Source: Actinomycetospora sp.
Lineage (GTDB): Bacteria > Actinomycetota > Actinomycetes > Mycobacteriales > Pseudonocardiaceae
Length of the DNA: 64,000 nucleotides
Direction of reading: 5' to 3'
Assembly: GCF_036497585.1 (NCBI RefSeq)
Contig: NZ_DASXJD010000196.1
Location: forward strand, 14,235 to 78,234
Both the position numbers and the translations under genes were made by a program. A model generated the notes under the pieces. It made no database searches, was not told the origin of the DNA, and worked only from the letters and a program-made list of their open reading frames with translations. This document shows, in pieces, positions 1-64,000 of the stretch. Position 1 is the first letter of the stretch; the number at the start of each line of letters is the position of its first letter.

Positions 1-236
1 CGACCGGGTGCGCCACCCGGCGTCGACCACCACGGAGAAGCGGGTCGACCACGGGCGCGGCGCCTCCTGCTCACCGATCGGGCCGGTGTCGTCCGGCGAG
101 TCGGTGCCGATCGCCGCGCCGTCGAGGAGGAAGGCGCCGTCCGGGTGGTCCGGGGTGGGCTCGAGCTCGGAGATCACGCCGTGCACGAGACCGTGGGGCT
201 CGTCCAGACGACGCCAGAGTGCGGAGATCGGGGCCA
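1..236 (-). CDS. hypothetical protein, N-terminal part only (gene runs off the window start)
   Basis: Minus-strand frame open from GTG at 236 to position 1 (VAPISALWRRLDEPHGLVHGVISELEPTPDHPDGAFLLDGAAIG...). Codon position 3 is almost all G/C. Absent from the ORF track because there is no stop inside the window. Confidence 0.45.
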
Positions 237-298
237 CCGCGCCATCGTGGCACGATCGGATCCGACGAAGACGATCAGTCGGACACGAGAGCACAGGG

Positions 299-1459
299 GT
301 GAAGGTGAGCGAGCCGCAGGACCGTCCCCGCGACGACCGGGGCGCCGACCGGGACCCCGACGCGGTGGCGCCCTGGGACCCTTCCCGTGCCACCGGCGCC
401 GGGGACGGTCCCGCCACCCCGTCGCCCGCACCGCCGCCCGCCCCGCCGCCCGCCCCGCCCCCGCGGCATCCGGGCAAGCCGGCGGACCCGTGGGGGTTCG
501 GGGGACCGGTGGCGGTGCCGCGGCCGGGCATCGTGCCGCTGCGGCCCCTGACCCTCGGCGAGCTCCTCGACGGCGCCTTCCGGTACATCCGCGCGCACCC
601 GCGTGTCGTGCTCGGCATCTCGGCGGTCGTCGCGGTGGTCACGGTGCTGGTCCAGGCGCCCTTCCAGTCGCGGTTCGGGGCGTCGCTGCAGGGGCTGGCC
701 TCCTCGAGCGGCACCGGCGCCCCCGACCTCGCCCAGCTGGGCGGGGTGCTCCGCGGCGCGGCCACCCTCGCCGGCGTCGGGTTGCTGCTCGGGCTGCTGG
801 CCAACACCGTGCTGACGGGGCTGCTCGTCGTGGTGCTCAGCCGCTCGGTGCTGGGCGCGCCGATCGTGGCGCGCGACTGCTGGGAGGCGGCCCGGCCGCG
901 GCTGCCGGGGCTGCTCGGCGTCGTCGTCCTGGTCGCGGTGGCGACGGTGCTGGGGTTCCTCGTGCCGCTGGTCCCCGCCGGTGTGCTGGCCCTCGTCGGG
1001 GCCCCGGCGGGCGCGACGGCGGCGCTGACCGTCCTCGGTCTGCTCGCCGGGATCGTGCTCGCCGTCGTCGTCGCGGTCGGGCTCGCGCTGGCCGCGCCCG
1101 CCTACGTGCTCGAGGGCGGCGGGGTGGTCGCGGCGCTGCGACGGTCCCCGGCGCTGGTCCGCGGCCGGTTCTGGCCGATCCTCGGCATCCTCCTGCTGAC
1201 CGCGGTCATCGTGACGATGGTGGCCGGGATCGTCGGGATCCCGTTCAGCGTGGTCGCGACCGGGGTCGGGCGCGCGATCGGGGAGACGGACCCGTACGCG
1301 CCGCTGCCGCTGCTGGTCACCTCGATCGGCACCGTGGTCGGCGCGACGCTGACGACGCCGTTCCAGGCCGGCGTCACCGGCCTGCTCTACATCGACCAGC
1401 GAATGCGCCGTGAGGGATTCGACGTCGAGCTGCAGCGGGCGGCCCGCGGGCGGGGCTGA
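299..1459 (+). CDS. membrane protein with Pro-rich N-terminus and polytopic C-terminal domain
   Basis: C-terminal 2/3 of ORF 8..1459 has several hydrophobic helices and a conserved-looking tail (LLYIDQRMRREGFDVELQRAA). GTG at 299 follows non-coding-looking sequence. PAPPPAPPP repeat at about 420-465. Start is uncertain (299 or 305). Confidence 0.7.
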   Translation: MKVSEPQDRPRDDRGADRDPDAVAPWDPSRATGAGDGPATPSPAPPPAPPPAPPPRHPGKPADPWGFGGPVAVPRPGIVPLRPLTLGELLDGAFRYIRAHPRVVLGISAVVAVVTVLVQAPFQSRFGASLQGLASSSGTGAPDLAQLGGVLRGAATLAGVGLLLGLLANTVLTGLLVVVLSRSVLGAPIVARDCWEAARPRLPGLLGVVVLVAVATVLGFLVPLVPAGVLALVGAPAGATAALTVLGLLAGIVLAVVVAVGLALAAPAYVLEGGGVVAALRRSPALVRGRFWPILGILLLTAVIVTMVAGIVGIPFSVVATGVGRAIGETDPYAPLPLLVTSIGTVVGATLTTPFQAGVTGLLYIDQRMRREGFDVELQRAARGRG

Positions 1460-1541
1460 ACCCGTCTCCACCCGACCGTCACTCCGGTCGGGTCACCGCG
1501 TTGGACCGTCCGACGGATGCGGATCTCGCGGGACGGTGGAC

Positions 1542-1724
1542 ATGAGCGGCGCGGGGCGGGGCCATGTGGAACTCGTGGTGGCGGTCGTCGGGCTGGTGAT
1601 CGCCGCCGTCCTCCTGGCGATCAGCCTGTTCTTCCTCGTGACCCATCGCGGGGCCCACCGGACGTTCGGCCTGGCCAGCGCCGTCGCGATCGTCGGGACG
1701 GTCGGGCTCCTCAGCTTCATCTGA
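1542..1724 (+). CDS. small two-helix membrane protein (60 aa)
   Basis: ATG at 1542 in ORF 1410..1724. Translation MSGAGRGHVELVVAVVGLVIAAVLLAISLFFLV...AIVGTVGLLSFI. Very high GC3. Confidence 0.5.
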   Translation: MSGAGRGHVELVVAVVGLVIAAVLLAISLFFLVTHRGAHRTFGLASAVAIVGTVGLLSFI

Positions 1725-1726
1725 GC

Positions 1727-1846
1727 TCAGGCGGGCGCCGGTCGCCCCCGGGCGAGGCTCGCGGCCTGCTCGAGGTCCACCGGGTGGACGAGCGGGTCGG
1801 TGTCCCGCAGGAGCGTGGCGAGCTCGTCGTCGGTGATCGCGTCCAT
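1727..1846 (-). CDS. small hypothetical protein (39 aa)
   Basis: ATG at 1846 inside ORF 1727..1933. Translation MDAITDDELATLLRDTDPLVHPVDLEQAASLARGRPAPA. Nearly 100% GC3. Lies downstream of the ATPase gene. Confidence 0.3.
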   Translation of the reverse strand: MDAITDDELATLLRDTDPLVHPVDLEQAASLARGRPAPA

Positions 1847-1951
1847 GACGGTGTCCCCCGGATCAGCGGGCCGCCGCGGGAGTTCGTCGGCGCCCTCCCC
1901 GTCGAGGGTTCGACGCCGGGCGCGGCCGGGCAAGGCCTCGTCCGTATCCGG

Positions 1952-4225
1952 TCACACGCGGCGGAGCCGCACGCTCGACGACACCACGAGCACGCTGGAC
2001 AGGGCCATCGCCAGCCCGGAGATCAACGGGCTGAGCAGGCCGAACGCGGCGAGGGGGATCGCCGCGACGTTGTAGCCGAACGCCCAGACGAGGTTGCGGC
2101 GGATCGTGGTCGCCGTCCGGCGAGCGAGCTCGAGCGCATCGGGGACGGCGGCGAGGTCCTCGCGCACCAGGATGACGTCGGCCGCCTCGAGGGCCACGTC
2201 GGTCCCGGCCCCGACGGCGAGCCCCAGGTCCGCGGCCGCGAGCGCGGGACCGTCGTTGATCCCGTCGCCGACCATCGCGACCCGGGCCCCGTCCCGCTGC
2301 CGCGCCGCGATCGCCTCGACCTTGTCCGCCGGCAGCACGTCGGCGACGACGTCGTCCACGCCGATCGCCGCGCCCACCGCTTCCGCCGCGCCCGCCCGGT
2401 CGCCCGAGAGCAGCACGGTGCGCAGCCCGGCCGCGCGCAGCCGGGCGATCGCGGGCGCGGCCGACGGCTTGATCTCGTCGCCCAGCTCGAGCACGGCGAC
2501 CGCCGAGTCGTCGTGCTCCACGACCACCAGCGTCGAGTCCGCCGCCGGCTCCGGCGCCCAGTCGGGCAGCCCGAGTGCCGCCGAGGGCCGCCCCAGACGC
2601 ACGGCCACGCCCTCGACGGTCCCGCGCGCCCCCAGTCCCGGCAGCGCCTCGAAGTCCTCGACGGGCGGCAGCACCCCGCCCTCGTCGCGCGCCCGGGCCG
2701 CCACCGCACGGGCGACGGCGTGCTCCGAGGAGTCCTCCACCGCGCCGGCCAGCCGCAGCACGCGGACCGGGTCCTCGCCGGGGGCGAGGTGCACCGCGCG
2801 GACCGTCATCGCCCCCGTCGTCACCGTGCCGGTCTTGTCGAGCACGACGGTGTCGACGGTGCGGCTCGACTCCAGCGCCTGGTGGCTCTTGAGGAAGATG
2901 CCTTCGCGGGCGCCGCGGCCGGAGGCCACGAGCATCGCGGTCGGGGTCGCGAGACCGAGCGCGCACGGGCACGCGATGACCAGCACCGACAGCGCCGCCG
3001 CGAAGATCTGCCCGGCGTCGCCGCCCGCCAGCCACCAGCCCACGGCGGTCAGCACGGCGAGGCCGATCACCACCGGCACGAAGACCGAGGAGATCCGGTC
3101 GACCAGCCGCTGGACCGACGCCTTCGACGCCTGGGCCGACTCGACCAGCCGGATCATCCCGGCGAGCTGCGTCGCGGACCCGACCGCGATCGCCGTCACC
3201 ACGAGCCGCCCACCGGTCGCGACGGTGCCGCCGGTGACGGCGTCGCCGGCCGCCACCTCGACCGGCACCGTCTCGCCGGTCAGCATCGAGCGGTCGACCG
3301 CGGACGCCCCGGACTCCACGACGCCGTCGGTGGCGATCTTCTCGCCGGGCCGCACCACGAACCGGGTCCCGACGGCGAGGGCGGACGCCGGCACCCGGGT
3401 CTCGCTGCCGTCGGGCAGGAGGACGGCGACGTCGCGGGCGGCCAGCGCCGCGAGGGCGGCGAGCGCGTCACCCGCCGAGCGCTTCGCCCGCGCCTCGACG
3501 TAGCGCCCGGCGAGCACGAACGTCGTCACCGCGGCGGCGACCTCGAGGTAGAGCGGCCCGACCGGGTCGAGGAACACCGAGAGCGCGCCACCGGCGGCCG
3601 GATCGGGGAGGTGCCCCAGCAGGATCGAGCCCAGCGACCAGACCGTCGCGGCCACGATCCCCAGCGAGATCAACGTGTCCATCGACGACGCACCGTGCCG
3701 GGCGTTCACCACCGCCGCGCGGTGCAGCGGCCACGCCGACCACCCGACCACCGGCGCCGCGAGCGCCACGACCACCCACTCCCACCCGGGGAAGCGCGCG
3801 GCGGGCAGCACGGAGAGCACCAGCGGCACGTCGACCATCGGGATGAACAGCACGGCCGCGACGACGAGGCGGCGCCAGAGGTCGGCGACGCGGTCGTCGC
3901 GGGAGGGCACCCTGGCCCCCCTGTCGGCGTGCTGCCCTTCCCGGTCGGGACCCTCCTCCGGAGCGCGCAGCGGCGTCGCGCCGTAGCCGAGCTTCGCGAC
4001 GACGTCGACGACCGTCCGCCGGTCCACCGCCGGGTCGCGCAGCACGGTCGCGCGCTCGGTGGCGTAGTTCACCGTCGCCGAGATCCCGTCGACCTTGTTC
4101 AGCCGCCGCTCGATCCGGGAGGCGCACGCCGCGCAGGTCATCCCGGTGAGCAGGAAGTCCTCGGCGGGCTCCTGGGCGCCCGGGCGGTCCTGCGCGTCGA
4201 CGGCGAGCGCCGCCGTGTCGGTCAT
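1952..4225 (-). CDS. copper-translocating P-type ATPase (CopA/CtpV-like)
   Basis: Internal ATG at 4225 of ORF 1952..4579 (MTDTAAL...). HMA domain [15 protein letters not shown] transmembrane motif ([11 protein letters not shown]), phosphorylation site DKTGT, hinge [10 protein letters not shown]. Confidence 0.95.
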
Positions 4226-4282
4226 GCTCCGATGGTGCGCCCCCGGCGCGGGTGCGCGCACACCGGGTGTCACCATCGGAGC
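4226..4282. promoter_or_regulatory. nested palindrome filling the divergent cop intergenic region
   Basis: Perfect 12-bp arms GCTCCGATGGTG (4226-4237) and CACCATCGGAGC (4271-4282). They enclose the palindrome GTGCGCGCAC (4252-4261). Confidence 0.45.
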
Positions 4283-4283
4283 C

Positions 4284-4751
4284 GTGACCAGCACCAGCGC
4301 GTCGGAGTCGGGGAGCCCGCCGCCGACCGGGCCGGAGGAGCCTGGTCGCGAGCCCGGACAGAGCCCCGGCGGCGCGACGGGGGCGGCGACGTTCGCGCTG
4401 GTCGCGGCGGTGATGGCGCTGGTGAGCTCCTGGACCGGCTGGGGCGGGATGGTCCTCGGCCTGGTCGCGCTCGTCGCCGCGCTGGTGGCGCTGATGCGCG
4501 TCCGGTCGGGCCGTGCGGTGGGGCGCGCGAAGCCGGTGGCGGCGCTCGTCGTCGGGCTCGTGGCGTTCGTCATCGGCACCGCGGTGGAGTGGCCGACGCT
4601 GGAGAGCGCGGTGACCTACCTGCACGCCTCGCAGGCCCGCACGCTCGACGAGTGCATGCGCCAGGCCATCAACGAGAAGGAACAGCACGTCTGCAAGTCC
4701 CAGCACCTCGACGAGTACCGGGCGCGGTACCCCGGACGCCTGGACCCGTGA
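4284..4751 (+). CDS. small membrane protein (DUF4190-like helices, Cys-containing C-terminal tail)
   Basis: GTG at 4284 in ORF 4095..4751. Two hydrophobic helices ([14 protein letters not shown]..., [12 protein letters not shown]...). Stop overlaps the next start (GTGA at 4748-4751). Start is uncertain. Confidence 0.55.
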
Positions 4752-6679
4752 CCCGCCGCCTCGTCCCCGCCGTCGTCGCCGGCGCGGTGACGGTGCTCGT
4801 CGCTGCGCTGCTGCTGGGCCGCGCGGCCTACCCGGTCCTCGGGCTGGCCGATCCGGGCGAGCTGGTCCGGCTCGGGCTGCCGGTGGTGCGCCTCGCGGTG
4901 GCCGGTGCGGCCGCGGTGGCGCTCGGGGTGCTGGTCCGGGCGGTCGTGCTGGGCGACGGCGCCGGCGGCCCGTCCACGGGGGAGCGGGCGGTGGGGTCGA
5001 CGGCGGCCTGGACCTGGGCGGTGCTGTCGTTGGCGGCGGCGGTGCTCACGGTGGCCGACGTCTCCGGCGGGCTCGCCGCGCCGGGTCCCGACCTGGTGGT
5101 GCAGCTCGTGGTGCGGGCGGCGCCGGTGGGCTGGCTCGCCACTTCGGTGGGCGCCGCGGTCGTCGCGGTGTGGGTGCGCGAGGCCCGGACATGGTCCTCG
5201 ACGCTCGGGGCCGGCCTGGTGGCCTGCCTGGCGCTGCTCGGGCCGGTGGTGACCGGGCACGCGATCGACGGGGTCGGCAAGGACCTCGGCGCCCCCGCCG
5301 TCGGGCTGCACGTGATCGCGGCGACGGTGTGGCTCGGAACGATCGGGGCGCTGCTGGTCGGGTGTCCCCACGACGAGGCCGCCCGGGCCCGGTTCGCCGC
5401 GCGGGCCGGGACGGTGTCGACGGTGTGCGCGGTGGTGACGGTGGCGAGCGCGGTGCTCGCGGCCGCCGTCCTCGTGCCGTCGGTGGGGGAGCTGGCCTCC
5501 GCCTACGGGGTGCTGGTGCTCCTCGCGGCGGCGGTGACCGTGGTAGTGCTGGGGGTTCTGGTGCGGCGCCGCTTCGCGATGCGCGAACGGCCGTATCGGC
5601 GTGCTCCCCTTTTCCCTGGCGTCGGACGCCAGGATCGTGCCGTTGCTACTATCGGGCCCGCCGCGCTCGAGATCGCGCTGCTCGCCGTCGTCACCGGGCT
5701 CTCGGTGGCCATGGCCCGGGCCGTCCCGCCGGTGCAGGCGCCCTTCCACACCACCCCGACCGAGGCCGTCCTCGGGTTCGGCATCCCCGACCCGCCGTCG
5801 ATCGGGACCCTGCTCGGCGCGTGGCGTCCCGACGTCGTCCTGGTGACCCTCGCCGCCGTCCTCGCCCTGGTGTACGGCCGGTGGCTGCCCCGCGTGCCGG
5901 GCTGGCCGGTCGGGCGGACGGTCGCGTGGTTCACGGGGTGCGCCCTGCTGGTGCTCGCGAGCTCCTCCGGGCTCGGCCGCTACGCCGACGCGCTGTTCAG
6001 CGCGCACGTCGCCGAGCACATGCTGATCAGCATCGTCGTGCCGGTGCTGCTCGTGCTCGGGGGGCCGGTGACGCTCGCCCGGCGGGCGCTGCCCGAGGAG
6101 GGCGACGCCCGCGACCGGCTCGAGGCCCTGCTCGACGCCCCCGCCCTGCGGCTGCTCGCGCACCCCGCGGTGGCCGCGGTCCTCGTGGTGGGCTCACCCT
6201 TCCTGCTCTACCTGACGCCGGTGTTCTCGCTGCTGCAGCCGCTGGGCTGGCTGATGCCCGCGATCTCGCTGTGGTTCCTCGTCGTCGGGTACCTGTTCTT
6301 CTGGGTCCTCGTCGGCGTGGACCCCGCGCCCGGGGCCCGGCTCCCGCACGTGGCGCGCCTCGCGGTGCTCGTCGCCTCGATGCCGTTCCACGCGCTGTTC
6401 GGTGTGATCCTGCTCGCGGCGGACCGGCCGGTCGCCCAGATCCCGTCGACCCTCGCGGCCGACGGCGGGGGCGGTCAGGTGTTCGTCACCGACTTCTACT
6501 CCCACCTGCGCCTGCCCTGGGCCGTCGACCTGCTCGCTGACCAGCACGTCGCCGCCCTGCTCGCCTGGGGGATGGGCGACGTGCCGCTGCTCGCCGTCGT
6601 CGTCGTGCTCCTCGTGCAGTGGCACCGCGCGGGCGCCGCGGAGGACTCGGCCGCCCGGGAGCTGCTCGCCCGCCCATAA
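4748..6679 (+). CDS. bifunctional copper resistance protein CopD / cytochrome c oxidase assembly factor CtaG-like membrane protein
   Basis: C-terminal 643 codons of ORF 1517..6679, from GTG 4748 ([12 protein letters not shown]...). About 14 hydrophobic helices. The CtaG/caa3-type segment is FSAHVAEHMLISIVVPVLLVLGGPVTLARRAL. Same fused architecture as mycobacterial Rv0102-type proteins. Confidence 0.85.
   Translation: MTRRLVPAVVAGAVTVLVAALLLGRAAYPVLGLADPGELVRLGLPVVRLAVAGAAAVALGVLVRAVVLGDGAGGPSTGERAVGSTAAWTWAVLSLAAAVLTVADVSGGLAAPGPDLVVQLVVRAAPVGWLATSVGAAVVAVWVREARTWSSTLGAGLVACLALLGPVVTGHAIDGVGKDLGAPAVGLHVIAATVWLGTIGALLVGCPHDEAARARFAARAGTVSTVCAVVTVASAVLAAAVLVPSVGELASAYGVLVLLAAAVTVVVLGVLVRRRFAMRERPYRRAPLFPGVGRQDRAVATIGPAALEIALLAVVTGLSVAMARAVPPVQAPFHTTPTEAVLGFGIPDPPSIGTLLGAWRPDVVLVTLAAVLALVYGRWLPRVPGWPVGRTVAWFTGCALLVLASSSGLGRYADALFSAHVAEHMLISIVVPVLLVLGGPVTLARRALPEEGDARDRLEALLDAPALRLLAHPAVAAVLVVGSPFLLYLTPVFSLLQPLGWLMPAISLWFLVVGYLFFWVLVGVDPAPGARLPHVARLAVLVASMPFHALFGVILLAADRPVAQIPSTLAADGGGGQVFVTDFYSHLRLPWAVDLLADQHVAALLAWGMGDVPLLAVVVVLLVQWHRAGAAEDSAARELLARP
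5580..5646. repeat. structured palindromic repeat element, copy A (inside the CopD/CtaG CDS)
   Basis: Core CCTGGCGTCGGACGCCAGG (5615-5633) flanked by ATCGTGCCGTT. Outer arms AACGGC (5586-5591) and GCCGTT (5639-5644). The reverse complement matches 53768-53815. Local third-codon positions are unusually A/T-rich (ctccccttttccc, gttgctactatc). Confidence 0.7.
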
Positions 6680-6724
6680 TCTCACGATGTGGGAAGCGTC
6701 TCGCATGATGGTGCTTCGTGAGGC

Positions 6725-7957
6725 ATGCTGACGATCGTGAGCGCCGAGTCGGAGACCGTGGTCGCGCCGAGCCGTCCGCGCCGGCGCTGGGCGATCCTCG
6801 CCGCCGGGGTGCTCGCCCAGACCGCGGCGTCCTCCTTCGTCTACGGCATCCCGTTCCTGGTCCCGACGCTGCGTGACGAGCGCGGCCTCTCGCTCGCCCA
6901 GGTCGGCGTGGTCGTTGCGGCCCCGACGACGGGTCTGCTGCTGACCCTGGTCGCGTGGGGCTTCGTGGTCGACCGGGTGGGGGAGCGGTTCCCGATGGCG
7001 CTCGGGCTGGGGCTCGCGGGCGTGGTCGTCGGGGCGGTCGCGCTGGCGCCGCCCACCTCGCTCGTGGCGATCGCGCTGCTGCTCGGGTTCGCCGGGATGG
7101 GCGCGGCCTCGGTCAACGCCGCGAGCGGGCGGCTGATCATGGGCTGGTTCGGCGTCGAGGAGCGCGGCGTGGCCATGGGCATCCGCCAGACCGCCCAACC
7201 CCTCGGGGTCGCCCTCGCCGCGCTGCTCCTGCCGGTGCTGGCCGGCAGCGAGGGCCCGTTCGTCGCCCTGGGCTGGACCGGGCTCGCGTGCCTGCTCGCG
7301 GCCGGGCTCGTCGTGGTCGTCGCGCAGGACGCCCCACGACGACCGCCGGCACCGCACGAGCCGACCGGCAGCCCGTACCGGACGCCGACCCTCTACCGGC
7401 TGCACGCGGCGTCGGCCCTGCTGGTGCTGCCGCAGTTCGCGATCTCGGCCTTCGCGCTGGAGTACCTGGTCCGCGAGCAGCACTGGTCCGCGGGGGTCGC
7501 CGGCGTGTTCGTCGCCGTCGCGCAGATCCTCGGGGCGGCCGGGCGGATCGCCACCGGCTGGTGGTCGGACCGGGTGGGATCCCGGCTGCGCCCCATGCGT
7601 CAGCTCGCCGTCGCCTCGGCGCTGGTGATGCTGGGGTTCGCCCTCGGCTCGGCCTGGGTGCCGGTGATCGCGGTGGCGGCGATCGTGGTGGGGGCGATCG
7701 TGACCGTGGCCGACAACGGCCTCGCGTTCACCTCCACCGCCGAGATGGCCGGCCAGGCGTGGTCCGGCCGGGCCCTCGGCGTGCAGAACACCACGCAGAA
7801 CGTGGTGGCCTCGGCGGCGCCGCCGGTGCTCGGCGCGCTGATCGGGGGGACCAGCTACGCGATCGGTTTCGCGGTCGCCGCGCTGGCCCCGCTGGTCGCT
7901 GTCGCCGTCACCCCGGTCGGCGCCGAACGACGGGACGCCGCGCGCTCCGGGAGCTGA
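6725..7957 (+). CDS. MFS transporter
   Basis: 410 aa with 12 predicted helices. Typical MFS loop motif (GFVVDRVGERF). Confidence 0.85.
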   Translation: MLTIVSAESETVVAPSRPRRRWAILAAGVLAQTAASSFVYGIPFLVPTLRDERGLSLAQVGVVVAAPTTGLLLTLVAWGFVVDRVGERFPMALGLGLAGVVVGAVALAPPTSLVAIALLLGFAGMGAASVNAASGRLIMGWFGVEERGVAMGIRQTAQPLGVALAALLLPVLAGSEGPFVALGWTGLACLLAAGLVVVVAQDAPRRPPAPHEPTGSPYRTPTLYRLHAASALLVLPQFAISAFALEYLVREQHWSAGVAGVFVAVAQILGAAGRIATGWWSDRVGSRLRPMRQLAVASALVMLGFALGSAWVPVIAVAAIVVGAIVTVADNGLAFTSTAEMAGQAWSGRALGVQNTTQNVVASAAPPVLGALIGGTSYAIGFAVAALAPLVAVAVTPVGAERRDAARSGS

Positions 7958-7967
7958 GGCGCCGGCC

Positions 7968-8312
7968 TCATCTCGACGGCGTGGTCGACGCCGTTTGGGC
8001 CCCCGACGGCGCGACGAGTGCCCGCACCCGCTCGCGCTCCGTCGTGAGGCATTCGTTGTCGACGGCGAGCAGCGCGGGAAGGAACTGCGACCACCGCGCG
8101 CCGACGACGTTGACCGGGATTCCGCACCATCCCGCGACGAGTTCCTCCAGTCCGGTCAGGCCGTCGCCGTCGCAACGACTCACCGCGGCCATGTCGACCA
8201 CGAGACGACGTCGGCCCTGATCGGCCTGGGTGCGCGAATACTCGAGCAGTTCGCCCACCGCGGCCCGGTCGATGGTTCCGGCGAGCAGGATCGTCCTGGG
8301 TCCGTGATACAT
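7968..8312 (-). CDS. STAS-domain protein (anti-sigma factor antagonist-like)
   Basis: 114 aa. Pattern LLAGTIDRAAVGELLEY...RLVVDMAAVSRCDGDGLTGLEEL is typical of SpoIIAA-type STAS domains. Confidence 0.6.
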   Translation of the reverse strand: MYHGPRTILLAGTIDRAAVGELLEYSRTQADQGRRRLVVDMAAVSRCDGDGLTGLEELVAGWCGIPVNVVGARWSQFLPALLAVDNECLTTERERVRALVAPSGAQTASTTPSR

Positions 8313-8470
8313 CGCTGCCGCCCCCCGTTGGCCCGCGGTACGTATTCCTGGTCACTGTTTCGAGGTGCGTCCGGGCGTCTGCACCACCGAACAGACCAAT
8401 ATCCCGTGAACTTCACCCAACGTGAAGGGGTGCTCACGCGGATCGTTTCGTGTGCCGGACATTCGAGACG

Positions 8471-8797
8471 TCACACCGTCAGGACCGCGAACATTCCGAG
8501 CCCGAACCACCAGAGGCCGAGGCCGCCGAAGAGCGCGACCGGGAGGCGTCCGGTGCACCGCCAGAGCAGCCAGCAGCCGAGGGCGGCGACGAGCGCGGGC
8601 AGCGTCTCGTCCACAGCCACGTGCCCGCGGGGGGCGACGAGGGTCGGCACGGTGATCGCGGCGAGGACGGCGGGGCCGAGGTGGGGCAGGAACCGCGCGA
8701 GCCGTCGCGGCGGTCCCGCCCCGGCAGTCGCGAGGAACGACACCCGCATGAGGTAGGTGCCCAGGCCGATGACGACGAGGACGGCCAGCTCACGCAT
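8471..8797 (-). CDS. azlD: branched-chain amino acid transport protein AzlD
   Basis: Internal ATG (MRELAVLVVIGLGTYLMRVSFL...). About 108 aa with 3-4 helices. Overlaps the azlC stop by 8 bp. Confidence 0.8.
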   Translation of the reverse strand: MRELAVLVVIGLGTYLMRVSFLATAGAGPPRRLARFLPHLGPAVLAAITVPTLVAPRGHVAVDETLPALVAALGCWLLWRCTGRLPVALFGGLGLWWFGLGMFAVLTV

Positions 8798-9515
8798 GAC
8801 GGCCCTCCGCGACCACGCCGGCGACGACGCCGGCACCGGCTCCGCAGAGCAGCCCGAGGCCCAGCGGCAGGCCGGCGGCGAGCAGCGCCACGACCCCGCC
8901 GACCAGGGCGGCCGCGTAGGCGGCGCGGCCCGCGAGCATCGGGAGCAGCAGCACGAGGAACGTCAGGGGTGCGGCCAGCCCGAGGGGCAGCCAGGCCGGC
9001 AGGAGCCCGCCCAGCACGACCCCGGCGCCGGTGAGCACGGACCACCCGACCCACATCGTGGCCCCCGCCGCGAGGTAGTAGCGCAGCCGGCCGCGCGGCT
9101 CGCCGTCGTCGTCGGCTCCGGCGAACCGGCCCATCGCGAGCGCGTAGACCGGGTCGACCAGCAGGTAGGCGCCCGCCCAGCGCCACCGCCGGGGCCAGCC
9201 CCGCGCGTAGGGCGCGAGCGAGGCGCTGTAGAGCAGCAGGCGGGCGTTGACGACCAGGGACGCGGCCACGACGACGACGGCGGGCGCACCACCGGCGAGC
9301 AGCTGGACCGCGACGAGCTGGGCGGCGCCGCCGAAGAGCAGCGGCGAGGACGACCACGACAGGCCGGGTGGGAGCCCGGTCCGCGCCAGGGCGGCCCCCA
9401 GCGCGGTGCCGAAGGGCACGTAGGCGAGGACGATCCCGGCCCCGTCGGCGAGACCGCGCCACAGTGGCGACGCGGCGCGGACGGCCCGGGGGTGGCGGGA
9501 GGCGATGGTGGTCAT
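8790..9515 (-). CDS. azlC: AzlC family branched-chain amino acid permease component
   Basis: C-terminal 241 codons of ORF 8790..10163 from ATG 9515 (MTTIASRHPRAV...GIVLAYVPFGTALGA...). ATGA overlap with the upstream gene. Confidence 0.85.
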   Translation of the reverse strand: MTTIASRHPRAVRAASPLWRGLADGAGIVLAYVPFGTALGAALARTGLPPGLSWSSSPLLFGGAAQLVAVQLLAGGAPAVVVVAASLVVNARLLLYSASLAPYARGWPRRWRWAGAYLLVDPVYALAMGRFAGADDDGEPRGRLRYYLAAGATMWVGWSVLTGAGVVLGGLLPAWLPLGLAAPLTFLVLLLPMLAGRAAYAAALVGGVVALLAAGLPLGLGLLCGAGAGVVAGVVAEGRHA

Positions 9516-10318
9516 GCCGCCACCTGCCACGTGCCCCAGCTCGCGGCGTCCCGGTCGGCGTCGTCCGCGTCGTCCGCGGAGACGAAGGCCTCGGTGGACC
9601 ACCACTCGCGGATGCGGGTCTCGCCGAGCGCGTCGAACAGCGCGGTGGTCTGGCTGGCCTGGGCGCGCAGGGCGACGAGCTTGCGGTCGACCTGGTCCGG
9701 GTCGAGGTCGACGCGGACGGCCAGGGCGGACTCCGGCGTCGCGAGCGGCAGTCCCTCGGCGAGGAAGACGTCGAACGCGTCGCGGGCCGGCGACCAGCGC
9801 CGCACGAACTCGTCGGTGCTGGTGGCGAAGAGCAGGCGCGCGTGCGGCGCGGTGAGGTCGCGCGCCGCCCGTGCCCAGTCCGAGACCGTCTGGTGGTCCT
9901 CGTGGCCGGTGTAGCCGTCCGGGCCGAAGGTGACGATGGTGTCCGGCGCGACCTGCTCGACGATCCGACTGATCTGGGCGATCCGCGCCGGCGCCGACTC
10001 GGTGGCGCAGCGGCCGTCGACGACGCCGAGCAGATGGTGCTCGGTGACGTCGAGCGCGGCCAGCGACGCGCGCAGCTCCAGGCGACGCACGGCGGCGAGC
10101 CGTCGGGGCGGCCAGCGCTGCGGGTCGTCGGTCCCGCGCTCGCCGAGGGTCGCGGTGATGCACGCGACCCGGTGGCCGGCGCGGCGGGCCCCGGCCATCA
10201 GGCCGGCGGCGAGGAACGCCTCGTCGTCGGGGTGGGCCCAGACGCCGAGGACGGTGCCGAGCTGGGCGGGGTCGGTGATCGTCGGGCGTGGTGTGACAGA
10301 CGCTGTGTTCGTGAGCAT
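9512..10318 (-). CDS. PIG-L family deacetylase (LmbE-like)
   Basis: AHPDDE motif (VLGVWAHPDDEAFLAAG) and GHEDH motif. Start taken at ATG 10318 (MLTNTASV...). Confidence 0.85.
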   Translation of the reverse strand: MLTNTASVTPRPTITDPAQLGTVLGVWAHPDDEAFLAAGLMAGARRAGHRVACITATLGERGTDDPQRWPPRRLAAVRRLELRASLAALDVTEHHLLGVVDGRCATESAPARIAQISRIVEQVAPDTIVTFGPDGYTGHEDHQTVSDWARAARDLTAPHARLLFATSTDEFVRRWSPARDAFDVFLAEGLPLATPESALAVRVDLDPDQVDRKLVALRAQASQTTALFDALGETRIREWWSTEAFVSADDADDADRDAASWGTWQVAA

Positions 10319-10429
10319 GACCCGATGCTCGTCACGCAGCGTTCGCACCGCGTTCCGACGAAGCGGACATCCGCGAACCGGGCACCCGAACGCCGCGCTC
10401 CGCGCGAACGCTCGGTAGGCGCCCCATCG

Positions 10430-11701
10430 TCAGACCAGGAAGCGGAACGCGGGGGAGCCCGGCTCGAGCGGCTCGATCTGCAGCGGCGAGCGGGCCATCC
10501 GCTCCAGCAGCGGCTCGTAGTCCGTGGGCCGCCCGATCTCGACCCCGACGAGCGCGGGACCCGACTCGCGGTTGTCGCGCTTGACGTACTCGAACCGCGT
10601 GATGTCGTCGTCCGGTCCGAGGACCTCGTCGAGGAAGCGGCGCAGCGCGCCGGGCTCCTGGGGGAACTCGACGAGGAAGTAGTGCTTGAGGCCCTGGTGG
10701 CGCAGCGAGCGCTCGATGACCTCGGCGTAGCGGGAGACGTCGTTGTTGCCGCCGGAGAGGATGGCGACGACCGTCTCGCCGGGCCGCAGGTCGAGCTCCG
10801 GCCCGTCGGCCCGCAGCGCCGCCCCGGCCAGGGCTCCCGCGGGCTCGGCGATGATCCCCTCGGTCTGGTAGAGCGCGAGCATCTCGGTGCACACCAGGCC
10901 CTCGTCGACGGCGATGAGCTGCGCGCCCGAGCGGCGGATCAGCGGGAACGTCACCGCCCCGGCCTTGCGGACCGCAGCGCCGTCGACGAACCGGTCGAAC
11001 CCGTCCTCCTCGAGCACCACCGGGGTGCCGGCGTGGAGGGCGGCGGCGACGTTCCGTGCGCCCGCGGGCTCGACGCCGATCACCCGGGTTCGCGGGTGCG
11101 CCGACTGCAACCAGGTGGCGGTGCCGGCCAGCAGCCCGCCCCCGCCGACCGGGACGACGACGACGTCGGGCGCGTGCCCGAGCTGCTCGACGACCTCAGC
11201 GATGACGGTGGCCTGTCCGGCGACGGTGCGGCTGTCGTCGAAGGCCGGCACGAGCGTCGCGCCGGTCTCCTCGGCGAACGCGGTGGCCGCCGCGGAGGCC
11301 TCGTCGTAGGTGTCGCCCTGCACCACGAGGTCGACCATGTCGCCGCCGAGGGCCGCGATCCGCTCGCGCTTCTGGCGCGGGGTGGTCGAGGGGATGAGGA
11401 CGCGGCCGCGGACCCGGTGGGCCTGGCAGGCGAACGCGAACCCCTGCGCGTGGTTGCCGGCGCTCGCGCAGACCACGCCGGCGGCGCGGGCGTCGTCGTC
11501 GAGCTGGGAGATCAGGTTGTAGGCGCCGCGCAGCTTGTAGGAGCGGCCGACCTGCAGGTCCTCGCGCTTGAACCAGACGTTGGTGCCGGAGGCGGCCGAC
11601 AGCCGGAGGTTCTGCTGCAGCGGGGTGAGCTCGGCGATACCGGAGAGACGCTCCGAGGCCTCGAGCACCTGCTTCTCGAACGCCGTCCCGTCCCCGCCCA
11701 T
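10430..11701 (-). CDS. ilvA: threonine ammonia-lyase (threonine dehydratase)
   Basis: 423 aa. PLP-lysine motif region FKREDLQVGRSYKLRGAYN, GNHAQG motif, C-terminal regulatory ACT-like domain. Confidence 0.9.
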   Translation of the reverse strand: MGGDGTAFEKQVLEASERLSGIAELTPLQQNLRLSAASGTNVWFKREDLQVGRSYKLRGAYNLISQLDDDARAAGVVCASAGNHAQGFAFACQAHRVRGRVLIPSTTPRQKRERIAALGGDMVDLVVQGDTYDEASAAATAFAEETGATLVPAFDDSRTVAGQATVIAEVVEQLGHAPDVVVVPVGGGGLLAGTATWLQSAHPRTRVIGVEPAGARNVAAALHAGTPVVLEEDGFDRFVDGAAVRKAGAVTFPLIRRSGAQLIAVDEGLVCTEMLALYQTEGIIAEPAGALAGAALRADGPELDLRPGETVVAILSGGNNDVSRYAEVIERSLRHQGLKHYFLVEFPQEPGALRRFLDEVLGPDDDITRFEYVKRDNRESGPALVGVEIGRPTDYEPLLERMARSPLQIEPLEPGSPAFRFLV

Positions 11702-11970
11702 CGCACTGCTCCCTGCTCGTGTGGTCCGAACGGCTCATGGTAGGTGGCGGTGGGCGGCGCTCGCCCGAGCGGCCCCTCCGACGTCTCTCACCCAGGGTCA
11801 CCGTCCGCGCCGCCGCCCGATCGCTCCCAGGGTCACCAGGCAGATGCGGCTCACGGAGCGCCGCCCGCCGCGGCGGCTCACCGTGCGTCACCGCCGCCAG
11901 GACCGGTCGGGCGCGCCGTTATCGTGGTGAACGACCGATCTGGCACGCCGTGGAAGGACGCAGGGAAGCG

Positions 11971-13860
11971 ATGACCGAGACGATCGAGTTCCAGGCCGAG
12001 GCCCGTCAGCTGCTCCAGCTGATGATCCACTCGATCTACTCCGACAAGGACGTGTTCCTGCGGGAGCTGATCTCCAACGCCTCCGACGCGCTGGACAAGC
12101 TGCGGATGGAGTCCTACCGGGACAAGGACCTCGGGGTCGACACCTCGGACCTCCACATCGAGCTGCGCACCGACGCCGCGAACCGCTCGCTGACGATCAC
12201 CGACAACGGCATCGGGATGAGCCGGGACGACGTCGTCAGCCTGATCGGGACCATCGCGAAGTCGGGGACCGCCGAGACGCTGGCCAAGCTCCGGGAGGCC
12301 CAGGCGGGTGGCAGCGAGGAGGTCGCGGCGGAGCTGATCGGGCAGTTCGGCATCGGCTTCTACTCGAGCTTCATGGTGGCCGACAAGGTCGAGATGACGA
12401 CCCGTCGCGCCGGCACCGAGGGCGGGGTGCACTGGGAGTCGGCGGGCGAGGGGACCTACGAGCTCTCCGAGGCGCCCGAGGCGCCGCAGGGCACCAGCAT
12501 CACCGTGCACCTCAAGGCCGAGGACGCCGAGGACAGCCTGCACGACTACGCCGACCCGGCCGTCGTCACGCGCATCGTCAAGCGCTACTCGGACTTCATC
12601 ACCTGGCCGATCCTGCTGAACCCGGGCGAGGGCGGCGAGGACGAGGAGAGCTCCGACGAGCCGATCAACTCCCGGAAGGCCCTGTGGGCGCGCCCGCGCT
12701 CCGAGGTGACCGACGAGGAGTACGCCGAGTTCTACCGCCACGTCTCGCACGACTGGCAGGAGCCGCTCGAGACGATGCGGTTCACCGGCGAGGGCACCTT
12801 CGAGTACCAGGCGCTGCTGTTCCTGCCCAGCCACGCGCCGATGGACCTCTACTACCGCGACGCCCGGCGCGGCGTGCAGCTGTACGTGAAGCGCGTCTTC
12901 GTCATGGAGGACTGCGAGGCGCTCGTCCCCGAGTACCTGCGCTTCGTCAAGGGCGTCGTCGACGCGCAGGACCTCTCGCTCAACGTCTCCCGGGAGCTCC
13001 TCCAGCAGGACCGCCAGATCCAGCTGATCCGCAAGCGTCTGGTCAAGCGCGTGCTGCAGACGATCACGACGATGCGCAGCGAGAGCCCGGAGAAGTACGG
13101 CACCTTCTGGACCGAGTGCGGCCGCGCGCTCAAGGAGGGCCTGCTCACCGACGCCGAGAACGCCCAGGCCGTCCTGGAGGCCTCGAGCTTCGCCTCGACG
13201 CACGACCCGGAGGTGCTCACCACGCTCGCCGAGTACGTCGCGCGGATGCCCGAGGGCCAGGAGTCGATCTACTACGTCACCGGTGAGTCCCGCGCGAGCG
13301 TCGAGAACTCCCCGCACATCGAGGCGTTCCGCGCCAAGGGCTACGAGGTCCTGCTGCTCACCGACCAGGTCGACGAGGTCTGGGTCGGCGCGGTGCCCGC
13401 CTACGGAACGGGCGACGACGCCAAGCCGTTCGCGTCGATCTCGCAGGGCGACGTCGACCTGGGCGACGAGGCCGAGAAGCCCGAGGGCTTCGACGACCTG
13501 CTGTCCTGGATGACGACGACGCTCGCCGACGACGTCTCCGAGGTCCGGCTCTCCACGCGCCTGACCACCTCGCCGGCGTGCCTGGTCGGCGAGGTCGGCG
13601 CGATCCCGCCGCAGCTCGAGCAGATGATGCGCTCGATGGGCCAGGAGCTGCCGGTCCAGAAGCGGGCGCTCGAGCTCAACCCGAAGCACCCGCTGGTGCA
13701 GAACCTCAAGGCCGCCCACGAGGCGAAGCCCGACGACGCCGGCGTCGCCGAGACCGCCTCGCTGCTGCACGACATGGCGCTGCTGGCCGAGGGCGGCGAG
13801 CTCAAGGAGCCCTCGGCGTTCGTCGGGAAGCTCGCCCAGCGCCTGGCGGCCACCCTGTGA
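11971..13860 (+). CDS. htpG: molecular chaperone HtpG (Hsp90)
   Basis: ATG 11971. Translation MTETIEFQAEARQLLQLMIHSIYSDKDVFLRELISNASDALDKLR, GIGMS, GQFGIGFYS. 629 aa. Confidence 0.95.
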   Translation: MTETIEFQAEARQLLQLMIHSIYSDKDVFLRELISNASDALDKLRMESYRDKDLGVDTSDLHIELRTDAANRSLTITDNGIGMSRDDVVSLIGTIAKSGTAETLAKLREAQAGGSEEVAAELIGQFGIGFYSSFMVADKVEMTTRRAGTEGGVHWESAGEGTYELSEAPEAPQGTSITVHLKAEDAEDSLHDYADPAVVTRIVKRYSDFITWPILLNPGEGGEDEESSDEPINSRKALWARPRSEVTDEEYAEFYRHVSHDWQEPLETMRFTGEGTFEYQALLFLPSHAPMDLYYRDARRGVQLYVKRVFVMEDCEALVPEYLRFVKGVVDAQDLSLNVSRELLQQDRQIQLIRKRLVKRVLQTITTMRSESPEKYGTFWTECGRALKEGLLTDAENAQAVLEASSFASTHDPEVLTTLAEYVARMPEGQESIYYVTGESRASVENSPHIEAFRAKGYEVLLLTDQVDEVWVGAVPAYGTGDDAKPFASISQGDVDLGDEAEKPEGFDDLLSWMTTTLADDVSEVRLSTRLTTSPACLVGEVGAIPPQLEQMMRSMGQELPVQKRALELNPKHPLVQNLKAAHEAKPDDAGVAETASLLHDMALLAEGGELKEPSAFVGKLAQRLAATL

Positions 13861-14882
13861 AGGTCGGCGTCGACAGCTTCGTCGCGAAGGTGACCGAGCC
13901 CGACACCGAGCAGGTGGTCGGGCCGGTGGAGCGGTTCGCGCACCTGATGGAGGAGATCGAGACGGCCGAGCGGGCCGGGCTCTACTCCTACGGCATCGGT
14001 GAGCACCACCGCGCCGAGTACTACGACGCGGCGCCCGCGATAATCCTGGCCGCCGCGGCGTCGCGCACCCGCCGGATCCGGTTGCGCTCGGCCGTGACGG
14101 TGCTGTCGGCCGCGGACCCGGTGCGGGTGTTCCAGGAGTACGCGACGGTCGACCTGATCAGCGGCGGTCGCGTCGAGCTCGTCGTCGGGCGCGGCTCGTT
14201 CATCGAGGCGTTCCCGCTGTTCGGGCTGGCGTTCGAGGACTACGACGAGCTGTTCGTCGAGAAGCTCAACCTGCTGCTGCGGCTGCGCGACGACGCCGTC
14301 GTGACGTGGTCGGGCAAGCACCGGCCCCCGCTGCACGAGCAGCCGGTCTACCCGCGCCCGGTGCAGGACCCGTTCCCCATCTGGGTCGGGGTGGGCGGCA
14401 CGCCGGAGTCGTTCCTGCGGGCGGGCACGCTCGGCCTGCCGCTCATGGTCGCGATCATCGGCGGTGAGCCACGCCAGTTCGCGCCGCTGATCGACCTCTA
14501 CCGGCGGGCCGGGGAGCAGGCCGGGCACGACCCGGAGCAGCTGAAGGTCGGGCTGCACTGCTTCGGGTTCCTCGGCGACGACGTCGCGAAGGCCACCAAC
14601 GCGTTCTACCCGGGCTGGGAGGCGATGTTCACGACGATCGCCCGCGAGCGCGGCGGGATGCCGCCCACCCGGCGGCAGTTCGACGCGACCCGCGGTCCGG
14701 ACGGCGCGTACGTCGTCGGCGACCCCGACCAGGTGGCGACGAAGCTGACGCGCATCTCCGAGCAGCTGGGCGGGGTCGACCGGATCAACCTGCAGATGAC
14801 CAACCCGCGCCTGCGCCACGCCGACCTGCTGCACTCGATCGAGCTGCTGGGCGAGGTCGCGCCCAAGGTCGCCGCCGTCTGA
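13857..14882 (+). CDS. LLM-class flavin-dependent oxidoreductase (luciferase-like)
   Basis: GTG 13857 overlaps the htpG stop (GTGA). Translation VKVGVDSFV...GIGEHHRAEY...AADPVRVFQEYATVDLISGGRVELVVGRGS. Confidence 0.85.
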   Translation: MKVGVDSFVAKVTEPDTEQVVGPVERFAHLMEEIETAERAGLYSYGIGEHHRAEYYDAAPAIILAAAASRTRRIRLRSAVTVLSAADPVRVFQEYATVDLISGGRVELVVGRGSFIEAFPLFGLAFEDYDELFVEKLNLLLRLRDDAVVTWSGKHRPPLHEQPVYPRPVQDPFPIWVGVGGTPESFLRAGTLGLPLMVAIIGGEPRQFAPLIDLYRRAGEQAGHDPEQLKVGLHCFGFLGDDVAKATNAFYPGWEAMFTTIARERGGMPPTRRQFDATRGPDGAYVVGDPDQVATKLTRISEQLGGVDRINLQMTNPRLRHADLLHSIELLGEVAPKVAAV

Positions 14883-14929
14883 CGCGCCGGTCGAGAGGGA
14901 CCGAGGTCCACGTGTGATCAGATGGGTCC

Positions 14930-15781
14930 GTGATGGACCCGACCGCGCTGCCCCCGGGATTCGCCGACCAGCTCGAGGACTACCGGGCCCGGGCCGCCGC
15001 GCCGGTGGAGCCGAAGGCGGCGGCCTCGACGATCCTGCTGCGTGACGGCGCCGCCGGGGGCGTCGAGGCGTTCCTGCTGCGGCGCCGCACGCAGATGGCG
15101 TTCGCTGGCGGGATGGTGGTCTTCCCGGGCGGCGGGGTCGACCCGCGGGACGCGACCGACGACGTCAGATGGGTCGGGCCGCCGCCGTCGACCTGGGCCG
15201 GGCGCCTGGGTCTCGACGAGGCCGCGGCCCGCGCGGTGGTCTCGGCGGCGATCCGGGAGACGTTCGAGGAGTCGGGGGTGCTGCTCGCCGGCCCGGACGG
15301 GGCCTCCGTCGTCGCCGACACCTCCGGGCCGGAGTGGGCCGAGGCGCGGCGGGCCCTCGAGGCCCGCGAGACCGCGTTCACCGACGTGCTGCGCGAGCGC
15401 TCCCTGGTGCTGCGCACCGACCTGCTCCGGCCGTGGACGTGCTGGATCACCCCGGAGTTCGAGCCGCGGCGTTACCGCACGTTCTTCTTCGTGACGGCGA
15501 GCCCGGCCGGGCAGCACGCCGCCGCCGGCTCCACCGAGTCCGACGCGGCCGGGTGGCTCGGCGTGCACGACGCGCTGAGCTCCGCCGGACAGAGCGTCGC
15601 GATGCTCCCACCGCAGTACTGCACGTTCCTCGAGCTCGCGCAGTACCCCACGGTGGCCGAGGTCCTCGACGCCGCCGACCGCCCGATCCCCGACCCGGTG
15701 ATGCCCGGCCTCGACACCACCGCCGACCCGGTCCGTCTCGCGCTGCCCGCGCGCTACGCGGAGCTCAACGCCGCGGGCTGA
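14930..15781 (+). CDS. NUDIX hydrolase family protein
   Basis: Nudix box-like segment [15 protein letters not shown]...[15 protein letters not shown]. Confidence 0.8.
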
Positions 15782-15790
15782 GGGCCGGGG

Positions 15791-17065
15791 TCACCACGTC
15801 ACCGGCAGGGCCTCCACGCCGTGGATGAGGGCGTCGCGGCGGAACTCGAGCTCGGCCGGGTCGACCGCGAGCGCCAGCCCCGGGAACCGGTCCAGGAGCG
15901 CCGAGAACGCGATCCGCAGCTCGATGCGCGCCAGCGGCGCTCCCAGGCAGTGGTGGATGCCGTAGCCGAAGGCGACGTGGGGGAGCGGCTCCCGGGACAG
16001 GTCGAGGTGGTCCAGGTCGCCCGACGCCAGCGCCGAGTCCCGGTTGGCGGCGCACAGCGAGGCGGTCACCATCGTGCCGGCCCGGATCTCGTGGGTTCCG
16101 ACGACGACGTCGCGGCTCGCCACCCGCGGGAAGCCCGCCGACACCGGGGACACGTGACGGAGCAGCTCCTCGACGGCCCGGGTCAGGGGAGCCGGGTCGG
16201 GGTCGGAGACGGCGGCGCGCAGGAGCGCCATCTGGTCCGGGTCGGTGAGCAGTTCGAGAGCGCCCAGGGCGATCACGTTGGACGTGGTCTCGTGGCCGGC
16301 GATGAGCAGCAGGTTGGCCAGCCCCGCGAGCTCTTCGCCGTCGATCCCGCCCTCGGCCGCGGGACGGTCGCCGTGCTCGCGGACCAGCATGCCGATCAGG
16401 TCGTCGCCGGGGTCGCGCCGGGCACGTTCCACCAGGGTGGCCATGTACTCGCGGGAGGCGCGGATGACCTGCGAGCGCTTCGCGGGGGTGAGGTCGGAGC
16501 GCAGCGTGCGCTCGGCGCGCTCCTGGAACCCGCCGCGGTCGGCGTAGGGGACACCGAGCAGCTCGCAGATCACCAGGGAGGGCACGGGCAGCGCGAAGTC
16601 GGCGACGAGGTCCGCCGGGGGCCCGCCGTCCGCCATCGCCGTGAGGGCGTCCGCCACGATGGCCGCGACCCGCGGCTCCAGCGCCTTCATGGCCCGCACC
16701 GTGAACCGGCCGGTGAGCATCCGACGCAGCCGGGTGTGGTCCGGCGGGTCGATCGCGAGCAGCATCCCGCTGCGGCGGCGGTGCATCTCGGCGGCGGTGA
16801 GCTCATCGGTGATTCCCGGCGGGGGCGGGACCGTCTCGAACCTGAACGCGGGGTCGCCGTGCACCGTCCGGGCGTCGTGGAAGCCCGCCACCAGCTCGGC
16901 CCGGTGGCCCGCCAGCGTCGTCACCGGGCACGTGCCGTCGTGCTCGCGCAGCGCGGTGACGCGCGGGTCCGGGTCGAGCCCGTCGCGGCGCAGGCCCAGC
17001 GGCGGGACGGGGGCCACGTCCGGTTCGGTGTGCACGCTCACGACCCGAGACCCTGCTCCTTCCAC
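15791..17065 (-). CDS. cytochrome P450
   Basis: Heme-Cys loop FGYGIHHCLGAPLARIE, I-helix LLLIAGHETTSN, ExxR. True start may be the GTG at 17041 (VSVHTEPD...). Confidence 0.9.
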   Translation of the reverse strand: MEGAGSRVVSVHTEPDVAPVPPLGLRRDGLDPDPRVTALREHDGTCPVTTLAGHRAELVAGFHDARTVHGDPAFRFETVPPPPGITDELTAAEMHRRRSGMLLAIDPPDHTRLRRMLTGRFTVRAMKALEPRVAAIVADALTAMADGGPPADLVADFALPVPSLVICELLGVPYADRGGFQERAERTLRSDLTPAKRSQVIRASREYMATLVERARRDPGDDLIGMLVREHGDRPAAEGGIDGEELAGLANLLLIAGHETTSNVIALGALELLTDPDQMALLRAAVSDPDPAPLTRAVEELLRHVSPVSAGFPRVASRDVVVGTHEIRAGTMVTASLCAANRDSALASGDLDHLDLSREPLPHVAFGYGIHHCLGAPLARIELRIAFSALLDRFPGLALAVDPAELEFRRDALIHGVEALPVTW

Positions 17066-17181
17066 CCCGCCCGACGAAAGGGGGGTTCCGGATCACACCC
17101 CGCGGGAACATCGGGGAACCGTCTCTCGAAGAACGCGTCGTTGATCGGGCTCCCTCCCTCCGGGGTGTCGGCGCCCATCAT
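17038..17181 (-). CDS. 47-codon upstream ORF translationally coupled to the P450 (hypothetical)
   Basis: ATGATG at 17181/17178. Translation MMGADTPEGGSPINDAFFERRFPDVPAGCDPEPPFRRAGWKEQGLGS. Its TGA overlaps the in-frame GTG of the P450 (GTGA at 17038-17041). GC3 about 79% by hand count. Below the size cut-off of the ORF track. Confidence 0.3.
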   Translation of the reverse strand: MMGADTPEGGSPINDAFFERRFPDVPAGCDPEPPFRRAGWKEQGLGS

Positions 17182-17208
17182 GGCGCGCGCCCCCGGCGAC
17201 GCACCGGC

Positions 17209-18315
17209 TCACTGGTCGGGCGCGGTCCGGCTCTCCCGCAGATGGTCCAGGGTCGTCCCGTAGCGCTGCAGCACGGCGGCCCGCACGTCGGGGTCGGTCC
17301 GGGGCACCGGCTCGATGAAGACCTGGTCGAGGTCGTGGAACCGCTCGTGCAGCTCGTCGTCGAGACGCACGCAGGCCCGCTCGAGGTCGCCGGCCGTGAG
17401 CTCGTCGACGAAGTCGACCCGGGCGCAGAGCAGCACGGAGTCGGTGCCGGTGAGCATCGACTGCAGGTCCACGACGGCGACGACCTCGGGTGCCGCGTCG
17501 AGGTGCTCGTAGACCGCCTGGAGCACCCGCGGCTCCGCGGCCCGGCCGATGAGCAGCGCCTTGTTCGAGCTGCCGAGCGAGAACGCGACGCCGGCGAGCA
17601 GCAGACCGATGAGGACCGAGGCGATGCCGTCCCAGACCGAGGACCCGGTCGCGCGGTGCAGGGCCACGCCGATCGCGGCGAACGCGAGGCCGAGCAGCGC
17701 CGCGGTGTCCTCGAAGAGCACGCTCTTGACCGTCGGGTCGTCGGAGAGCGCGAGGTAGCGCCGCAGCGGCAGCCGGAGCTCCTGCTTCTCCCGCCAGACC
17801 TGCCGGACGGCCTGCTGCCAGGAGATGCCCTCGATGATCGCGGAGAGCCCGAGGACCGCGAACGCCACCCAGGCGTACTGCTCCTCGGCGGGGTCACGGG
17901 GGTTCTCGACGATCGTCGTGATGCCCTCGTAGATCGAGTAGGTCGCGCCGGTGACGAAGACCGACACCGCCGCGATCATCGACCAGAAGAAGCGCTCCTT
18001 GCCGTAGCCGAAGGGGTGGGTCCGGTCGGGCCGGCGCACCGAGCGCCGCAGGGCGGTGAACAGCAGCACCTCGGTGGTGCAGTCCGCCACCGAGTGGGCG
18101 GCCTCGGCGAGCATGGCCGACGAGCCGGTGAGGAGACCCGCCACGAGCTTGAGGACCCCGACCGCCGCGTTGGCGAGGAAGGCGAGGACCACCGAGAGCG
18201 TGCTCTGGCCCGAGGAGGACTCCCCGTCCTCGCGGCCCTCGTCGGTCGGGTCGTCCGGCTCGGGTCCGGCGGTGGCGTCCTCCGCGGTCCGGGAATCCGG
18301 GGGGCCGACGGTCAT
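17209..18315 (-). CDS. cation diffusion facilitator (CDF) family metal efflux transporter
   Basis: ATG 18315 (MTVGPPDS...). Translation AEAAHSVADCTTEVLLF, HPFGYGKERFFWS, and a C-terminal cytoplasmic domain. 368 aa. Confidence 0.9.
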   Translation of the reverse strand: MTVGPPDSRTAEDATAGPEPDDPTDEGREDGESSSGQSTLSVVLAFLANAAVGVLKLVAGLLTGSSAMLAEAAHSVADCTTEVLLFTALRRSVRRPDRTHPFGYGKERFFWSMIAAVSVFVTGATYSIYEGITTIVENPRDPAEEQYAWVAFAVLGLSAIIEGISWQQAVRQVWREKQELRLPLRRYLALSDDPTVKSVLFEDTAALLGLAFAAIGVALHRATGSSVWDGIASVLIGLLLAGVAFSLGSSNKALLIGRAAEPRVLQAVYEHLDAAPEVVAVVDLQSMLTGTDSVLLCARVDFVDELTAGDLERACVRLDDELHERFHDLDQVFIEPVPRTDPDVRAAVLQRYGTTLDHLRESRTAPDQ

Positions 18316-18404
18316 GGGCGTTCCTCCTGTTTCGTCCGCGACGACCGCTCTACCCGTTGCCGTCGGGCGCCACGCGATCGCCGGGAAACGTCTCGGCGCG
18401 GGCC

Positions 18405-18463
18405 TTGACGCAACCACATGGTTGCCATAGTTTGGGTCGCAACCGAGCAGTTGCGACAGGAGG
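18405..18463 (+). promoter_or_regulatory. promoter with two GCAAC-N-GTTGC operators and SD for the SRPBCC-ArsR-DUF899 operon
   Basis: TTGACG (18405-18410), then 17 nt, then TAGTTT (18428-18433). Palindrome GCAACCACATGGTTGC (18410-18425) lies between -35 and -10. A second palindrome GCAACCGAGCAGTTGC is at 18439-18454. AGGAGG (18458-18463) sits 5 nt before GTG 18469. Confidence 0.6.
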
Positions 18464-18468
18464 TCGAC

Positions 18469-18909
18469 GTGGCATTCCCGGACCGGATCGAACGGACCAT
18501 CGAGCTCGCCCACCCGCCGGAGCGGGTGTGGACCGCGATCACCACCGCCGAGGGCCTCGCCGCGTGGTTCGGCGACCGGGCCGAGATCGACCTGCGGCCC
18601 GGCGGCGCCGGCTCGCTCATCTGGACCGCCGAGGGCCACCACCAGGACCTGCGCATCGAGCGCGTCGAGGAGCCCACGGCCTTCGGCTTCACCTGGCGGA
18701 TCGACGGGCTGCCCCGGGAGGACCCGCGCCGTACCTACGTCGAGTTCACCCTCGAACCGATCCCGACGGGCACCCGGCTGCACCTCGTGGAGACCGGCTT
18801 CGCCCAGCTCGGGCCGGACGAGCACCGCGCGCACAGCGGCAACACCGACGGGTGGGACCACGAGCTCGGAGACCTCGCGGCCCATCTCGACGCCGTCCAT
18901 GCCGCCTGA
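18469..18909 (+). CDS. SRPBCC/Aha1-domain protein
   Basis: Translation VAFPDRIERTIELAHPPERVWTAITTAEGLAAWFG... GTG 18469 is preferred over the ATG at 18418, which lies inside the predicted promoter. Confidence 0.75.
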   Translation: MAFPDRIERTIELAHPPERVWTAITTAEGLAAWFGDRAEIDLRPGGAGSLIWTAEGHHQDLRIERVEEPTAFGFTWRIDGLPREDPRRTYVEFTLEPIPTGTRLHLVETGFAQLGPDEHRAHSGNTDGWDHELGDLAAHLDAVHAA

Positions 18910-19297
18910 GCGCAGCGCCGCCCAGCCCGGGGACGCCCAGCCCGGGGACGTCGAGGGGACCGCCGAGAGCACCGCCGAGGCGGTCTTCGCCGCCCTCGCC
19001 GACCCGACCCGGCGCGCGATCCTCGCCGACCTCGCGACCCACGGCCCGTCCACCGCGACCGACCTCGCGGGCCGGCTCCCGATCTCCCGCCAGGCCGTCA
19101 CCAAGCACCTCGACCGGCTGACCGGGGCGGCCCTGGTCAGCGTGGAGCCGGGGGAGCGGCGCCGCATCCGCCACCGCGTCCGGTCCGCCCCCATGCGCAC
19201 CGCGCAGCGCTACCTCGCCGCCCTGGCCCGCGACTGGGACGGCCCGCTCGCCGCCCTGCACGACCATCTCGATGCCACCGACCAGGAGGAGCCATGA
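18899..19297 (+). CDS. ArsR/SmtB family transcriptional regulator
   Basis: wHTH segment FAALADPTRRAILADLATHGPSTATDLAGRLPISRQAVTKHLDRL. The N-terminus contains a 15-bp tandem duplication (AQPGD x2, 18918-18947). Confidence 0.85.
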   Translation: MPPERSAAQPGDAQPGDVEGTAESTAEAVFAALADPTRRAILADLATHGPSTATDLAGRLPISRQAVTKHLDRLTGAALVSVEPGERRRIRHRVRSAPMRTAQRYLAALARDWDGPLAALHDHLDATDQEEP

Positions 19298-20001
19298 CCC
19301 TGCCCCCGATCGTCGACGCCGCCGCGTGGGAACGCGCCCGCGCCGACCTGCTCGCCGCCGAGAAGGACCTCACCCACGCCCGCGACGCGCTCGCGGCCCG
19401 CCGCCGGCGGCTGCCGATGACGCCCTTCGGAGCCCACCACGTCTTCACCACCCCGACCGGCCCGCGGACCCTGCTCGACCTGTTCGACTGCCGCGGGACG
19501 CTCGTGGTCTACCAGTTCATGGACCGCGGGCCCGACGCCTACTGCGGCGGCTGCACGTGGTTCACGGACAACGTCCCGGCCAGCGCGCCGCGCCTGCTCG
19601 CCGAGCACGACGTGACGTGGCTGCACGTGACGGACATGCCGCTCGAGCAGGCGCAGCACTACTGGCGGGAACGGGGGTGGACGCTGCCGGTGGTCTCCTC
19701 ACGGGGCACCACCTTCTCGGCCGACACCGGCGCCGGTGAGGGCTTCGGCTTCTCCGTGTTCGTCCGCGACGGCGACGCGGTGCACCGGACCTACGCGACG
19801 ACGGGGCGCGGGATCGAGCACCTCGCGTTCGTGACGACGCTGCTCGACCTCACCCCGCACGGCCGGGGGGAGGACTGGGAGGACTCCCCGGAGGGTGTCG
19901 AGCAGGTCCCCTCGGCGATGATGCCGAACCTGCTGACGACCGCGGACGTGGCCACCAGCTTCGGCCGGTTCCGCCGGGCGGGCGCACCCACGGGAGCGTG
20001 A
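19294..20001 (+). CDS. DUF899 thioredoxin-fold protein
   Basis: Translation RRRRLPMTPF..., LVVYQFM...CGGCTWFTDN, FVRDGDAVHRTYATTGRGIE. ATGA overlap with the ArsR gene. The last 30 aa or so look atypical. Confidence 0.8.
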   Translation: MTLPPIVDAAAWERARADLLAAEKDLTHARDALAARRRRLPMTPFGAHHVFTTPTGPRTLLDLFDCRGTLVVYQFMDRGPDAYCGGCTWFTDNVPASAPRLLAEHDVTWLHVTDMPLEQAQHYWRERGWTLPVVSSRGTTFSADTGAGEGFGFSVFVRDGDAVHRTYATTGRGIEHLAFVTTLLDLTPHGRGEDWEDSPEGVEQVPSAMMPNLLTTADVATSFGRFRRAGAPTGA

Positions 20002-20674
20002 TCAGCGCCCACACCCCGACGACGAGCGCCGCCTCGACGAGCAGGTACCACGGCCACGGCCCGAGCACGTCGAGCAGCGACGCCGTCTCGGGCTTGTGGC
20101 CGAGGTAGCCGTAGTTCGCCCCGGTCACCACGTTGACGACCTGCGCCGGCACCGCCCACAGCACCGTCGCGCCGAGGGCGACCCGGTAGTCCCACCACGT
20201 CGGGTGCCGGCGCAGACCCCAGGTGAGCAGGACCGCGATCCACACGACGAGGACGTGGTCGCTGAAGAACACCAGGAACGACGGCGCCGGGAAGTCGGCG
20301 CCGCCCAGCGCCGGGGTGAGCAGCGCCTGCACGGAGAGCGTGAGGCCCCAGTAGTAGGTCAGCACCGTCGCCCACCGCTGCCCGGACACGACGGCCCACG
20401 CCGCGGCGTAGGGCGCGAGGTCGGAGAGCTGCAGGGGCAGGGTGAGCCCGGGACGGGCCGGGTCGAACGCGGCGACCTGGTAGCCGGCGGTGACGAGGGT
20501 GAGGGCGCCCGCGAGGACGAGCCCGGCGACCCGCACCGTCCGGGCGTCGCCGCGGCGCGCGAGCTCGACGAGCCCGATCGCCCCGAGCACGGTGACCGTG
20601 AGGACGGCGAGGTGCGACGTGCCCCAGGGCAGGAAGATCCTGTCGGGGGCGGCGAGGGGCACGACGGCGTGCAC
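19850..20674 (-). CDS. YwaF/TIGR02206-like integral membrane protein
   Basis: Translation LPLQLSDLAPYAAAWAVV, FFSDHVLVVWIAVLL. About 7 helices. The last 45 codons or so are low-complexity and overlap the 3' end of the DUF899 gene. Confidence 0.6.
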   Translation of the reverse strand: MHAVVPLAAPDRIFLPWGTSHLAVLTVTVLGAIGLVELARRGDARTVRVAGLVLAGALTLVTAGYQVAAFDPARPGLTLPLQLSDLAPYAAAWAVVSGQRWATVLTYYWGLTLSVQALLTPALGGADFPAPSFLVFFSDHVLVVWIAVLLTWGLRRHPTWWDYRVALGATVLWAVPAQVVNVVTGANYGYLGHKPETASLLDVLGPWPWYLLVEAALVVGVWALITLPWVRPPGGTGRSWWPRPRSSAGSASSPRGPARHPPGSPPSPPPGRAG

Positions 20675-20714
20675 CGGGCCGATCGTCCTCGCCCTCCTCG
20701 CGGCCGCGGAACCC

Positions 20715-21917
20715 TCAGGCGGCCAGCGCGACCGGATCCTCGCCGCTCGCCGCGTCCGCCCCGACCTCCGCGCCCGCGACCACCGCCCACGCCGCGATCG
20801 GCACCGCGACCGCGCCGAGCGTGAGGTCGGCGCTCCACACCGCGCCGGTCTCGACCAGCGCGCGGGCCAGCGAGAGCAGCGAGGGCGCCACCAGCACCGC
20901 CGCAGCGCACCACGCGACCGCCACCTCCGACGCCGGCCGCAGCCACCACAGCGCCGCGGCGAGCAGCAGCGCCGCCGCGAGCCCGATCACGACGATGCCG
21001 ACCGAGAGCCCACGCTCGTCGGTCACCTTCGCCGCCACGTGCAACGGCGAGAACCGGGCGAGCCCGCCGAGCAGGAACGGCACGATCAGCACCAGCCACA
21101 CCAGGCCCGCGACGCCCCCGACCAGCAACCCCCGCCGCCGTCCCGCCCGCAGCCCCACGGCCACCGCGACGATCGCGACGACGAGCGCCAGGTGCGGCCG
21201 GGTGCAGGTGGCCACCCCGAGCGCCACCGCGGCCGCCGTCAGGAGCCGCACCGACCCGCCGTCGGGACGAGCCGTCCGCAGCGTCCACACCGCCGCGGCG
21301 AGGGCGGGCACGGTCCCGGCGACCAGGTCATCGCCGATGAGGAACTCGCGCCACACCTCGAGGCCGCCGGCGACGGTCAGCAGCCACACCAGGGTCGGGC
21401 CCGGCCGCAACCGCCAGCCGCCGTGCAGCAGCGGCAGCAGCAGCGCGGTCCACGCGACGTTCTGCCAGGCCGCCGAGCCGAGCAGGAACCGGAACGGGGC
21501 CGCCAGCACGAGCGCCCCGGGCAGCGGGGTGATCGGGTTCCCCAGGTAGGTCGTCGCGGCGTAGGGGTAGCGGCCCGCGGCGAGCTCGCCCAGGGCCACG
21601 TCGAGGGCGTTCGCGCGGTCGCTGCCGACCCCGAGGACGAGGTCGTCGGCGGGGGGCACGCCGACGACGAACACCGTGGTGAGCGTCCCCAGGCAGGCCA
21701 CGACGAGCACGGGCAGCACCCACCACGGCGCACGGGCCAGCAGCTCCGTCGCCGCCGGGAGCAGCAGCGCCACCACCCCGGCCGCGACGGCGTACCACGC
21801 GGCCGCGGGCGGCCCGCCCAGGTTCATCGCGGTGTGGGTGGACACCACGACGAGGACGGCGGCGAACGCGACGGGGCCGCAGGCGCCCGCCACCGACCTA
21901 CATGAAGCTGGTGTCAC
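20715..21917 (-). CDS. polytopic membrane protein, GT-C/GT87-like (putative glycosyl- or acyl-transferase)
   Basis: About 10-11 helices. The first loop (GSDRANALDVALGELAAGRYPYAATTYLGNPITPLPGALVLAAPF) resembles the D...Y...PFTYPP loop of DUF2029/GT87 proteins. Start is uncertain (21917 or ATG 21827). Confidence 0.55.
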   Translation of the reverse strand: MTPASCRSVAGACGPVAFAAVLVVVSTHTAMNLGGPPAAAWYAVAAGVVALLLPAATELLARAPWWVLPVLVVACLGTLTTVFVVGVPPADDLVLGVGSDRANALDVALGELAAGRYPYAATTYLGNPITPLPGALVLAAPFRFLLGSAAWQNVAWTALLLPLLHGGWRLRPGPTLVWLLTVAGGLEVWREFLIGDDLVAGTVPALAAAVWTLRTARPDGGSVRLLTAAAVALGVATCTRPHLALVVAIVAVAVGLRAGRRRGLLVGGVAGLVWLVLIVPFLLGGLARFSPLHVAAKVTDERGLSVGIVVIGLAAALLLAAALWWLRPASEVAVAWCAAAVLVAPSLLSLARALVETGAVWSADLTLGAVAVPIAAWAVVAGAEVGADAASGEDPVALAA

Positions 21918-23049
21918 CGTCGTACTCGGAGGGGTCCCACGCGTCCGGGTGCGCCAGGGTGTCGGCGAGGTCCGGGTCGGTCGTGCGGTAGTAGAAGGAC
22001 CAGGCGGCCTTGGTGATCCGGTAGGGCGCGACGTCGTCGAAGCCGCTCATCTTCGGGATGTCGCAGCCGTTGTGCTCGAGCATGCCCAGCCGGGCGTCGG
22101 CGCTGCGCTCGGCCGCCGCGCGGGCGAGGCCGGGCAGCAGGTCGACCGCGTCCTCGACGGTCTGGTAGTCGACGATCTTCATGCTGCGCATGCCCGTCGG
22201 GCGGGTGTACTCCTTGACCACGCAGAACGCGCGGATCGACCCGGCCCGCTCGGCGGTGTAGACCCAGAGCCGCCCGGCGCGCAGCGGGATGCGGTAGTGC
22301 CATTCGAGGGTCGCCCGGTCCCGGACGGCCAGCAGCATGTCCGCGTGCTTCGCGCGCAGCTCCTCCCAGAATGCGTCGAACCGGTCGTCGAAGCCGCGGG
22401 CCTCGACGATCTCGACGCCCTCCGGCGGCCCGGCCAACTTCCGGGCGGTGGCGCCCTCCTTGACGGCGAGCCCCGCCGCGGCCGGCACGGAGAGGGCCCC
22501 CGCCAGGGGGATCCCCTTCATCGCCAGCACCTCGCGGGTGAAGGACCGACGGTTGGTGACGACGTAGGCGGCCCTGCCCCAGTCCCCGAGCGGGACCCGG
22601 GTGCCGTACGCCTGCCAGATCGTCGTCGCGCCCACCCCGACGTTGGAGCTGGCGACGAAGTCGGCCTGCTCCTGCTCGAAGTACTCGTCCATGAGCAGCG
22701 CCGCGTAGCCGCGGTGCTCCTCGGTGACGGCCCAGGCGAGACCGTTGCCGCAGATCTTCTCCTCGCCGTGCAGCACGTAGGGCGAGGGCACGTTGGTGAC
22801 CGCCCCGACGATCGACCCGTCCGGGTCCTCGAGGACCCACCCGACGGTCCAGCGGTCCTTCAACCGGGGCCAGAGCGGGTTCTCCTCGAACAGCGCCCGC
22901 CGGTCCTCCGGCGAGAAGATGTTCGTCAGGAACCGCGACTCGAGCCCGTGCATGGCGGGGAAGTCGTCGAAGGTCGCCGGCCGCAGCTCGGGCGGTTCGA
23001 CGAAGGCCGTCGGCGCGGCGGCCGCTGTCCCGGTGGACTCCGCGCTCAC
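21898..23049 (-). CDS. two-domain GNAT-fold acyltransferase-like protein
   Basis: 383 aa. N-terminal GNAT-like core (GWVLEDPDGSIVGAV...LAWAVTEEHRGYAALLMDEYF) and a second GNAT-like half (LWVYTAERAGSIRAFCVVKEY...MKIVDYQ). 4-bp overlap with the P450 stop. Confidence 0.65.
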   Translation of the reverse strand: MSAESTGTAAAAPTAFVEPPELRPATFDDFPAMHGLESRFLTNIFSPEDRRALFEENPLWPRLKDRWTVGWVLEDPDGSIVGAVTNVPSPYVLHGEEKICGNGLAWAVTEEHRGYAALLMDEYFEQEQADFVASSNVGVGATTIWQAYGTRVPLGDWGRAAYVVTNRRSFTREVLAMKGIPLAGALSVPAAAGLAVKEGATARKLAGPPEGVEIVEARGFDDRFDAFWEELRAKHADMLLAVRDRATLEWHYRIPLRAGRLWVYTAERAGSIRAFCVVKEYTRPTGMRSMKIVDYQTVEDAVDLLPGLARAAAERSADARLGMLEHNGCDIPKMSGFDDVAPYRITKAAWSFYYRTTDPDLADTLAHPDAWDPSEYDGDTSFM

Positions 23050-24299
23050 GTGCCGGACACCTCCAGCGGCAGGGCGGTGAGCCCGCGCAGCCCGAGGTTC
23101 TCGCGCCAGGTCAGCGGCTCGTCGGTGAGCTCGATCGTCGGGAGCCGCCGCAGCAGCGTCTCGAAGCCGATGCGGCCCTCAAGGCGGGCCAGCGGCGCGC
23201 CGAAGCAGAAGTGCGCGCCCCACGCGAAGGCGACGTGGCGGTTGTCGGTGCGGGCCAGGTCGAGCCGGTCGGGGTCTCCGAAGCGCTGCGGGTCGCGGTT
23301 GGCCGACCCCATCACCGCGATCACCGCCTGCTTCTTCCCGATCTGCTTGCCCCCGAGCTCGAGGTCGCGGGGCGCGAGGCGGGCGGTGTGCTGGCTGGGG
23401 CTCTCGAAGCGCAGCAGCTCCTCCACCGCGGAGTCCATCAGCTCCGGGTGGGCGCGCAGCCGGGCCATCGCCTCGGGGTCGCGCAGCAGCGCGAGCAGCC
23501 CGTTGCCGAACAGGTTGGTGGTGGTCTCGAGACCGCCGACCATGGTGACGATGCAGTTGGCGACGATCTCCTCGGTGGTGAACCGGTCGCCGTCGACCTC
23601 GGCCTGGATGTAGGCCGAGACCAGCCCGTCCACCGGCTTCTCGCGCTGCGCCTCGACCTCCCTCGTGAAGTAGGCGATGAGGTTCTGCACCGCCTCGAGC
23701 ACGCCGCCGAGCCGCTCGGGGTTGTGCTGGAAGTTGCCCAGCATCTCGGCGAACGTCGTCGACCAGCGCTTGAGGTCCATGTGGTCCTCGACCGGCACGC
23801 CCAGGAGGTCGGTGGTGACCATCGCGGGCAGCGGGTCGGCGAAGTCGGCCATGAGCTCCATGTGGCCGTCGCCGCGGGCGAGGACCTGGTCGAGGAGCTG
23901 CTCACCGATCTCGGCGATGCGCTGGTCGAGCACCGCGACCCGCGCCGGGGTGAACGCCGCGCTCGCGAGCCGCCGGACCCGGGGGTGCTCCGGGGAGTCC
24001 ATGAACAGCATCATGCGGACCATCAGCTCGGCGACCGGCGCGACCTCCGGGACCCCGAGCAGCTCGAAGTACTCCGGCGGTGGGGTGCGGCGGGCCGAGA
24101 ACCGCTTCAGCACGGTCGTGACGTCGTCGTAGCCGGTGACCACCCAGGCGTGCAGGAACGGGTCCCAGTGCACCGGGTCGGTGGTGCGCAGGTTCTTGTA
24201 CAGCGGGTACGGGTCGGCCAGCACCTCGGGGTCGAGCAGCTCGGCGTAGCTGCGCGTCTCCTCCTCGAGCTCCGGGGCGACGGTGCTCTGCTCGGTCAT
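23046..24299 (-). CDS. cytochrome P450
   Basis: Heme-Cys loop FAWGAHFCFGAPLARLE, I-helix MVGGLETTTN, ExxR (ELLRFESP). ATGA overlap with the NRPS gene stop. Confidence 0.9.
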   Translation of the reverse strand: MTEQSTVAPELEEETRSYAELLDPEVLADPYPLYKNLRTTDPVHWDPFLHAWVVTGYDDVTTVLKRFSARRTPPPEYFELLGVPEVAPVAELMVRMMLFMDSPEHPRVRRLASAAFTPARVAVLDQRIAEIGEQLLDQVLARGDGHMELMADFADPLPAMVTTDLLGVPVEDHMDLKRWSTTFAEMLGNFQHNPERLGGVLEAVQNLIAYFTREVEAQREKPVDGLVSAYIQAEVDGDRFTTEEIVANCIVTMVGGLETTTNLFGNGLLALLRDPEAMARLRAHPELMDSAVEELLRFESPSQHTARLAPRDLELGGKQIGKKQAVIAVMGSANRDPQRFGDPDRLDLARTDNRHVAFAWGAHFCFGAPLARLEGRIGFETLLRRLPTIELTDEPLTWRENLGLRGLTALPLEVSGT

Positions 24300-26122
24300 G
24301 CGCTCGCCTCCTGCTGCTGCTGGGCGACCTCGGCGGCGATCGCCGAGACCGTCGGGCCGCGGAAGAGCTGCCGCAGCGTCATCTTGACCCCGTAGCGCTG
24401 CCGGACCCTCGAGACCACCTGCATGGCCAGCATCGAGTGGCCGCCGAGCAGGAAGATGTTGTCGTCCTCGCCGACCTGGCCGAGGTTGAGCAGCTCGGCG
24501 ATCAGCTCGCCGAGCCAGACCTTGACGTCGTCGGTGCTCTCCCCGGCCGGCGACGCCGCCGGCTCGGCGACCACGGCCGGCCGGGGCAGGGCCGCCCGGT
24601 CGAGCTTGCCGTTGGGGGTCATCGGCAGCGCGTCCAGGGTCACGACGTGGGCGGGCACCATGTAGTCGGGCAGCTGCGCGGCGAGGAAGGCGCGGACCTC
24701 CGCGGCGGCCGGCGGCTGGTCGCCCGAGGCGACGACGTAGGCCACCAGTTCCCGCTCGCCCTCGCCCGACTCGTCACCCAGCACGGTCACGGTGCCGGCG
24801 CCGACGCCGGGGGCCTGGGTGAGCCAGCTGGTGATCTCCGCCGGCTCGATCCGGTAGCCGCGGACCTTGACCTGGTCGTCGAGGCGGCCGAGGAAGATCA
24901 GCCGGCCGTCGTCCAGGCGCCGGACGCGGTCACCGGTGCGGTAGGCCCGCACCGTCTCGCCGTCGCCGGTGCGCACGGTGACGAAGCGCTCGGCGGTGCG
25001 CTCGGGGTCATGGCGGTAGCCGCGCCCGACGTGCGGCCCGGCCAGCACCAGCTCACCCGGCTCGCCCTCGCCGACCGGGCGCTGGGCCTCGTCGAGCAGC
25101 AGCGCGAGCGTGCCCGGGATCGGCCGGCCGATCGAGGGCGGGCCGGGGTGGTTCCCCTCCGGGCCGACCTCGCCCGAGGTCGCCACCACCGTGCACTCGG
25201 TCGGCCCGTAGTTGTTGACCAGGGTGAACGGCAGCCCCGCCAGCGGCCGGCGGTTGAGCCGCTCCGCCCCGGTCAGCAGGGTGCGCAGCGCGGTGTGGGC
25301 CGGCCACTGGGCCGCGATGAGCTGCTCGGCGAGCAGTGTGGGCGCGAAGCCGATCGTGATCTGCTTCTCGACCAGCCAGTCCTGGAGCAGCTGGGGCGAG
25401 CGGTGGGTCCCCTCGTCGGCGACGTGCAGCGCCGCGCCGGCCGCCAGCGGCGGCCAGATCTCCCAGACCGCCGCGTCGAAGCCGAGCCCGGCCACCTGCG
25501 AGGCGCGGTCGTCGCTGCTCACCTCGAACGCCGCGTTGTGCCAGTCGACCAGGTTCGCCAGGTTGGCGTGGGTGATCTCGACGCCCTTGGGGCGCCCGGT
25601 GCTGCCCGAGGTGTAGATCACGTACGCCAGGCTGTCCGGTCCGATGTGCGGATCCGCCGGCGTCTGCGGCGCCGGGACCAGGCTGCGCGGCTCGTCGAGG
25701 TCGATCACCGTCCACGGCCCGGCCGGCAGGGTGCCGGCGCGCTCGTGGTCGGTGAGCACGACCGCGGTGGCCGCGTCGCCCAGGATGTACTCGACCCGGT
25801 CGGCGGGGGTGGCCGGATCCAGCGGCAGGTACGCCGCCCCGGCCTTCATCACCGCCGCCGCCGCCAGGACGTAGCGCGCGGAGCGGGGCAGCAGGACGGC
25901 CACGCAGGACCCGGGGCGGGCGCCCGCGGCCTGCAGGGCCGCGGCCAACCGGTCGGCGCGGTCGTCGAGCTCCCCGTACGTCAGCGTCGTGTCCGGGCCC
26001 GTGACCGCGACGCGGTCGGCGGCACTCGCGCCGTGGGCGGCGATGCGCGCGGGCACCGGGACGGACGTGGCGGGCGCCTGCGCACTCGGGCGGGCGGGTG
26101 GCTCGACGGTGTCTGCCCTCAT
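24296..26122 (-). CDS. stand-alone NRPS adenylation-thiolation (A-T) didomain protein, predicted Leu-activating
   Basis: ATG 26122 (MRADTVEPP...). A3 YVIYTSGSTGRPKGV, A4 FDAAVWE, A5 NNYGPTE, A7 YRTGD, A8 GRLDDQVKVRGYRIE, A10 PNGKLDR, PCP LGGHSMLA. Hand alignment to GrsA gives the code D-A-W-F-L-G-N-V-V-K. No C, E, TE or R domain. Confidence 0.92.
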   Translation of the reverse strand: MRADTVEPPARPSAQAPATSVPVPARIAAHGASAADRVAVTGPDTTLTYGELDDRADRLAAALQAAGARPGSCVAVLLPRSARYVLAAAAVMKAGAAYLPLDPATPADRVEYILGDAATAVVLTDHERAGTLPAGPWTVIDLDEPRSLVPAPQTPADPHIGPDSLAYVIYTSGSTGRPKGVEITHANLANLVDWHNAAFEVSSDDRASQVAGLGFDAAVWEIWPPLAAGAALHVADEGTHRSPQLLQDWLVEKQITIGFAPTLLAEQLIAAQWPAHTALRTLLTGAERLNRRPLAGLPFTLVNNYGPTECTVVATSGEVGPEGNHPGPPSIGRPIPGTLALLLDEAQRPVGEGEPGELVLAGPHVGRGYRHDPERTAERFVTVRTGDGETVRAYRTGDRVRRLDDGRLIFLGRLDDQVKVRGYRIEPAEITSWLTQAPGVGAGTVTVLGDESGEGERELVAYVVASGDQPPAAAEVRAFLAAQLPDYMVPAHVVTLDALPMTPNGKLDRAALPRPAVVAEPAASPAGESTDDVKVWLGELIAELLNLGQVGEDDNIFLLGGHSMLAMQVVSRVRQRYGVKMTLRQLFRGPTVSAIAAEVAQQQQEASA

Positions 26123-26477
26123 CAGTCTCCGATCACACAGGTGGGCCGTGGTGCACGGCGGGCCCGGGCGTGGGCGGCGGCGGCGCCGACCACGGGGACG
26201 TCCGCTTCCGTGAATCGATCCAGGGCGGCCGGGAGACGGCGGCGAGCCGGGGACATCACTGCTCCCGCAGAGGACACGCCTACTCCCTTTGGCCAATCCG
26301 GACCCTAGCAACGTGACGCGTGGCGCCCGCCGAGGTTGTCCGGGTGCGTGATCACGACCCGGCTCGTCGGCACACGACCCCTTGACAACGAACGGACCCG
26401 CACCGCGACACGGGTGCCCCAGCCGACCGTGACACGATGCGGGCGCTTTCGTCGTCGACGGGGAGGAGCCCCGGAGC

Positions 26478-28478
26478 GTGTCCACCGGCCTCCGTGAGCC
26501 GACGGTCCTGATCGTCTCGCACCGTCGTGTCGACCTCCTCGACCGGGCCCTGGCCGGGGTCGAGAAGTGGCTGCCCGAGGCCCGCGTCCTGGTGTGGGAC
26601 AACCGTTCGACGGACTCGCCCGCGGTCGCCGAGCTCGCCGCCCGGCGTCCGGACGTGGAGTGGACGCTGTCGGAGTCGAACGTCGGGTACGCGATCGCGG
26701 TCAACCGGCTCATGGCGCGGGTCCCCGACGGCGACGTCCTGCTGCTGGACCCCGACGTCGAGCTGCTGGGGCCGCTGACCCGGGTGCGCGAGGTGCTCGC
26801 CGAGCCCGGCGTCGCCGTCGTCGCCCCCACCGGGGACGGCCTCGCCGACGACGGCGACGAGCCCTGGGACGTGGCCCGCCGCCCGCAGACCGTGCTGCGC
26901 GACCTCGCGGCGGTGGCCGGGCTCGCCCCGGCGCTGCGGGGGAGGCCGGGCGGCGAGCTCTACCGGCGCGCCCCGGAGGAGGTCGACGGCTACCTCACCG
27001 GCGGCTGCCTGCTCGTGGCCCGCGAGGCGTGGGACGCGCTCGGCGAGCTCGACGACTGGTTCTTCGACGGCGGCGAGGACGCGGCCTGGCAGCGCCTGGC
27101 CCGCGAGCACGGGTGGTCGCTGCGGCTGGTCGACGACGACGGCCCGCAGGTCCGCCGCACGCCCGCGCGCGGCGACGACCCCTGGGCGGCGCGGAACGAG
27201 GACCTCCGCCGCGCGGCCCGGGCCCTCGTCCTGGGTACCGGGGCCGATCACGGTCCCGGCGGCAACGGCGGCCGCGGCCGGGTGTTCTCGGCCGCCGCGC
27301 TGGTCCTCGACCGGGTGCAGCCCTCGCAGCGCGCGCGGCGACGCGAGCGCCGGACCGTGGAGGCCCGCCGGTCCGGCGGGCGCCCGACCATCGTGATCGC
27401 CACGAACGGCGTCGCGCTCGGCGGCGCGGAACGCCAGCGCGTCCAGCTCGCGAACGAGCTCGTCGCGCGCGGCCACCCCGTCGTCGTCGTGTGCATGCAG
27501 CACCTCGGGATCCTCCTGGGCGAGCTCGACCCCCGGGTCCGTCTGGTGTTCCAGCCCTGGTGGCAGCCGGTGGTCGACGTCGGCACCGAGGACGCGATCG
27601 TCATCGCCGGCGGCACCCGCACCGAGATCGGGTTCGCACTCGGGTGGCGGGCCCAGGCCCGCGTCGCCGGGGGACGGCGCTGGTGGCTGCCCGCGCTGCA
27701 CGATCCGGCCGAGCCCGACCACCCCACCTTCTCCGAGGTCCAGGCCCGGGCGCTGCGCAGCGCCGACGGGATGCTCGTCCTCTCCGCGCAGCACCACCGC
27801 GACCTGACCCGCCACCAGCGCCTGCACGACACCGTCATGGTCGCGCCGAACGGCGTCCCGGCGGCCGAGCCGCTGCCGTTCCGCGCCGACCCGGCGGGCC
27901 CGCTGCGCTTCGGGATGCTGTCGCGGATCAAGGAGTACAAGAACCCGATGCTGCTGGTCCACGCGCTCGACGCGCTGGGCGCGGACCGGCGGCGGGAGTG
28001 GACGCTGGACATCTTCGGCGAGGGCCCCGACCGGGAGCGGCTCACCGCGGAGTCGCCGGCGCACCTGCGCGACCGGGTCTGGTGGCGGGGCCCGTCCCCG
28101 GGGCCGGACCACGCGTTCGCCGAGTTCGACGTGCTGTGCGTGCCGAGCGGGTTCGAGGCGTTCCCGCTGGCGATCGTCGAGGCCCTCACCCGCGGGATGC
28201 CGGTCATGGCCTCGGCCAGCGGCAGCGTCGCCGAGATGCTCGACCACGGTCGGGCCGGCGTCGTCGTCGAACCGGTCACCCGCGAGGCCTGGGCCGCCGC
28301 GCTCGACGGCGTGCTGGCCGACCGGAACCGCGTCGCCGCCCTCGGCGAGGCCGGTCGGCGCTGGGGGCTGGAGAACTACACGGTCTCGGCGATGACCGAC
28401 GCCTACCAGCGGGCGTTCGCGCGGGTGCTGGGCCGGCCGATCCCCGGCGGCCCGGAGGGCGACGCCGCGGTGCTGTGA
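26478..28478 (+). CDS. bifunctional glycosyltransferase (N-terminal GT2, C-terminal GT4/GT1-type)
   Basis: GT2 part: VLIVSHRRVDLLDRAL...VWDNRSTD...LLLDPDVEL. GT4 part: IVIATNGVALGGAERQRV...FGEGPDRERL...PSGFEAFPLAIVEALTRGMPVMAS. GGGAGGAG lies 9 nt before GTG 26478. Confidence 0.85.
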   Translation: MSTGLREPTVLIVSHRRVDLLDRALAGVEKWLPEARVLVWDNRSTDSPAVAELAARRPDVEWTLSESNVGYAIAVNRLMARVPDGDVLLLDPDVELLGPLTRVREVLAEPGVAVVAPTGDGLADDGDEPWDVARRPQTVLRDLAAVAGLAPALRGRPGGELYRRAPEEVDGYLTGGCLLVAREAWDALGELDDWFFDGGEDAAWQRLAREHGWSLRLVDDDGPQVRRTPARGDDPWAARNEDLRRAARALVLGTGADHGPGGNGGRGRVFSAAALVLDRVQPSQRARRRERRTVEARRSGGRPTIVIATNGVALGGAERQRVQLANELVARGHPVVVVCMQHLGILLGELDPRVRLVFQPWWQPVVDVGTEDAIVIAGGTRTEIGFALGWRAQARVAGGRRWWLPALHDPAEPDHPTFSEVQARALRSADGMLVLSAQHHRDLTRHQRLHDTVMVAPNGVPAAEPLPFRADPAGPLRFGMLSRIKEYKNPMLLVHALDALGADRRREWTLDIFGEGPDRERLTAESPAHLRDRVWWRGPSPGPDHAFAEFDVLCVPSGFEAFPLAIVEALTRGMPVMASASGSVAEMLDHGRAGVVVEPVTREAWAAALDGVLADRNRVAALGEAGRRWGLENYTVSAMTDAYQRAFARVLGRPIPGGPEGDAAVL

Positions 28479-28511
28479 TCCCGCGAGGAGGATGTCGGCG
28501 AGTCGCCCTCG

Positions 28512-28595
28512 TCCTCCCCGATGGATGGTCTCGACCGGGCAGATGGGCTCGCAGGCGCCGCAGTCGATGCGCGCCGCGGGATGGATGTCGAGCAT
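28512..28595 (-). pseudogene. ferredoxin remnant (second-cluster half only)
   Basis: MLDIHPAARIDCGACEPICPVETIHRGG matches the ...[25 protein letters not shown]... half of actinobacterial FdxA-type ferredoxins. The N-terminal cluster motif is missing, and the frame then runs antisense into the GT gene. Confidence 0.45.
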
Positions 28596-28762
28596 TCGCA
28601 GCCCTCGAGGCGCCGACGATGACGACCCGCGGGGGCGGCCGCACCGTCCTTCGGGGCCCAGCCCTGCCGTGCCGCTTCGCGTGCCGGGGTCCGTGGCGGG
28701 GGCGGACACGCCGCGGAGGATCGAGCGGCAGACGGTCCCGTCCCAGTCTGCGAGGTTCCCCC

Positions 28763-29608
28763 ATGACCAGCACGTCGCGCCCCGTCACCCTTCCGTCCGG
28801 AGAGGCCATCCCCGCAATGGGTCAGGGCACGTGGCACCTGGCCGAGAGGCCGGCTCGCCGATCCGACGAGATCGCCGCGCTCCGACTGGGGCTCGACCTC
28901 GGGCTGACCCTTGTCGACACCGCCGAGATGTACGCCGACGGGGCGACTGAAGTGCTGGTGGGCGAGGCGATCGCAGGCCGTCGTGATGAGGTGTTCCTCG
29001 TCGACAAGGTGCTTCCGCACCACGCGACGCGCACCGGCACGGTCCGGGCCTGCCAGGCCAGCCTCGCGAGGCTGGCCGTCGACCACATCGATCTCTACCT
29101 GCTGCACTGGCGCGGCCAGGTCGCGCTGGCCGAGACCGTCGCGGGCTTCGCCGATCTGCAGGCAGCAGGGCTGATCCGCTACTGGGGGGTGAGCAACCTC
29201 GACGTCGACGACCTGATCGACCTGGCCGCCGTGCCGGGCGGGGACCAGGCGCAGACCGACCAGGTTCTCTTCAACCTGGTCCGTCGCGGAGCGGAGTACG
29301 CCCTGCTGCCGTGGCTCTCCGCCCACGGCATTCCCGCGATGGCGTACTCGCCGATCGAGCAGGGCCGTCTGCTGCGCCACCCCGTGCTCACCGAGGTCGC
29401 GCAGCGCCACTCCGCCACGGCCGCCCAGATCGCATTGGCGTGGGTACTGGCCCACGACGGTGTCAGCGCCATCCCGCGCACCGGAAGACCCGAGCACGTG
29501 CGGGCCAACGCCGAGGCGCGGGGGATCGGTCTCGGCCGCGATGACCTCTACCTGCTCGACCAGGCGTTCCCGCCGCCGGTCCAGCCGCGCAGGCTGGAGG
29601 CACTCTGA
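28763..29608 (+). CDS. aldo/keto reductase
   Basis: ATG 28763. Translation GQGTWHL..., LVDTAEMYADG, DLYLLHW, YSPIEQG, IPRTGRPEHV. Confidence 0.9.
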   Translation: MTSTSRPVTLPSGEAIPAMGQGTWHLAERPARRSDEIAALRLGLDLGLTLVDTAEMYADGATEVLVGEAIAGRRDEVFLVDKVLPHHATRTGTVRACQASLARLAVDHIDLYLLHWRGQVALAETVAGFADLQAAGLIRYWGVSNLDVDDLIDLAAVPGGDQAQTDQVLFNLVRRGAEYALLPWLSAHGIPAMAYSPIEQGRLLRHPVLTEVAQRHSATAAQIALAWVLAHDGVSAIPRTGRPEHVRANAEARGIGLGRDDLYLLDQAFPPPVQPRRLEAL

Positions 29609-29742
29609 CGGCAACCCGGCGATCACGCCGAACAACCGCGACGAACGGATTCGATCCCGACCCGTGCCCCTGGAACCCCAGGAGATCGCCGTCGTGGCGC
29701 CCGGCCGCGGCGGGTGTGGGCGGCGGCTGCGCCGTCGGGTCG

Positions 29743-29779
29743 AGTCCGGTCCGTCGATTTCAGCCCCTCGGACCGGACT
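29743..29779 (+). terminator. hairpin downstream of the aldo/keto reductase gene
   Basis: Perfect 11-bp arms AGTCCGGTCCG (29743-29753) and CGGACCGGACT (29769-29779) with a 15-nt loop. No T-tract. Confidence 0.35.
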
Positions 29780-29788
29780 GCCACGCGG

Positions 29789-29813
29789 TTGACACGGCCG
29801 AGACTGGAGTCCC
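29789..29813 (+). promoter_or_regulatory. TTGACA -35-like hexamer followed by a DosR/DevR-like box
   Basis: TTGACA at 29789-29794. GAGACTGGAGTCCC at 29800-29813 fits GGGAC-N4-GTCCC with one arm mismatch. It lies 20 nt before ATG 29834. Confidence 0.25.
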
Positions 29814-29833
29814 AGACGTCAGCGGGAGGGCGC

Positions 29834-30001
29834 ATGACCACGACCTCGAAGCCCGCGGCCGCTCCGCCACCCGGGCTGCACCAGCACGGCCACGAACTGC
29901 AGGCCTTCGGCAGGGTGCGGCGGACCGGGGAGACGACGGCGTGGCTCGTCGCCGAGCACCTGGTCGACACCGCCCTGGTCCGAGCCGACGACGGGCGCTG
30001 A
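29834..30001 (+). CDS. small hypothetical protein (55 aa) immediately upstream of zwf
   Basis: GGGAGGG SD before ATG 29834. Translation MTTTSKPAAAPPPGLHQHGHELQAFGRVRRTGETTAWLVAEHLVDTALVRADDGR. Stop is 3 nt before the zwf start. Confidence 0.3.
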   Translation: MTTTSKPAAAPPPGLHQHGHELQAFGRVRRTGETTAWLVAEHLVDTALVRADDGR

Positions 30002-30004
30002 CCT

Positions 30005-31468
30005 GTGGTCGATCCGTGTATGCCCGGCCCGCACGTCCTGGTCGTGCTCGGGGCGACGGGCGACCTGGCGCGGCGCAAGCTCTTCCCCGCGCTCTATCGC
30101 CTCTACCAGCTAGACCTGCTCCCGCGCGGCTTCCGCATGGTGTGCTCGGGGCGCACCGAGCCGGACACGACGGGTGCGTTCCTCGAATTGGTGCGCGTGG
30201 CGATCGAGCGGCGCCATGGCCCGGTCGACCCGCAGGTGTGGTTGGGCTTCGATCGGCGGATCACGTTCGTCACCCTGTCCGACGACCGGGGCGCGGCGCT
30301 CGAGAAGGCCGTTGCCTTCGCAGCCGCTGCACTCGGCCCGAACGCCGAGCGCTGCTACTACCTCGCAGTACCGCCGGCGGCGACGGAGTCCGTCGTTCGC
30401 ATGCTCGGATCCTTCACGGCGGGCCGACCGACGAAGATCGTTCTGGAGAAGCCGTTCGGCCGCGACCTGGCCTCGGCCCGGCGGTTGAACGCCGTCCTGC
30501 ACGCGGTCGTCGATGAGCGGCACATCTACCGGATCGACCACTTCCTGGGTAAGGAGGCGGTGCAGAACATCCTGGCCCTCCGCTTCGCCAACGGGCTCTT
30601 CGAGCCGGTCTGGAACCACCGGCACGTGTGCTACGTGCAGATCGACGTGCCCGAGGAGATCGACATCCAGGGCCGGGCGGAGTTCATGGAGTCGACGGGG
30701 ACGCTACGCGACATGATCTCGACGCACCTGTTCCAGCTGCTCGGATTGGTGGCCATCGAGCCCCCGTCGCGCATGGACGGCGACTCCCTCAACCACGAGA
30801 TGACGAAGGTCTTCCGCGCTATCCGCCCCGTGGACCCGGACCGCGTGGTCTACGGCCAGTACGAGGGCTACCGCGACGAGCCGGGTGTGGACCGGGCGTC
30901 GGTCGTGGAGACCTTCGTCGCGATGGAGGTCTACGTCGACGACTGGACCTGGATCGGTGTGCCGTTCCACCTGCGGACCGGCAAGGCGCTCGCCGAAGGC
31001 AGGCGCACCATCACGATCGGCTTCCGCGAGCCACCGCTCAAGGTCTTCCCCGGCGACGTCGACGACACCTGCAACGAGCTGGTGATCGAGCTGAGCGAGG
31101 ACCCGCGGATCTTCGCCGACGTCCGGTCCAAGGTCCCCGGTCCCGACTTCCGGCTGGCCCGCGCCCGGATGCGACTCGACCTCCTGGAGTCCTTCCCCCA
31201 GGCCGAGCCGCTCGAGGCCTACGAGCGGCTGCTGCTCGACGTCCTACGCGGCGACACCACCCTGTTCCTGCACACGGAGGCGACGGAGCTGCTCTGGGGG
31301 CTGTTCGACCCGCTGCTTCGCCATCCGCCGAAGACGATCCCCTACCCACGGCATTCGTGGGGTCCCACCGAGGCATTGCGCCTCCCCGGCCGGCGCGGCT
31401 GGCGGTTGCCGGAGACGGACGCCGAGACGGACGGGGAAACCGACGCGAAGGGCGACGGCGGAGGCTGA
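30005..31468 (+). CDS. zwf: glucose-6-phosphate dehydrogenase (stand-alone paralogue, no opcA/pgl nearby)
   Basis: GATGDLARRKLFPALY, EKPFG, RIDHFLGKE, and a C-terminal acidic repeat tail ETDAETDGETDAKGDGGG. Start is 30005 (GTG) or ATG 30020. Confidence 0.9.
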   Translation: MVDPCMPGPHVLVVLGATGDLARRKLFPALYRLYQLDLLPRGFRMVCSGRTEPDTTGAFLELVRVAIERRHGPVDPQVWLGFDRRITFVTLSDDRGAALEKAVAFAAAALGPNAERCYYLAVPPAATESVVRMLGSFTAGRPTKIVLEKPFGRDLASARRLNAVLHAVVDERHIYRIDHFLGKEAVQNILALRFANGLFEPVWNHRHVCYVQIDVPEEIDIQGRAEFMESTGTLRDMISTHLFQLLGLVAIEPPSRMDGDSLNHEMTKVFRAIRPVDPDRVVYGQYEGYRDEPGVDRASVVETFVAMEVYVDDWTWIGVPFHLRTGKALAEGRRTITIGFREPPLKVFPGDVDDTCNELVIELSEDPRIFADVRSKVPGPDFRLARARMRLDLLESFPQAEPLEAYERLLLDVLRGDTTLFLHTEATELLWGLFDPLLRHPPKTIPYPRHSWGPTEALRLPGRRGWRLPETDAETDGETDAKGDGGG

Positions 31469-31717
31469 CCTCGCCCGCGACGGGCACGCGGTCGTGAAGG
31501 ACCGCCTCGCGCAGCGCCTGGTCGTCCTGCGTCGCCCCTCCGAAGCCTTCGAGAGGCCGGGCCCATCCCGGTGGGGCCGTGCCGGTTCAGCGGTGTCCGC
31601 CACGACGGGCGATCGTCGACGCGGCATCACCGTGCCCTCGGGGACCGAGCGGTGGCGGGTCGATTCACGCTGCGAAGCCGAAGCAGAAGGAGGTGCCGGC
31701 GGGCGAGCGTGGCCACC

Positions 31718-31924
31718 ATGACGTCTTCGAACCGGGCGGACCCGTGTCCCTCGCCGCTCGAGTCCAACGATCTGTCGGACGGTCGCGCCGTCCACCTCAG
31801 CGGCGGGATGGACATGCTCACAGCGCCCTACCGGTGGCAGGTGCAAATCTTCATCGTGATCGCCGTGGCGGGCGTGGTGTTCCTCGTCCAGCTCCTGCGC
31901 AGGCGGGCGGCAGGGCATGAATGA
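31718..31924 (+). CDS. small single-pass membrane protein (68 aa)
   Basis: ATG 31718. TM helix QVQIFIVIAVAGVVFLVQLL. 8-bp overlap with the next gene. Start is uncertain. Confidence 0.35.
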   Translation: MTSSNRADPCPSPLESNDLSDGRAVHLSGGMDMLTAPYRWQVQIFIVIAVAGVVFLVQLLRRRAAGHE

Positions 31925-32558
31925 GGTTCCGAGTACGGCCTTCGATCTCGATCCGGATCTGGTGGCGGCATTCCGCGCGGGCAAGCTCGACGTCGAGGAG
32001 TGCGCGCGCTTGGCCGACCAGGTCTCCCGCGTGCTGCCCTTCAGTCGCGAACTGCCGAACCCACTCGCAACGAGCCTGGTCCGCGTGGCCGAGCGCGTCG
32101 GTGGGGACGAGGCGCTGCTGCGGTGGCTGGACGGCTTTCCCGGACGGCCACGGCTCACCGCGCGGCTGTTCTGGGTGATCGGTGTACTCGACCGGTACTC
32201 GGCAGCGGACGGCGTCCTCGGGGCGCTCGGCGAGCTGCGAGCCCGCGACCCGTTCCCGCACGGGCTCGAGGGGCACCTCGTGCCGGACACCGCGTCGTAC
32301 ACGTTGGCGAGCCTCGGTGAGGAGATCGAGGAACTGCTCGGGCGGGACCGGCTCGCGGACGCCGGGAACCTGGCGCTCCGGGCATTGGCGCTGTTGTCGG
32401 ACATCGCGCCGCGGGCGGCCGAGCTGGATCGGCACGCGGCAGACCTCGGGCCCACGGTCCGCAGCCTGTGCGACAGACTCCGTCCGCTCGTCGAGCCTGA
32501 CCGGCCCGTGGGGACGGTGACGCCGAATCACCTCGATGACGGAGGGCATGCGGGGTGA
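31917..32558 (+). CDS. hypothetical helical protein (213 aa)
   Basis: Clean high-GC3 coding signature over the full length. No motif that I recognise. Confidence 0.6.
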   Translation: MNEVPSTAFDLDPDLVAAFRAGKLDVEECARLADQVSRVLPFSRELPNPLATSLVRVAERVGGDEALLRWLDGFPGRPRLTARLFWVIGVLDRYSAADGVLGALGELRARDPFPHGLEGHLVPDTASYTLASLGEEIEELLGRDRLADAGNLALRALALLSDIAPRAAELDRHAADLGPTVRSLCDRLRPLVEPDRPVGTVTPNHLDDGGHAG

Positions 32559-32691
32559 GGCGCAGCCGTGGGAACGAAGCCCGGCACGACGAGAAGGCGC
32601 AGTCGGCAGTTCGACGCCGAGTGGTCCGTGAACGACTCGTACATCCGCCCGACCCGCCGCCCCCCACGGAGGCGATCATGCTTGTAGCCGT

Positions 32692-33156
32692 GTGCAGATG
32701 ACCAGCCACGACGAGCGGCATGCGCTCCTGGACGAGCTGGACCTCCTACGGGCCCGCCGGGCGGAGCTGGAGGCGAGCTTCGCCGCCGACGACCATCCGC
32801 ACGACATGGGTGAGCAGTCCGAGGCGACCCTGCGCCGAGACGAGCTGACCTGGATCGACGGCAGAATCCGCGACATCAAGCACCTGCTCGAGGCCGCGGC
32901 TCGGACAGGCAACGGCCTGCCAGGCCGGGTCTGCGTCGGCAGCGTGGTGGCGCTCCGCTACCCGGACGGGCAATCCGAGCGCCTCAAGGTCACCCGCGTC
33001 CCGGACGGCGACTTCCCCACCGTCACACCCGAGAGCCCACTCGGGCGCGCGCTCCTCGGCGCCGGCGTCGGCGACGAGATCGAGTGGGCGGCGCCGGAGG
33101 GTCGGTTGCACGCCCGCGTGGAGAGCATCGACTCCGACGTCGACGGGGAGCGGTGA
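32692..33156 (+). CDS. GreA/GreB-family (Rnk/Gfh-like) transcription factor
   Basis: N-terminal coiled coil (LLDELDLLRARRAELE...) and a C-terminal GreA-type domain (VGSVVALRYPDG...VTPESPLGRALLGAGVGDEIEW). Start is GTG 32692 or ATG 32698. Confidence 0.7.
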   Translation: MQMTSHDERHALLDELDLLRARRAELEASFAADDHPHDMGEQSEATLRRDELTWIDGRIRDIKHLLEAAARTGNGLPGRVCVGSVVALRYPDGQSERLKVTRVPDGDFPTVTPESPLGRALLGAGVGDEIEWAAPEGRLHARVESIDSDVDGER

Positions 33157-33364
33157 TGGATCGACAACATCCTGCACGGCCTGGGCACCGGCATCAGCCC
33201 GGAGTGGCAACTGCGGGCGGCAGCGTCGGCTTCGCGGGACAGGCCGGGCCCGCCTGGTGCCGCCGAGCAGCACCCGATCCACCCGACGGGCCGAGCCCGT
33301 GGCGGCGAATCGCTGCTCGCGGGCCGGTCCGGATCGCCGGCGGGCTTGCCAGGGTGGACCCGGA

Positions 33365-33384
33365 GGTGGGCGGCACCGCCCACC
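33365..33384 (+). promoter_or_regulatory. perfect 9-2-9 palindrome in the leader of Hsp20 copy 1
   Basis: GGTGGGCGG CA CCGCCCACC. It lies 13 nt upstream of the AAGGAGG SD (33398-33404) and 25 nt upstream of GTG 33409. Confidence 0.4.
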
Positions 33385-33408
33385 GTCGGCCTGGATCAAG
33401 GAGGACAC

Positions 33409-33849
33409 GTGACCCTGATGCGCTTTGACCCGTTCCGCCAGTTCGAGCAGATCATGGACCAGAGCTCCGCCGGAACGCGGACACCGAGGACGGTGCCGAT
33501 GACCGCACTGCGCCGGGGCGACACCGTCATCGTCGATCTCGACCTGCCGGGGGTGTTCGAGGACGACGTCGAGCTGACCGTCGAGCGGAATGTCGTCACC
33601 GTCCGGGCCCGCCGCGCACCTGCTCGCCAGGAGGGCGACGAAGTGATCATCGATGAGCGGCCGTCCGGCGAGTTCACCCGACAGCTGTTCCTGGGAGACA
33701 ACCTCGACGCAGGCCGGATGACGCCGGACCTGCGCGACGGTGTGTTGCGGCTGACCATTCCGGTCAGCGAAGAGAGCAAGCCGCGTCGGATTCCACTGGG
33801 CTCGTCCCGCGACAAGGGGCCTGCGGAGACCTCCACCTCTTCCGGCTGA
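33409..33849 (+). CDS. Hsp20/alpha-crystallin family small heat-shock protein (copy 1)
   Basis: GTG 33409 after AAGGAGG. Translation VTLMRFDPFRQFEQI...VIVDLDLPGV...GEFTRQLFLGDNLD...DGVLRLTIPV. Confidence 0.9.
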   Translation: MTLMRFDPFRQFEQIMDQSSAGTRTPRTVPMTALRRGDTVIVDLDLPGVFEDDVELTVERNVVTVRARRAPARQEGDEVIIDERPSGEFTRQLFLGDNLDAGRMTPDLRDGVLRLTIPVSEESKPRRIPLGSSRDKGPAETSTSSG

Positions 33850-33874
33850 AGGCGCCGAACAGGAAGGAATCGTG

Positions 33875-34045
33875 ATGACTGCTCAGCCCGACGTCCAGAC
33901 GAAGGAGCGCGACCTGCTCGCGCGATGCATCGCCGAGGCGTACGAGACGCTGGATCTCATTCCCGGCGTGAATCCGAACGGTCCTGCTCTGGTCTGGCTG
34001 GCCGAGCAGTACCGGCAGCTTCGTGTCGAGACACCGGACGGCTGA
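33875..34045 (+). CDS. small hypothetical protein (56 aa)
   Basis: GGAAGGA SD, then ATG 33875. Translation MTAQPDVQTKERDLLARCIAEAYETLDLIPGVNPNGPALVWLAEQYRQLRVETPDG. GC3 about 77% by hand count. Followed by a strong hairpin. Below the ORF-track size cut-off. Confidence 0.45.
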   Translation: MTAQPDVQTKERDLLARCIAEAYETLDLIPGVNPNGPALVWLAEQYRQLRVETPDG

Positions 34046-34066
34046 CCCTCCTCGACCTACCGCACG

Positions 34067-34107
34067 CCGAACGGCCCCGCGTCGATGACCGGCGCGGGGC
34101 CGTTCGG
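34067..34107. terminator. strong hairpin (15-bp perfect stem)
   Basis: CCGAACGGCCCCGCG (34067-34081), an 11-nt loop, then CGCGGGGCCGTTCGG (34093-34107). Confidence 0.5.
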
Positions 34108-34319
34108 GTCCAGCCGCCCGCGTGATCAGTACCTGGCTCGCCACCGGAGCACCCGCTCCCTCGCCGTGCCCTTCGCATGACCCCGGCGGCGCTGTGGCGT
34201 ACCTCGACCGCCATCACGGCAAGCCGTGCGGCCGGGGTTGGGCCCGCCAGGTCGAGGCGCCGAAACGCTGCGGGCGGCACCCTCGTGGGCATGCCATTCC
34301 CCGCTGCCCGCTCCAGACG

Positions 34320-34709
34320 ATGATCGACGAGATCGCGGTGGAGCGGGTGCTCCTGTTCTGTCCCGAGAACCACTGGCAGCAGGAGGTCGACGTGGACGTC
34401 GTGCGCTACGCCGACCCGGACGGCGGGCTGTGGGAGTACTTCTCGATCGACGGCGAGCCCGTCATCTCGCCCTACACCCCGGACGGACGGCCGCTGTGCC
34501 CGTCCTGTGGGCGGACGACGGCGGCCCGGCTGCTGCGCCGCCGCCTGGTCCCGGTGCCCGACGGCGGCCGGCCGCGCAGTCTGCACGCGGAGCGCCCCGA
34601 GCGGGCCGACGCCTCGGCGCGTCAGGCCCGACGATCAGGCGAAGTCGGGACCGCGCAGCCTGTGCCGGCTCGTCGAGCTCGCGCATCCGCTCCTGAAGCC
34701 TCTTCGTGA
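34320..34709 (+). CDS. hypothetical protein with C...CxxC motif, 3' end uncertain
   Basis: Translation MIDEIAVERVLLFCPENHWQQEVDVDVVRYADPDGGLWEYFSIDGEPVISPYTPDGRPLCPSCGRT... with very high GC3 up to about 34625. After that the frame looks non-coding. Confidence 0.4.
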   Translation: MIDEIAVERVLLFCPENHWQQEVDVDVVRYADPDGGLWEYFSIDGEPVISPYTPDGRPLCPSCGRTTAARLLRRRLVPVPDGGRPRSLHAERPERADASARQARRSGEVGTAQPVPARRARASAPEASS

Positions 34710-34755
34710 TCCGGCAGACCACCAGATCGTTCAGCTGGAACGGAGGTCGAGCTCC

Positions 34756-35167
34756 TCAGCGGAGGTCTCCCGCCACCAGCGCCGCCCCGATGGCGACCAG
34801 CCAGGAGTCCTTGGCCAGTGCGATGCCGTCCTGGGTGGGGAAGGGGGTGCCCGGCCTGCGCATCCCGGGGGTCCGCGCGTACAGGCCGACCAGACCGGCT
34901 CCGAACCCGAGCAGCCCGACGCCTGCCAGGGCTGCCGGGACGACCGGGACGAGCAGCGCGGCTCCGACCAGTATCTCGGCCGCAGCCAGCGCCTTGGTGA
35001 AGGTGACCGGCTGGAGGGCGCCCAGGAACGGATAGGTCCCGGTGGCGAACCCGTGCAGACTTCGCCGTGTCCTCGTCGGGATCCCATTTGTGCAGGCCCG
35101 AGTCCAGGATGTAGGTGCCTGCGGTCAGGCGTAGCGGCAGCTGCCAGGCGAGGTCGCGTCCGTTCAT
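34756..35167 (-). pseudogene. DoxX-family membrane protein, frameshifted
   Basis: Frame 1: MNGRDLAWQLPLRLTAGTYILDSGLHKWDPDEDTAK. The sequence continues only after a shift near 35055-35062: LHGFATGTYPFLGALQPVTFTKALAAAEILVGAALLVPVVPAALAGVGLLGFGAGLVGLYARTPGMRRPGTPFPTQDGIALAKDSWLVAIGAALVAGDLR, then stop at 34756. Confidence 0.6.
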
Positions 35168-35184
35168 GATGGCTCCTTCTCTTC

Positions 35185-35425
35185 GAGAGTTGGGGTTCGG
35201 CGAGGGGGTCGTCCAGCCCAGCGCCCCAACGCCGCGACCGGGGCGGCCCCCGCCGGCCGGGCGGCGACCTCGCCGCCGCGCAGCACGAGCAGCGTGGGCA
35301 CGGCCTGGATGTGGAACCGTCTCGTGCTGCTTCTCGTCCAGTCCGCAGGCCGGCAGTCCGCAGGCCGGCGCGGCCGCCTCGGGTCGAGTGCCCCCGCTGG
35401 AACGCGCCCGGTACGGCGTCGAAGA
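35185..35425 (-). pseudogene. thioredoxin-like remnant spread over several frames
   Basis: RFHIQAVPTLLVLRGGEVAARPAG is thioredoxin-like (...IPTLLLF.GGEVV...). AAPVAALGRW and LDDPLAEPQL lie in other frames. 15-bp tandem duplication GTCCGCAGGCCGGC(A/G) at 35341-35370. Confidence 0.3.
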
Positions 35426-35690
35426 TCAAGCCGTACGACGCGCGCCCAGCAGTGCGCCGATCAACGGGTCCACCCAGGCCAGGAGGCCGAAGATCCAGCC
35501 GACCAGGGCACCGAGCAGGGCCCGGCCATGCGACGGAGGCGAAGGTCAGCCGTCCGGTGATCGGCTCGACCGAGAGACGGGTCGCGGCCGACGATCGCGA
35601 CCCGCTCCACGGGCAATCCGTGCGAGGCGGGCCGCTCGACGGCCTGCTCGGCCTCCGCGTCGTGGTCGATCAGACATGGAGGTGATCTAC
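35426..35690 (-). pseudogene. YflT/general-stress-protein-like gene with glycine-zipper helix, multiply frameshifted
   Basis: DHDAEAEQAVERPASHGLPVERVAIVGRD, then LSVEPITGRLTFASVAW, then RALLGALVGWIFGLLAWVDPLIGALLGARRTA-stop. These three pieces read in three different frames. Confidence 0.4.
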
Positions 35691-35747
35691 GATCTCGACG
35701 GTCGGGTCGCGACGGTTCGGCCCCCGGTTCCGGCTGCGGCCTGGCGA

Positions 35748-36206
35748 CTACCGAGAGGATGAGGCGGCACTGGCCGACGTGTCCTCGCGTTCGGTCGAGT
35801 CCCCGTCGCGCTCGGACGCGGCGAGCGCGATACGTCGGGGCTTGCTGGCTTCGTCGACCGGGATGCGCAGGGTGAGCACGCCGTCGGAGAGGTCCGCGGT
35901 GAGGCCTCCCGGATCGAGGTTGTCGCCGAGGAACAGCTGCCGGGTGAACTCGCCGTAGGTCCGCTCGTCGGCGATCACCTCGTCCCCTTCCTCGCGTTGC
36001 GGCATGCGCCGGGCCCGGATGGTGACCACGTTCTTCTCGACGGTGACGTCGACGTCGTCGGGATTCACGCCGGGCAGATCCAGGTACGCGGCGAACTCGT
36101 CGCCGCGGCGCAGGGCCTCCATCGGCATCGTGCGGGCGGCCGGGGAAATGGTTCGTTCGGCGAGGCGGTCGAGCTCGCGGAACGGGTCGAATCGCATGAG
36201 CGTCAC
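35748..36206 (-). CDS. Hsp20/alpha-crystallin family small heat-shock protein (copy 2, inverted paralogue)
   Basis: GTG 36206. Translation (M)TLMRFDPFRELDRL...AAYLDLPGV...GEFTRQLFLGDNLD...DGVLTLRIPV. Roughly 75% nucleotide identity to copy 1 by eye. Confidence 0.9.
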   Translation of the reverse strand: MTLMRFDPFRELDRLAERTISPAARTMPMEALRRGDEFAAYLDLPGVNPDDVDVTVEKNVVTIRARRMPQREEGDEVIADERTYGEFTRQLFLGDNLDPGGLTADLSDGVLTLRIPVDEASKPRRIALAASERDGDSTEREDTSASAASSSR

Positions 36207-36239
36207 GGGGACTCCAAGTGGGTCGCGGGGTGGCGATGC

Positions 36240-36258
36240 CGGGGTCGGCCCGACCCCG
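36240..36258 (-). promoter_or_regulatory. perfect 9-1-9 palindrome in the leader of Hsp20 copy 2
   Basis: CGGGGTCGG C CCGACCCCG, 34-52 nt upstream of GTG 36206. Confidence 0.4.
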
Positions 36259-36613
36259 TTCGGTGCTCATGACGGTGGCAAGGGCGCCGCGGCTCCGATT
36301 CGGTCCCGGAGAGGCAATCTCGGTACGGGACCTCGGCCCGGCAGGCCGACCGGGCGCGCGTCGCCGGATCCGGACCGCACGGCCGTCGCGTTCGGCCTGG
36401 CGAGGTGGGTCGGAGGCCGCGGGTTCGCTCCGGGCGGCCGAAGCCGCACCGACGTGTCACTGCCATGGTGACCGCAGCCCGACAGGCGAGCGGCGGGTGA
36501 ACGGGGAGAGCGGCGGACCGGGCCCCGGCTGAGACGACACTCGCCCAACCGCTCTGCATCCGAGCTGCGGCTCCCGGGCTCCGGGCCGGTGGCGAACGGT
36601 CGGCGCGACGGAC

Positions 36614-36960
36614 CTACTCCGACCCCTGCTGGCCGGGACACCGCTCGAGGTGGCGGGCGAGGGCACGGATCATGCCCTCCTCGCTCAGACCGACGACGGT
36701 GGCGTCCGCACACCACGGGCAGGTTCGCGTGAGGTGGGGAGTGGAGCTGCTCACCCGACAGAGTGTAGGTGGCGTGGTCGACCGGTTCAGCGGCGGCTAC
36801 GACAGCGTCAACGCCGCGGCTCCGCGACCTGGCGACCTCGTCCCGGTCTGCCCGGGCGGGATGTGTTCCCGAGCGGCTCGTCGTGCCGGAGAAGTGACCT
36901 GTGAGCCAGGGCAACGAGTCGTCGAGGCCGAGGTCGGTCTCGACGCACGTCGTGCGATGA
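36614..36960 (-). pseudogene. degraded ORF abutting the tRNA 3' end (family not assignable; weak USP- or LMW-phosphatase-like motifs)
   Basis: High-GC3 frame CVETDLGLDDSLPWLTGHFSGTTSRSGTHPARADRDEVARSRSRGVDAVVAAAEPVDHATYTLSGEQLHSPPHANLPVV. It continues plausibly only in another frame (TCPWCADATVVGLSEEGMIRALARHLERCPGQQGSE-stop). No start codon before the tRNA. Confidence 0.25.
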
Positions 36961-36966
36961 TGCTGT

Positions 36967-37050
36967 GTGTCCGAGGGGGGACTTGAACCCCCACCCCCTA
37001 CTCGGGGACTAGCACCTCAAGCTAGCGCGTCTGCCATTCCGCCACTCGGA
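36967..37050 (-). tRNA. tRNA-Leu (anticodon GAG)
   Basis: Reverse complement is GTCCGAGTGGCGGAATGGCAGACGCGCTAGCTTGAGGTGCTAGTCCCCGAGTAGGGGGTGGGGGTTCAAGTCCCCCCTCGGACA. 7-bp acceptor stem, anticodon stem CTAGC/GCTAG with loop TTGAGGT, long variable arm, T-arm GGGGG-TTCAAGT-CCCCC. No encoded CCA. Confidence 0.92.
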
Positions 37051-37106
37051 CCTGCAGGAACACAGCTTACGCGACGCCACTGCCCGCGATCACCGGGGGT
37101 GGCAGG

Positions 37107-38432
37107 ATGCCGCGCATGGGTGCCGCCGAGGACGATGTCGTGCAGCTCACCAGCGAGCTGATCCAGATCGACAGCAGCAACACCGGCGAGCTCGAGACCA
37201 CCACGGGGGAGGCCGAGGCCGCCGCCTACGTCGACGCGAAGCTCCGCGAGGTCGGCTACGAGACCGAGGTCGTCGAGTCCGGGGCGCCGGGCCGGCACAA
37301 CGTCTTCGCGCGACTGTCCGGCGCCGATCCGTCACGTCCCCCGTTGCTGGTGCACGGCCACCTCGACGTCGTGCCGTTCACCGCCGAGGACTGGTCGGTG
37401 CACCCGCTCTCCGGCGCGGTGCAGGACGGCTACGTGTGGGGCCGCGGCGCGGTCGACATGAAGGACATGGACGCGATGATCCTGGCGCTCGCGCGCCAGT
37501 TCCGGCGGGAGGGCGACGTGCCGCCCCGCGACCTCGTGTTCGCCTTCCTCGCCGACGAGGAGGCCGGCGGCGCCTACGGCTCGCACTGGCTCGCCGAGCA
37601 CCGTCCGGACCTGTTCGAGGGCTGCACCGAGGCGCTGGGCGAGGTCGGCGGGTTCTCGGTGACCCTCGGCGAGGACGTCCGCGTCTACCCGGTGATGACC
37701 GCCGAGAAGTCGATCGCGTGGATGAAGCTGCGGGTGCGCTCGCGGCCAGGGCACGGCTCGATGGTCCACGACGAGAACGCGGTGACGATCCTCGCCGAGG
37801 CCGTCGCCCGGCTGGGCCGCCACCGCTTCCCGCTGGTGCTCACCGAGTCGGTGCAGGGGTTCTTCGCCGAGATCACGGCGCTGACCGGCATCGAGTTCCC
37901 GACCGACTCGGCCGCGGCGCTCGACGGCGCCGTCGCCAAGCTCGGTGGGGTGGCCCGCGTGGTCGGGGCCACCACGCGCGACACCGCCAACCCGACGATG
38001 CTCTCCGCGGGGTACAAGGCCAACGTCATCCCGGCCGTCGCCGAGGCCACCGTCGACTGCCGGGTGCTTCCGGGGCGGCAGGAGGCCTTCGAGCGCGAGC
38101 TCGACGAGATCCTGGGACCCGACGTCGAGCGGGAGTGGATCCGCAACCTGCCCGCGGTCGAGACGGAGTTCTCCGGCGACCTCGTCGACACCATGACCGC
38201 CGCCGTGCAGGCCGAGGACCCGGGCTGCCACACGCTGCCCTACATGATGTCCGGCGGCACCGATGCCAAGGCGTTCGAGAAGCTCGGGATGCGCTGCTTC
38301 GGGTTCGCGCCGCTGCGCCTGCCCCCGGACCTCGACTTCACCGCCCTCTTCCACGGCACCGACGAGCGGGTGCCGGTCGACGCGCTGCACTTCGGCACCC
38401 GCGTGCTCGAGAGGATCCTCCGGACGTGCTGA
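37107..38432 (+). CDS. M20/M25/M40 family metallo-hydrolase (dipeptidase-like)
   Basis: LLVHGHLDVVP, GRGAVDMKD, and EEAGG in FLADEEAGGAYGS. 441 aa. Confidence 0.9.
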   Translation: MPRMGAAEDDVVQLTSELIQIDSSNTGELETTTGEAEAAAYVDAKLREVGYETEVVESGAPGRHNVFARLSGADPSRPPLLVHGHLDVVPFTAEDWSVHPLSGAVQDGYVWGRGAVDMKDMDAMILALARQFRREGDVPPRDLVFAFLADEEAGGAYGSHWLAEHRPDLFEGCTEALGEVGGFSVTLGEDVRVYPVMTAEKSIAWMKLRVRSRPGHGSMVHDENAVTILAEAVARLGRHRFPLVLTESVQGFFAEITALTGIEFPTDSAAALDGAVAKLGGVARVVGATTRDTANPTMLSAGYKANVIPAVAEATVDCRVLPGRQEAFERELDEILGPDVEREWIRNLPAVETEFSGDLVDTMTAAVQAEDPGCHTLPYMMSGGTDAKAFEKLGMRCFGFAPLRLPPDLDFTALFHGTDERVPVDALHFGTRVLERILRTC

Positions 38433-39196
38433 TCACCGACCAGACCGTCGCCCTGGTGACCGGCGGCGCCTCCGGCATCGGCGAGGCCGTCGCCCGCCGG
38501 CTGGCCGGGGCGGGCGCGAAGGTCGCGATCGTGGACCGCGACGTTGTGGCCGCCGCCGCTGTCGCCGACGAGATCGCGGGACTCGCGGTCTCCTGCGACG
38601 TCACCTCCCCGACCGCGATGGCCGCCGCGGTCGCCGAGGCCGAGACCTGGGGCGGGCGCCTCGACCTCGTGCACCTCAACGCCGGGTCGGTCGGCGGGCA
38701 GTCCGGGATCACCGACCTCGACGTCGAGGCCTACCGCCGCGTCCTCGGCGTCAACGTCGACCACGTCGTGTTCGGGCTGACCGCGGCCGTGCCCGCGTTG
38801 CGGCGTGCGGGCGGCGGGACGGTCATCGCGACGTCGTCGCTGGCCGGCCTGGTGCCGCTGCCCGGCGACGCGATCTACACGCTCACCAAGCACGCCGTCG
38901 TCGGCTACGTGCGCTCGGCCGCGGCCACGCTCGCGACCGAGGACATCCGGGTGATGGCCCTGTGCCCGGGGTACGCGGACACCGCGCTGATCGCCCACCT
39001 GCGTGACCAGTTCGCCGGGTTCCCGCTGCTGACCGCCGACGACGTCGCCGACGGGACGGAGCGCATGCTCGCCGACGGCGCGCCGGGGGAGTGCTGGTAC
39101 GTCCAGCCCGGCCGCGACCCGGGGCCCTACGGGTTCCGCGGGGTCCCCGGCCCGAAGGGCGGCGAGGCCCCGCCCCGGTTGGCCTGGGAGGGCTGA
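38426..39196 (+). CDS. SDR family oxidoreductase
   Basis: GTG 38426 overlaps the M20 stop. TGGASGIG, NAG, and YxxxK (YTLTKHAVVGY). Confidence 0.85.
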   Translation: MLITDQTVALVTGGASGIGEAVARRLAGAGAKVAIVDRDVVAAAAVADEIAGLAVSCDVTSPTAMAAAVAEAETWGGRLDLVHLNAGSVGGQSGITDLDVEAYRRVLGVNVDHVVFGLTAAVPALRRAGGGTVIATSSLAGLVPLPGDAIYTLTKHAVVGYVRSAAATLATEDIRVMALCPGYADTALIAHLRDQFAGFPLLTADDVADGTERMLADGAPGECWYVQPGRDPGPYGFRGVPGPKGGEAPPRLAWEG

Positions 39197-39198
39197 CC

Positions 39199-40158
39199 GT
39201 GCGCGGCTGGACGGTGCCGCGGTTCGGGGAGCCGCGGGACGTGCTGGAGCTGACCGACCTGCCGGCTCCGGCGGCTGGAGACGGGCAGCGGGTGGTCCGG
39301 GTCGAGGCGGCGTCGGTGAACTTCGCCGACATCCTCTACTGCCGCGGCACGTACCAGGAGCGCCCGCCACTGCCGTTCACCCCGGGCCTGGAGGTGGCCG
39401 GGACCGACGTCGCGACCGGAGAACGGGTCTTCGGTCCGGCCGTGCTGCCCCACGGCGGATACGCCGAGCAGGCGGTCGTCGGGACCTCGTACCCGTGGCC
39501 CGAGGGCATGACGGCGGCCCAGGCGTCCGGGTTCTTCGTCGCCTACCAGACCGGCTGGTGCGCGCTGCACCACCGGACGTCGCTGCGCGCCGGGGAGACG
39601 TTGCTCGTGCACGCCGCCGCCGGCGGGGTCGGGGCGGCCGCGGTGCAGCTCGGGGTCGCGGCGGGGGCGCGGGTGATCGCGACGGTGGGGTCCGCGGACA
39701 AGGCCGAGGTGGCACGGCGGCTCGGCGCGGACGAGGTGATCGTGCTGGACGGCCCGGTCGCCGAGACGTTGATCCCCGCGGTCAAGGAGCTCACGGACGG
39801 GCGCGGGGCCGACGTCGTCTACGACCCGGTCGGCGGCGACACCTTCGACGCCTCCCGGCGGGTGACGGCCTGGGAGGGCCGGATCCTCGTCATCGGCTTC
39901 GCCGGGGGCCGGATCGCCGACGCGCCCACCAACCACGCGCTGGTGAAGAACTACGACGTCGTCGGGGTGCACTGGGCGGCGTACCGGACGCGGGCGCCGG
40001 AGCTGGTCGAGGCATGGCAGCGGGAGCTCGAGGCGCTGTGGGCGCGGCGGCTCATCGACCCGCTCGTGGGGGCGGAGTACGCGCTGGCCGATCTCCCGGA
40101 CGCCCTCGACGCGATCGCGGCCCGCACGACGACGGGGCGCGTGGTCGTCACGCCGTGA
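39199..40158 (+). CDS. NADPH:quinone oxidoreductase / zinc-type alcohol dehydrogenase family protein
   Basis: GTG 39199. Translation VNFADILYCRGTYQ, LVHAAAGGVGAAAVQLG. Confidence 0.85.
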   Translation: MRGWTVPRFGEPRDVLELTDLPAPAAGDGQRVVRVEAASVNFADILYCRGTYQERPPLPFTPGLEVAGTDVATGERVFGPAVLPHGGYAEQAVVGTSYPWPEGMTAAQASGFFVAYQTGWCALHHRTSLRAGETLLVHAAAGGVGAAAVQLGVAAGARVIATVGSADKAEVARRLGADEVIVLDGPVAETLIPAVKELTDGRGADVVYDPVGGDTFDASRRVTAWEGRILVIGFAGGRIADAPTNHALVKNYDVVGVHWAAYRTRAPELVEAWQRELEALWARRLIDPLVGAEYALADLPDALDAIAARTTTGRVVVTP

Positions 40159-40212
40159 GCCGGGCGCCGCGGGCCGGCGACAAGGGCGCCGAGCACCCGC
40201 CGGGGACGCCCC

Positions 40213-40464
40213 TCAGACGCCGACGGCGCCCAGCGAGGCCCGCGACAGCTTGCGCCGCAGCCACACCTTCCGGGTGCCGTCCGCGTAGAGCAGGGTCCGG
40301 GCGAGCTCCCACCCGCCGAACTGGGAGCGCAGCCCGAGCTCCGCGCTCGCCGAGAGGCGGGACACGTCGGGCGGGAGGCGCACCGGCTGGTACTCCCAGT
40401 CGCCCTCGACCACGCCGGGCTCGAGGGCGACATCGGGATGATCGGGCAGCGTCGCGTCGCTCAC
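40213..40464 (-). CDS. DUF5703-like small protein (83 aa)
   Basis: GGAGG SD 7 nt before GTG 40464. Translation VSDATLPDHPDVALEPGVVEGDWEYQPVRLPPDVSRLSASAELGLRSQFGGWELARTLLYADGTRKVWLRRK. Confidence 0.6.
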   Translation of the reverse strand: MSDATLPDHPDVALEPGVVEGDWEYQPVRLPPDVSRLSASAELGLRSQFGGWELARTLLYADGTRKVWLRRKLSRASLGAVGV

Positions 40465-40535
40465 CGGCAACCTCCTGGTCGCAGTCCGGCAACCACCGTA
40501 CGTCCTCGGGACCGGCGACGGCAGGCTCCGGCAGG

Positions 40536-41543
40536 TCACGTCCAGGGCGCCGGCTCGTGGTCGACCAGGACGCCGTCGGGTCCCACCGCGCCCGCGCCCA
40601 CCGGGACGAGGGGGGAGGACGAGACGTCGTCGAGGGCTCCTCGGATCGCCGGCGGCAGCGTCAGCTCCTCCGCGGCGAGCGAGCCGAGCAGCTGGGCCCC
40701 GTCGCGGGCGCCGACCACCGGGGCCACCACGCCCGGGCGGTCCCGTACCCAGGCCAGCGCGACCGCGAGCGGGGAGGTGCCGAGCCCGTGCGCGGCCGTC
40801 ACCACCGCCTGGACGATCCGGGCCGCCCGATCCGTGCGGTGGTGCCCGACGTAGGGCCCCAGGTGCGCCGAGGCGCCGCGCGAGTCGTGCGGGGTGCCGT
40901 CGCGGTACTTGCCGGTCAGCACGCCGCGCCCCAGCGGACCCCAGGGCAGCAGCCCCATGCCGTGGTACGAGGCGGCCGGGAGCACCTCGTCCTCGACGCC
41001 GCGCTCGAGCAGGGAGTACTCGGACTGCACGCTGACCAGGGGCAGCCCCGCCGACCGGGCCGCCGCGGCCACCTGCCAGCCGGCGTAGTTCGCGACCCCG
41101 GCGTAGCGGACACGCCCGGAGGAGACCGCGAGGTCCACCGCGGAGAGGGTCTCGTCGAGCGGGACCTCCGGGTCCCACGAGTGCAGCTGCCAGAGGTCGA
41201 CGTAGTCGGTGCCCATCCGCTCCAGCGACGCGTCGAGCGAGGCGAGCAGCGACGAGCGCGACGCCCCGCCGCCGAACGGTCCGTCCTCGCGGCGCGCCCC
41301 GGCCTTGGTCGCGAGCACGACCTCGGTGCGCGGGATCACGTCGGCGAACAGCCCACCGAGGATCGCCTCGGCCTCCCCGTCCGCGTACACGTCTGCGGTG
41401 TCGACCAGGGTGCCACCGGCGTCGAGGAAGGCCAGCAGCGACGCCCCCGCCTCGTCGGCGTCGGTGTCGCGACCCCAGGTCATCGTGCCGAGCGCGAGCC
41501 GCGAGACGCGCAGCCCGCTGGCACCGAGGCGTCGCTGTTCCAC
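40536..41543 (-). CDS. aldo/keto reductase
   Basis: Translation MEQRRLGASGLRVSRLALGTMTWG, VDTADVYADGEAE, DLWQLHSWD, LLPWGPLGRGVLTGKY. Confidence 0.9.
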   Translation of the reverse strand: MEQRRLGASGLRVSRLALGTMTWGRDTDADEAGASLLAFLDAGGTLVDTADVYADGEAEAILGGLFADVIPRTEVVLATKAGARREDGPFGGGASRSSLLASLDASLERMGTDYVDLWQLHSWDPEVPLDETLSAVDLAVSSGRVRYAGVANYAGWQVAAAARSAGLPLVSVQSEYSLLERGVEDEVLPAASYHGMGLLPWGPLGRGVLTGKYRDGTPHDSRGASAHLGPYVGHHRTDRAARIVQAVVTAAHGLGTSPLAVALAWVRDRPGVVAPVVGARDGAQLLGSLAAEELTLPPAIRGALDDVSSSPLVPVGAGAVGPDGVLVDHEPAPWT

Positions 41544-41645
41544 GGCCCCGCAGGATAGGGGTCATCACCCCGCCGGCCGTGGACGCCGGGCCGCGACCCC
41601 CGACGCGACCGCGGCGTACCGGTCATCCGTTACGGTTCCGGACCC

Positions 41646-42482
41646 GTGCAGATGAGCTGGCTCGAAGCCCTGGTCCTCGGACTCGTCCAGGGGTTGACCG
41701 AGTTCCTGCCCATCTCCTCCTCGGCGCACCTGCGGATCGTCGCGGGGGTGTTCTTCGGCAACGACGCCGGCGCCGCGTTCACCGCGGTCACCCAGCTGGG
41801 GACCGAGGCCGCCGTCCTCATCTACTTCTGGCCCGACATCTGGCGGCTCCTGACGGCATGGCTGGCAGGGCTGCGAGGGCGATCCGCGCGCGGCCTCGAC
41901 TACCGGCTGGCCTGGTACGTGATCATCGGCACCCTGCCGATCAGCATCCTCGGGGTGCTGTTCAAGGACGCCATCGAGGGCCCGGCGCGCAACCTGTGGC
42001 TCATCGGCGCCTCGCTGGTGCTCTTCGGAGTGGTCCTCGGCGCCGCCGAGAAGTACGGCCGCCAGCGCCGTCCGGTCGAGGACCTGACCCTGCGCGACGG
42101 CGTCCTCATGGGCTGCGCGCAGGCGCTCGCGCTGCTGCCCGGGGTGTCCCGCTCGGGCGGCACCGTCTCGGCCGGGCTCTTCCTCGGGCTGCAGCGCCCG
42201 GCGGCGGTCCGCTTCAGCTTCCTGCTCGCGATCCCGGCGGTGACCGCGGCGGGCCTGTTCTCGCTGCCCGACATCGAGAACACGTCGGGCCCGGGCGCGC
42301 AGCCCTCGGCGGCGCAGATGGTGGTGGCGACCCTCGTCGCGTTCGTGGTCGGGTACGCCTCGATCGCCTGGCTGCTGCGCTACGTCGAGCAGCACACGGT
42401 CTACGTGTTCGTCTGGTACCGGGTGATCCTCGGCCTGTTGGTCCTGCTCGCGGTGTCCGGCGGGATGATCTCCGCGACCTGA
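41646..42482 (+). CDS. uppP: undecaprenyl-diphosphate phosphatase
   Basis: Translation [26 protein letters not shown]. 8 helices. Start is GTG 41646 or ATG 41652. Confidence 0.92.
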
Positions 42483-42497
42483 GCGATCCGGTTAGGG

Positions 42498-43238
42498 TTG
42501 GCGGACGTGACGACGGTGATCCTCCTGCGGCACGGCCGCTCGACCGCGAACGTGTCGGGCGTCCTGGCCGGCCGCTCCACCGGGGTCGGTCTCGACGACC
42601 ACGGCCGCACCCAGGCGAAGGGACTGGTCGACCGGCTCGCCGTCCTGCCGCTCGCCGCGGTGGTCCGCTCGCCGCTGCAGCGCTGCGAGGAGACGGTCGC
42701 CCCGCTGCTCGAGGCGCGGGGCCTCGAGGCCGCTGTGGAGGACGACCTCTCCGAGGTCGACTACGGCGACTGGACCGGGAAGACGCTCGGGGAGCTGGGC
42801 AAGGAGGACCTCTGGAAGGTCGTGCAGGCCCACCCGTCGGCCGCCGTCTTCCCCGGCGGCGAGGGCCTCGCGGGCATGCAGCACCGCAGCGTCGCCGCGG
42901 TGCGCCGCCACGCCGCCCGCATCGCCGAGGAGCACGGCCCGAAGGCGCTGTGGGTGGTGTGCAGCCACGGTGACGTGATCAAGTCGGTGATCGCCGACGC
43001 GCTCGGGCTGCACCTCGACTCGTTCCAGCGCATCTCGGTCGACCCCTGCTCGATCAGTGTGATCAGCTACACCCCGACCCGCCCGTTCGTCGTGCGCGTC
43101 AACGACACCGGCGGGGACCTGTCCTCGCTGGTCCCGAAGCCCGACGAGGAGAAGCCCGAGGGCGAGGGGGAGGACGCCACCGACGTCGCGGGCGACGGCT
43201 CCGAGGCGGTGGTCGGCGGGTCCACCGGCGTAAACTGA
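42498..43238 (+). CDS. histidine-phosphatase superfamily protein (MSMEG_4193-type putative phosphomutase)
   Basis: RHG motif (VILLRHGRSTAN), SHGDVIK. TTG start at 42498 or GTG 42507. Confidence 0.85.
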   Translation: MADVTTVILLRHGRSTANVSGVLAGRSTGVGLDDHGRTQAKGLVDRLAVLPLAAVVRSPLQRCEETVAPLLEARGLEAAVEDDLSEVDYGDWTGKTLGELGKEDLWKVVQAHPSAAVFPGGEGLAGMQHRSVAAVRRHAARIAEEHGPKALWVVCSHGDVIKSVIADALGLHLDSFQRISVDPCSISVISYTPTRPFVVRVNDTGGDLSSLVPKPDEEKPEGEGEDATDVAGDGSEAVVGGSTGVN

Positions 43239-43308
43239 CCCCGACCCGAAGTCCCGCCGGGAACCCGCGCGCAGCCCGGCCCGAACGGCACGACATGATC
43301 GAGGGGCC

Positions 43309-43878
43309 ATGCCCAGGGTGATCCACGTCTTCCGCCAGCCCGACCGGTTCGTCGCCGGCACGGTCGGGGAGCCCGGCGACCGCTCGTTCTACCTGCAGGC
43401 CTCCGAGTCGGCGCGCCGCGTGTCCGTGCTGCTCGAGAAGCAGCAGGTGTCGGTGCTCTCCGAGCGCATCGGCACGCTTCTCGAGGAGGTCTCCCGCCGC
43501 TTCGGTGCCGAGGTCCCGCCCACCACGCCGGAGAACGAGGTCGACACCTCGCCGCTCGAGGTCCCCGTCGAGGAGGAGTTCCGCGTCGGGACGATGGGGC
43601 TGGGCTGGGACGCCGAGTCCCGCAGCGTCGTCGTCGAGCTGCTCGCGGTCACCGAGGAGGAGGTCGACGAGTCGGTCGTGCTCGACGACACCGACGAGGG
43701 TCCCGACGCCCTGCGCGTGTTCCTGTCCCCGGAGCGGGCCCGCGCCTTCGCCACCCGGGCCGAGCGGGTCGTCTCCGCCGGCCGTCGCCTGTGCCCGCTG
43801 TGCACCCAGCCCCTGGACGCCGCCGGGCACGTGTGCCCGCGGCAGAACGGGTTCCGCCGGGTCGCCGCGGAGTCGTGA
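43309..43878 (+). CDS. DUF3090 family protein
   Basis: Translation FVAGTVGEPGDRSFYLQA..., and the C-terminal Cys motif CPLCTQPLDAAGHVCPRQNG. Confidence 0.85.
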   Translation: MPRVIHVFRQPDRFVAGTVGEPGDRSFYLQASESARRVSVLLEKQQVSVLSERIGTLLEEVSRRFGAEVPPTTPENEVDTSPLEVPVEEEFRVGTMGLGWDAESRSVVVELLAVTEEEVDESVVLDDTDEGPDALRVFLSPERARAFATRAERVVSAGRRLCPLCTQPLDAAGHVCPRQNGFRRVAAES

Positions 43879-43897
43879 GAGGGGATCGACGCCGCGC

Positions 43898-44779
43898 GTG
43901 ACCAGTCCCGGGAAGCACCAGGACCCCGAGGGCGGCAGCAACGATGCCGACGCCGTCGCCCGACTCACCGTCGACCAGGTCGAGGACCTGCTCCGACGCG
44001 GCACGCTCGAGGTGCAGGGGCGCATCACGGAGGCGTCGAACGCGACGCTGCTGTGCACCATCACCCTCGACGGGGTCGAGGGGCTCTGCGTCTACAAGCC
44101 GGTGCGCGGGGAGCGCCCGCTCTGGGACTTCCCCGACGGCACGCTCGCCGGCCGTGAGGTCGCGACCTACCTCATCAGCAAGGCCGCGGGGTTCGACGTC
44201 GTCCCGGCGACGGTGCACCGGGACGGCCCCTTCGGGCCGGGCATGGTGCAGCGGTGGATCGAGATCGACGAGGAGCGCGAGCTCGTCGACATCGTCGCGC
44301 CGCGCGACGTCGGGCCGCACTGGCGCACCGTGCTGCGGGCGCGTGGCGACGACGGCGAGCCGGCGCTGCTCGTGCACGCCGACGACCCGGCGCTGCGGGC
44401 GATGGCCGCCCTCGACGTCGTCGCGAACAACGCGGACCGCAAGGGCGGTCACGTGCTCGCCGGCGCCGACGGCCGCGTCTACGGCGTCGACCACGGCATC
44501 TGCCTGCACCAGAACACCAAGCTGCGCACCGTGCTGTGGGGCTGGGTGGGCGAGTCGCTCGGTGACGAGGTCACCGCAGGCCTGCAGGGCCTCCGCGCCG
44601 CGCTGTCCCCGGGCAACCGTGCCGGATCTCGTGGGCCTGCCCTCGGGGACGAGCTGAACGACCACGTCACGTGCACCGAGGTGAAGGCGCTGCGCTCCCG
44701 GGTGGACCGGCTGCTGCACGCCGGCGAACTGCCCGCGCCGACGGGCGGCTGGCCGCCGATCCCGTGGCCCGCCTTCTGA
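43898..44779 (+). CDS. SCO1664 family protein (kinase-fold-like)
   Basis: GTG 43898. Translation GRITEASNATLLC...CVYKPVRGERPLWDFP...NNADRKGGHVL...GVDHGICLH. Confidence 0.8.
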   Translation: MTSPGKHQDPEGGSNDADAVARLTVDQVEDLLRRGTLEVQGRITEASNATLLCTITLDGVEGLCVYKPVRGERPLWDFPDGTLAGREVATYLISKAAGFDVVPATVHRDGPFGPGMVQRWIEIDEERELVDIVAPRDVGPHWRTVLRARGDDGEPALLVHADDPALRAMAALDVVANNADRKGGHVLAGADGRVYGVDHGICLHQNTKLRTVLWGWVGESLGDEVTAGLQGLRAALSPGNRAGSRGPALGDELNDHVTCTEVKALRSRVDRLLHAGELPAPTGGWPPIPWPAF

Positions 44780-45756
44780 GCGGGCGACGGGAGCCCGTCC
44801 CCGCGGACTTCCGCCACCGGCTCGACTCCCAGCTGCTCGGCCCGATGGGCGCCCTGCAGCTGTGGTGGTCGTTCCCGCGCGACGAGGTCGCCCGCCGGGA
44901 CGCGCTCGCGGTGCCGATCACCCCGGACGCGCCGTTGCCCGAACCGGCCGCCGGAACCCTCGGGATCACCTGGCTCGGGCACGCGTCCGCGCTGCTGTGG
45001 GTCGACGGGGTCACCGTCCTCGTCGACCCGGTCCTCTCGCCCGGCATCCCCGGCGCCGCGCGACGGCTGACCCCGCCGGGCCGCACCGTCGAGGAACTGC
45101 CGCCCCTCGACACGGTGCTGCTCAGCCACGACCACTACGACCACCTCGACGTCCGCACCCTCGCCCGGCTCCCGCGCGACACCCGGGTGCTGGCCGGTCT
45201 GAACACCGGGCCGTTCCTGCGCGCCCGCGGGTTCACCCACGTCACCGAGCTCGACTGGTGGGACTCCGTCACGGTGCCGGGGCGCTCCGGGCCGGTCACG
45301 GTCGAGTTCGTCCCCGCCCGGCACTGGTCGCGGCGGACGGCGACCGACACCTGCCGTCGGCTCTGGGGTGGCTGGGTGGTGACCGCACCCGACGGCCGCG
45401 CGATCTACCACGCCGGGGACACCGCCACCGGACCCTTCCTGGCGCGCATCGCCGCCCGCCACCGCCGTCTCGAGATCGCGGCGCTGCCGGTGGGCGCCTA
45501 CCGGCCCCGGGCGCTGCTGCGCAGCGTGCACATGGACCCGACGGAGGCCGTGCGCGCCGCCGAGACCCTGGGAGCGCGCCGGATGGTGCCGGTGCACTGG
45601 GGCACGTTCGTGCTCTCCGGCGAGCCGGTGCTCGAGCCGCTCGAGCAGACCCGGCGGGAGTGGCGGCGCACCGGCCGCGCCCGCGCCGACCTCTGGGACC
45701 TGCCGATCGGGGGCTCCCGGGTCCTGGGAGCACGAGGGGACCCCCCGGCCCGGTAG
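44764..45756 (+). CDS. MBL-fold metallo-hydrolase
   Basis: HxHxDH motif (LLSHDHYDHLD), ITWLGHAS. Start is uncertain (GTG 44764 or ATG 44845). Confidence 0.8.
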   Translation: MARLLSGRREPVPADFRHRLDSQLLGPMGALQLWWSFPRDEVARRDALAVPITPDAPLPEPAAGTLGITWLGHASALLWVDGVTVLVDPVLSPGIPGAARRLTPPGRTVEELPPLDTVLLSHDHYDHLDVRTLARLPRDTRVLAGLNTGPFLRARGFTHVTELDWWDSVTVPGRSGPVTVEFVPARHWSRRTATDTCRRLWGGWVVTAPDGRAIYHAGDTATGPFLARIAARHRRLEIAALPVGAYRPRALLRSVHMDPTEAVRAAETLGARRMVPVHWGTFVLSGEPVLEPLEQTRREWRRTGRARADLWDLPIGGSRVLGARGDPPAR

Positions 45757-45793
45757 CGCGGCCGGATCCTCCGTTCGCGTACGGTTCCGGCAA

Positions 45794-47047
45794 GTGATGC
45801 GGCTGCTCGTCTGGGGAACCGCGGTCGTCGCGTACGTCCTCGCGGTGGTCGGACGCTCGGCGCTCGCGGCGACCGGTGTCACGGCGGCCCAGCGCTTCGA
45901 GGTCTCGGCCGCGACGCTCTCGCTGCTCGCCGTCCTCTCGCTCGCGGTCTACGCGGCCCTGCAGATCCCGGCGGGCGTGCTCGCCGACCGGTTCGGCGCC
46001 CGGCGGCTCATCGCCGGTGGCGCGGTGCTCGTCGCGGTCGGGCAGGCGGTGCTGGCGCTCGCGCCGTCGTTCCCGCTCGCGGTCTGCGGCCGGGTGCTCG
46101 CGGGCGCCGGCGACGCGGTGACGTTCGTGAGCATCCTGCGGTTGGTGCCCACCTGGTTCGCCCCGCGACGGGTGCCGCTGGTCAACCAGCTCTCGGGGAT
46201 CCTCGGCCAGCTCGGGCAGGCGGTGTCGGCGATCCCGCTCGCCGCGCTCGTGGTCTCCGACGGCTGGACCGCGGCCTACCTCTCGGCCGCCGGCGTGACC
46301 GGGCTGGTCGCGGCCACGGCGGCGCTGGTGCTGCGCGACGGCCCGATCGAGGCCCGGACCGCGCCGGACGACCGCCCCACCGGGCTCGGCGCGGTGGTGC
46401 GCTCGCCCGGCACGCGGCTGGGGTTCTGGTGCCACTTCGCCTCGCCGTTCGGCGGCAACGTGTTCGGGCTGCTGTGGGGCTTCCCGTTCCTCGTGAGCGC
46501 CGAGTACGTCCCGCCCGGTGTCGCCCGGGTGCTGACCAGCGGCGTCGTCGTGGTGAACGTCGTGATCGGGCCGCTGTTCGGCCTGGCGTCGGGGCGGTTC
46601 CCGCACCGCCGCGTCGCGCTGATCGCCGGGTCGGTGGCCGCGCAGGTCGTGGCGTGGGCGGTCGTGCTCGCGTGGCCGGGCACCGTGCCGTGGCCGGTGC
46701 TCGCGGCGCTCGTCGTGGTCCTCGGCAGCGGTGGCTCGGCGTCGTTGGTGGCGTTCGACGTGGCGCGGTCCGCGGTGGCGCCCTCGCAGGTGGGACGGGC
46801 GTCGGGGGTGGTCAACGTCGGGGGGTTCACGTCGTCGCTGCTGGTGGTGGCCCTCGTCGGGGTGCTGCTCGACCTGCAGGGCGCGGGTGCCCCGGTTGAC
46901 TGGACGACGACGGCGTTCGGGGTCGCGATGGCGGTGCACGTGCCGGTGGCCCTGGTCGGGCTGGCCGGGATGGCGCTGGCGGCCCGGCGGGTCCGGCGTG
47001 CGACACGTGCGGAGCGTCGTCCCGCCGAGCCGGCGCGCGTCGGCTGA
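45794..47047 (+). CDS. MFS transporter
   Basis: 417 aa, 12 helices. Translation IPAGVLADRFGARRL. Confidence 0.85.
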   Translation: MMRLLVWGTAVVAYVLAVVGRSALAATGVTAAQRFEVSAATLSLLAVLSLAVYAALQIPAGVLADRFGARRLIAGGAVLVAVGQAVLALAPSFPLAVCGRVLAGAGDAVTFVSILRLVPTWFAPRRVPLVNQLSGILGQLGQAVSAIPLAALVVSDGWTAAYLSAAGVTGLVAATAALVLRDGPIEARTAPDDRPTGLGAVVRSPGTRLGFWCHFASPFGGNVFGLLWGFPFLVSAEYVPPGVARVLTSGVVVVNVVIGPLFGLASGRFPHRRVALIAGSVAAQVVAWAVVLAWPGTVPWPVLAALVVVLGSGGSASLVAFDVARSAVAPSQVGRASGVVNVGGFTSSLLVVALVGVLLDLQGAGAPVDWTTTAFGVAMAVHVPVALVGLAGMALAARRVRRATRAERRPAEPARVG

Positions 47048-47088
47048 CCCCGGCCCGACCGTCGGGTCTGTTCCCCGCATGATCGCTC

Positions 47089-47131
47089 CCCGTAGCGGGT
47101 CCGGGCTCTGGGCGTCCGGTTCCGCTACGGG
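47089..47131 (+). terminator. hairpin after the MFS gene
   Basis: CCCGTAGCGG (47089-47098) and CCGCTACGGG (47122-47131) with a 23-nt loop. Confidence 0.3.
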
Positions 47132-47170
47132 AAGACGATCACGGTGGCTCAGTGGCCGGCCGCGCAGCGT

Positions 47171-47185
47171 GGGACCCGCGGTCCC
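47171..47185. promoter_or_regulatory. palindrome GGGACC-CGC-GGTCCC upstream of the AAA+/VWA pair
   Basis: Perfect 6-3-6 palindrome about 38 nt before the 47223 start. Confidence 0.25.
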
Positions 47186-47222
47186 ATGATCTGGGCGGCA
47201 CGAGCGCCGACGCCGTCGTAGC

Positions 47223-48692
47223 GTGGCGGAGGTGAGCTCTCCTCGCCCAGCCGCTCGTACCGCAGGCACCCCCGCCCCGCCGGCGGGCCTCCCCACGACC
47301 CTCGGTGAGCTCCGCGCGAGCGACCACCCCGCCAAGCCCCCCCGCAGCGTCCGCGACGAGCTGCGCGACAACCTGCTGACCACCCTCAAGGCCGGCGAGA
47401 ACCCGTGGCCCGGCATCGTCGGGTTCGAGCGCACCGTGCTGCCGCAGTTCGAGCGCGCGATCCTCGCGGGGCACGACGTCGTCCTGCTCGGCGAGCGCGG
47501 TCAGGGCAAGACCCGCCTGCTGCGCAGCCTCGTCGCGCTGCTCGACGAGTGGACCCCCGTCATCGAGGGCTCGGAGCTCGGCGAGCACCCCGAGCAGCCG
47601 ATCATTCCGGCGAGCATCCGCCGCGCGGCCGTCGAGGGCGACGCCCTCCCGGTCGGCTGGCGCCACCGCTCCGTGCGGTACGCCGAGAAGCTCGCGACGC
47701 CGGACACCTCCGTGGCCGACCTCATCGGCGACGTCGACCCGGTGAAGGTCGCCGAGGGCCGCAGCCTCGGGGACCCGGAGACGATCCACTACGGCCTCGT
47801 CCCGCGCACGCACCGCGGGATCGTCACGATCAACGAGCTGCCCGATCTCGCCGAGCGCATCCAGGTCGCACTGCTCAACGTCATGGAGGAGCGGGACATC
47901 CAGGTCCGCGGCTACACGCTGCGCCTGCCGCTGGACGTCCTCCTCGTCGCCAGCGCGAACCCCGAGGACTACACCAACCGCGGGCGGATCATCACCCCGC
48001 TCAAGGACCGCTTCGGCGCCGAGGTGCGCACCCACTACCCGCTGGAGGTCGCCGGCGAGGTCGCGCTGGTCCGGCAGGAGGCGCACACCGTCGCCGAGGT
48101 GCCCGACCACCTCGTCGAGGTGATCGCGCGCTTCACCCGCAACCTGCGCGGTGCCTCCGCGATCGACCAGCGCTCCGGGGTCTCGGCGCGGTTCTCCGTG
48201 GCCGCGGCCGAGACCGTGGCCGCCGCGGCGCTGCGCCGCGCCGCGGTGACCGGCGAGGACGCCGCCGTCGCCCGGCCGGTCGACCTCGAGGCCGTGGTGC
48301 CGGTGCTGCGCGGCAAGCTCGAGTTCGAGTCCGGCGAGGAGGGCCGCGAGGAGGAGCTGCTGACCCACCTGCTGCGCCGCGCGATCGCCGAGACCGCCCG
48401 CAAGCGGCTCGCGGGGGTGGACCTCGGCCCGCTCGCCGACGCCGTCGCCGAGGGCCGCCGGGTGGTGACGGGGGAGCGGGTGCCGGCCCGCGAGGTCGTC
48501 GCGACGCTGCCCGCCGTGCCGGTGGTGCGCACCGTCGCCGAGCGGCTCGGCGCGGGCGACACCGAGGCGCCCGGGCCGCTGGCCAGCGCCGTCGAACTGG
48601 CGCTGGAGCACCTGTACCTGACGCGCAAGCTGGCCAAGGACAGGGACGACTCAGCCGAGGATGGCGAGGGGAGGGTCACCTATGGCGGCTGA
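47223..48692 (+). CDS. AAA+ ATPase (Mg-chelatase ChlI/MoxR-like)
   Basis: Walker A GERGQGKTR, Walker B GIVTINELPDL, sensor region LLVASANPEDY. 489 aa. Confidence 0.85.
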   Translation: MAEVSSPRPAARTAGTPAPPAGLPTTLGELRASDHPAKPPRSVRDELRDNLLTTLKAGENPWPGIVGFERTVLPQFERAILAGHDVVLLGERGQGKTRLLRSLVALLDEWTPVIEGSELGEHPEQPIIPASIRRAAVEGDALPVGWRHRSVRYAEKLATPDTSVADLIGDVDPVKVAEGRSLGDPETIHYGLVPRTHRGIVTINELPDLAERIQVALLNVMEERDIQVRGYTLRLPLDVLLVASANPEDYTNRGRIITPLKDRFGAEVRTHYPLEVAGEVALVRQEAHTVAEVPDHLVEVIARFTRNLRGASAIDQRSGVSARFSVAAAETVAAAALRRAAVTGEDAAVARPVDLEAVVPVLRGKLEFESGEEGREEELLTHLLRRAIAETARKRLAGVDLGPLADAVAEGRRVVTGERVPAREVVATLPAVPVVRTVAERLGAGDTEAPGPLASAVELALEHLYLTRKLAKDRDDSAEDGEGRVTYGG

Positions 48693-50685
48693 GATCCCCG
48701 ACGACGACGCCGGCGGTGCGGGCCGTCCCGGGCCCGTCGGCCCCCGCTCCGGGCGCTACACCTATGGCCGGTTCTACGACGGCCCCGATCCGCTCGCCCC
48801 CCCGTTCGACCTCCGCGAGGCGATGGACGCGCTGGGCCGGGACGTCATGGAGGGCACCAGCCCGCGGCAGGCGATGCGCGAGCTGATGCGACGCGGGCTG
48901 CGCGACCAGCAGGGTCTCGACGACCTGCAGCGGCGGCTGTTCGAGCAGCGCCGCCAGCTGCAGCGCGAGAACCGGATCGACGGCACCCTCCAGGAGATCC
49001 GGGAGCTGCTGAACCAGGCCCTCGAGGCCGAGCGGAACTCGCTGCAGGCCGAGGACTCCGACGACGCCCGCTTCCGCGAGATGAGCCTCGACGCGCTGCC
49101 GGACTCCCCGGCGGGCGCGGTGCGCGAGCTGGAGAACTACGACTGGCGCAACGCCGAGGCGCGCCAGGCCTACCAGCAGATCCAGGACCTCCTCGGCCGG
49201 GAGGCGCTCGACCAGCGCTTCCAGGGCATGAAGGAGGCGATGGAGAACGCGACCCAGGAGGACGTCGACGGGGTCCGGGAGATGCTCTCCGACCTCAACG
49301 ACCTCCTCGACGCCCACGGGCGGGGCGAGGACACGGCCGAGCAGTTCGCCGAGTTCATGGAGAAGCACGGCCAGTACTTCCCGGAGAACCCGAGCAACGT
49401 CGAGGAGCTCGTCGACATCCTGGCGCAGCGGTCGGCGGCCGCCCAGCGGATGATGAACTCGCTCTCGGCCGAGCAGCGCGCCGAGCTCGAGGGCCTCATG
49501 CAGTCCGCGTTCGGCGACCCGCGCCTGGCCGATCAGCTCGCCCGGCTGGACTCCCAGCTGCAGGCGATGCGACCGGGGGAGGACTGGGACGGCCAGGGCC
49601 GGTTCCGCGGCGACAACCCCATGGGGATGGGTGAGGCGACGCGGGCCATGGAGCAGCTCGCGCAGCTGGACTCGCTCTCCGAGCAGCTCTCGCAGACCTA
49701 CCCGGGCGCCCGCATGGAGGACATCGACCTCGAGGCGCTCGAGGCGTCCCTCGGTCGGCAGGCCCGGGTGGACGCCCAGCGGCTCGCCGAGCTGGAGCGC
49801 GAGCTGGAGAACCAGGGCGTGTTCGAGCGCGCCCCGGACGGGTCGCTGATGCTCTCCCCGAAAGCCCTGCGCCAGCTCGGGCAGTCCGCGCTGCGCGACG
49901 TCGTCGGGTCGCTCTCGACGCGCCGCGGCGAGCGGGAGACGCAGCGCTCCGGCGCGGCGGGGGAGGCGAGCGGCGCGACGCGGCCGTGGTCGTTCGGGGA
50001 CACCGAGCGCTGGGACGTGTCGCGGACGCTGCTCAACGCCGAGATGCGGCACGCCGCCGGCGACGAGCGCGTCCTGGACGTCAGCGACGTCGAGATCGTC
50101 GAGACCGAGCAGCGCACCCGCGCGGCGGTGGCGCTGTGCGTGGACACGTCGTGGTCGATGGTGGCCGACGGCCGGTGGGTGCCGATGAAGCGCACCGCGC
50201 TGGCGCTGCACCACCTGGTCTCGACGCGCTTCCGCGGGGACGCGCTGCAGATCATCACCTTCGGGCGGCACGCCCGGACGGTGGATCTCGGCGAGCTCAC
50301 CGGCCTCGAGGGGGCGTGGGAGCAGGGCACGAACCTGCACCACGCGCTGCTGCTCGCGGGCCGGCACCTGCGGAAGAACTCCGACGCCGCCCCGGTGGTC
50401 CTCGTCGTCACCGACGGGGAGCCGACCGCACACCTCGAGCCCGACGGGCACGCCGTGTTCGACTACCCGCCGAGCCCGGAGACGCTGCGGGCGACGCTGA
50501 ACGAGGTGGACGCGATCTCCCGGCTCGGGGCGGCGCTCACGGTGTTCATGCTCGGGGAGGACGCCCGGCTCGAGGAGTTCGTCGACATGGTGGCCCGCCG
50601 CAGCGGCGGCCGAGTGGTGGCCCCGGACCTCGACGGTCTGGGGGCCGCGGTGGTCAGCGACTACCTCCACAGCCGACGGCGCTGA
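48682..50685 (+). CDS. VWA domain-containing protein with long acidic coiled-coil N-terminal region
   Basis: MIDAS motif DTSWSM and VVTDGEPTAH in the C-terminal domain. ATG 48682 overlaps the AAA+ stop (ATGGCGGCTGA). The alternative start is 48661. Confidence 0.85.
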   Translation: MAAEIPDDDAGGAGRPGPVGPRSGRYTYGRFYDGPDPLAPPFDLREAMDALGRDVMEGTSPRQAMRELMRRGLRDQQGLDDLQRRLFEQRRQLQRENRIDGTLQEIRELLNQALEAERNSLQAEDSDDARFREMSLDALPDSPAGAVRELENYDWRNAEARQAYQQIQDLLGREALDQRFQGMKEAMENATQEDVDGVREMLSDLNDLLDAHGRGEDTAEQFAEFMEKHGQYFPENPSNVEELVDILAQRSAAAQRMMNSLSAEQRAELEGLMQSAFGDPRLADQLARLDSQLQAMRPGEDWDGQGRFRGDNPMGMGEATRAMEQLAQLDSLSEQLSQTYPGARMEDIDLEALEASLGRQARVDAQRLAELERELENQGVFERAPDGSLMLSPKALRQLGQSALRDVVGSLSTRRGERETQRSGAAGEASGATRPWSFGDTERWDVSRTLLNAEMRHAAGDERVLDVSDVEIVETEQRTRAAVALCVDTSWSMVADGRWVPMKRTALALHHLVSTRFRGDALQIITFGRHARTVDLGELTGLEGAWEQGTNLHHALLLAGRHLRKNSDAAPVVLVVTDGEPTAHLEPDGHAVFDYPPSPETLRATLNEVDAISRLGAALTVFMLGEDARLEEFVDMVARRSGGRVVAPDLDGLGAAVVSDYLHSRRR

Positions 50686-51000
50686 ATTCAACGATGAGAC
50701 ATTCGATCACTTCGTGGCTCAGCGTGACATTGCGGCCAAGAGAGCCGTCGTGAACGGTGTGATCCACCCGAACGGCGCTAGCGGTGGGTTACTCTGGGAG
50801 TAGGCCGGAGTCGAACCCCCCGCGACTCCTGCCGCCCCGGCCGGGCCCTTCCGTTACGAGCGGGGCCGCCGTGCTCGCCCTCGACGGCCCTGTGGCAGGA
50901 CCCGGCCGGGTCCCACCCGTTCTTCGGACGCCGGGCCCGGACCGGTTCGCTGCCACACGGTTCGCCCCCCGAGCCGCGGGCCGGGGCTTAGGGTCGGGGC

Positions 51001-52251
51001 ATGCGCTCGTGGTCTTCGGTCGAGGTTCCCCCGGTGCCCGGCAACCCGCCCCCGCTGCGGCTCTTCGACACCTCGAGCGGTGAGATCCGGCCCACGGCCC
51101 CGGGCCCCTCGGGCGCCACGATGTACGTCTGCGGCATCACCCCGTACGACGCCACGCACCTCGGCCACGCCGCGACCTACCTGGCCTTCGACCTGGTCAA
51201 CCGGTGCTGGCGCGACGCCGGCCACGACGTCCACTACGTCCAGAACGTCACCGACATCGACGACCCGCTGCTCGAGCGCGCCGAGCGCGACAAGTTCGAC
51301 TGGATGGTCCTCGGGATGCGGGAGACCGCGCTCTTCCGCGAGGACATGGAGTCGCTGCGGGTGCTGCCGCCGCGCGACTACATCGGGGCGGTCGAGGCCG
51401 TCGACGAGATCTCGGAGCTCGTCGGGAAGCTGCTCGCCTCCGGCGCGGCCTACCGGGCCGACGACGCCGAGTTCCCCGACGTCTACTTCGACCACACCGC
51501 CACCGCCGACTTCGGCTACGTCTCGCGCTACTCGGAGGCGCGGATGACCGAGGTGTTCCCCGAGCGGGGCGGTGACCCGGACCGGCCGGGCAAGCGCCAC
51601 CCGCTCGACGCGCTGCTGTGGCGCATGGCCCGCGACGGCGAGCCGTCGTGGCCCTCCGACCTCGGCCACGGGCGTCCGGGCTGGCACGTCGAGTGCACCG
51701 CGATCGCGCTGAACCGGCTGGGGGACACCTACGACCTGCAGGGCGGCGGCTCCGACCTCGCCTTCCCGCACCACGAGTTCGGCTCCGCGCACGGCGAGGC
51801 CCTCACCGGGGTCCACCCCATGGCCCGGCACTACTGCCACGCCGGGATGATCGGGCTCGACGGCGAGAAGATGTCGAAGTCCAAGGGCAACCTCGTGTTC
51901 GTCTCGCGGCTGCGCGGCGACCGGGTCGACCCGATGGCGGTCCGCCTGGCGCTGCTCTCCGGGCACTGGCGCACCGACCGCTCCTGGACGGCCGACCTGC
52001 TCACCGGCGGCCAGGCCCGGCTGCACCGCTGGCGCGAGGCCGCCTCGCTCGACTCCGGACCGGACCCGGACGACGTCGTCGACCGGGTGCGGCTCCACCT
52101 CGCCGACGACCTCGACACCCCCGGGGCGCTCGCCGCGGTCGACGCCTGGGCCGAGGAGGCGCTGCGGCGGCCGGCATCGGGCGCCGCGGCCGGTGCCGGG
52201 CCACGGCTCGCACTCGCGGTCGACGCGCTGCTCGGCGTGACCCTGCACTGA
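51001..52251 (+). CDS. mshC: cysteine:1D-myo-inosityl 2-amino-2-deoxy-alpha-D-glucopyranoside ligase
   Basis: CysRS-like HIGH (THLGHAAT) and KMSKS motifs, with no anticodon-binding domain. 416 aa. Confidence 0.92.
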
Positions 52252-52259
52252 GGGATCGG

Positions 52260-53747
52260 GTGCGGGGGATGGGCGGGCACAGCGCCGGCGGGACCCGTAC
52301 CGCCCCGCCCACACCGTCCCGGGTGCACGCCCACCGGGTCGTCGCCCGGCGCCTGGAGTCCGCGCTCGTCGGGCGCGACCCGCACGCCGACCCCACGGGC
52401 GGCGACCCCGGCCGGACCCGTCGTCGGGCCCTCGTCGTCGGGGCGCTGCTCGGGGCGCTCGCCCTCGGCGCCGCCGCGGTCGTCGGGCTGGTCCGGGGCG
52501 ACACCGACTGGCGCGCCGCCGCGATCGTGCGCGGCACACCGTCGGCCACCCTCTACGTCGTCGCCCACGGTCCGGACCGCCTGGTGCCGACGACCGACCT
52601 CGCCTCGGCCCGCCTGCTCGCCGCCGGGGTGGACCCGTCGCGGACCGACCCGTCGTCGGGAGGCGGCTCCCTCGACCCCACCCCCGTCCGCGACGACGTG
52701 CTCGCCGGCGCCCCGCGCACCGCGCCGGCCGGCCTGGCCGGCGCGCCGGCCGAGCTCCCGGACCGCGACGCTCCGGTCTCGGCCGACGCCTGGGCGGTCT
52801 GCGACGCCGTGCGCCCGCCGGGGGACCCCGACGCCGGCCGCCGCGCGACGGCGGTGCTGGGCGGCTTCCCCGGGCTCGGCCGGCCGCTCGCGGGCGAGCA
52901 GGCGGTGCTGGCGCGCGGCGACGACGGGGTGACGTGGCTGGTCGCCGACGGGCACCGGGCGGCGCTCGACCCGACGCAGGGGGCGGTGGTGCGCGCCCTC
53001 GGGATCGCCGGTGAACCCGCCCGCGCGGCGGGGACGGCGCTGCTGGGCACGCTCCCGGTCGGCGCCCCGCTCGTCCCGCCGCGGGTGCCCGGGGTCGGGC
53101 TCCCGCCCGGCGACCAGGAGACGCGGGCCCTCGGCCTCCCCGTGGGGTCGGTGGCGACGGTGGGACCGGGGCAGCGGTTCGTCCTCGTGCTCGACCGCGG
53201 CGTGCAGGACGTCCCGGCGGTCGTCGCGCAGCTCGTCCGGTTCGCCGACCCGACCCCGGGCGCCGACCCGGGCATCGCCACGGTCCCCGCGGCGGCGCTC
53301 GACCGGGTGCCCCGCGCCGTCGGGGTCGACCTCGGCGCCTACCCCCGGGCCTTCCCGAGGCTCCTGGGCGTGGCCGACGCGCCGGTGGTGTGCGCCCGGC
53401 CGTCGGCGGCGCCGGGCAGCGGCACGGCCCTCACCGTCGCGGGGACGCTGCCCACCCCGGTGCCGCCGACGCCGGCCTCGGACCCGACGATCCCCGGCCC
53501 GCGGGCGGTCGACGCCGTGCGGATCGCGGGGGCGGGCGCCTACGTCGTGCCGGTCGGGCCGGGCGAGGCCCCGGACCCGGGCCGCGGCGTCGTCGTCGAC
53601 CCGGTCGGGCGGGTGTTCCCCGTCGCCGACGTGCGCGCGGCGACCGCGCTCGGGCTCGGCGCGCCGCGGCCGGCGCCGCGCAGCGTCGTCGGGTTGCTCC
53701 CGCGCGGGCCCGCCCTCGACCTGGACGCGGCGCGCACGCTGCGGTGA
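52260..53747 (+). CDS. EccB-like (type VII secretion EccB family) membrane-anchored protein, orphan
   Basis: In the frame of ORF 51618..53747. Translation HRVVARRLESALVGRD..., one TM helix (ALVVGALLGALALGAAAVVGL), and a Pro/Ala-rich exported domain ending ...ATALGLGAPRPAPRSVVGLLPRGPALDLDAA, as in EccB C-termini. Start is 52260 or 52269. Confidence 0.55.
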   Translation: MRGMGGHSAGGTRTAPPTPSRVHAHRVVARRLESALVGRDPHADPTGGDPGRTRRRALVVGALLGALALGAAAVVGLVRGDTDWRAAAIVRGTPSATLYVVAHGPDRLVPTTDLASARLLAAGVDPSRTDPSSGGGSLDPTPVRDDVLAGAPRTAPAGLAGAPAELPDRDAPVSADAWAVCDAVRPPGDPDAGRRATAVLGGFPGLGRPLAGEQAVLARGDDGVTWLVADGHRAALDPTQGAVVRALGIAGEPARAAGTALLGTLPVGAPLVPPRVPGVGLPPGDQETRALGLPVGSVATVGPGQRFVLVLDRGVQDVPAVVAQLVRFADPTPGADPGIATVPAAALDRVPRAVGVDLGAYPRAFPRLLGVADAPVVCARPSAAPGSGTALTVAGTLPTPVPPTPASDPTIPGPRAVDAVRIAGAGAYVVPVGPGEAPDPGRGVVVDPVGRVFPVADVRAATALGLGAPRPAPRSVVGLLPRGPALDLDAARTLR

Positions 53748-53767
53748 CCCGGCTCCTTCGTGCCAGG

Positions 53768-53815
53768 AACGGCACGATCCTGGCGTCGGACGCCAGGACG
53801 GCGCCGTTCGCACAC
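53768..53815. repeat. structured palindromic repeat element, copy B (probable bidirectional terminator)
   Basis: AACGGCACGAT-CCTGGCGTCGGACGCCAGG-ACGGCGCCGTTCGCACA. Inner 9-bp stem plus outer stem AACGGC/GCCGTT. It sits in the 76-bp gap between convergent genes. Confidence 0.65.
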
Positions 53816-53823
53816 CCGGCCGC

Positions 53824-54744
53824 TCAGCGCTCCCAGGGACCGCCGAGGTTCGGGCCGCCCGCGACGCCGCCGGTGCCCCCGGGGCCACCGCCCGGGTCGC
53901 GCCGGCGCAGGTAGCGCTCGAAGTCGGCGGCGATCTCCTCGCCGCTGGCCTCGGTGAGGTCGCTCTCGGCGTCCCCGGCCTCCTCGAGGGCCTTGACGTA
54001 CTCGCGGACCTCGTCGTCCTCGTCGGCCATCTCCGAGACCGTGCGCTCCCACTTCTCGGCCTGGTCGGGCAGCCCGCCCAGCGGCACCTCGACGTCGAGG
54101 ACCTCCTCGACGCGCTGCAGCAGCGCGATCGTCGCCTTCGGCGCCGGCGGCTGGGACACGTAATGCGGGACCGCGGCCCAGAACGAGATCGCCGGGATGC
54201 CGGCCTGCACGCACGCGTCCTGCAGCACCCCGGTGATCCCGGTGGGGCCCTGGTAGCGGGAGCGCGAGAGGCCGTAGCGGGCCGCCGAGGCCTTGTCGAA
54301 CGACGACCCGGTGACCGGCACCGGGCGGGTGTGCGGGGTGTCGGCGAGCAGCGCGCCGAGGGTGATCACCGTGGTGATGCCGAGCTCCTCGGCCTTGGTG
54401 ATGATCTCCGCGACGAACGATCGCCAGCGCATGTTCGGTTCGATGCCCCGGACGAGGACGAGGTCGCGCTCGGAGCCCGGGGGGCGGCACAGCGTGAAGC
54501 GGGTGGTCGGCCAGTCGATGGCGCGGCTGATCCCGTCGACGAGCCGGACCGTCGGGCGCGAGACCTGGAAGTCGTAGTAGTCCTCGGGGTCGATCGCGCC
54601 CAGCTCGATCGCGTCCCAGTTCAGCGCGAGGTGCTCGACGGCCGTGCTGGCCGCGTCGCCGGCGTCGTTCCAGCCCTCGAACGCGCAGAGCATGACCGGA
54701 TCGGACAGCTCGCGCGGGGGTTCGAGGTGATCGGAGTCGGACAC
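53824..54744 (-). CDS. PAC2 family protein (proteasome assembly chaperone-like)
   Basis: Translation MLCAFEGWNDAGDAAS..., DYYDFQVSRP..., GIEPNMRWR. 306 aa. Confidence 0.88.
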   Translation of the reverse strand: MSDSDHLEPPRELSDPVMLCAFEGWNDAGDAASTAVEHLALNWDAIELGAIDPEDYYDFQVSRPTVRLVDGISRAIDWPTTRFTLCRPPGSERDLVLVRGIEPNMRWRSFVAEIITKAEELGITTVITLGALLADTPHTRPVPVTGSSFDKASAARYGLSRSRYQGPTGITGVLQDACVQAGIPAISFWAAVPHYVSQPPAPKATIALLQRVEEVLDVEVPLGGLPDQAEKWERTVSEMADEDDEVREYVKALEEAGDAESDLTEASGEEIAADFERYLRRRDPGGGPGGTGGVAGGPNLGGPWER

Positions 54745-54816
54745 CTGCGCCAGCTTACGGGTCGTGACGAGGCTCGCAGGAGAACCGGTTGACCGCGCCG
54801 GTCACGTTACGATCGT

Positions 54817-58373
<3,557 letters not shown>

Positions 58374-58377
<4 letters not shown>

Positions 58378-59051
58378 GCCGGTTGGCCGCCGTCCTGTGG
58401 GACATGGACGGCACGCTGGTCGACTCGGAGGGTCTCTGGTCGATCTCGATGGCCGAGCTCGCCGCCGACCTGGGCGGCGAGCTCTCGGCCGCGACCCGGG
58501 ACGAGCTCACCGGCTCCAGCCTGCGCAACACGGTGGTGACGGTGCGCCGCGAGCTCGGGATCCGCGATCCCGAGGACGAGGCGGGCGTGGCCCGCGACGG
58601 GCGGTGGCTCCTGGACCGCACGTTCGCGCTCTTCAGCGAGGGGCTGCCGTGGCGTCCCGGTGCGCGGGAGGCCCTCGAGGTCGTCCGCGAGGCCGGGCTG
58701 CGCACCGCGCTGGTGACCAGCACCTACCGCGAGCTCACCGAGGTCGCGCTGGACACCCTCGGGCGGGGCTTCTTCGACGTGACGGTCTGCGGGGACGAGG
58801 TGGCGGCCACCAAGCCCGATCCCGCGCCGTACCTGCGGGCCGCGGACCTGCTCGGCGTCGAGCCGGCGCGCTGCGTCGCGGTCGAGGACTCGTCGGCGGG
58901 TGCGACGGCGGCCGAGGGGGCCGGCGCCACCGTGCTCGTGGTGCCCGCCGGGGTCGAGGTCCCGCCCGGAGAGCGGCGCACCTTTCGCGGCACCCTCGAC
59001 GGTCTCGGGGTCGGCGAGCTGCGGTCGCTCCTGGCCGCCGGGGTGCATTAG
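58374..59051 (+). CDS. HAD-IA family hydrolase
   Basis: ATGA overlap with the metH stop. [17 protein letters not shown], and EDS in VEDSSAG. Confidence 0.85.
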
Positions 59052-59173
59052 CCCGTCCGGCCCAGCGCTGTGCCGCCGAGCGCGTTGCGCCTACCGACCG
59101 TCGCCGACCGCTTGCCTTGCGAGGACCCGAACGGCGAGCGCATTCCACACCGGTGGTGCGACCATCATGTGAC

Positions 59174-59437
59174 GTGAAGACGTTCGAGGGGCTTTTCGAG
59201 GAGCTCAGCACCAAGGCACGGGAGCGGCCGGCGGGATCGGGCACGGTCGCCGCGCTCGATGACGGTGTGCACGCACAGGGCAAGAAGGTGCTCGAGGAGG
59301 CTGGTGAGGTGTGGCTGGCCGCCGAGCACGAGACCGACGACAAGCTGGCGGAGGAGATCTCCCAGCTGCTCTACCGCACCCAGGTGATCATGCTCGGACG
59401 TGGCCTCTCGCTCGAGGACGTCTACAAGTACCTCTGA
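59174..59437 (+). CDS. hisE: phosphoribosyl-ATP diphosphatase
   Basis: GTG 59174. Translation [29 protein letters not shown]...[17 protein letters not shown]...[13 protein letters not shown]. Confidence 0.9.
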
Positions 59438-59498
59438 CCCTGCCCGCCCCGTGACACCACGGGCGCGAGCTTGATCGCGCCCGCCAGGAGAGACAGCC

Positions 59499-60482
59499 AT
59501 GCTCCGCGTCGCCGTCCCGAACAAGGGATCCCTCGCCGACGAGGCGTCGCGCATGCTGCGCGACGCCGGCTACCGGCAACGGTCGGACAACCGCGACCTG
59601 TCCCTGACCGACGAGGCGAACGGGGTGCAGTTCTTCTACCTGCGGCCCAAGGACATCGCGACCTACGTCTCCGAGGGCCAGCTGCACCTCGGCATCACCG
59701 GGCACGACCTCACCGAGGAGTCCTCGGCCTCGGTCAACGAGGTGCTCGAGCTCGGCTTCGGTCAGTCCCAGTTCCGCTACGCCGCCCCGGTGGGGAACGC
59801 CTGGAGCATCCAGGACCTCGCCGGCAAGCGGATCGCCACGTCGTTCCCGCGGCTCGTCCGGGCCAACCTGGCCCAGCAGCGGATCGCCGCCAAGGACGTC
59901 ATCCGGCTCGACGGGGCCGTCGAGGTCTCGATCGAGCTCGAGGTGGCCGACGCCATCGCCGACGTCGTCTCCACCGGTCGCACGCTCGCCCAGCACGGCC
60001 TGGAGACCATCGGCGAGCCGATCCTCGCCTCGCAGGCCGTGGTGGTCGATCGCAACGCGAAGTTCGACCAGCAGCCCGATCCGGACGACATCCTCAAGGC
60101 CAAGTACCGGTTCGTCGAGCGGCTGCGCGGCGTCGTGTTCGCCCGCCAGTACGTGATGCTCGACTACGACTGCCCGGAGGCGGTGCAGGAGGACGCCGTC
60201 CGCGTGACGCCTGGCGTGCAGGCGCCGACAGTCGCGCCGCTCTCGCTCGACGGCTGGGTCGCGGTGCGGGCGATGGTGCGGCGCACTCGGGTCAACGACG
60301 TCATGGACGAGCTGGCCGACCTGGGCTGCACCGGCATCGTCACCGCGTCGCTGCAGTCGTGCCGGGCGGTGCTCCCCGGGCACGGCGGGGTCAGCTCGAT
60401 CCCGGGCGCGACGCCGCCGCCGGCCGAGGCGCCGTCGTCGTCCGACGCGGGCACCAGCCGGTTGGGCGTGGGCGGGCGCTGA
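59499..60482 (+). CDS. hisG: ATP phosphoribosyltransferase (long form)
   Basis: Translation MLRVAVPNKGSL..., DIATYVSEG, DVVSTGRTL. Carries a roughly 40-aa Pro/Ser-rich extension after the conserved ...SCR end. Confidence 0.92.
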   Translation: MLRVAVPNKGSLADEASRMLRDAGYRQRSDNRDLSLTDEANGVQFFYLRPKDIATYVSEGQLHLGITGHDLTEESSASVNEVLELGFGQSQFRYAAPVGNAWSIQDLAGKRIATSFPRLVRANLAQQRIAAKDVIRLDGAVEVSIELEVADAIADVVSTGRTLAQHGLETIGEPILASQAVVVDRNAKFDQQPDPDDILKAKYRFVERLRGVVFARQYVMLDYDCPEAVQEDAVRVTPGVQAPTVAPLSLDGWVAVRAMVRRTRVNDVMDELADLGCTGIVTASLQSCRAVLPGHGGVSSIPGATPPPAEAPSSSDAGTSRLGVGGR

Positions 60483-60507
60483 GTCGGGCCCCGGGTCCAG
60501 CGGGGGC

Positions 60508-61347
60508 CTAGCGCGGGCGGACGGTGAGGGCCTGCGCGGCCCGCCCGACGGGGCCCGCCTCGTCGTGCAGCACCGAGTACGCGGTCCCGGTGCCCTCGGG
60601 GCCGAGCACGCTGTCGGCGTCGAGCCCCGTCCACTCGCCCTGCGGGGCGCGGTGGAGGTGCAGCGTCAGATCGGTGTTGACGAAGAGCCACTGCCGCAGG
60701 TCGAGGCGGGAGGCCGCGCCGTTGGTGGAGTCGGCGACGGCGGCGAGGCGCTGGGTCGGTGACGGCTCCTCGCCCGCCACCACCTGCGTGAGCACCCGCC
60801 CCCAGGCGCGGCCCGGTCCGAGCTCGTCGAGCCCGCCGTCGAGCCAGCGCCAGTCGACCGAGGTGAGGTAGCCGGGCAGCCAGCCGTCGGGGAGGGCGCG
60901 CGGTCGGCCCTGCTCCCGATCGGGGAGGGCCGACATGGTCGTGCCGGGGACGGTGGCCACGCCCGCCGTGTCGACCACCCCGTGGAACCAGCCGGTCGCC
61001 CGCGCCACCGCCCGCGGCGTTCCCGAGGCCGGGTCGGGCGAGGCGAGCTCCGCGGTGACGAGCTCGATGGTGCGGCCGGCGCGGGCGACCCGGGAGCGCA
61101 GCTCCAGGGCGCCCACCGGCACCTTGCCGAGCACCTCCACCGTGACCCGGGCCAGGCGGACGTCGTCGCGCCCGGACTCCCGCTCGAGCGCCCGGACCAG
61201 CAGGGCGCTCGGCGGGCCCATGTGCTGGGCGTCGGGGAACCAGGGACCCGCCGTCGACCCGGAGGCCTCGACGCGGCTGATGGTGCCCTCCCGGTGGGTG
61301 TCCTCGTCCACGATGCGGAAGTACGGCTCGGGCGCGGGGGAGCTCAC
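60508..61347 (-). CDS. acyl-CoA thioesterase-like (double hot-dog) family protein
   Basis: 279 aa. Translation HMGPPSALLVRAL..., FVNTDLTLHLHR. Confidence 0.75.
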   Translation of the reverse strand: MSSPAPEPYFRIVDEDTHREGTISRVEASGSTAGPWFPDAQHMGPPSALLVRALERESGRDDVRLARVTVEVLGKVPVGALELRSRVARAGRTIELVTAELASPDPASGTPRAVARATGWFHGVVDTAGVATVPGTTMSALPDREQGRPRALPDGWLPGYLTSVDWRWLDGGLDELGPGRAWGRVLTQVVAGEEPSPTQRLAAVADSTNGAASRLDLRQWLFVNTDLTLHLHRAPQGEWTGLDADSVLGPEGTGTAYSVLHDEAGPVGRAAQALTVRPR

Positions 61348-62267
61348 GGGGCCGCAGTCTGCTCCTGATCGTCCCCGTGATCATCCGGGGCGGGGTCGGG
61401 CCAGCCCGGGTAGTCCGGCGGGGTGCCACCGAACGCCGGGCATGCGGCCTGGTGGGAGCACCAGGCGCACATCCGGCCGGGGTTCGGGCGGAAGTCGCCG
61501 GTGGGCGCCGCGCGCAGCACCGCCTGCCACAGCGCCACGAGGGTCCGCTCGAAGCGCGCCAGCTCCTCGTGGCCGGGGCGCAGGCTCAGGCTCTCCCCGT
61601 CCCCGAGGTACATCAGGCGCAGCTGGTCGGCCAGCACCCCTCGACTGCGCAGGAGCACGAGCGCGTAGAACTTCAGCTGGAAGAGCGCCCGGGCCTCGAA
61701 CACCGCCCGGGGTGCGGAGCCGGTCTTGTAGTCGACGATGCGCAGCTCGCCCCCGGCTCCGACGTCGAGCCGGTCGACGTAGCCGCGCAGCCCCACCCCG
61801 GAATCCAGTTCCGCCTCCAGGAACACCTCGCAGGCCTCCGGGGGGAGCCTCCTCGGGTCCTCCATGGCGAAGTAGGCGTCGACGAGCCGGGCGGCGTCGG
61901 CGCGGTCGAGCAGCGCCCGGTCCTCCCCGGTGAGCTCGGCGGCGACTTCGGCGAGCAGCGCGTGGGCCCGGGCCGGGACCCGCTGCGCGGCAGGCAGCCC
62001 GAAGAGGCGCTCCAGAACGGCGTGCACGACGATCCCGCGCACCTGGGCGGGCGAGCGCTGCTCGGGCAGCCGGTCGACCACCCGGAACCGGTAGAGCAGC
62101 GGGCACTGCTTGAAGTCCGCGGCGCGGGAGGGCGAGAGGGCGGGCCGACGGCGCGGGCGCTCCTCGTCGAGCCGGCGCGGGGTGACCGGGCGCGGCTCCT
62201 CCGGGGCCGGGCGGGGGAGCGGCACCGCGAGCTGCTGCTCGGCCGGGGCGCGGTCGGCGTCGATCAT
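61344..62267 (-). CDS. RecB-family PD-(D/E)XK exonuclease with C-terminal Cys cluster
   Basis: ATG 62267. Translation SPSRAADFKQCPLLYRFR, GYVDRLD...IVDYKTG, and the C-terminal CAWCSHQAACPAF. 4-bp overlap with the thioesterase start. Confidence 0.85.
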   Translation of the reverse strand: MIDADRAPAEQQLAVPLPRPAPEEPRPVTPRRLDEERPRRRPALSPSRAADFKQCPLLYRFRVVDRLPEQRSPAQVRGIVVHAVLERLFGLPAAQRVPARAHALLAEVAAELTGEDRALLDRADAARLVDAYFAMEDPRRLPPEACEVFLEAELDSGVGLRGYVDRLDVGAGGELRIVDYKTGSAPRAVFEARALFQLKFYALVLLRSRGVLADQLRLMYLGDGESLSLRPGHEELARFERTLVALWQAVLRAAPTGDFRPNPGRMCAWCSHQAACPAFGGTPPDYPGWPDPAPDDHGDDQEQTAAP

Positions 62268-62492
62268 GTCCGGGACGCTACGACGACCCCCCGACAGCCA
62301 CGTGGTGTTCCGCGGAGGACGGGGTCCGGCGGTCCGGGTCCGCTCGGCGGGCTCGACCGCCTTGCCGTCCCTCCCGCGGGAGGCGATCCACTTCTCGGGA
62401 GCGACACGCGCACGATCTGACCCGACCCGCGACCGAAGATCAGATCTTGACTTGCGGAGGAGCCGCGGGGCATCTGGCCGCGTCCAACCCGG

Positions 62493-63005
62493 GTGAAGGA
62501 CGATCGTCGTGAGGAACGACTCCGGGCCCTGCTCCGGGCCCAGGACGGCATGCTCAGCGTGCGGCAGGCGGAGGACGCCGGTCTCACCCCGGCAGCGATC
62601 GCCGGTCGGGTGCGGGCCGGCCAGTTGTTGCGGGACCTCAGCGGTGTGCTGCGGGCCGCGGACCACCCGGTCACCCCTCGGTCCCGGATTCGGGCGGCGA
62701 TGCTCTCGCTGGGCGACGAGGCGACGCTCGTCGGACGGAGTGGGGCGTACTGGTGGCGGATCATCGACGTCGCACCGGCCGAGATCCAGGTGGCGGTCCC
62801 GCACGGGAGCCGCCCGCGGCGGAGGCCGGGCGTCCGCATCGTCCGGCGTGCTGCGGACCCGGTCGATCGGGTGATCGTCGACGGGGTGGCCGTGACGAAG
62901 AAGCCGGCGACGGTACTCACCGCGGCGACGTCCTCGGGCCTCGTCGCGGGGGCATCTTGCGCGTGTCGCTCCCGACAAGTCGATCATGCTGCGACAGACC
63001 CCTGA
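62493..63005 (+). pseudogene. AbiEi-type antitoxin-like wHTH protein, C-terminally truncated
   Basis: LLRAQDGMLSVRQAEDAGLTPAAIAGRVRAGQLLRDLSGVLR...ATLVGRSGAYWW...VAVPHGSR fits the N-terminal AbiEi_4-type domain. It ends after about 170 aa in non-homologous sequence, without the usual DUF559-like C-terminal half. Confidence 0.45.

Positions 63006-64000
<995 letters not shown>

Follow-up and report, generated by a model that had tools for sequence, protein, structure and literature searches.

A compact run of five minus-strand genes in an Actinomycetospora genome, headed by a free-standing NRPS-type A-T didomain and facing a glycosyltransferase gene, raises the question of which of these genes belong together and where the amino acid loaded onto the carrier goes. 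The original prediction read all five as one operon for envelope modification following the logic of Dlt-type D-alanylation. Here the locus was analysed in the window, the whole 64,000-nucleotide stretch of DNA, and compared with related loci in other genomes.

Gene content of the locus

All six ORFs are present in the window, and checks of the ORFs and their junctions found the coordinates, overlaps, 40-bp gap and 355-bp divergent region as first described. The A-T didomain (24296-26122, minus strand, 608 aa) matches AMP-binding (9.6e-82), AMP-binding_C and PP-binding (1.6e-14) in Pfam, and it scores 408 bits against the amino-acid adenylation model TIGR01733 (cut-off 317). Its gene starts with an ATG at 26122 with a GGAG Shine-Dalgarno sequence, and the phosphopantetheine site GGHS is readable in the translation. 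The Stachelhaus code, DAWFLGNVVK, bears out the earlier prediction of leucine as the substrate, predicted here to be L-leucine, and is identical in 34 of 37 P450-adjacent A-T orthologues from different phyla. Domain searches detected neither C, TE or R domains nor an MbtH-like element at the locus, and the view that it is no conventional peptide assembly line is supported.

The A-T gene overlaps by 4 bp with the gene for a 417-aa cytochrome P450 (23046-24299, minus strand; PF00067, 5e-28), a putative oxidase, and probably a hydroxylase, of the leucyl-S-T intermediate. The ETT acid-alcohol pair and the haem motif FxxGxHxCxG are found in its translation. Its orthologues are 56-70% identical across phyla, a higher conservation than that of the A-T didomain or of the third gene product. 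Among solved structures it is most closely related to BioI, PksS and PikC, and above all to BioI (3ejb, 1.2e-79), a P450 that works on acyl-ACP. None of the P450s known to hydroxylate carrier-bound amino acids is named among the 60 best matches listed. The third gene (21898-23049, minus strand), which also has a 4-bp overlap with the one before it, encodes the 383-aa protein X.

Two membrane-protein genes complete the minus-strand run. The first encodes a 400-aa polytopic protein, TM400 (20715-21917). Its 20-bp overlap with the X gene depends on the start codon chosen; TM400 homologues start at a GTG corresponding to 21893, which leaves a 4-nt gap past the X stop codon. TM400 was predicted to be GT-C-like. 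It has no match in Pfam. The seven best Foldseek PDB matches of its AlphaFold model (pLDDT 85.7) all have GT-C folds, with E values of 0.016 to 0.5 and TM-scores of 0.35 to 0.47; the top matches, all weak, are AftA, GPI mannosyltransferase I, PIG-U, ArnT, STT3 and AftB. The model thus lends weak support to a GT-C-like fold. The last gene (19850-20674), which follows the 40-bp gap, encodes the predicted TMEM164/YwaF-like integral membrane protein of an acyltransferase family (PF14808, 1.6e-44; TIGR02206, 168 bits, cut-off 75).

On the plus strand, a 666-aa protein (26478-28478) was called a GT2-GT4 fusion. The GT4 part is clear (Glycos_transf_1, 2.7e-26; Glyco_transf_4, 2.1e-8) and is preceded by a weak GT2 match (Glycos_transf_2, 4.8e-5). 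In the PDB, the GT4 half is most closely related to MshA (5.2e-10). The 355-bp region between this gene and the A-T gene (26123-26477) presumably holds the divergent promoters; it contains no Rfam element and no match to the sigma-70 consensus.

A conserved trio and resident membrane genes

Of 84 related loci, 49 have the genes for A-T, P450 and X side by side; among the 51 with at least 6 kb of flanking sequence on both sides (full loci), 33 do. The order of the three genes differs among loci. They recur among soil bacteria of at least six phyla, the sources being Actinomycetota, Planctomycetota, Acidobacteriota, Eremiobacterota and Roseomonas. The GT fusion is also present, divergent from the trio, in L007, L009/L089, L010 and L011, in no fewer than two chromosomal contexts, and is co-inherited with it in the Actinomycetospora clade. 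The unit is therefore a portable cassette of a leucine-specific A-T didomain, a P450 and the tandem-GNAT protein X, accompanied here by the divergent GT2-GT4 fusion, and this trio, rather than the five-gene operon, is the conserved core.

The membrane-protein genes have a different history. TM400 homologues occur across the whole genus. In A. corticicola, where they overlap by 4 bp, and in A. endophytica, the TM400 and TMEM164 genes are adjacent; neither genome contains the trio or the GT fusion, yet both have the same downstream synteny as the window. Beyond the window, only the two closest relatives (L009/L089 and L010) have the pair behind the trio, with about 2 kb between the two genes. 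About 80 other X loci lack the pair, among them L007 and L011, in which the GT fusion and the trio lie at other chromosomal sites. TM400 and TMEM164 are thus resident neighbours that were placed behind X by insertion of the trio and are dispensable for the cassette, so that neither the conservation of the operon as a whole nor its role as one functional unit holds. The insertion lies in a lineage-specific variable region of about 15 kb (21898-37051, delimited by synteny with A. corticicola), which also contains an AKR gene (28763-29605), G6PD, a GreA-like gene and two HSP20 genes, and ends with a tRNA-Leu(GAG) gene (36967-37051). In A. corticicola about 2.3 kb separates the M20 peptidase gene from TM400; their window homologues lie at 37116-38429 and 20694-21632, respectively. 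The GC content drops to 0.70-0.72 across 30-38 kb.

These comparisons also bear on a five-gene Dlt-like system, in which the amino acid would pass from the carrier, through the GT-C-like and TMEM164/YwaF proteins, across the membrane and onto an envelope polymer. In the window and its two closest relatives the TM400 start lies only a few bases from the X stop codon, making co-transcription likely, and no terminator-like site was found between them; the membrane genes are probably read through from the cassette. The TMEM164 family is, moreover, annotated as membrane acyltransferases. We nevertheless regard this system as improbable. Besides the persistence of the pair in genomes without the trio and its absence from most X loci, a 733-aa opposite-strand gene splits the pair in L089. 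No MBOAT or DltD homologue was found, and the A domain falls under the DltA cut-offs (243 bits, cut-off 560). The proposed Dlt-type logic thus fails on its defining parts.

Protein X, its partners and the glycan context

Protein X has no family match in Pfam or NCBIfam, nor any among PDB sequences. Its AlphaFold model (pLDDT 91.7) is a tandem GNAT, in agreement with the two-domain GNAT fold called earlier. The top Foldseek matches are N-myristoyltransferase (1.7e-13) and Eis (2.4e-12), with TM-scores of about 0.5; at 10-15% identity, no sequence homology to them is detectable. Both proteins bind acyl-pantetheine thioesters. Seven residues of X are invariant (R23, D29, E74, D75, R113, D294 and Q296). 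The invariant R113-G114 pair is placed by the model in what would be the beta4-alpha3 loop of the N-terminal GNAT domain alone; GNATs bind the pantetheine pyrophosphate at such an R-G loop. With 586 clusters at E<=1e-30, the X proteins appear, judged from sequence, to be a previously unclassified family, for which we propose a putative function as carrier-dependent acyl or aminoacyl transferases.

The neighbours of X point to carriers. A carrier loader is in range (A-T within 6 kb of X, or FkbH or KASIII within 3 kb) at 40 of the 51 full loci. X relatives adjoin two unrelated carrier-loading systems: A-T didomains, and an ACP with an FkbH protein (TIGR01686, 271 and 288 bits, cut-off 147). The genes of ACP/FkbH/X cassettes have 4-bp overlaps in three loci (L048, L068 and L087), and KASIII is directly upstream of X in three. 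X is also found fused. In KS-ACP-X, seen in two independent assemblies, X begins 20 residues past the ACP; C-A-T-TE-X occurs in P0140, P0143 and an ORF of L036; and a CE4-deacetylase-X fusion was called once, in an EPS locus on a contig of 3.7 kb. CE4 or PIG-L de-N-acetylases directly adjoin X or its block in 18 of the 84 loci, which include six of the seven FkbH-type cassettes. An Acetyltransf_6/FemAB gene follows X in three loci (L001, L012 and L016); the X profile shows no similarity to this neighbouring FemAB-like protein (hhalign probability 0.05%).

Ten of the 51 full loci have a free-standing C domain no more than 6 kb from X, and a TE stands ahead of X in the C-A-T-TE-X fusions, so X need not be the releasing enzyme there. 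Release is the role that X would have if the trio made free hydroxyleucine for an NRPS encoded elsewhere. A free-standing A-T with a P450 is the classic arrangement for supplying beta-hydroxy amino acids, and NRPS modules adjoin the trio in some acidobacterial loci. However, the annotated window genes include no NRPS gene, the release enzyme in known systems is an alpha/beta hydrolase rather than a GNAT, and we know of no established class of GNAT-fold thioester hydrolases. Hydrolysis also does not account for the pairing of X with FkbH-ACP and with deacetylases. We think it quite improbable that the trio serves as such a supply set.

Glycosyltransferase or exopolysaccharide genes are near 25 of the 33 full trio loci, in line with the predicted association with glycosyltransferases; this is a raw count, and glycosyltransferases are common genes. 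The contexts include Bac_transf, Wzx, GT4 and GT2 in Acidobacteria; Wza, Wzc, a flippase and a UDP-sugar dehydrogenase in a Roseomonas isolate; GT4, an epimerase, a UDP-sugar dehydrogenase and Wzz in Actinomycetota; and GT4 in Phycisphaerae. In the other eight full trio loci no glycan gene was detected with custom HMMs, and several of these cassettes, from Planctomycetota and Actinomycetota, stand alone or among transposases. A diffusible small-molecule product fits such cassettes equally well.

A self-contained pathway of this kind, in which A-T, P450 and X (with a PPTase) make a leucine-derived metabolite with no link to a glycan, is the most serious alternative, one that we consider possible though doubtful. 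Minimal cassettes with a PPTase occur without nearby glycan genes (L002, L004, L008, L019, L025 and L033). Acyl-CoA is the normal donor of GNATs, and X could instead N-acylate the tethered leucine, giving an N-acyl-hydroxyleucine. Alternatively, X could couple two carrier-bound leucines to give a Leu-Leu dipeptide or diketopiperazine for oxidation by the P450, as in pulcherriminic acid. Acidobacterial versions with C domains and C-A-T-TE modules suggest a peptide product. The P450 matches a model of cyclodipeptide-synthase-associated P450s (1.1e-55), but at 189 bits it is below the cut-off of 500 and no better than its matches to many other P450 models. A small molecule also leaves unexplained the tight coupling of ACP-FkbH-X cassettes to CE4 deacetylases, the CE4-X fusion, the position of X right after the ACP in KS-ACP-X, and the recurrent EPS context in four phyla.

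Proposed reaction and related systems

We favour a model, though with confidence only evenly balanced against doubt, in which X acts in the cytoplasm and hands a leucyl or hydroxyleucyl group from the carrier to a glycan or glycoconjugate; donor, acceptor and P450 chemistry are each inferred. The T domain would be activated by a host PPTase, and the A domain is predicted from its code to load L-leucine as a thioester. The P450 would then oxidise, and most likely hydroxylate, the leucine on the carrier. The fold of X, its fusions to other domains and its gene neighbourhood suggest that the N-terminal GNAT domain binds the phosphopantetheine-linked thioester and passes the (hydroxy)leucyl group to the amine or hydroxyl of a sugar, which would free the carrier. 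In minimal cassettes of A-T, P450, X and a PPTase, no TE, C or R domain was found that could release it instead. The sugar may belong to a glycan, a glycolipid or a glycoside that the adjacent glycosyltransferase produces. X is soluble and the A-T didomain cytoplasmic, and the transfer is therefore most likely intracellular.

No characterised equivalent of the cassette was found in Pfam, NCBIfam, PDB or the literature searched, in keeping with the original statement that no characterised system with this gene set is known. Several systems resemble it in part. BpsD/OxyD/Bhp, NovH/NovI and NikP1/NikQ likewise have a stand-alone A-T followed by a translationally coupled P450. In the cassette, however, a tandem GNAT takes the place of the alpha/beta-hydrolase thioesterase as the third gene product, the surroundings contain neither a peptide nor an aminocoumarin assembly line, and the best solved relatives of the P450 are those named above. 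N-myristoyltransferase and Eis share the two-GNAT-domain fold with X, for which the donor is proposed to be a thioester bound to a protein instead of to CoA. The uncharacterised AMP-ligase, ACP and FemAB sets of exosortase/PEP-CTERM systems (TIGR03098 and relatives) likewise bring together adenylating, carrier and double-GNAT-type proteins in EPS loci, but the A-T didomain scores 230 bits against TIGR03098 (cut-off 592) and X is unlike the FemAB-like protein beside it. In Flavobacterium psychrophilum, wfpC-G are predicted to carry out ACP-dependent N-acylation of O-antigen amino sugars, the polysaccharide locus having an ACP of its own, enzymes that build the acyl group and the presumed transferase. 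That transferase is of the PglD type, the acyl group comes from fatty-acid-type synthesis, and the system is likewise a prediction (PMC6519341).

The comparison with Dlt, on which the original prediction was built, is limited to the use of an adenylating enzyme to load an amino acid onto a carrier for decorating an envelope polymer. The Dlt system D-alanylates teichoic acids with DltA, DltC, the MBOAT protein DltB and DltD. The cassette has counterparts of neither DltB nor DltD, its A and T domains are fused, of NRPS type and with a leucine code, an oxidation step is added, and its transferase is a soluble tandem GNAT probably acting in the cytoplasm. The logic of Nod factor synthesis appears closer. 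There the GT2 enzyme NodC makes a chain of N-acetyl-amino-sugars, the CE4 enzyme NodB frees an amine and NodA acylates it from the carrier NodF. The window lacks a deacetylase, the donor here would be an NRPS-loaded, P450-modified amino acid instead of a fatty acid, and X has no sequence relationship in Pfam or NCBIfam to any named family, including NodA. Nevertheless, the CE4-X-ACP-FkbH and CE4-ACP-FkbH-X cassettes and the CE4-X fusion of the X family have the Nod arrangement. By analogy, the proposed cytoplasmic chemistry would parallel the deacetylate-then-acylate-from-carrier logic of NodB, NodA and NodF, which the cassette seems to resemble more than it does Dlt.

A conserved trio in a variable chromosomal region

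The six ORFs named in the original prediction are all present, with the junctions it described: overlaps of 4 bp, 4 bp and 20 bp, a 40-bp gap and a 355-bp divergent spacer. On the minus strand lie an NRPS A-T didomain (24296-26122), a P450 (23046-24299; PF00067, 5e-28), a 383-aa protein referred to here as X (21898-23049), a 400-aa membrane protein (TM400, 20715-21917) and a TMEM164/YwaF-family protein (19850-20674). The 666-aa GT2-GT4 fusion (26478-28478, plus strand), in which a weak GT2 match is followed by a clear GT4 match, is divergent from them. The A-T didomain starts at an ATG at 26122, preceded by a GGAG Shine-Dalgarno sequence. A longer upstream A-T ORF was rejected as a high-G+C artefact; the G+C content of the window is 74%. 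The window matches a metagenome-assembled genome of Actinomycetospora sp., one protein of which (P0001) shares 100% identity with X. A promoter scan of 19-29 kb gave no matches, and the two terminator-like sites found in this stretch are both within coding sequence, with shuffled sequence giving as many. A search of the whole window for Rfam leaders or riboswitches, such as a leucine T-box, returned a tRNA-Leu gene alone.

The A-T didomain, P450 and X form a conserved unit. The contexts of X homologues were surveyed at individual loci and then in an 80-locus scan at one genome per species. Tblastn with the window proteins and a tally of the results showed all three genes side by side in 49 of the 84 loci and in 33 of the 51 full loci, defined as those flanked by 6 kb or more on each side. 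The 91 related species belong to the Actinomycetota, Planctomycetota, Acidobacteriota, Eremiobacterota, Verrucomicrobiota and Gemmatimonadota and include the alphaproteobacterium Roseomonas. Almost all are soil MAGs, and two cultured strains, Actinomycetospora sp. TBRC 11914 and Roseomonas sp. KE2513, carry the cassette. In the same tblastn comparison, identities across phyla are 56-70% for the P450, 44-62% for the A-T didomain and 28-57% for X. The GT2-GT4 fusion travels with the trio; it is divergent from it in four loci (L007, L009, L010 and L011) and in at least two chromosomal contexts.

The two membrane genes have a different history. The trio is followed by these genes in just the two nearest relatives (L009/L089 and L010), where TM400 and TMEM164 are ~2 kb apart and, in L089, separated by a gene for a 733-aa protein on the opposite strand. 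Homologues of TM400 are found across the whole genus Actinomycetospora. In A. corticicola and A. endophytica, where X, the P450, the A-T didomain and the GT fusion are all missing, TM400 and TMEM164 are adjacent to each other and are followed by the resident P450 and NUDIX genes found at 14.9-19 kb of the window and, in A. corticicola, also by the cation-efflux gene. Therefore, the five-gene ‘operon’, proposed as a single functional unit, is a chimera: a resident pair of genes has had an accessory module of four genes inserted immediately upstream of it, and the membrane proteins lose the part in the modification system that had been assigned to them. Overlaps and tight spacing are thus no proof of a functional unit when operons are called. 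The pair itself is conserved across Actinomycetospora (L090, 10001-11925; L091, 10001-12091), with a 4-bp overlap in A. corticicola, and may be an uncharacterised envelope-modifying system of its own.

The YwaF-like label for 19850-20674 is well founded, with PF14808 at 152 bits (cut-off 25) and TIGR02206 at 168 bits (cut-off 75). For TM400, no significant Pfam match was found in any of the 31 members (TM400 and 30 homologues), and NCBIfam and the PDB sequences likewise yielded no match to it. Its predicted structure (pLDDT 85.7) gave seven best Foldseek matches that are all GT-C folds (E 0.016 to 0.5, TM 0.35 to 0.47), among them AftA, GPI mannosyltransferase I, PIG-U, ArnT, STT3 and AftB. 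Because these matches are weak, the proposed GT-C-like assignment is plausible but not established. GT-C enzymes carry an acidic residue in the first outer loop; in the TM400 family, Asp100, in a GSDR motif, is invariant.

On the other side of the A. corticicola locus, the neighbours from the M20 peptidase onward recur in the window from 37.1 kb, and therefore ~15 kb here (21898-37051) stands in for ~2.3 kb there. The shorter version contains CSD, DUF5997 and LysR-like genes; the longer one contains X, the P450, the A-T didomain, the GT fusion and genes for an aldo-keto reductase, G6PD, a GreA-like protein and two HSP20 proteins. It ends with a tRNA-Leu(GAG) gene (36967-37051), and the G+C content falls to 0.70-0.72 over 30-38 kb. 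The segment resembles a variable region or an integration hot spot. Tblastn with X found nothing similar in a set of 72,556 plasmid records.

Several other features of the window are worth recording. The second P450 (15791-17065), which in relatives shares 36% identity with the cassette P450, is resident, and both it and the NUDIX gene (14930-15781) are kept in Actinomycetospora genomes without the cassette. The 663-aa ‘cation efflux’ ORF (17209-19294) is over-extended: its relatives have 363-367 residues and homology is confined to 17236-18264, while genes homologous to AHSA1/Polyketide_cyc2 (18469-18900) and MarR (18956-19294) lie within the extension on the opposite strand. A stretch of 81-84% G+C (52250-53750), overlapped by a long Ala/Pro/Gly/Arg-rich ORF (51618-53747), lies just downstream of a CysRS-like gene (51001-52251) that looks like the mycothiol ligase MshC, with KMSKS and HIGH-type motifs.

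Predicted activities of the three proteins

The A-T protein consists of an amino-acid adenylation domain (TIGR01733, 408 bits, cut-off 317; PF00501 AMP-binding, 9.6e-82) and a carrier domain (PF00550 PP-binding, 1.6e-14). Its ten specificity residues, read by hand using GrsA numbering, are DAWFLGNVVK, the canonical leucine code. They agree with the leucine substrate originally predicted and are unchanged in 34 of the 37 A-T orthologues adjoining a P450. The P450 carries the usual acid-alcohol pair and haem-binding motif. Its closest solved relative is BioI, the substrate of which is bound to an acyl carrier protein. Domain scans and a six-frame search for an MbtH-like motif found no condensation, thioesterase, reductase or MbtH-like component, as had been noted, and the domain annotation of the window likewise places no Thioesterase, Condensation or reductase domain near the cassette. 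A mycothiol-like thiol pathway would also combine a GT4 enzyme and a tandem-GNAT enzyme, together with a PIG-L deacetylase; this reading was set aside because it is at odds with the leucine code and the P450.

X has no match in Pfam (E<=0.01), NCBIfam (E<=0.1) or the PDB sequences. The sole match to a named GNAT family in its relatives is a weak one to Acetyltransf_9 (3.7e-5), in the X part of the fusion protein P0156. However, the AlphaFold model of X, built with 41 homologues (pLDDT 91.7, pTM 0.88), contains two consecutive GNAT folds and gave 309 Foldseek matches in the PDB at E<=0.001. Since the list is led by two-domain GNATs, including N-myristoyltransferase (1.7e-13, TM 0.54), Eis (2.4e-12) and the tandem GNATs 2ozg, 3n7z and 2hv2, the description of X as a double GNAT is correct at the level of the fold. 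Each domain has an invariant acidic motif, GWVLED (Glu74, Asp75) in the first and VDYQ (Asp294, Gln296) in the second. The N-terminal domain alone has Arg113-Gly114 in the β4-α3 loop, probably the position at which pantetheine pyrophosphate is bound in GNATs. A profile search of 1.84 billion representative proteins collected 586 clusters of X relatives at E<=1e-30 and 1308 at E<=1e-10.

Taken together, these features suggest a reaction sequence. The A domain would load L-leucine, its predicted substrate, onto the T domain; the P450 would oxidise the tethered leucine, with hydroxylation as the simplest guess; and X would take the thioester and move the acyl group, inside the cell, to an amine or hydroxyl of a sugar on the product of the adjacent glycosyltransferase. 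X is probably a carrier-protein-dependent transferase. For the sequence as a whole, from leucine loading through oxidation to transfer onto a glycan or glycoconjugate, we consider the case evenly balanced, and that a glycan or glycoconjugate is the acceptor in this organism falls slightly short of that.

Carrier loaders, fusions and glycan genes around X

Five lines of evidence on the function of the X family converge: its loaders, its fusions, the lack of another release enzyme, the deacetylases and the polysaccharide genes. The loaders beside X are of unrelated kinds, namely NRPS A-T didomains, FkbH with an ACP, and KASIII. The FkbH-domain proteins (271 and 288 bits; cut-off 147) are paired with a small carrier protein with a DSL motif, and the genes of FkbH-type cassettes overlap by 4 bp (L048, L068 and L087). 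KASIII is encoded immediately 5' of X in three loci. A loader, defined as an A-T didomain within 6 kb of X or FkbH or KASIII within 3 kb, was found in 40 of the 51 full loci. In a neighbour-joining tree, X proteins cluster by donor type partially and not robustly, the KASIII-linked ones forming one clade and the FkbH-linked ones two or three.

X is also fused to carrier-containing proteins. P0195, found in two independent assemblies, is a KS-ACP-X protein in which X starts 20 residues past the ACP, and its gene lies downstream of those for a fatty-acyl-AMP ligase, two desaturases and an ACP. P0140, P0143 and an ORF in L036 have the architecture C-A-T-TE-X. The minimal cassettes, consisting of the A-T didomain, P450, X and a PPTase, contain no other release enzyme. 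GNATs usually use CoA thioesters, and C or TE domains accompany X in some loci; both points count against transfer from a carrier to a glycan. As a separate observation, L093 (5635-13507) and L094 hold a compact lipid-type pathway, with a divergent fatty-acyl-AMP ligase followed by a desaturase, an ACP, a desaturase and KS-ACP-X. It resembles alkyne/alkene starter-unit cassettes, but the X domain replaces the terminal thioesterase.

A sugar N-deacetylase of one of two unrelated families, CE4 or PIG-L, directly adjoins X or its block in 18 of the 84 loci, including six of the seven FkbH-type cassettes. P0156, a single gene call on a short contig, is a CE4-X fusion in an EPS locus. In four phyla, by raw occurrence, the cassette is surrounded by polysaccharide genes: Bac_transf, Wzx-like, GT4, GT2, sulfotransferase and carbamoyltransferase genes in Acidobacteriota; Wza, Wzc, flippase, UDP-sugar dehydrogenase and FkbM methyltransferase genes in the Roseomonas isolate; GT4, epimerase, Wzz-kinase, UDP-sugar dehydrogenase and β-helix protein genes in Actinomycetota; and GT4 genes in Phycisphaerae. 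Because the numbers of GT, deacetylase and EPS genes come from single-pass HMMs with locus-derived seeds, they should be read as minimum values. Against the glycan-transfer reading, the domain annotation of our window contains no sugar N-deacetylase, and these HMMs detected no glycan gene in 8 of the 33 full loci with the trio.

Other genes recur near X. In L001 (11196-13573), L012 (11040-13624) and L016 (11218-12342), the gene after X is a second one of double-GNAT type (Acetyltransf_6/FemAB), with a gene for an FAD-dependent monooxygenase next in L001 and L012. This arrangement suggests further tailoring or a second transfer step; profile comparison detected no similarity between X and the neighbouring FemAB/Acetyltransf_6 protein. 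Four acidobacterial loci (L054, L071, L082 and L052) have a second A-T didomain (for instance, L054 13375-15078) with the code DLFFLCLIAK, and L044, L070 and L074 have an adenylating enzyme with the code CFSAQAMARK that lacks the usual Asp235. Sulfotransferase and carbamoyltransferase genes lie alongside the extra acidobacterial adenylating enzymes.

Gene context and the fusions are the basis for the proposed transfer of the carrier-bound acyl group by X to a sugar amine. X represents a large unclassified family of probable transferases that would couple NRPS, PKS or FkbH carrier chemistry to glycan loci. More tentatively, we propose that these ~600 to 1300 clusters at 50% identity are an unrecognised family of NRPS/PKS carrier off-loading transferases that graft onto de-N-acetylated or otherwise reactive sugars of EPS or glycoconjugates; the grafted groups may include hydroxyleucyl, glyceryl-derived and keto-acyl units. 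In that case, soil bacteria of at least six phyla would decorate their surface glycans with non-ribosomally activated, P450-oxidised leucine. As an enzyme that off-loads acyl or aminoacyl groups from carriers onto sugars, X would be a new release/transfer domain, free-standing or fused to PKS/NRPS modules, and a useful addition to natural-product enzymology. The chemical prediction is leucine or hydroxyleucine linked to exopolysaccharide through an amide or ester. Such a function would also account for many orphan ‘NRPS-like’ calls in polysaccharide loci of Acidobacteriota, Planctomycetota and Actinomycetota, beyond the reach of current genome-mining tools. To our knowledge, neither glycan modification by P450-oxidised leucine nor this kind of assembly-line termination has been described.

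Comparison with known systems

A full-text literature search found no characterised equivalent of the cassette. The original interpretation, a GT-linked, carrier-protein-dependent decoration following the logic of Dlt, finds support in its first part, whereas neither the five-gene operon nor the part given to the membrane proteins nor the Dlt mechanism is upheld. Dlt shares only the idea of an adenylating enzyme and a carrier. The A-T didomain is unlike a DltA-type D-alanine enzyme in its leucine code and in its scores below cut-off (TIGR01734, 243 bits against 560; PRK04813, 257 against 476), and neither DltB (MBOAT) nor DltD is among the Pfam and NCBIfam matches of the proteins scanned in the region, where the two membrane proteins are instead a TMEM164-family protein and a GT-C-like orphan. 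The exosortase-associated AMP-ligase/FemAB sets also differ, since the A-T didomain scores 230 bits on TIGR03098 (cut-off 592) and X has no FemAB or Acetyltransf_6 match. A defence-system reading, with weak GT4-conflict matches only, was rejected. N-myristoyltransferase and Eis have the fold alone in common with X.

The nearest working analogy is Nod-factor N-acylation (NodB/NodA/NodF). There the deacetylase is encoded with the transferase, a feature missing from this window but present in the deacetylase-linked X loci and the CE4-X fusion. ACP-dependent N-acylation of an amino sugar has also been predicted for the O-antigen locus of F. psychrophilum (PMC6519341). The cassettes that hydroxylate amino acids with an A-T didomain and a P450 share their first two genes with the trio, but their release enzyme is an α/β hydrolase. 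In the β-hydroxy-amino-acid cassettes of this type, which belong to peptide or aminocoumarin gene clusters, the third gene encodes a product-releasing α/β-hydrolase thioesterase, whereas here it encodes a tandem GNAT.
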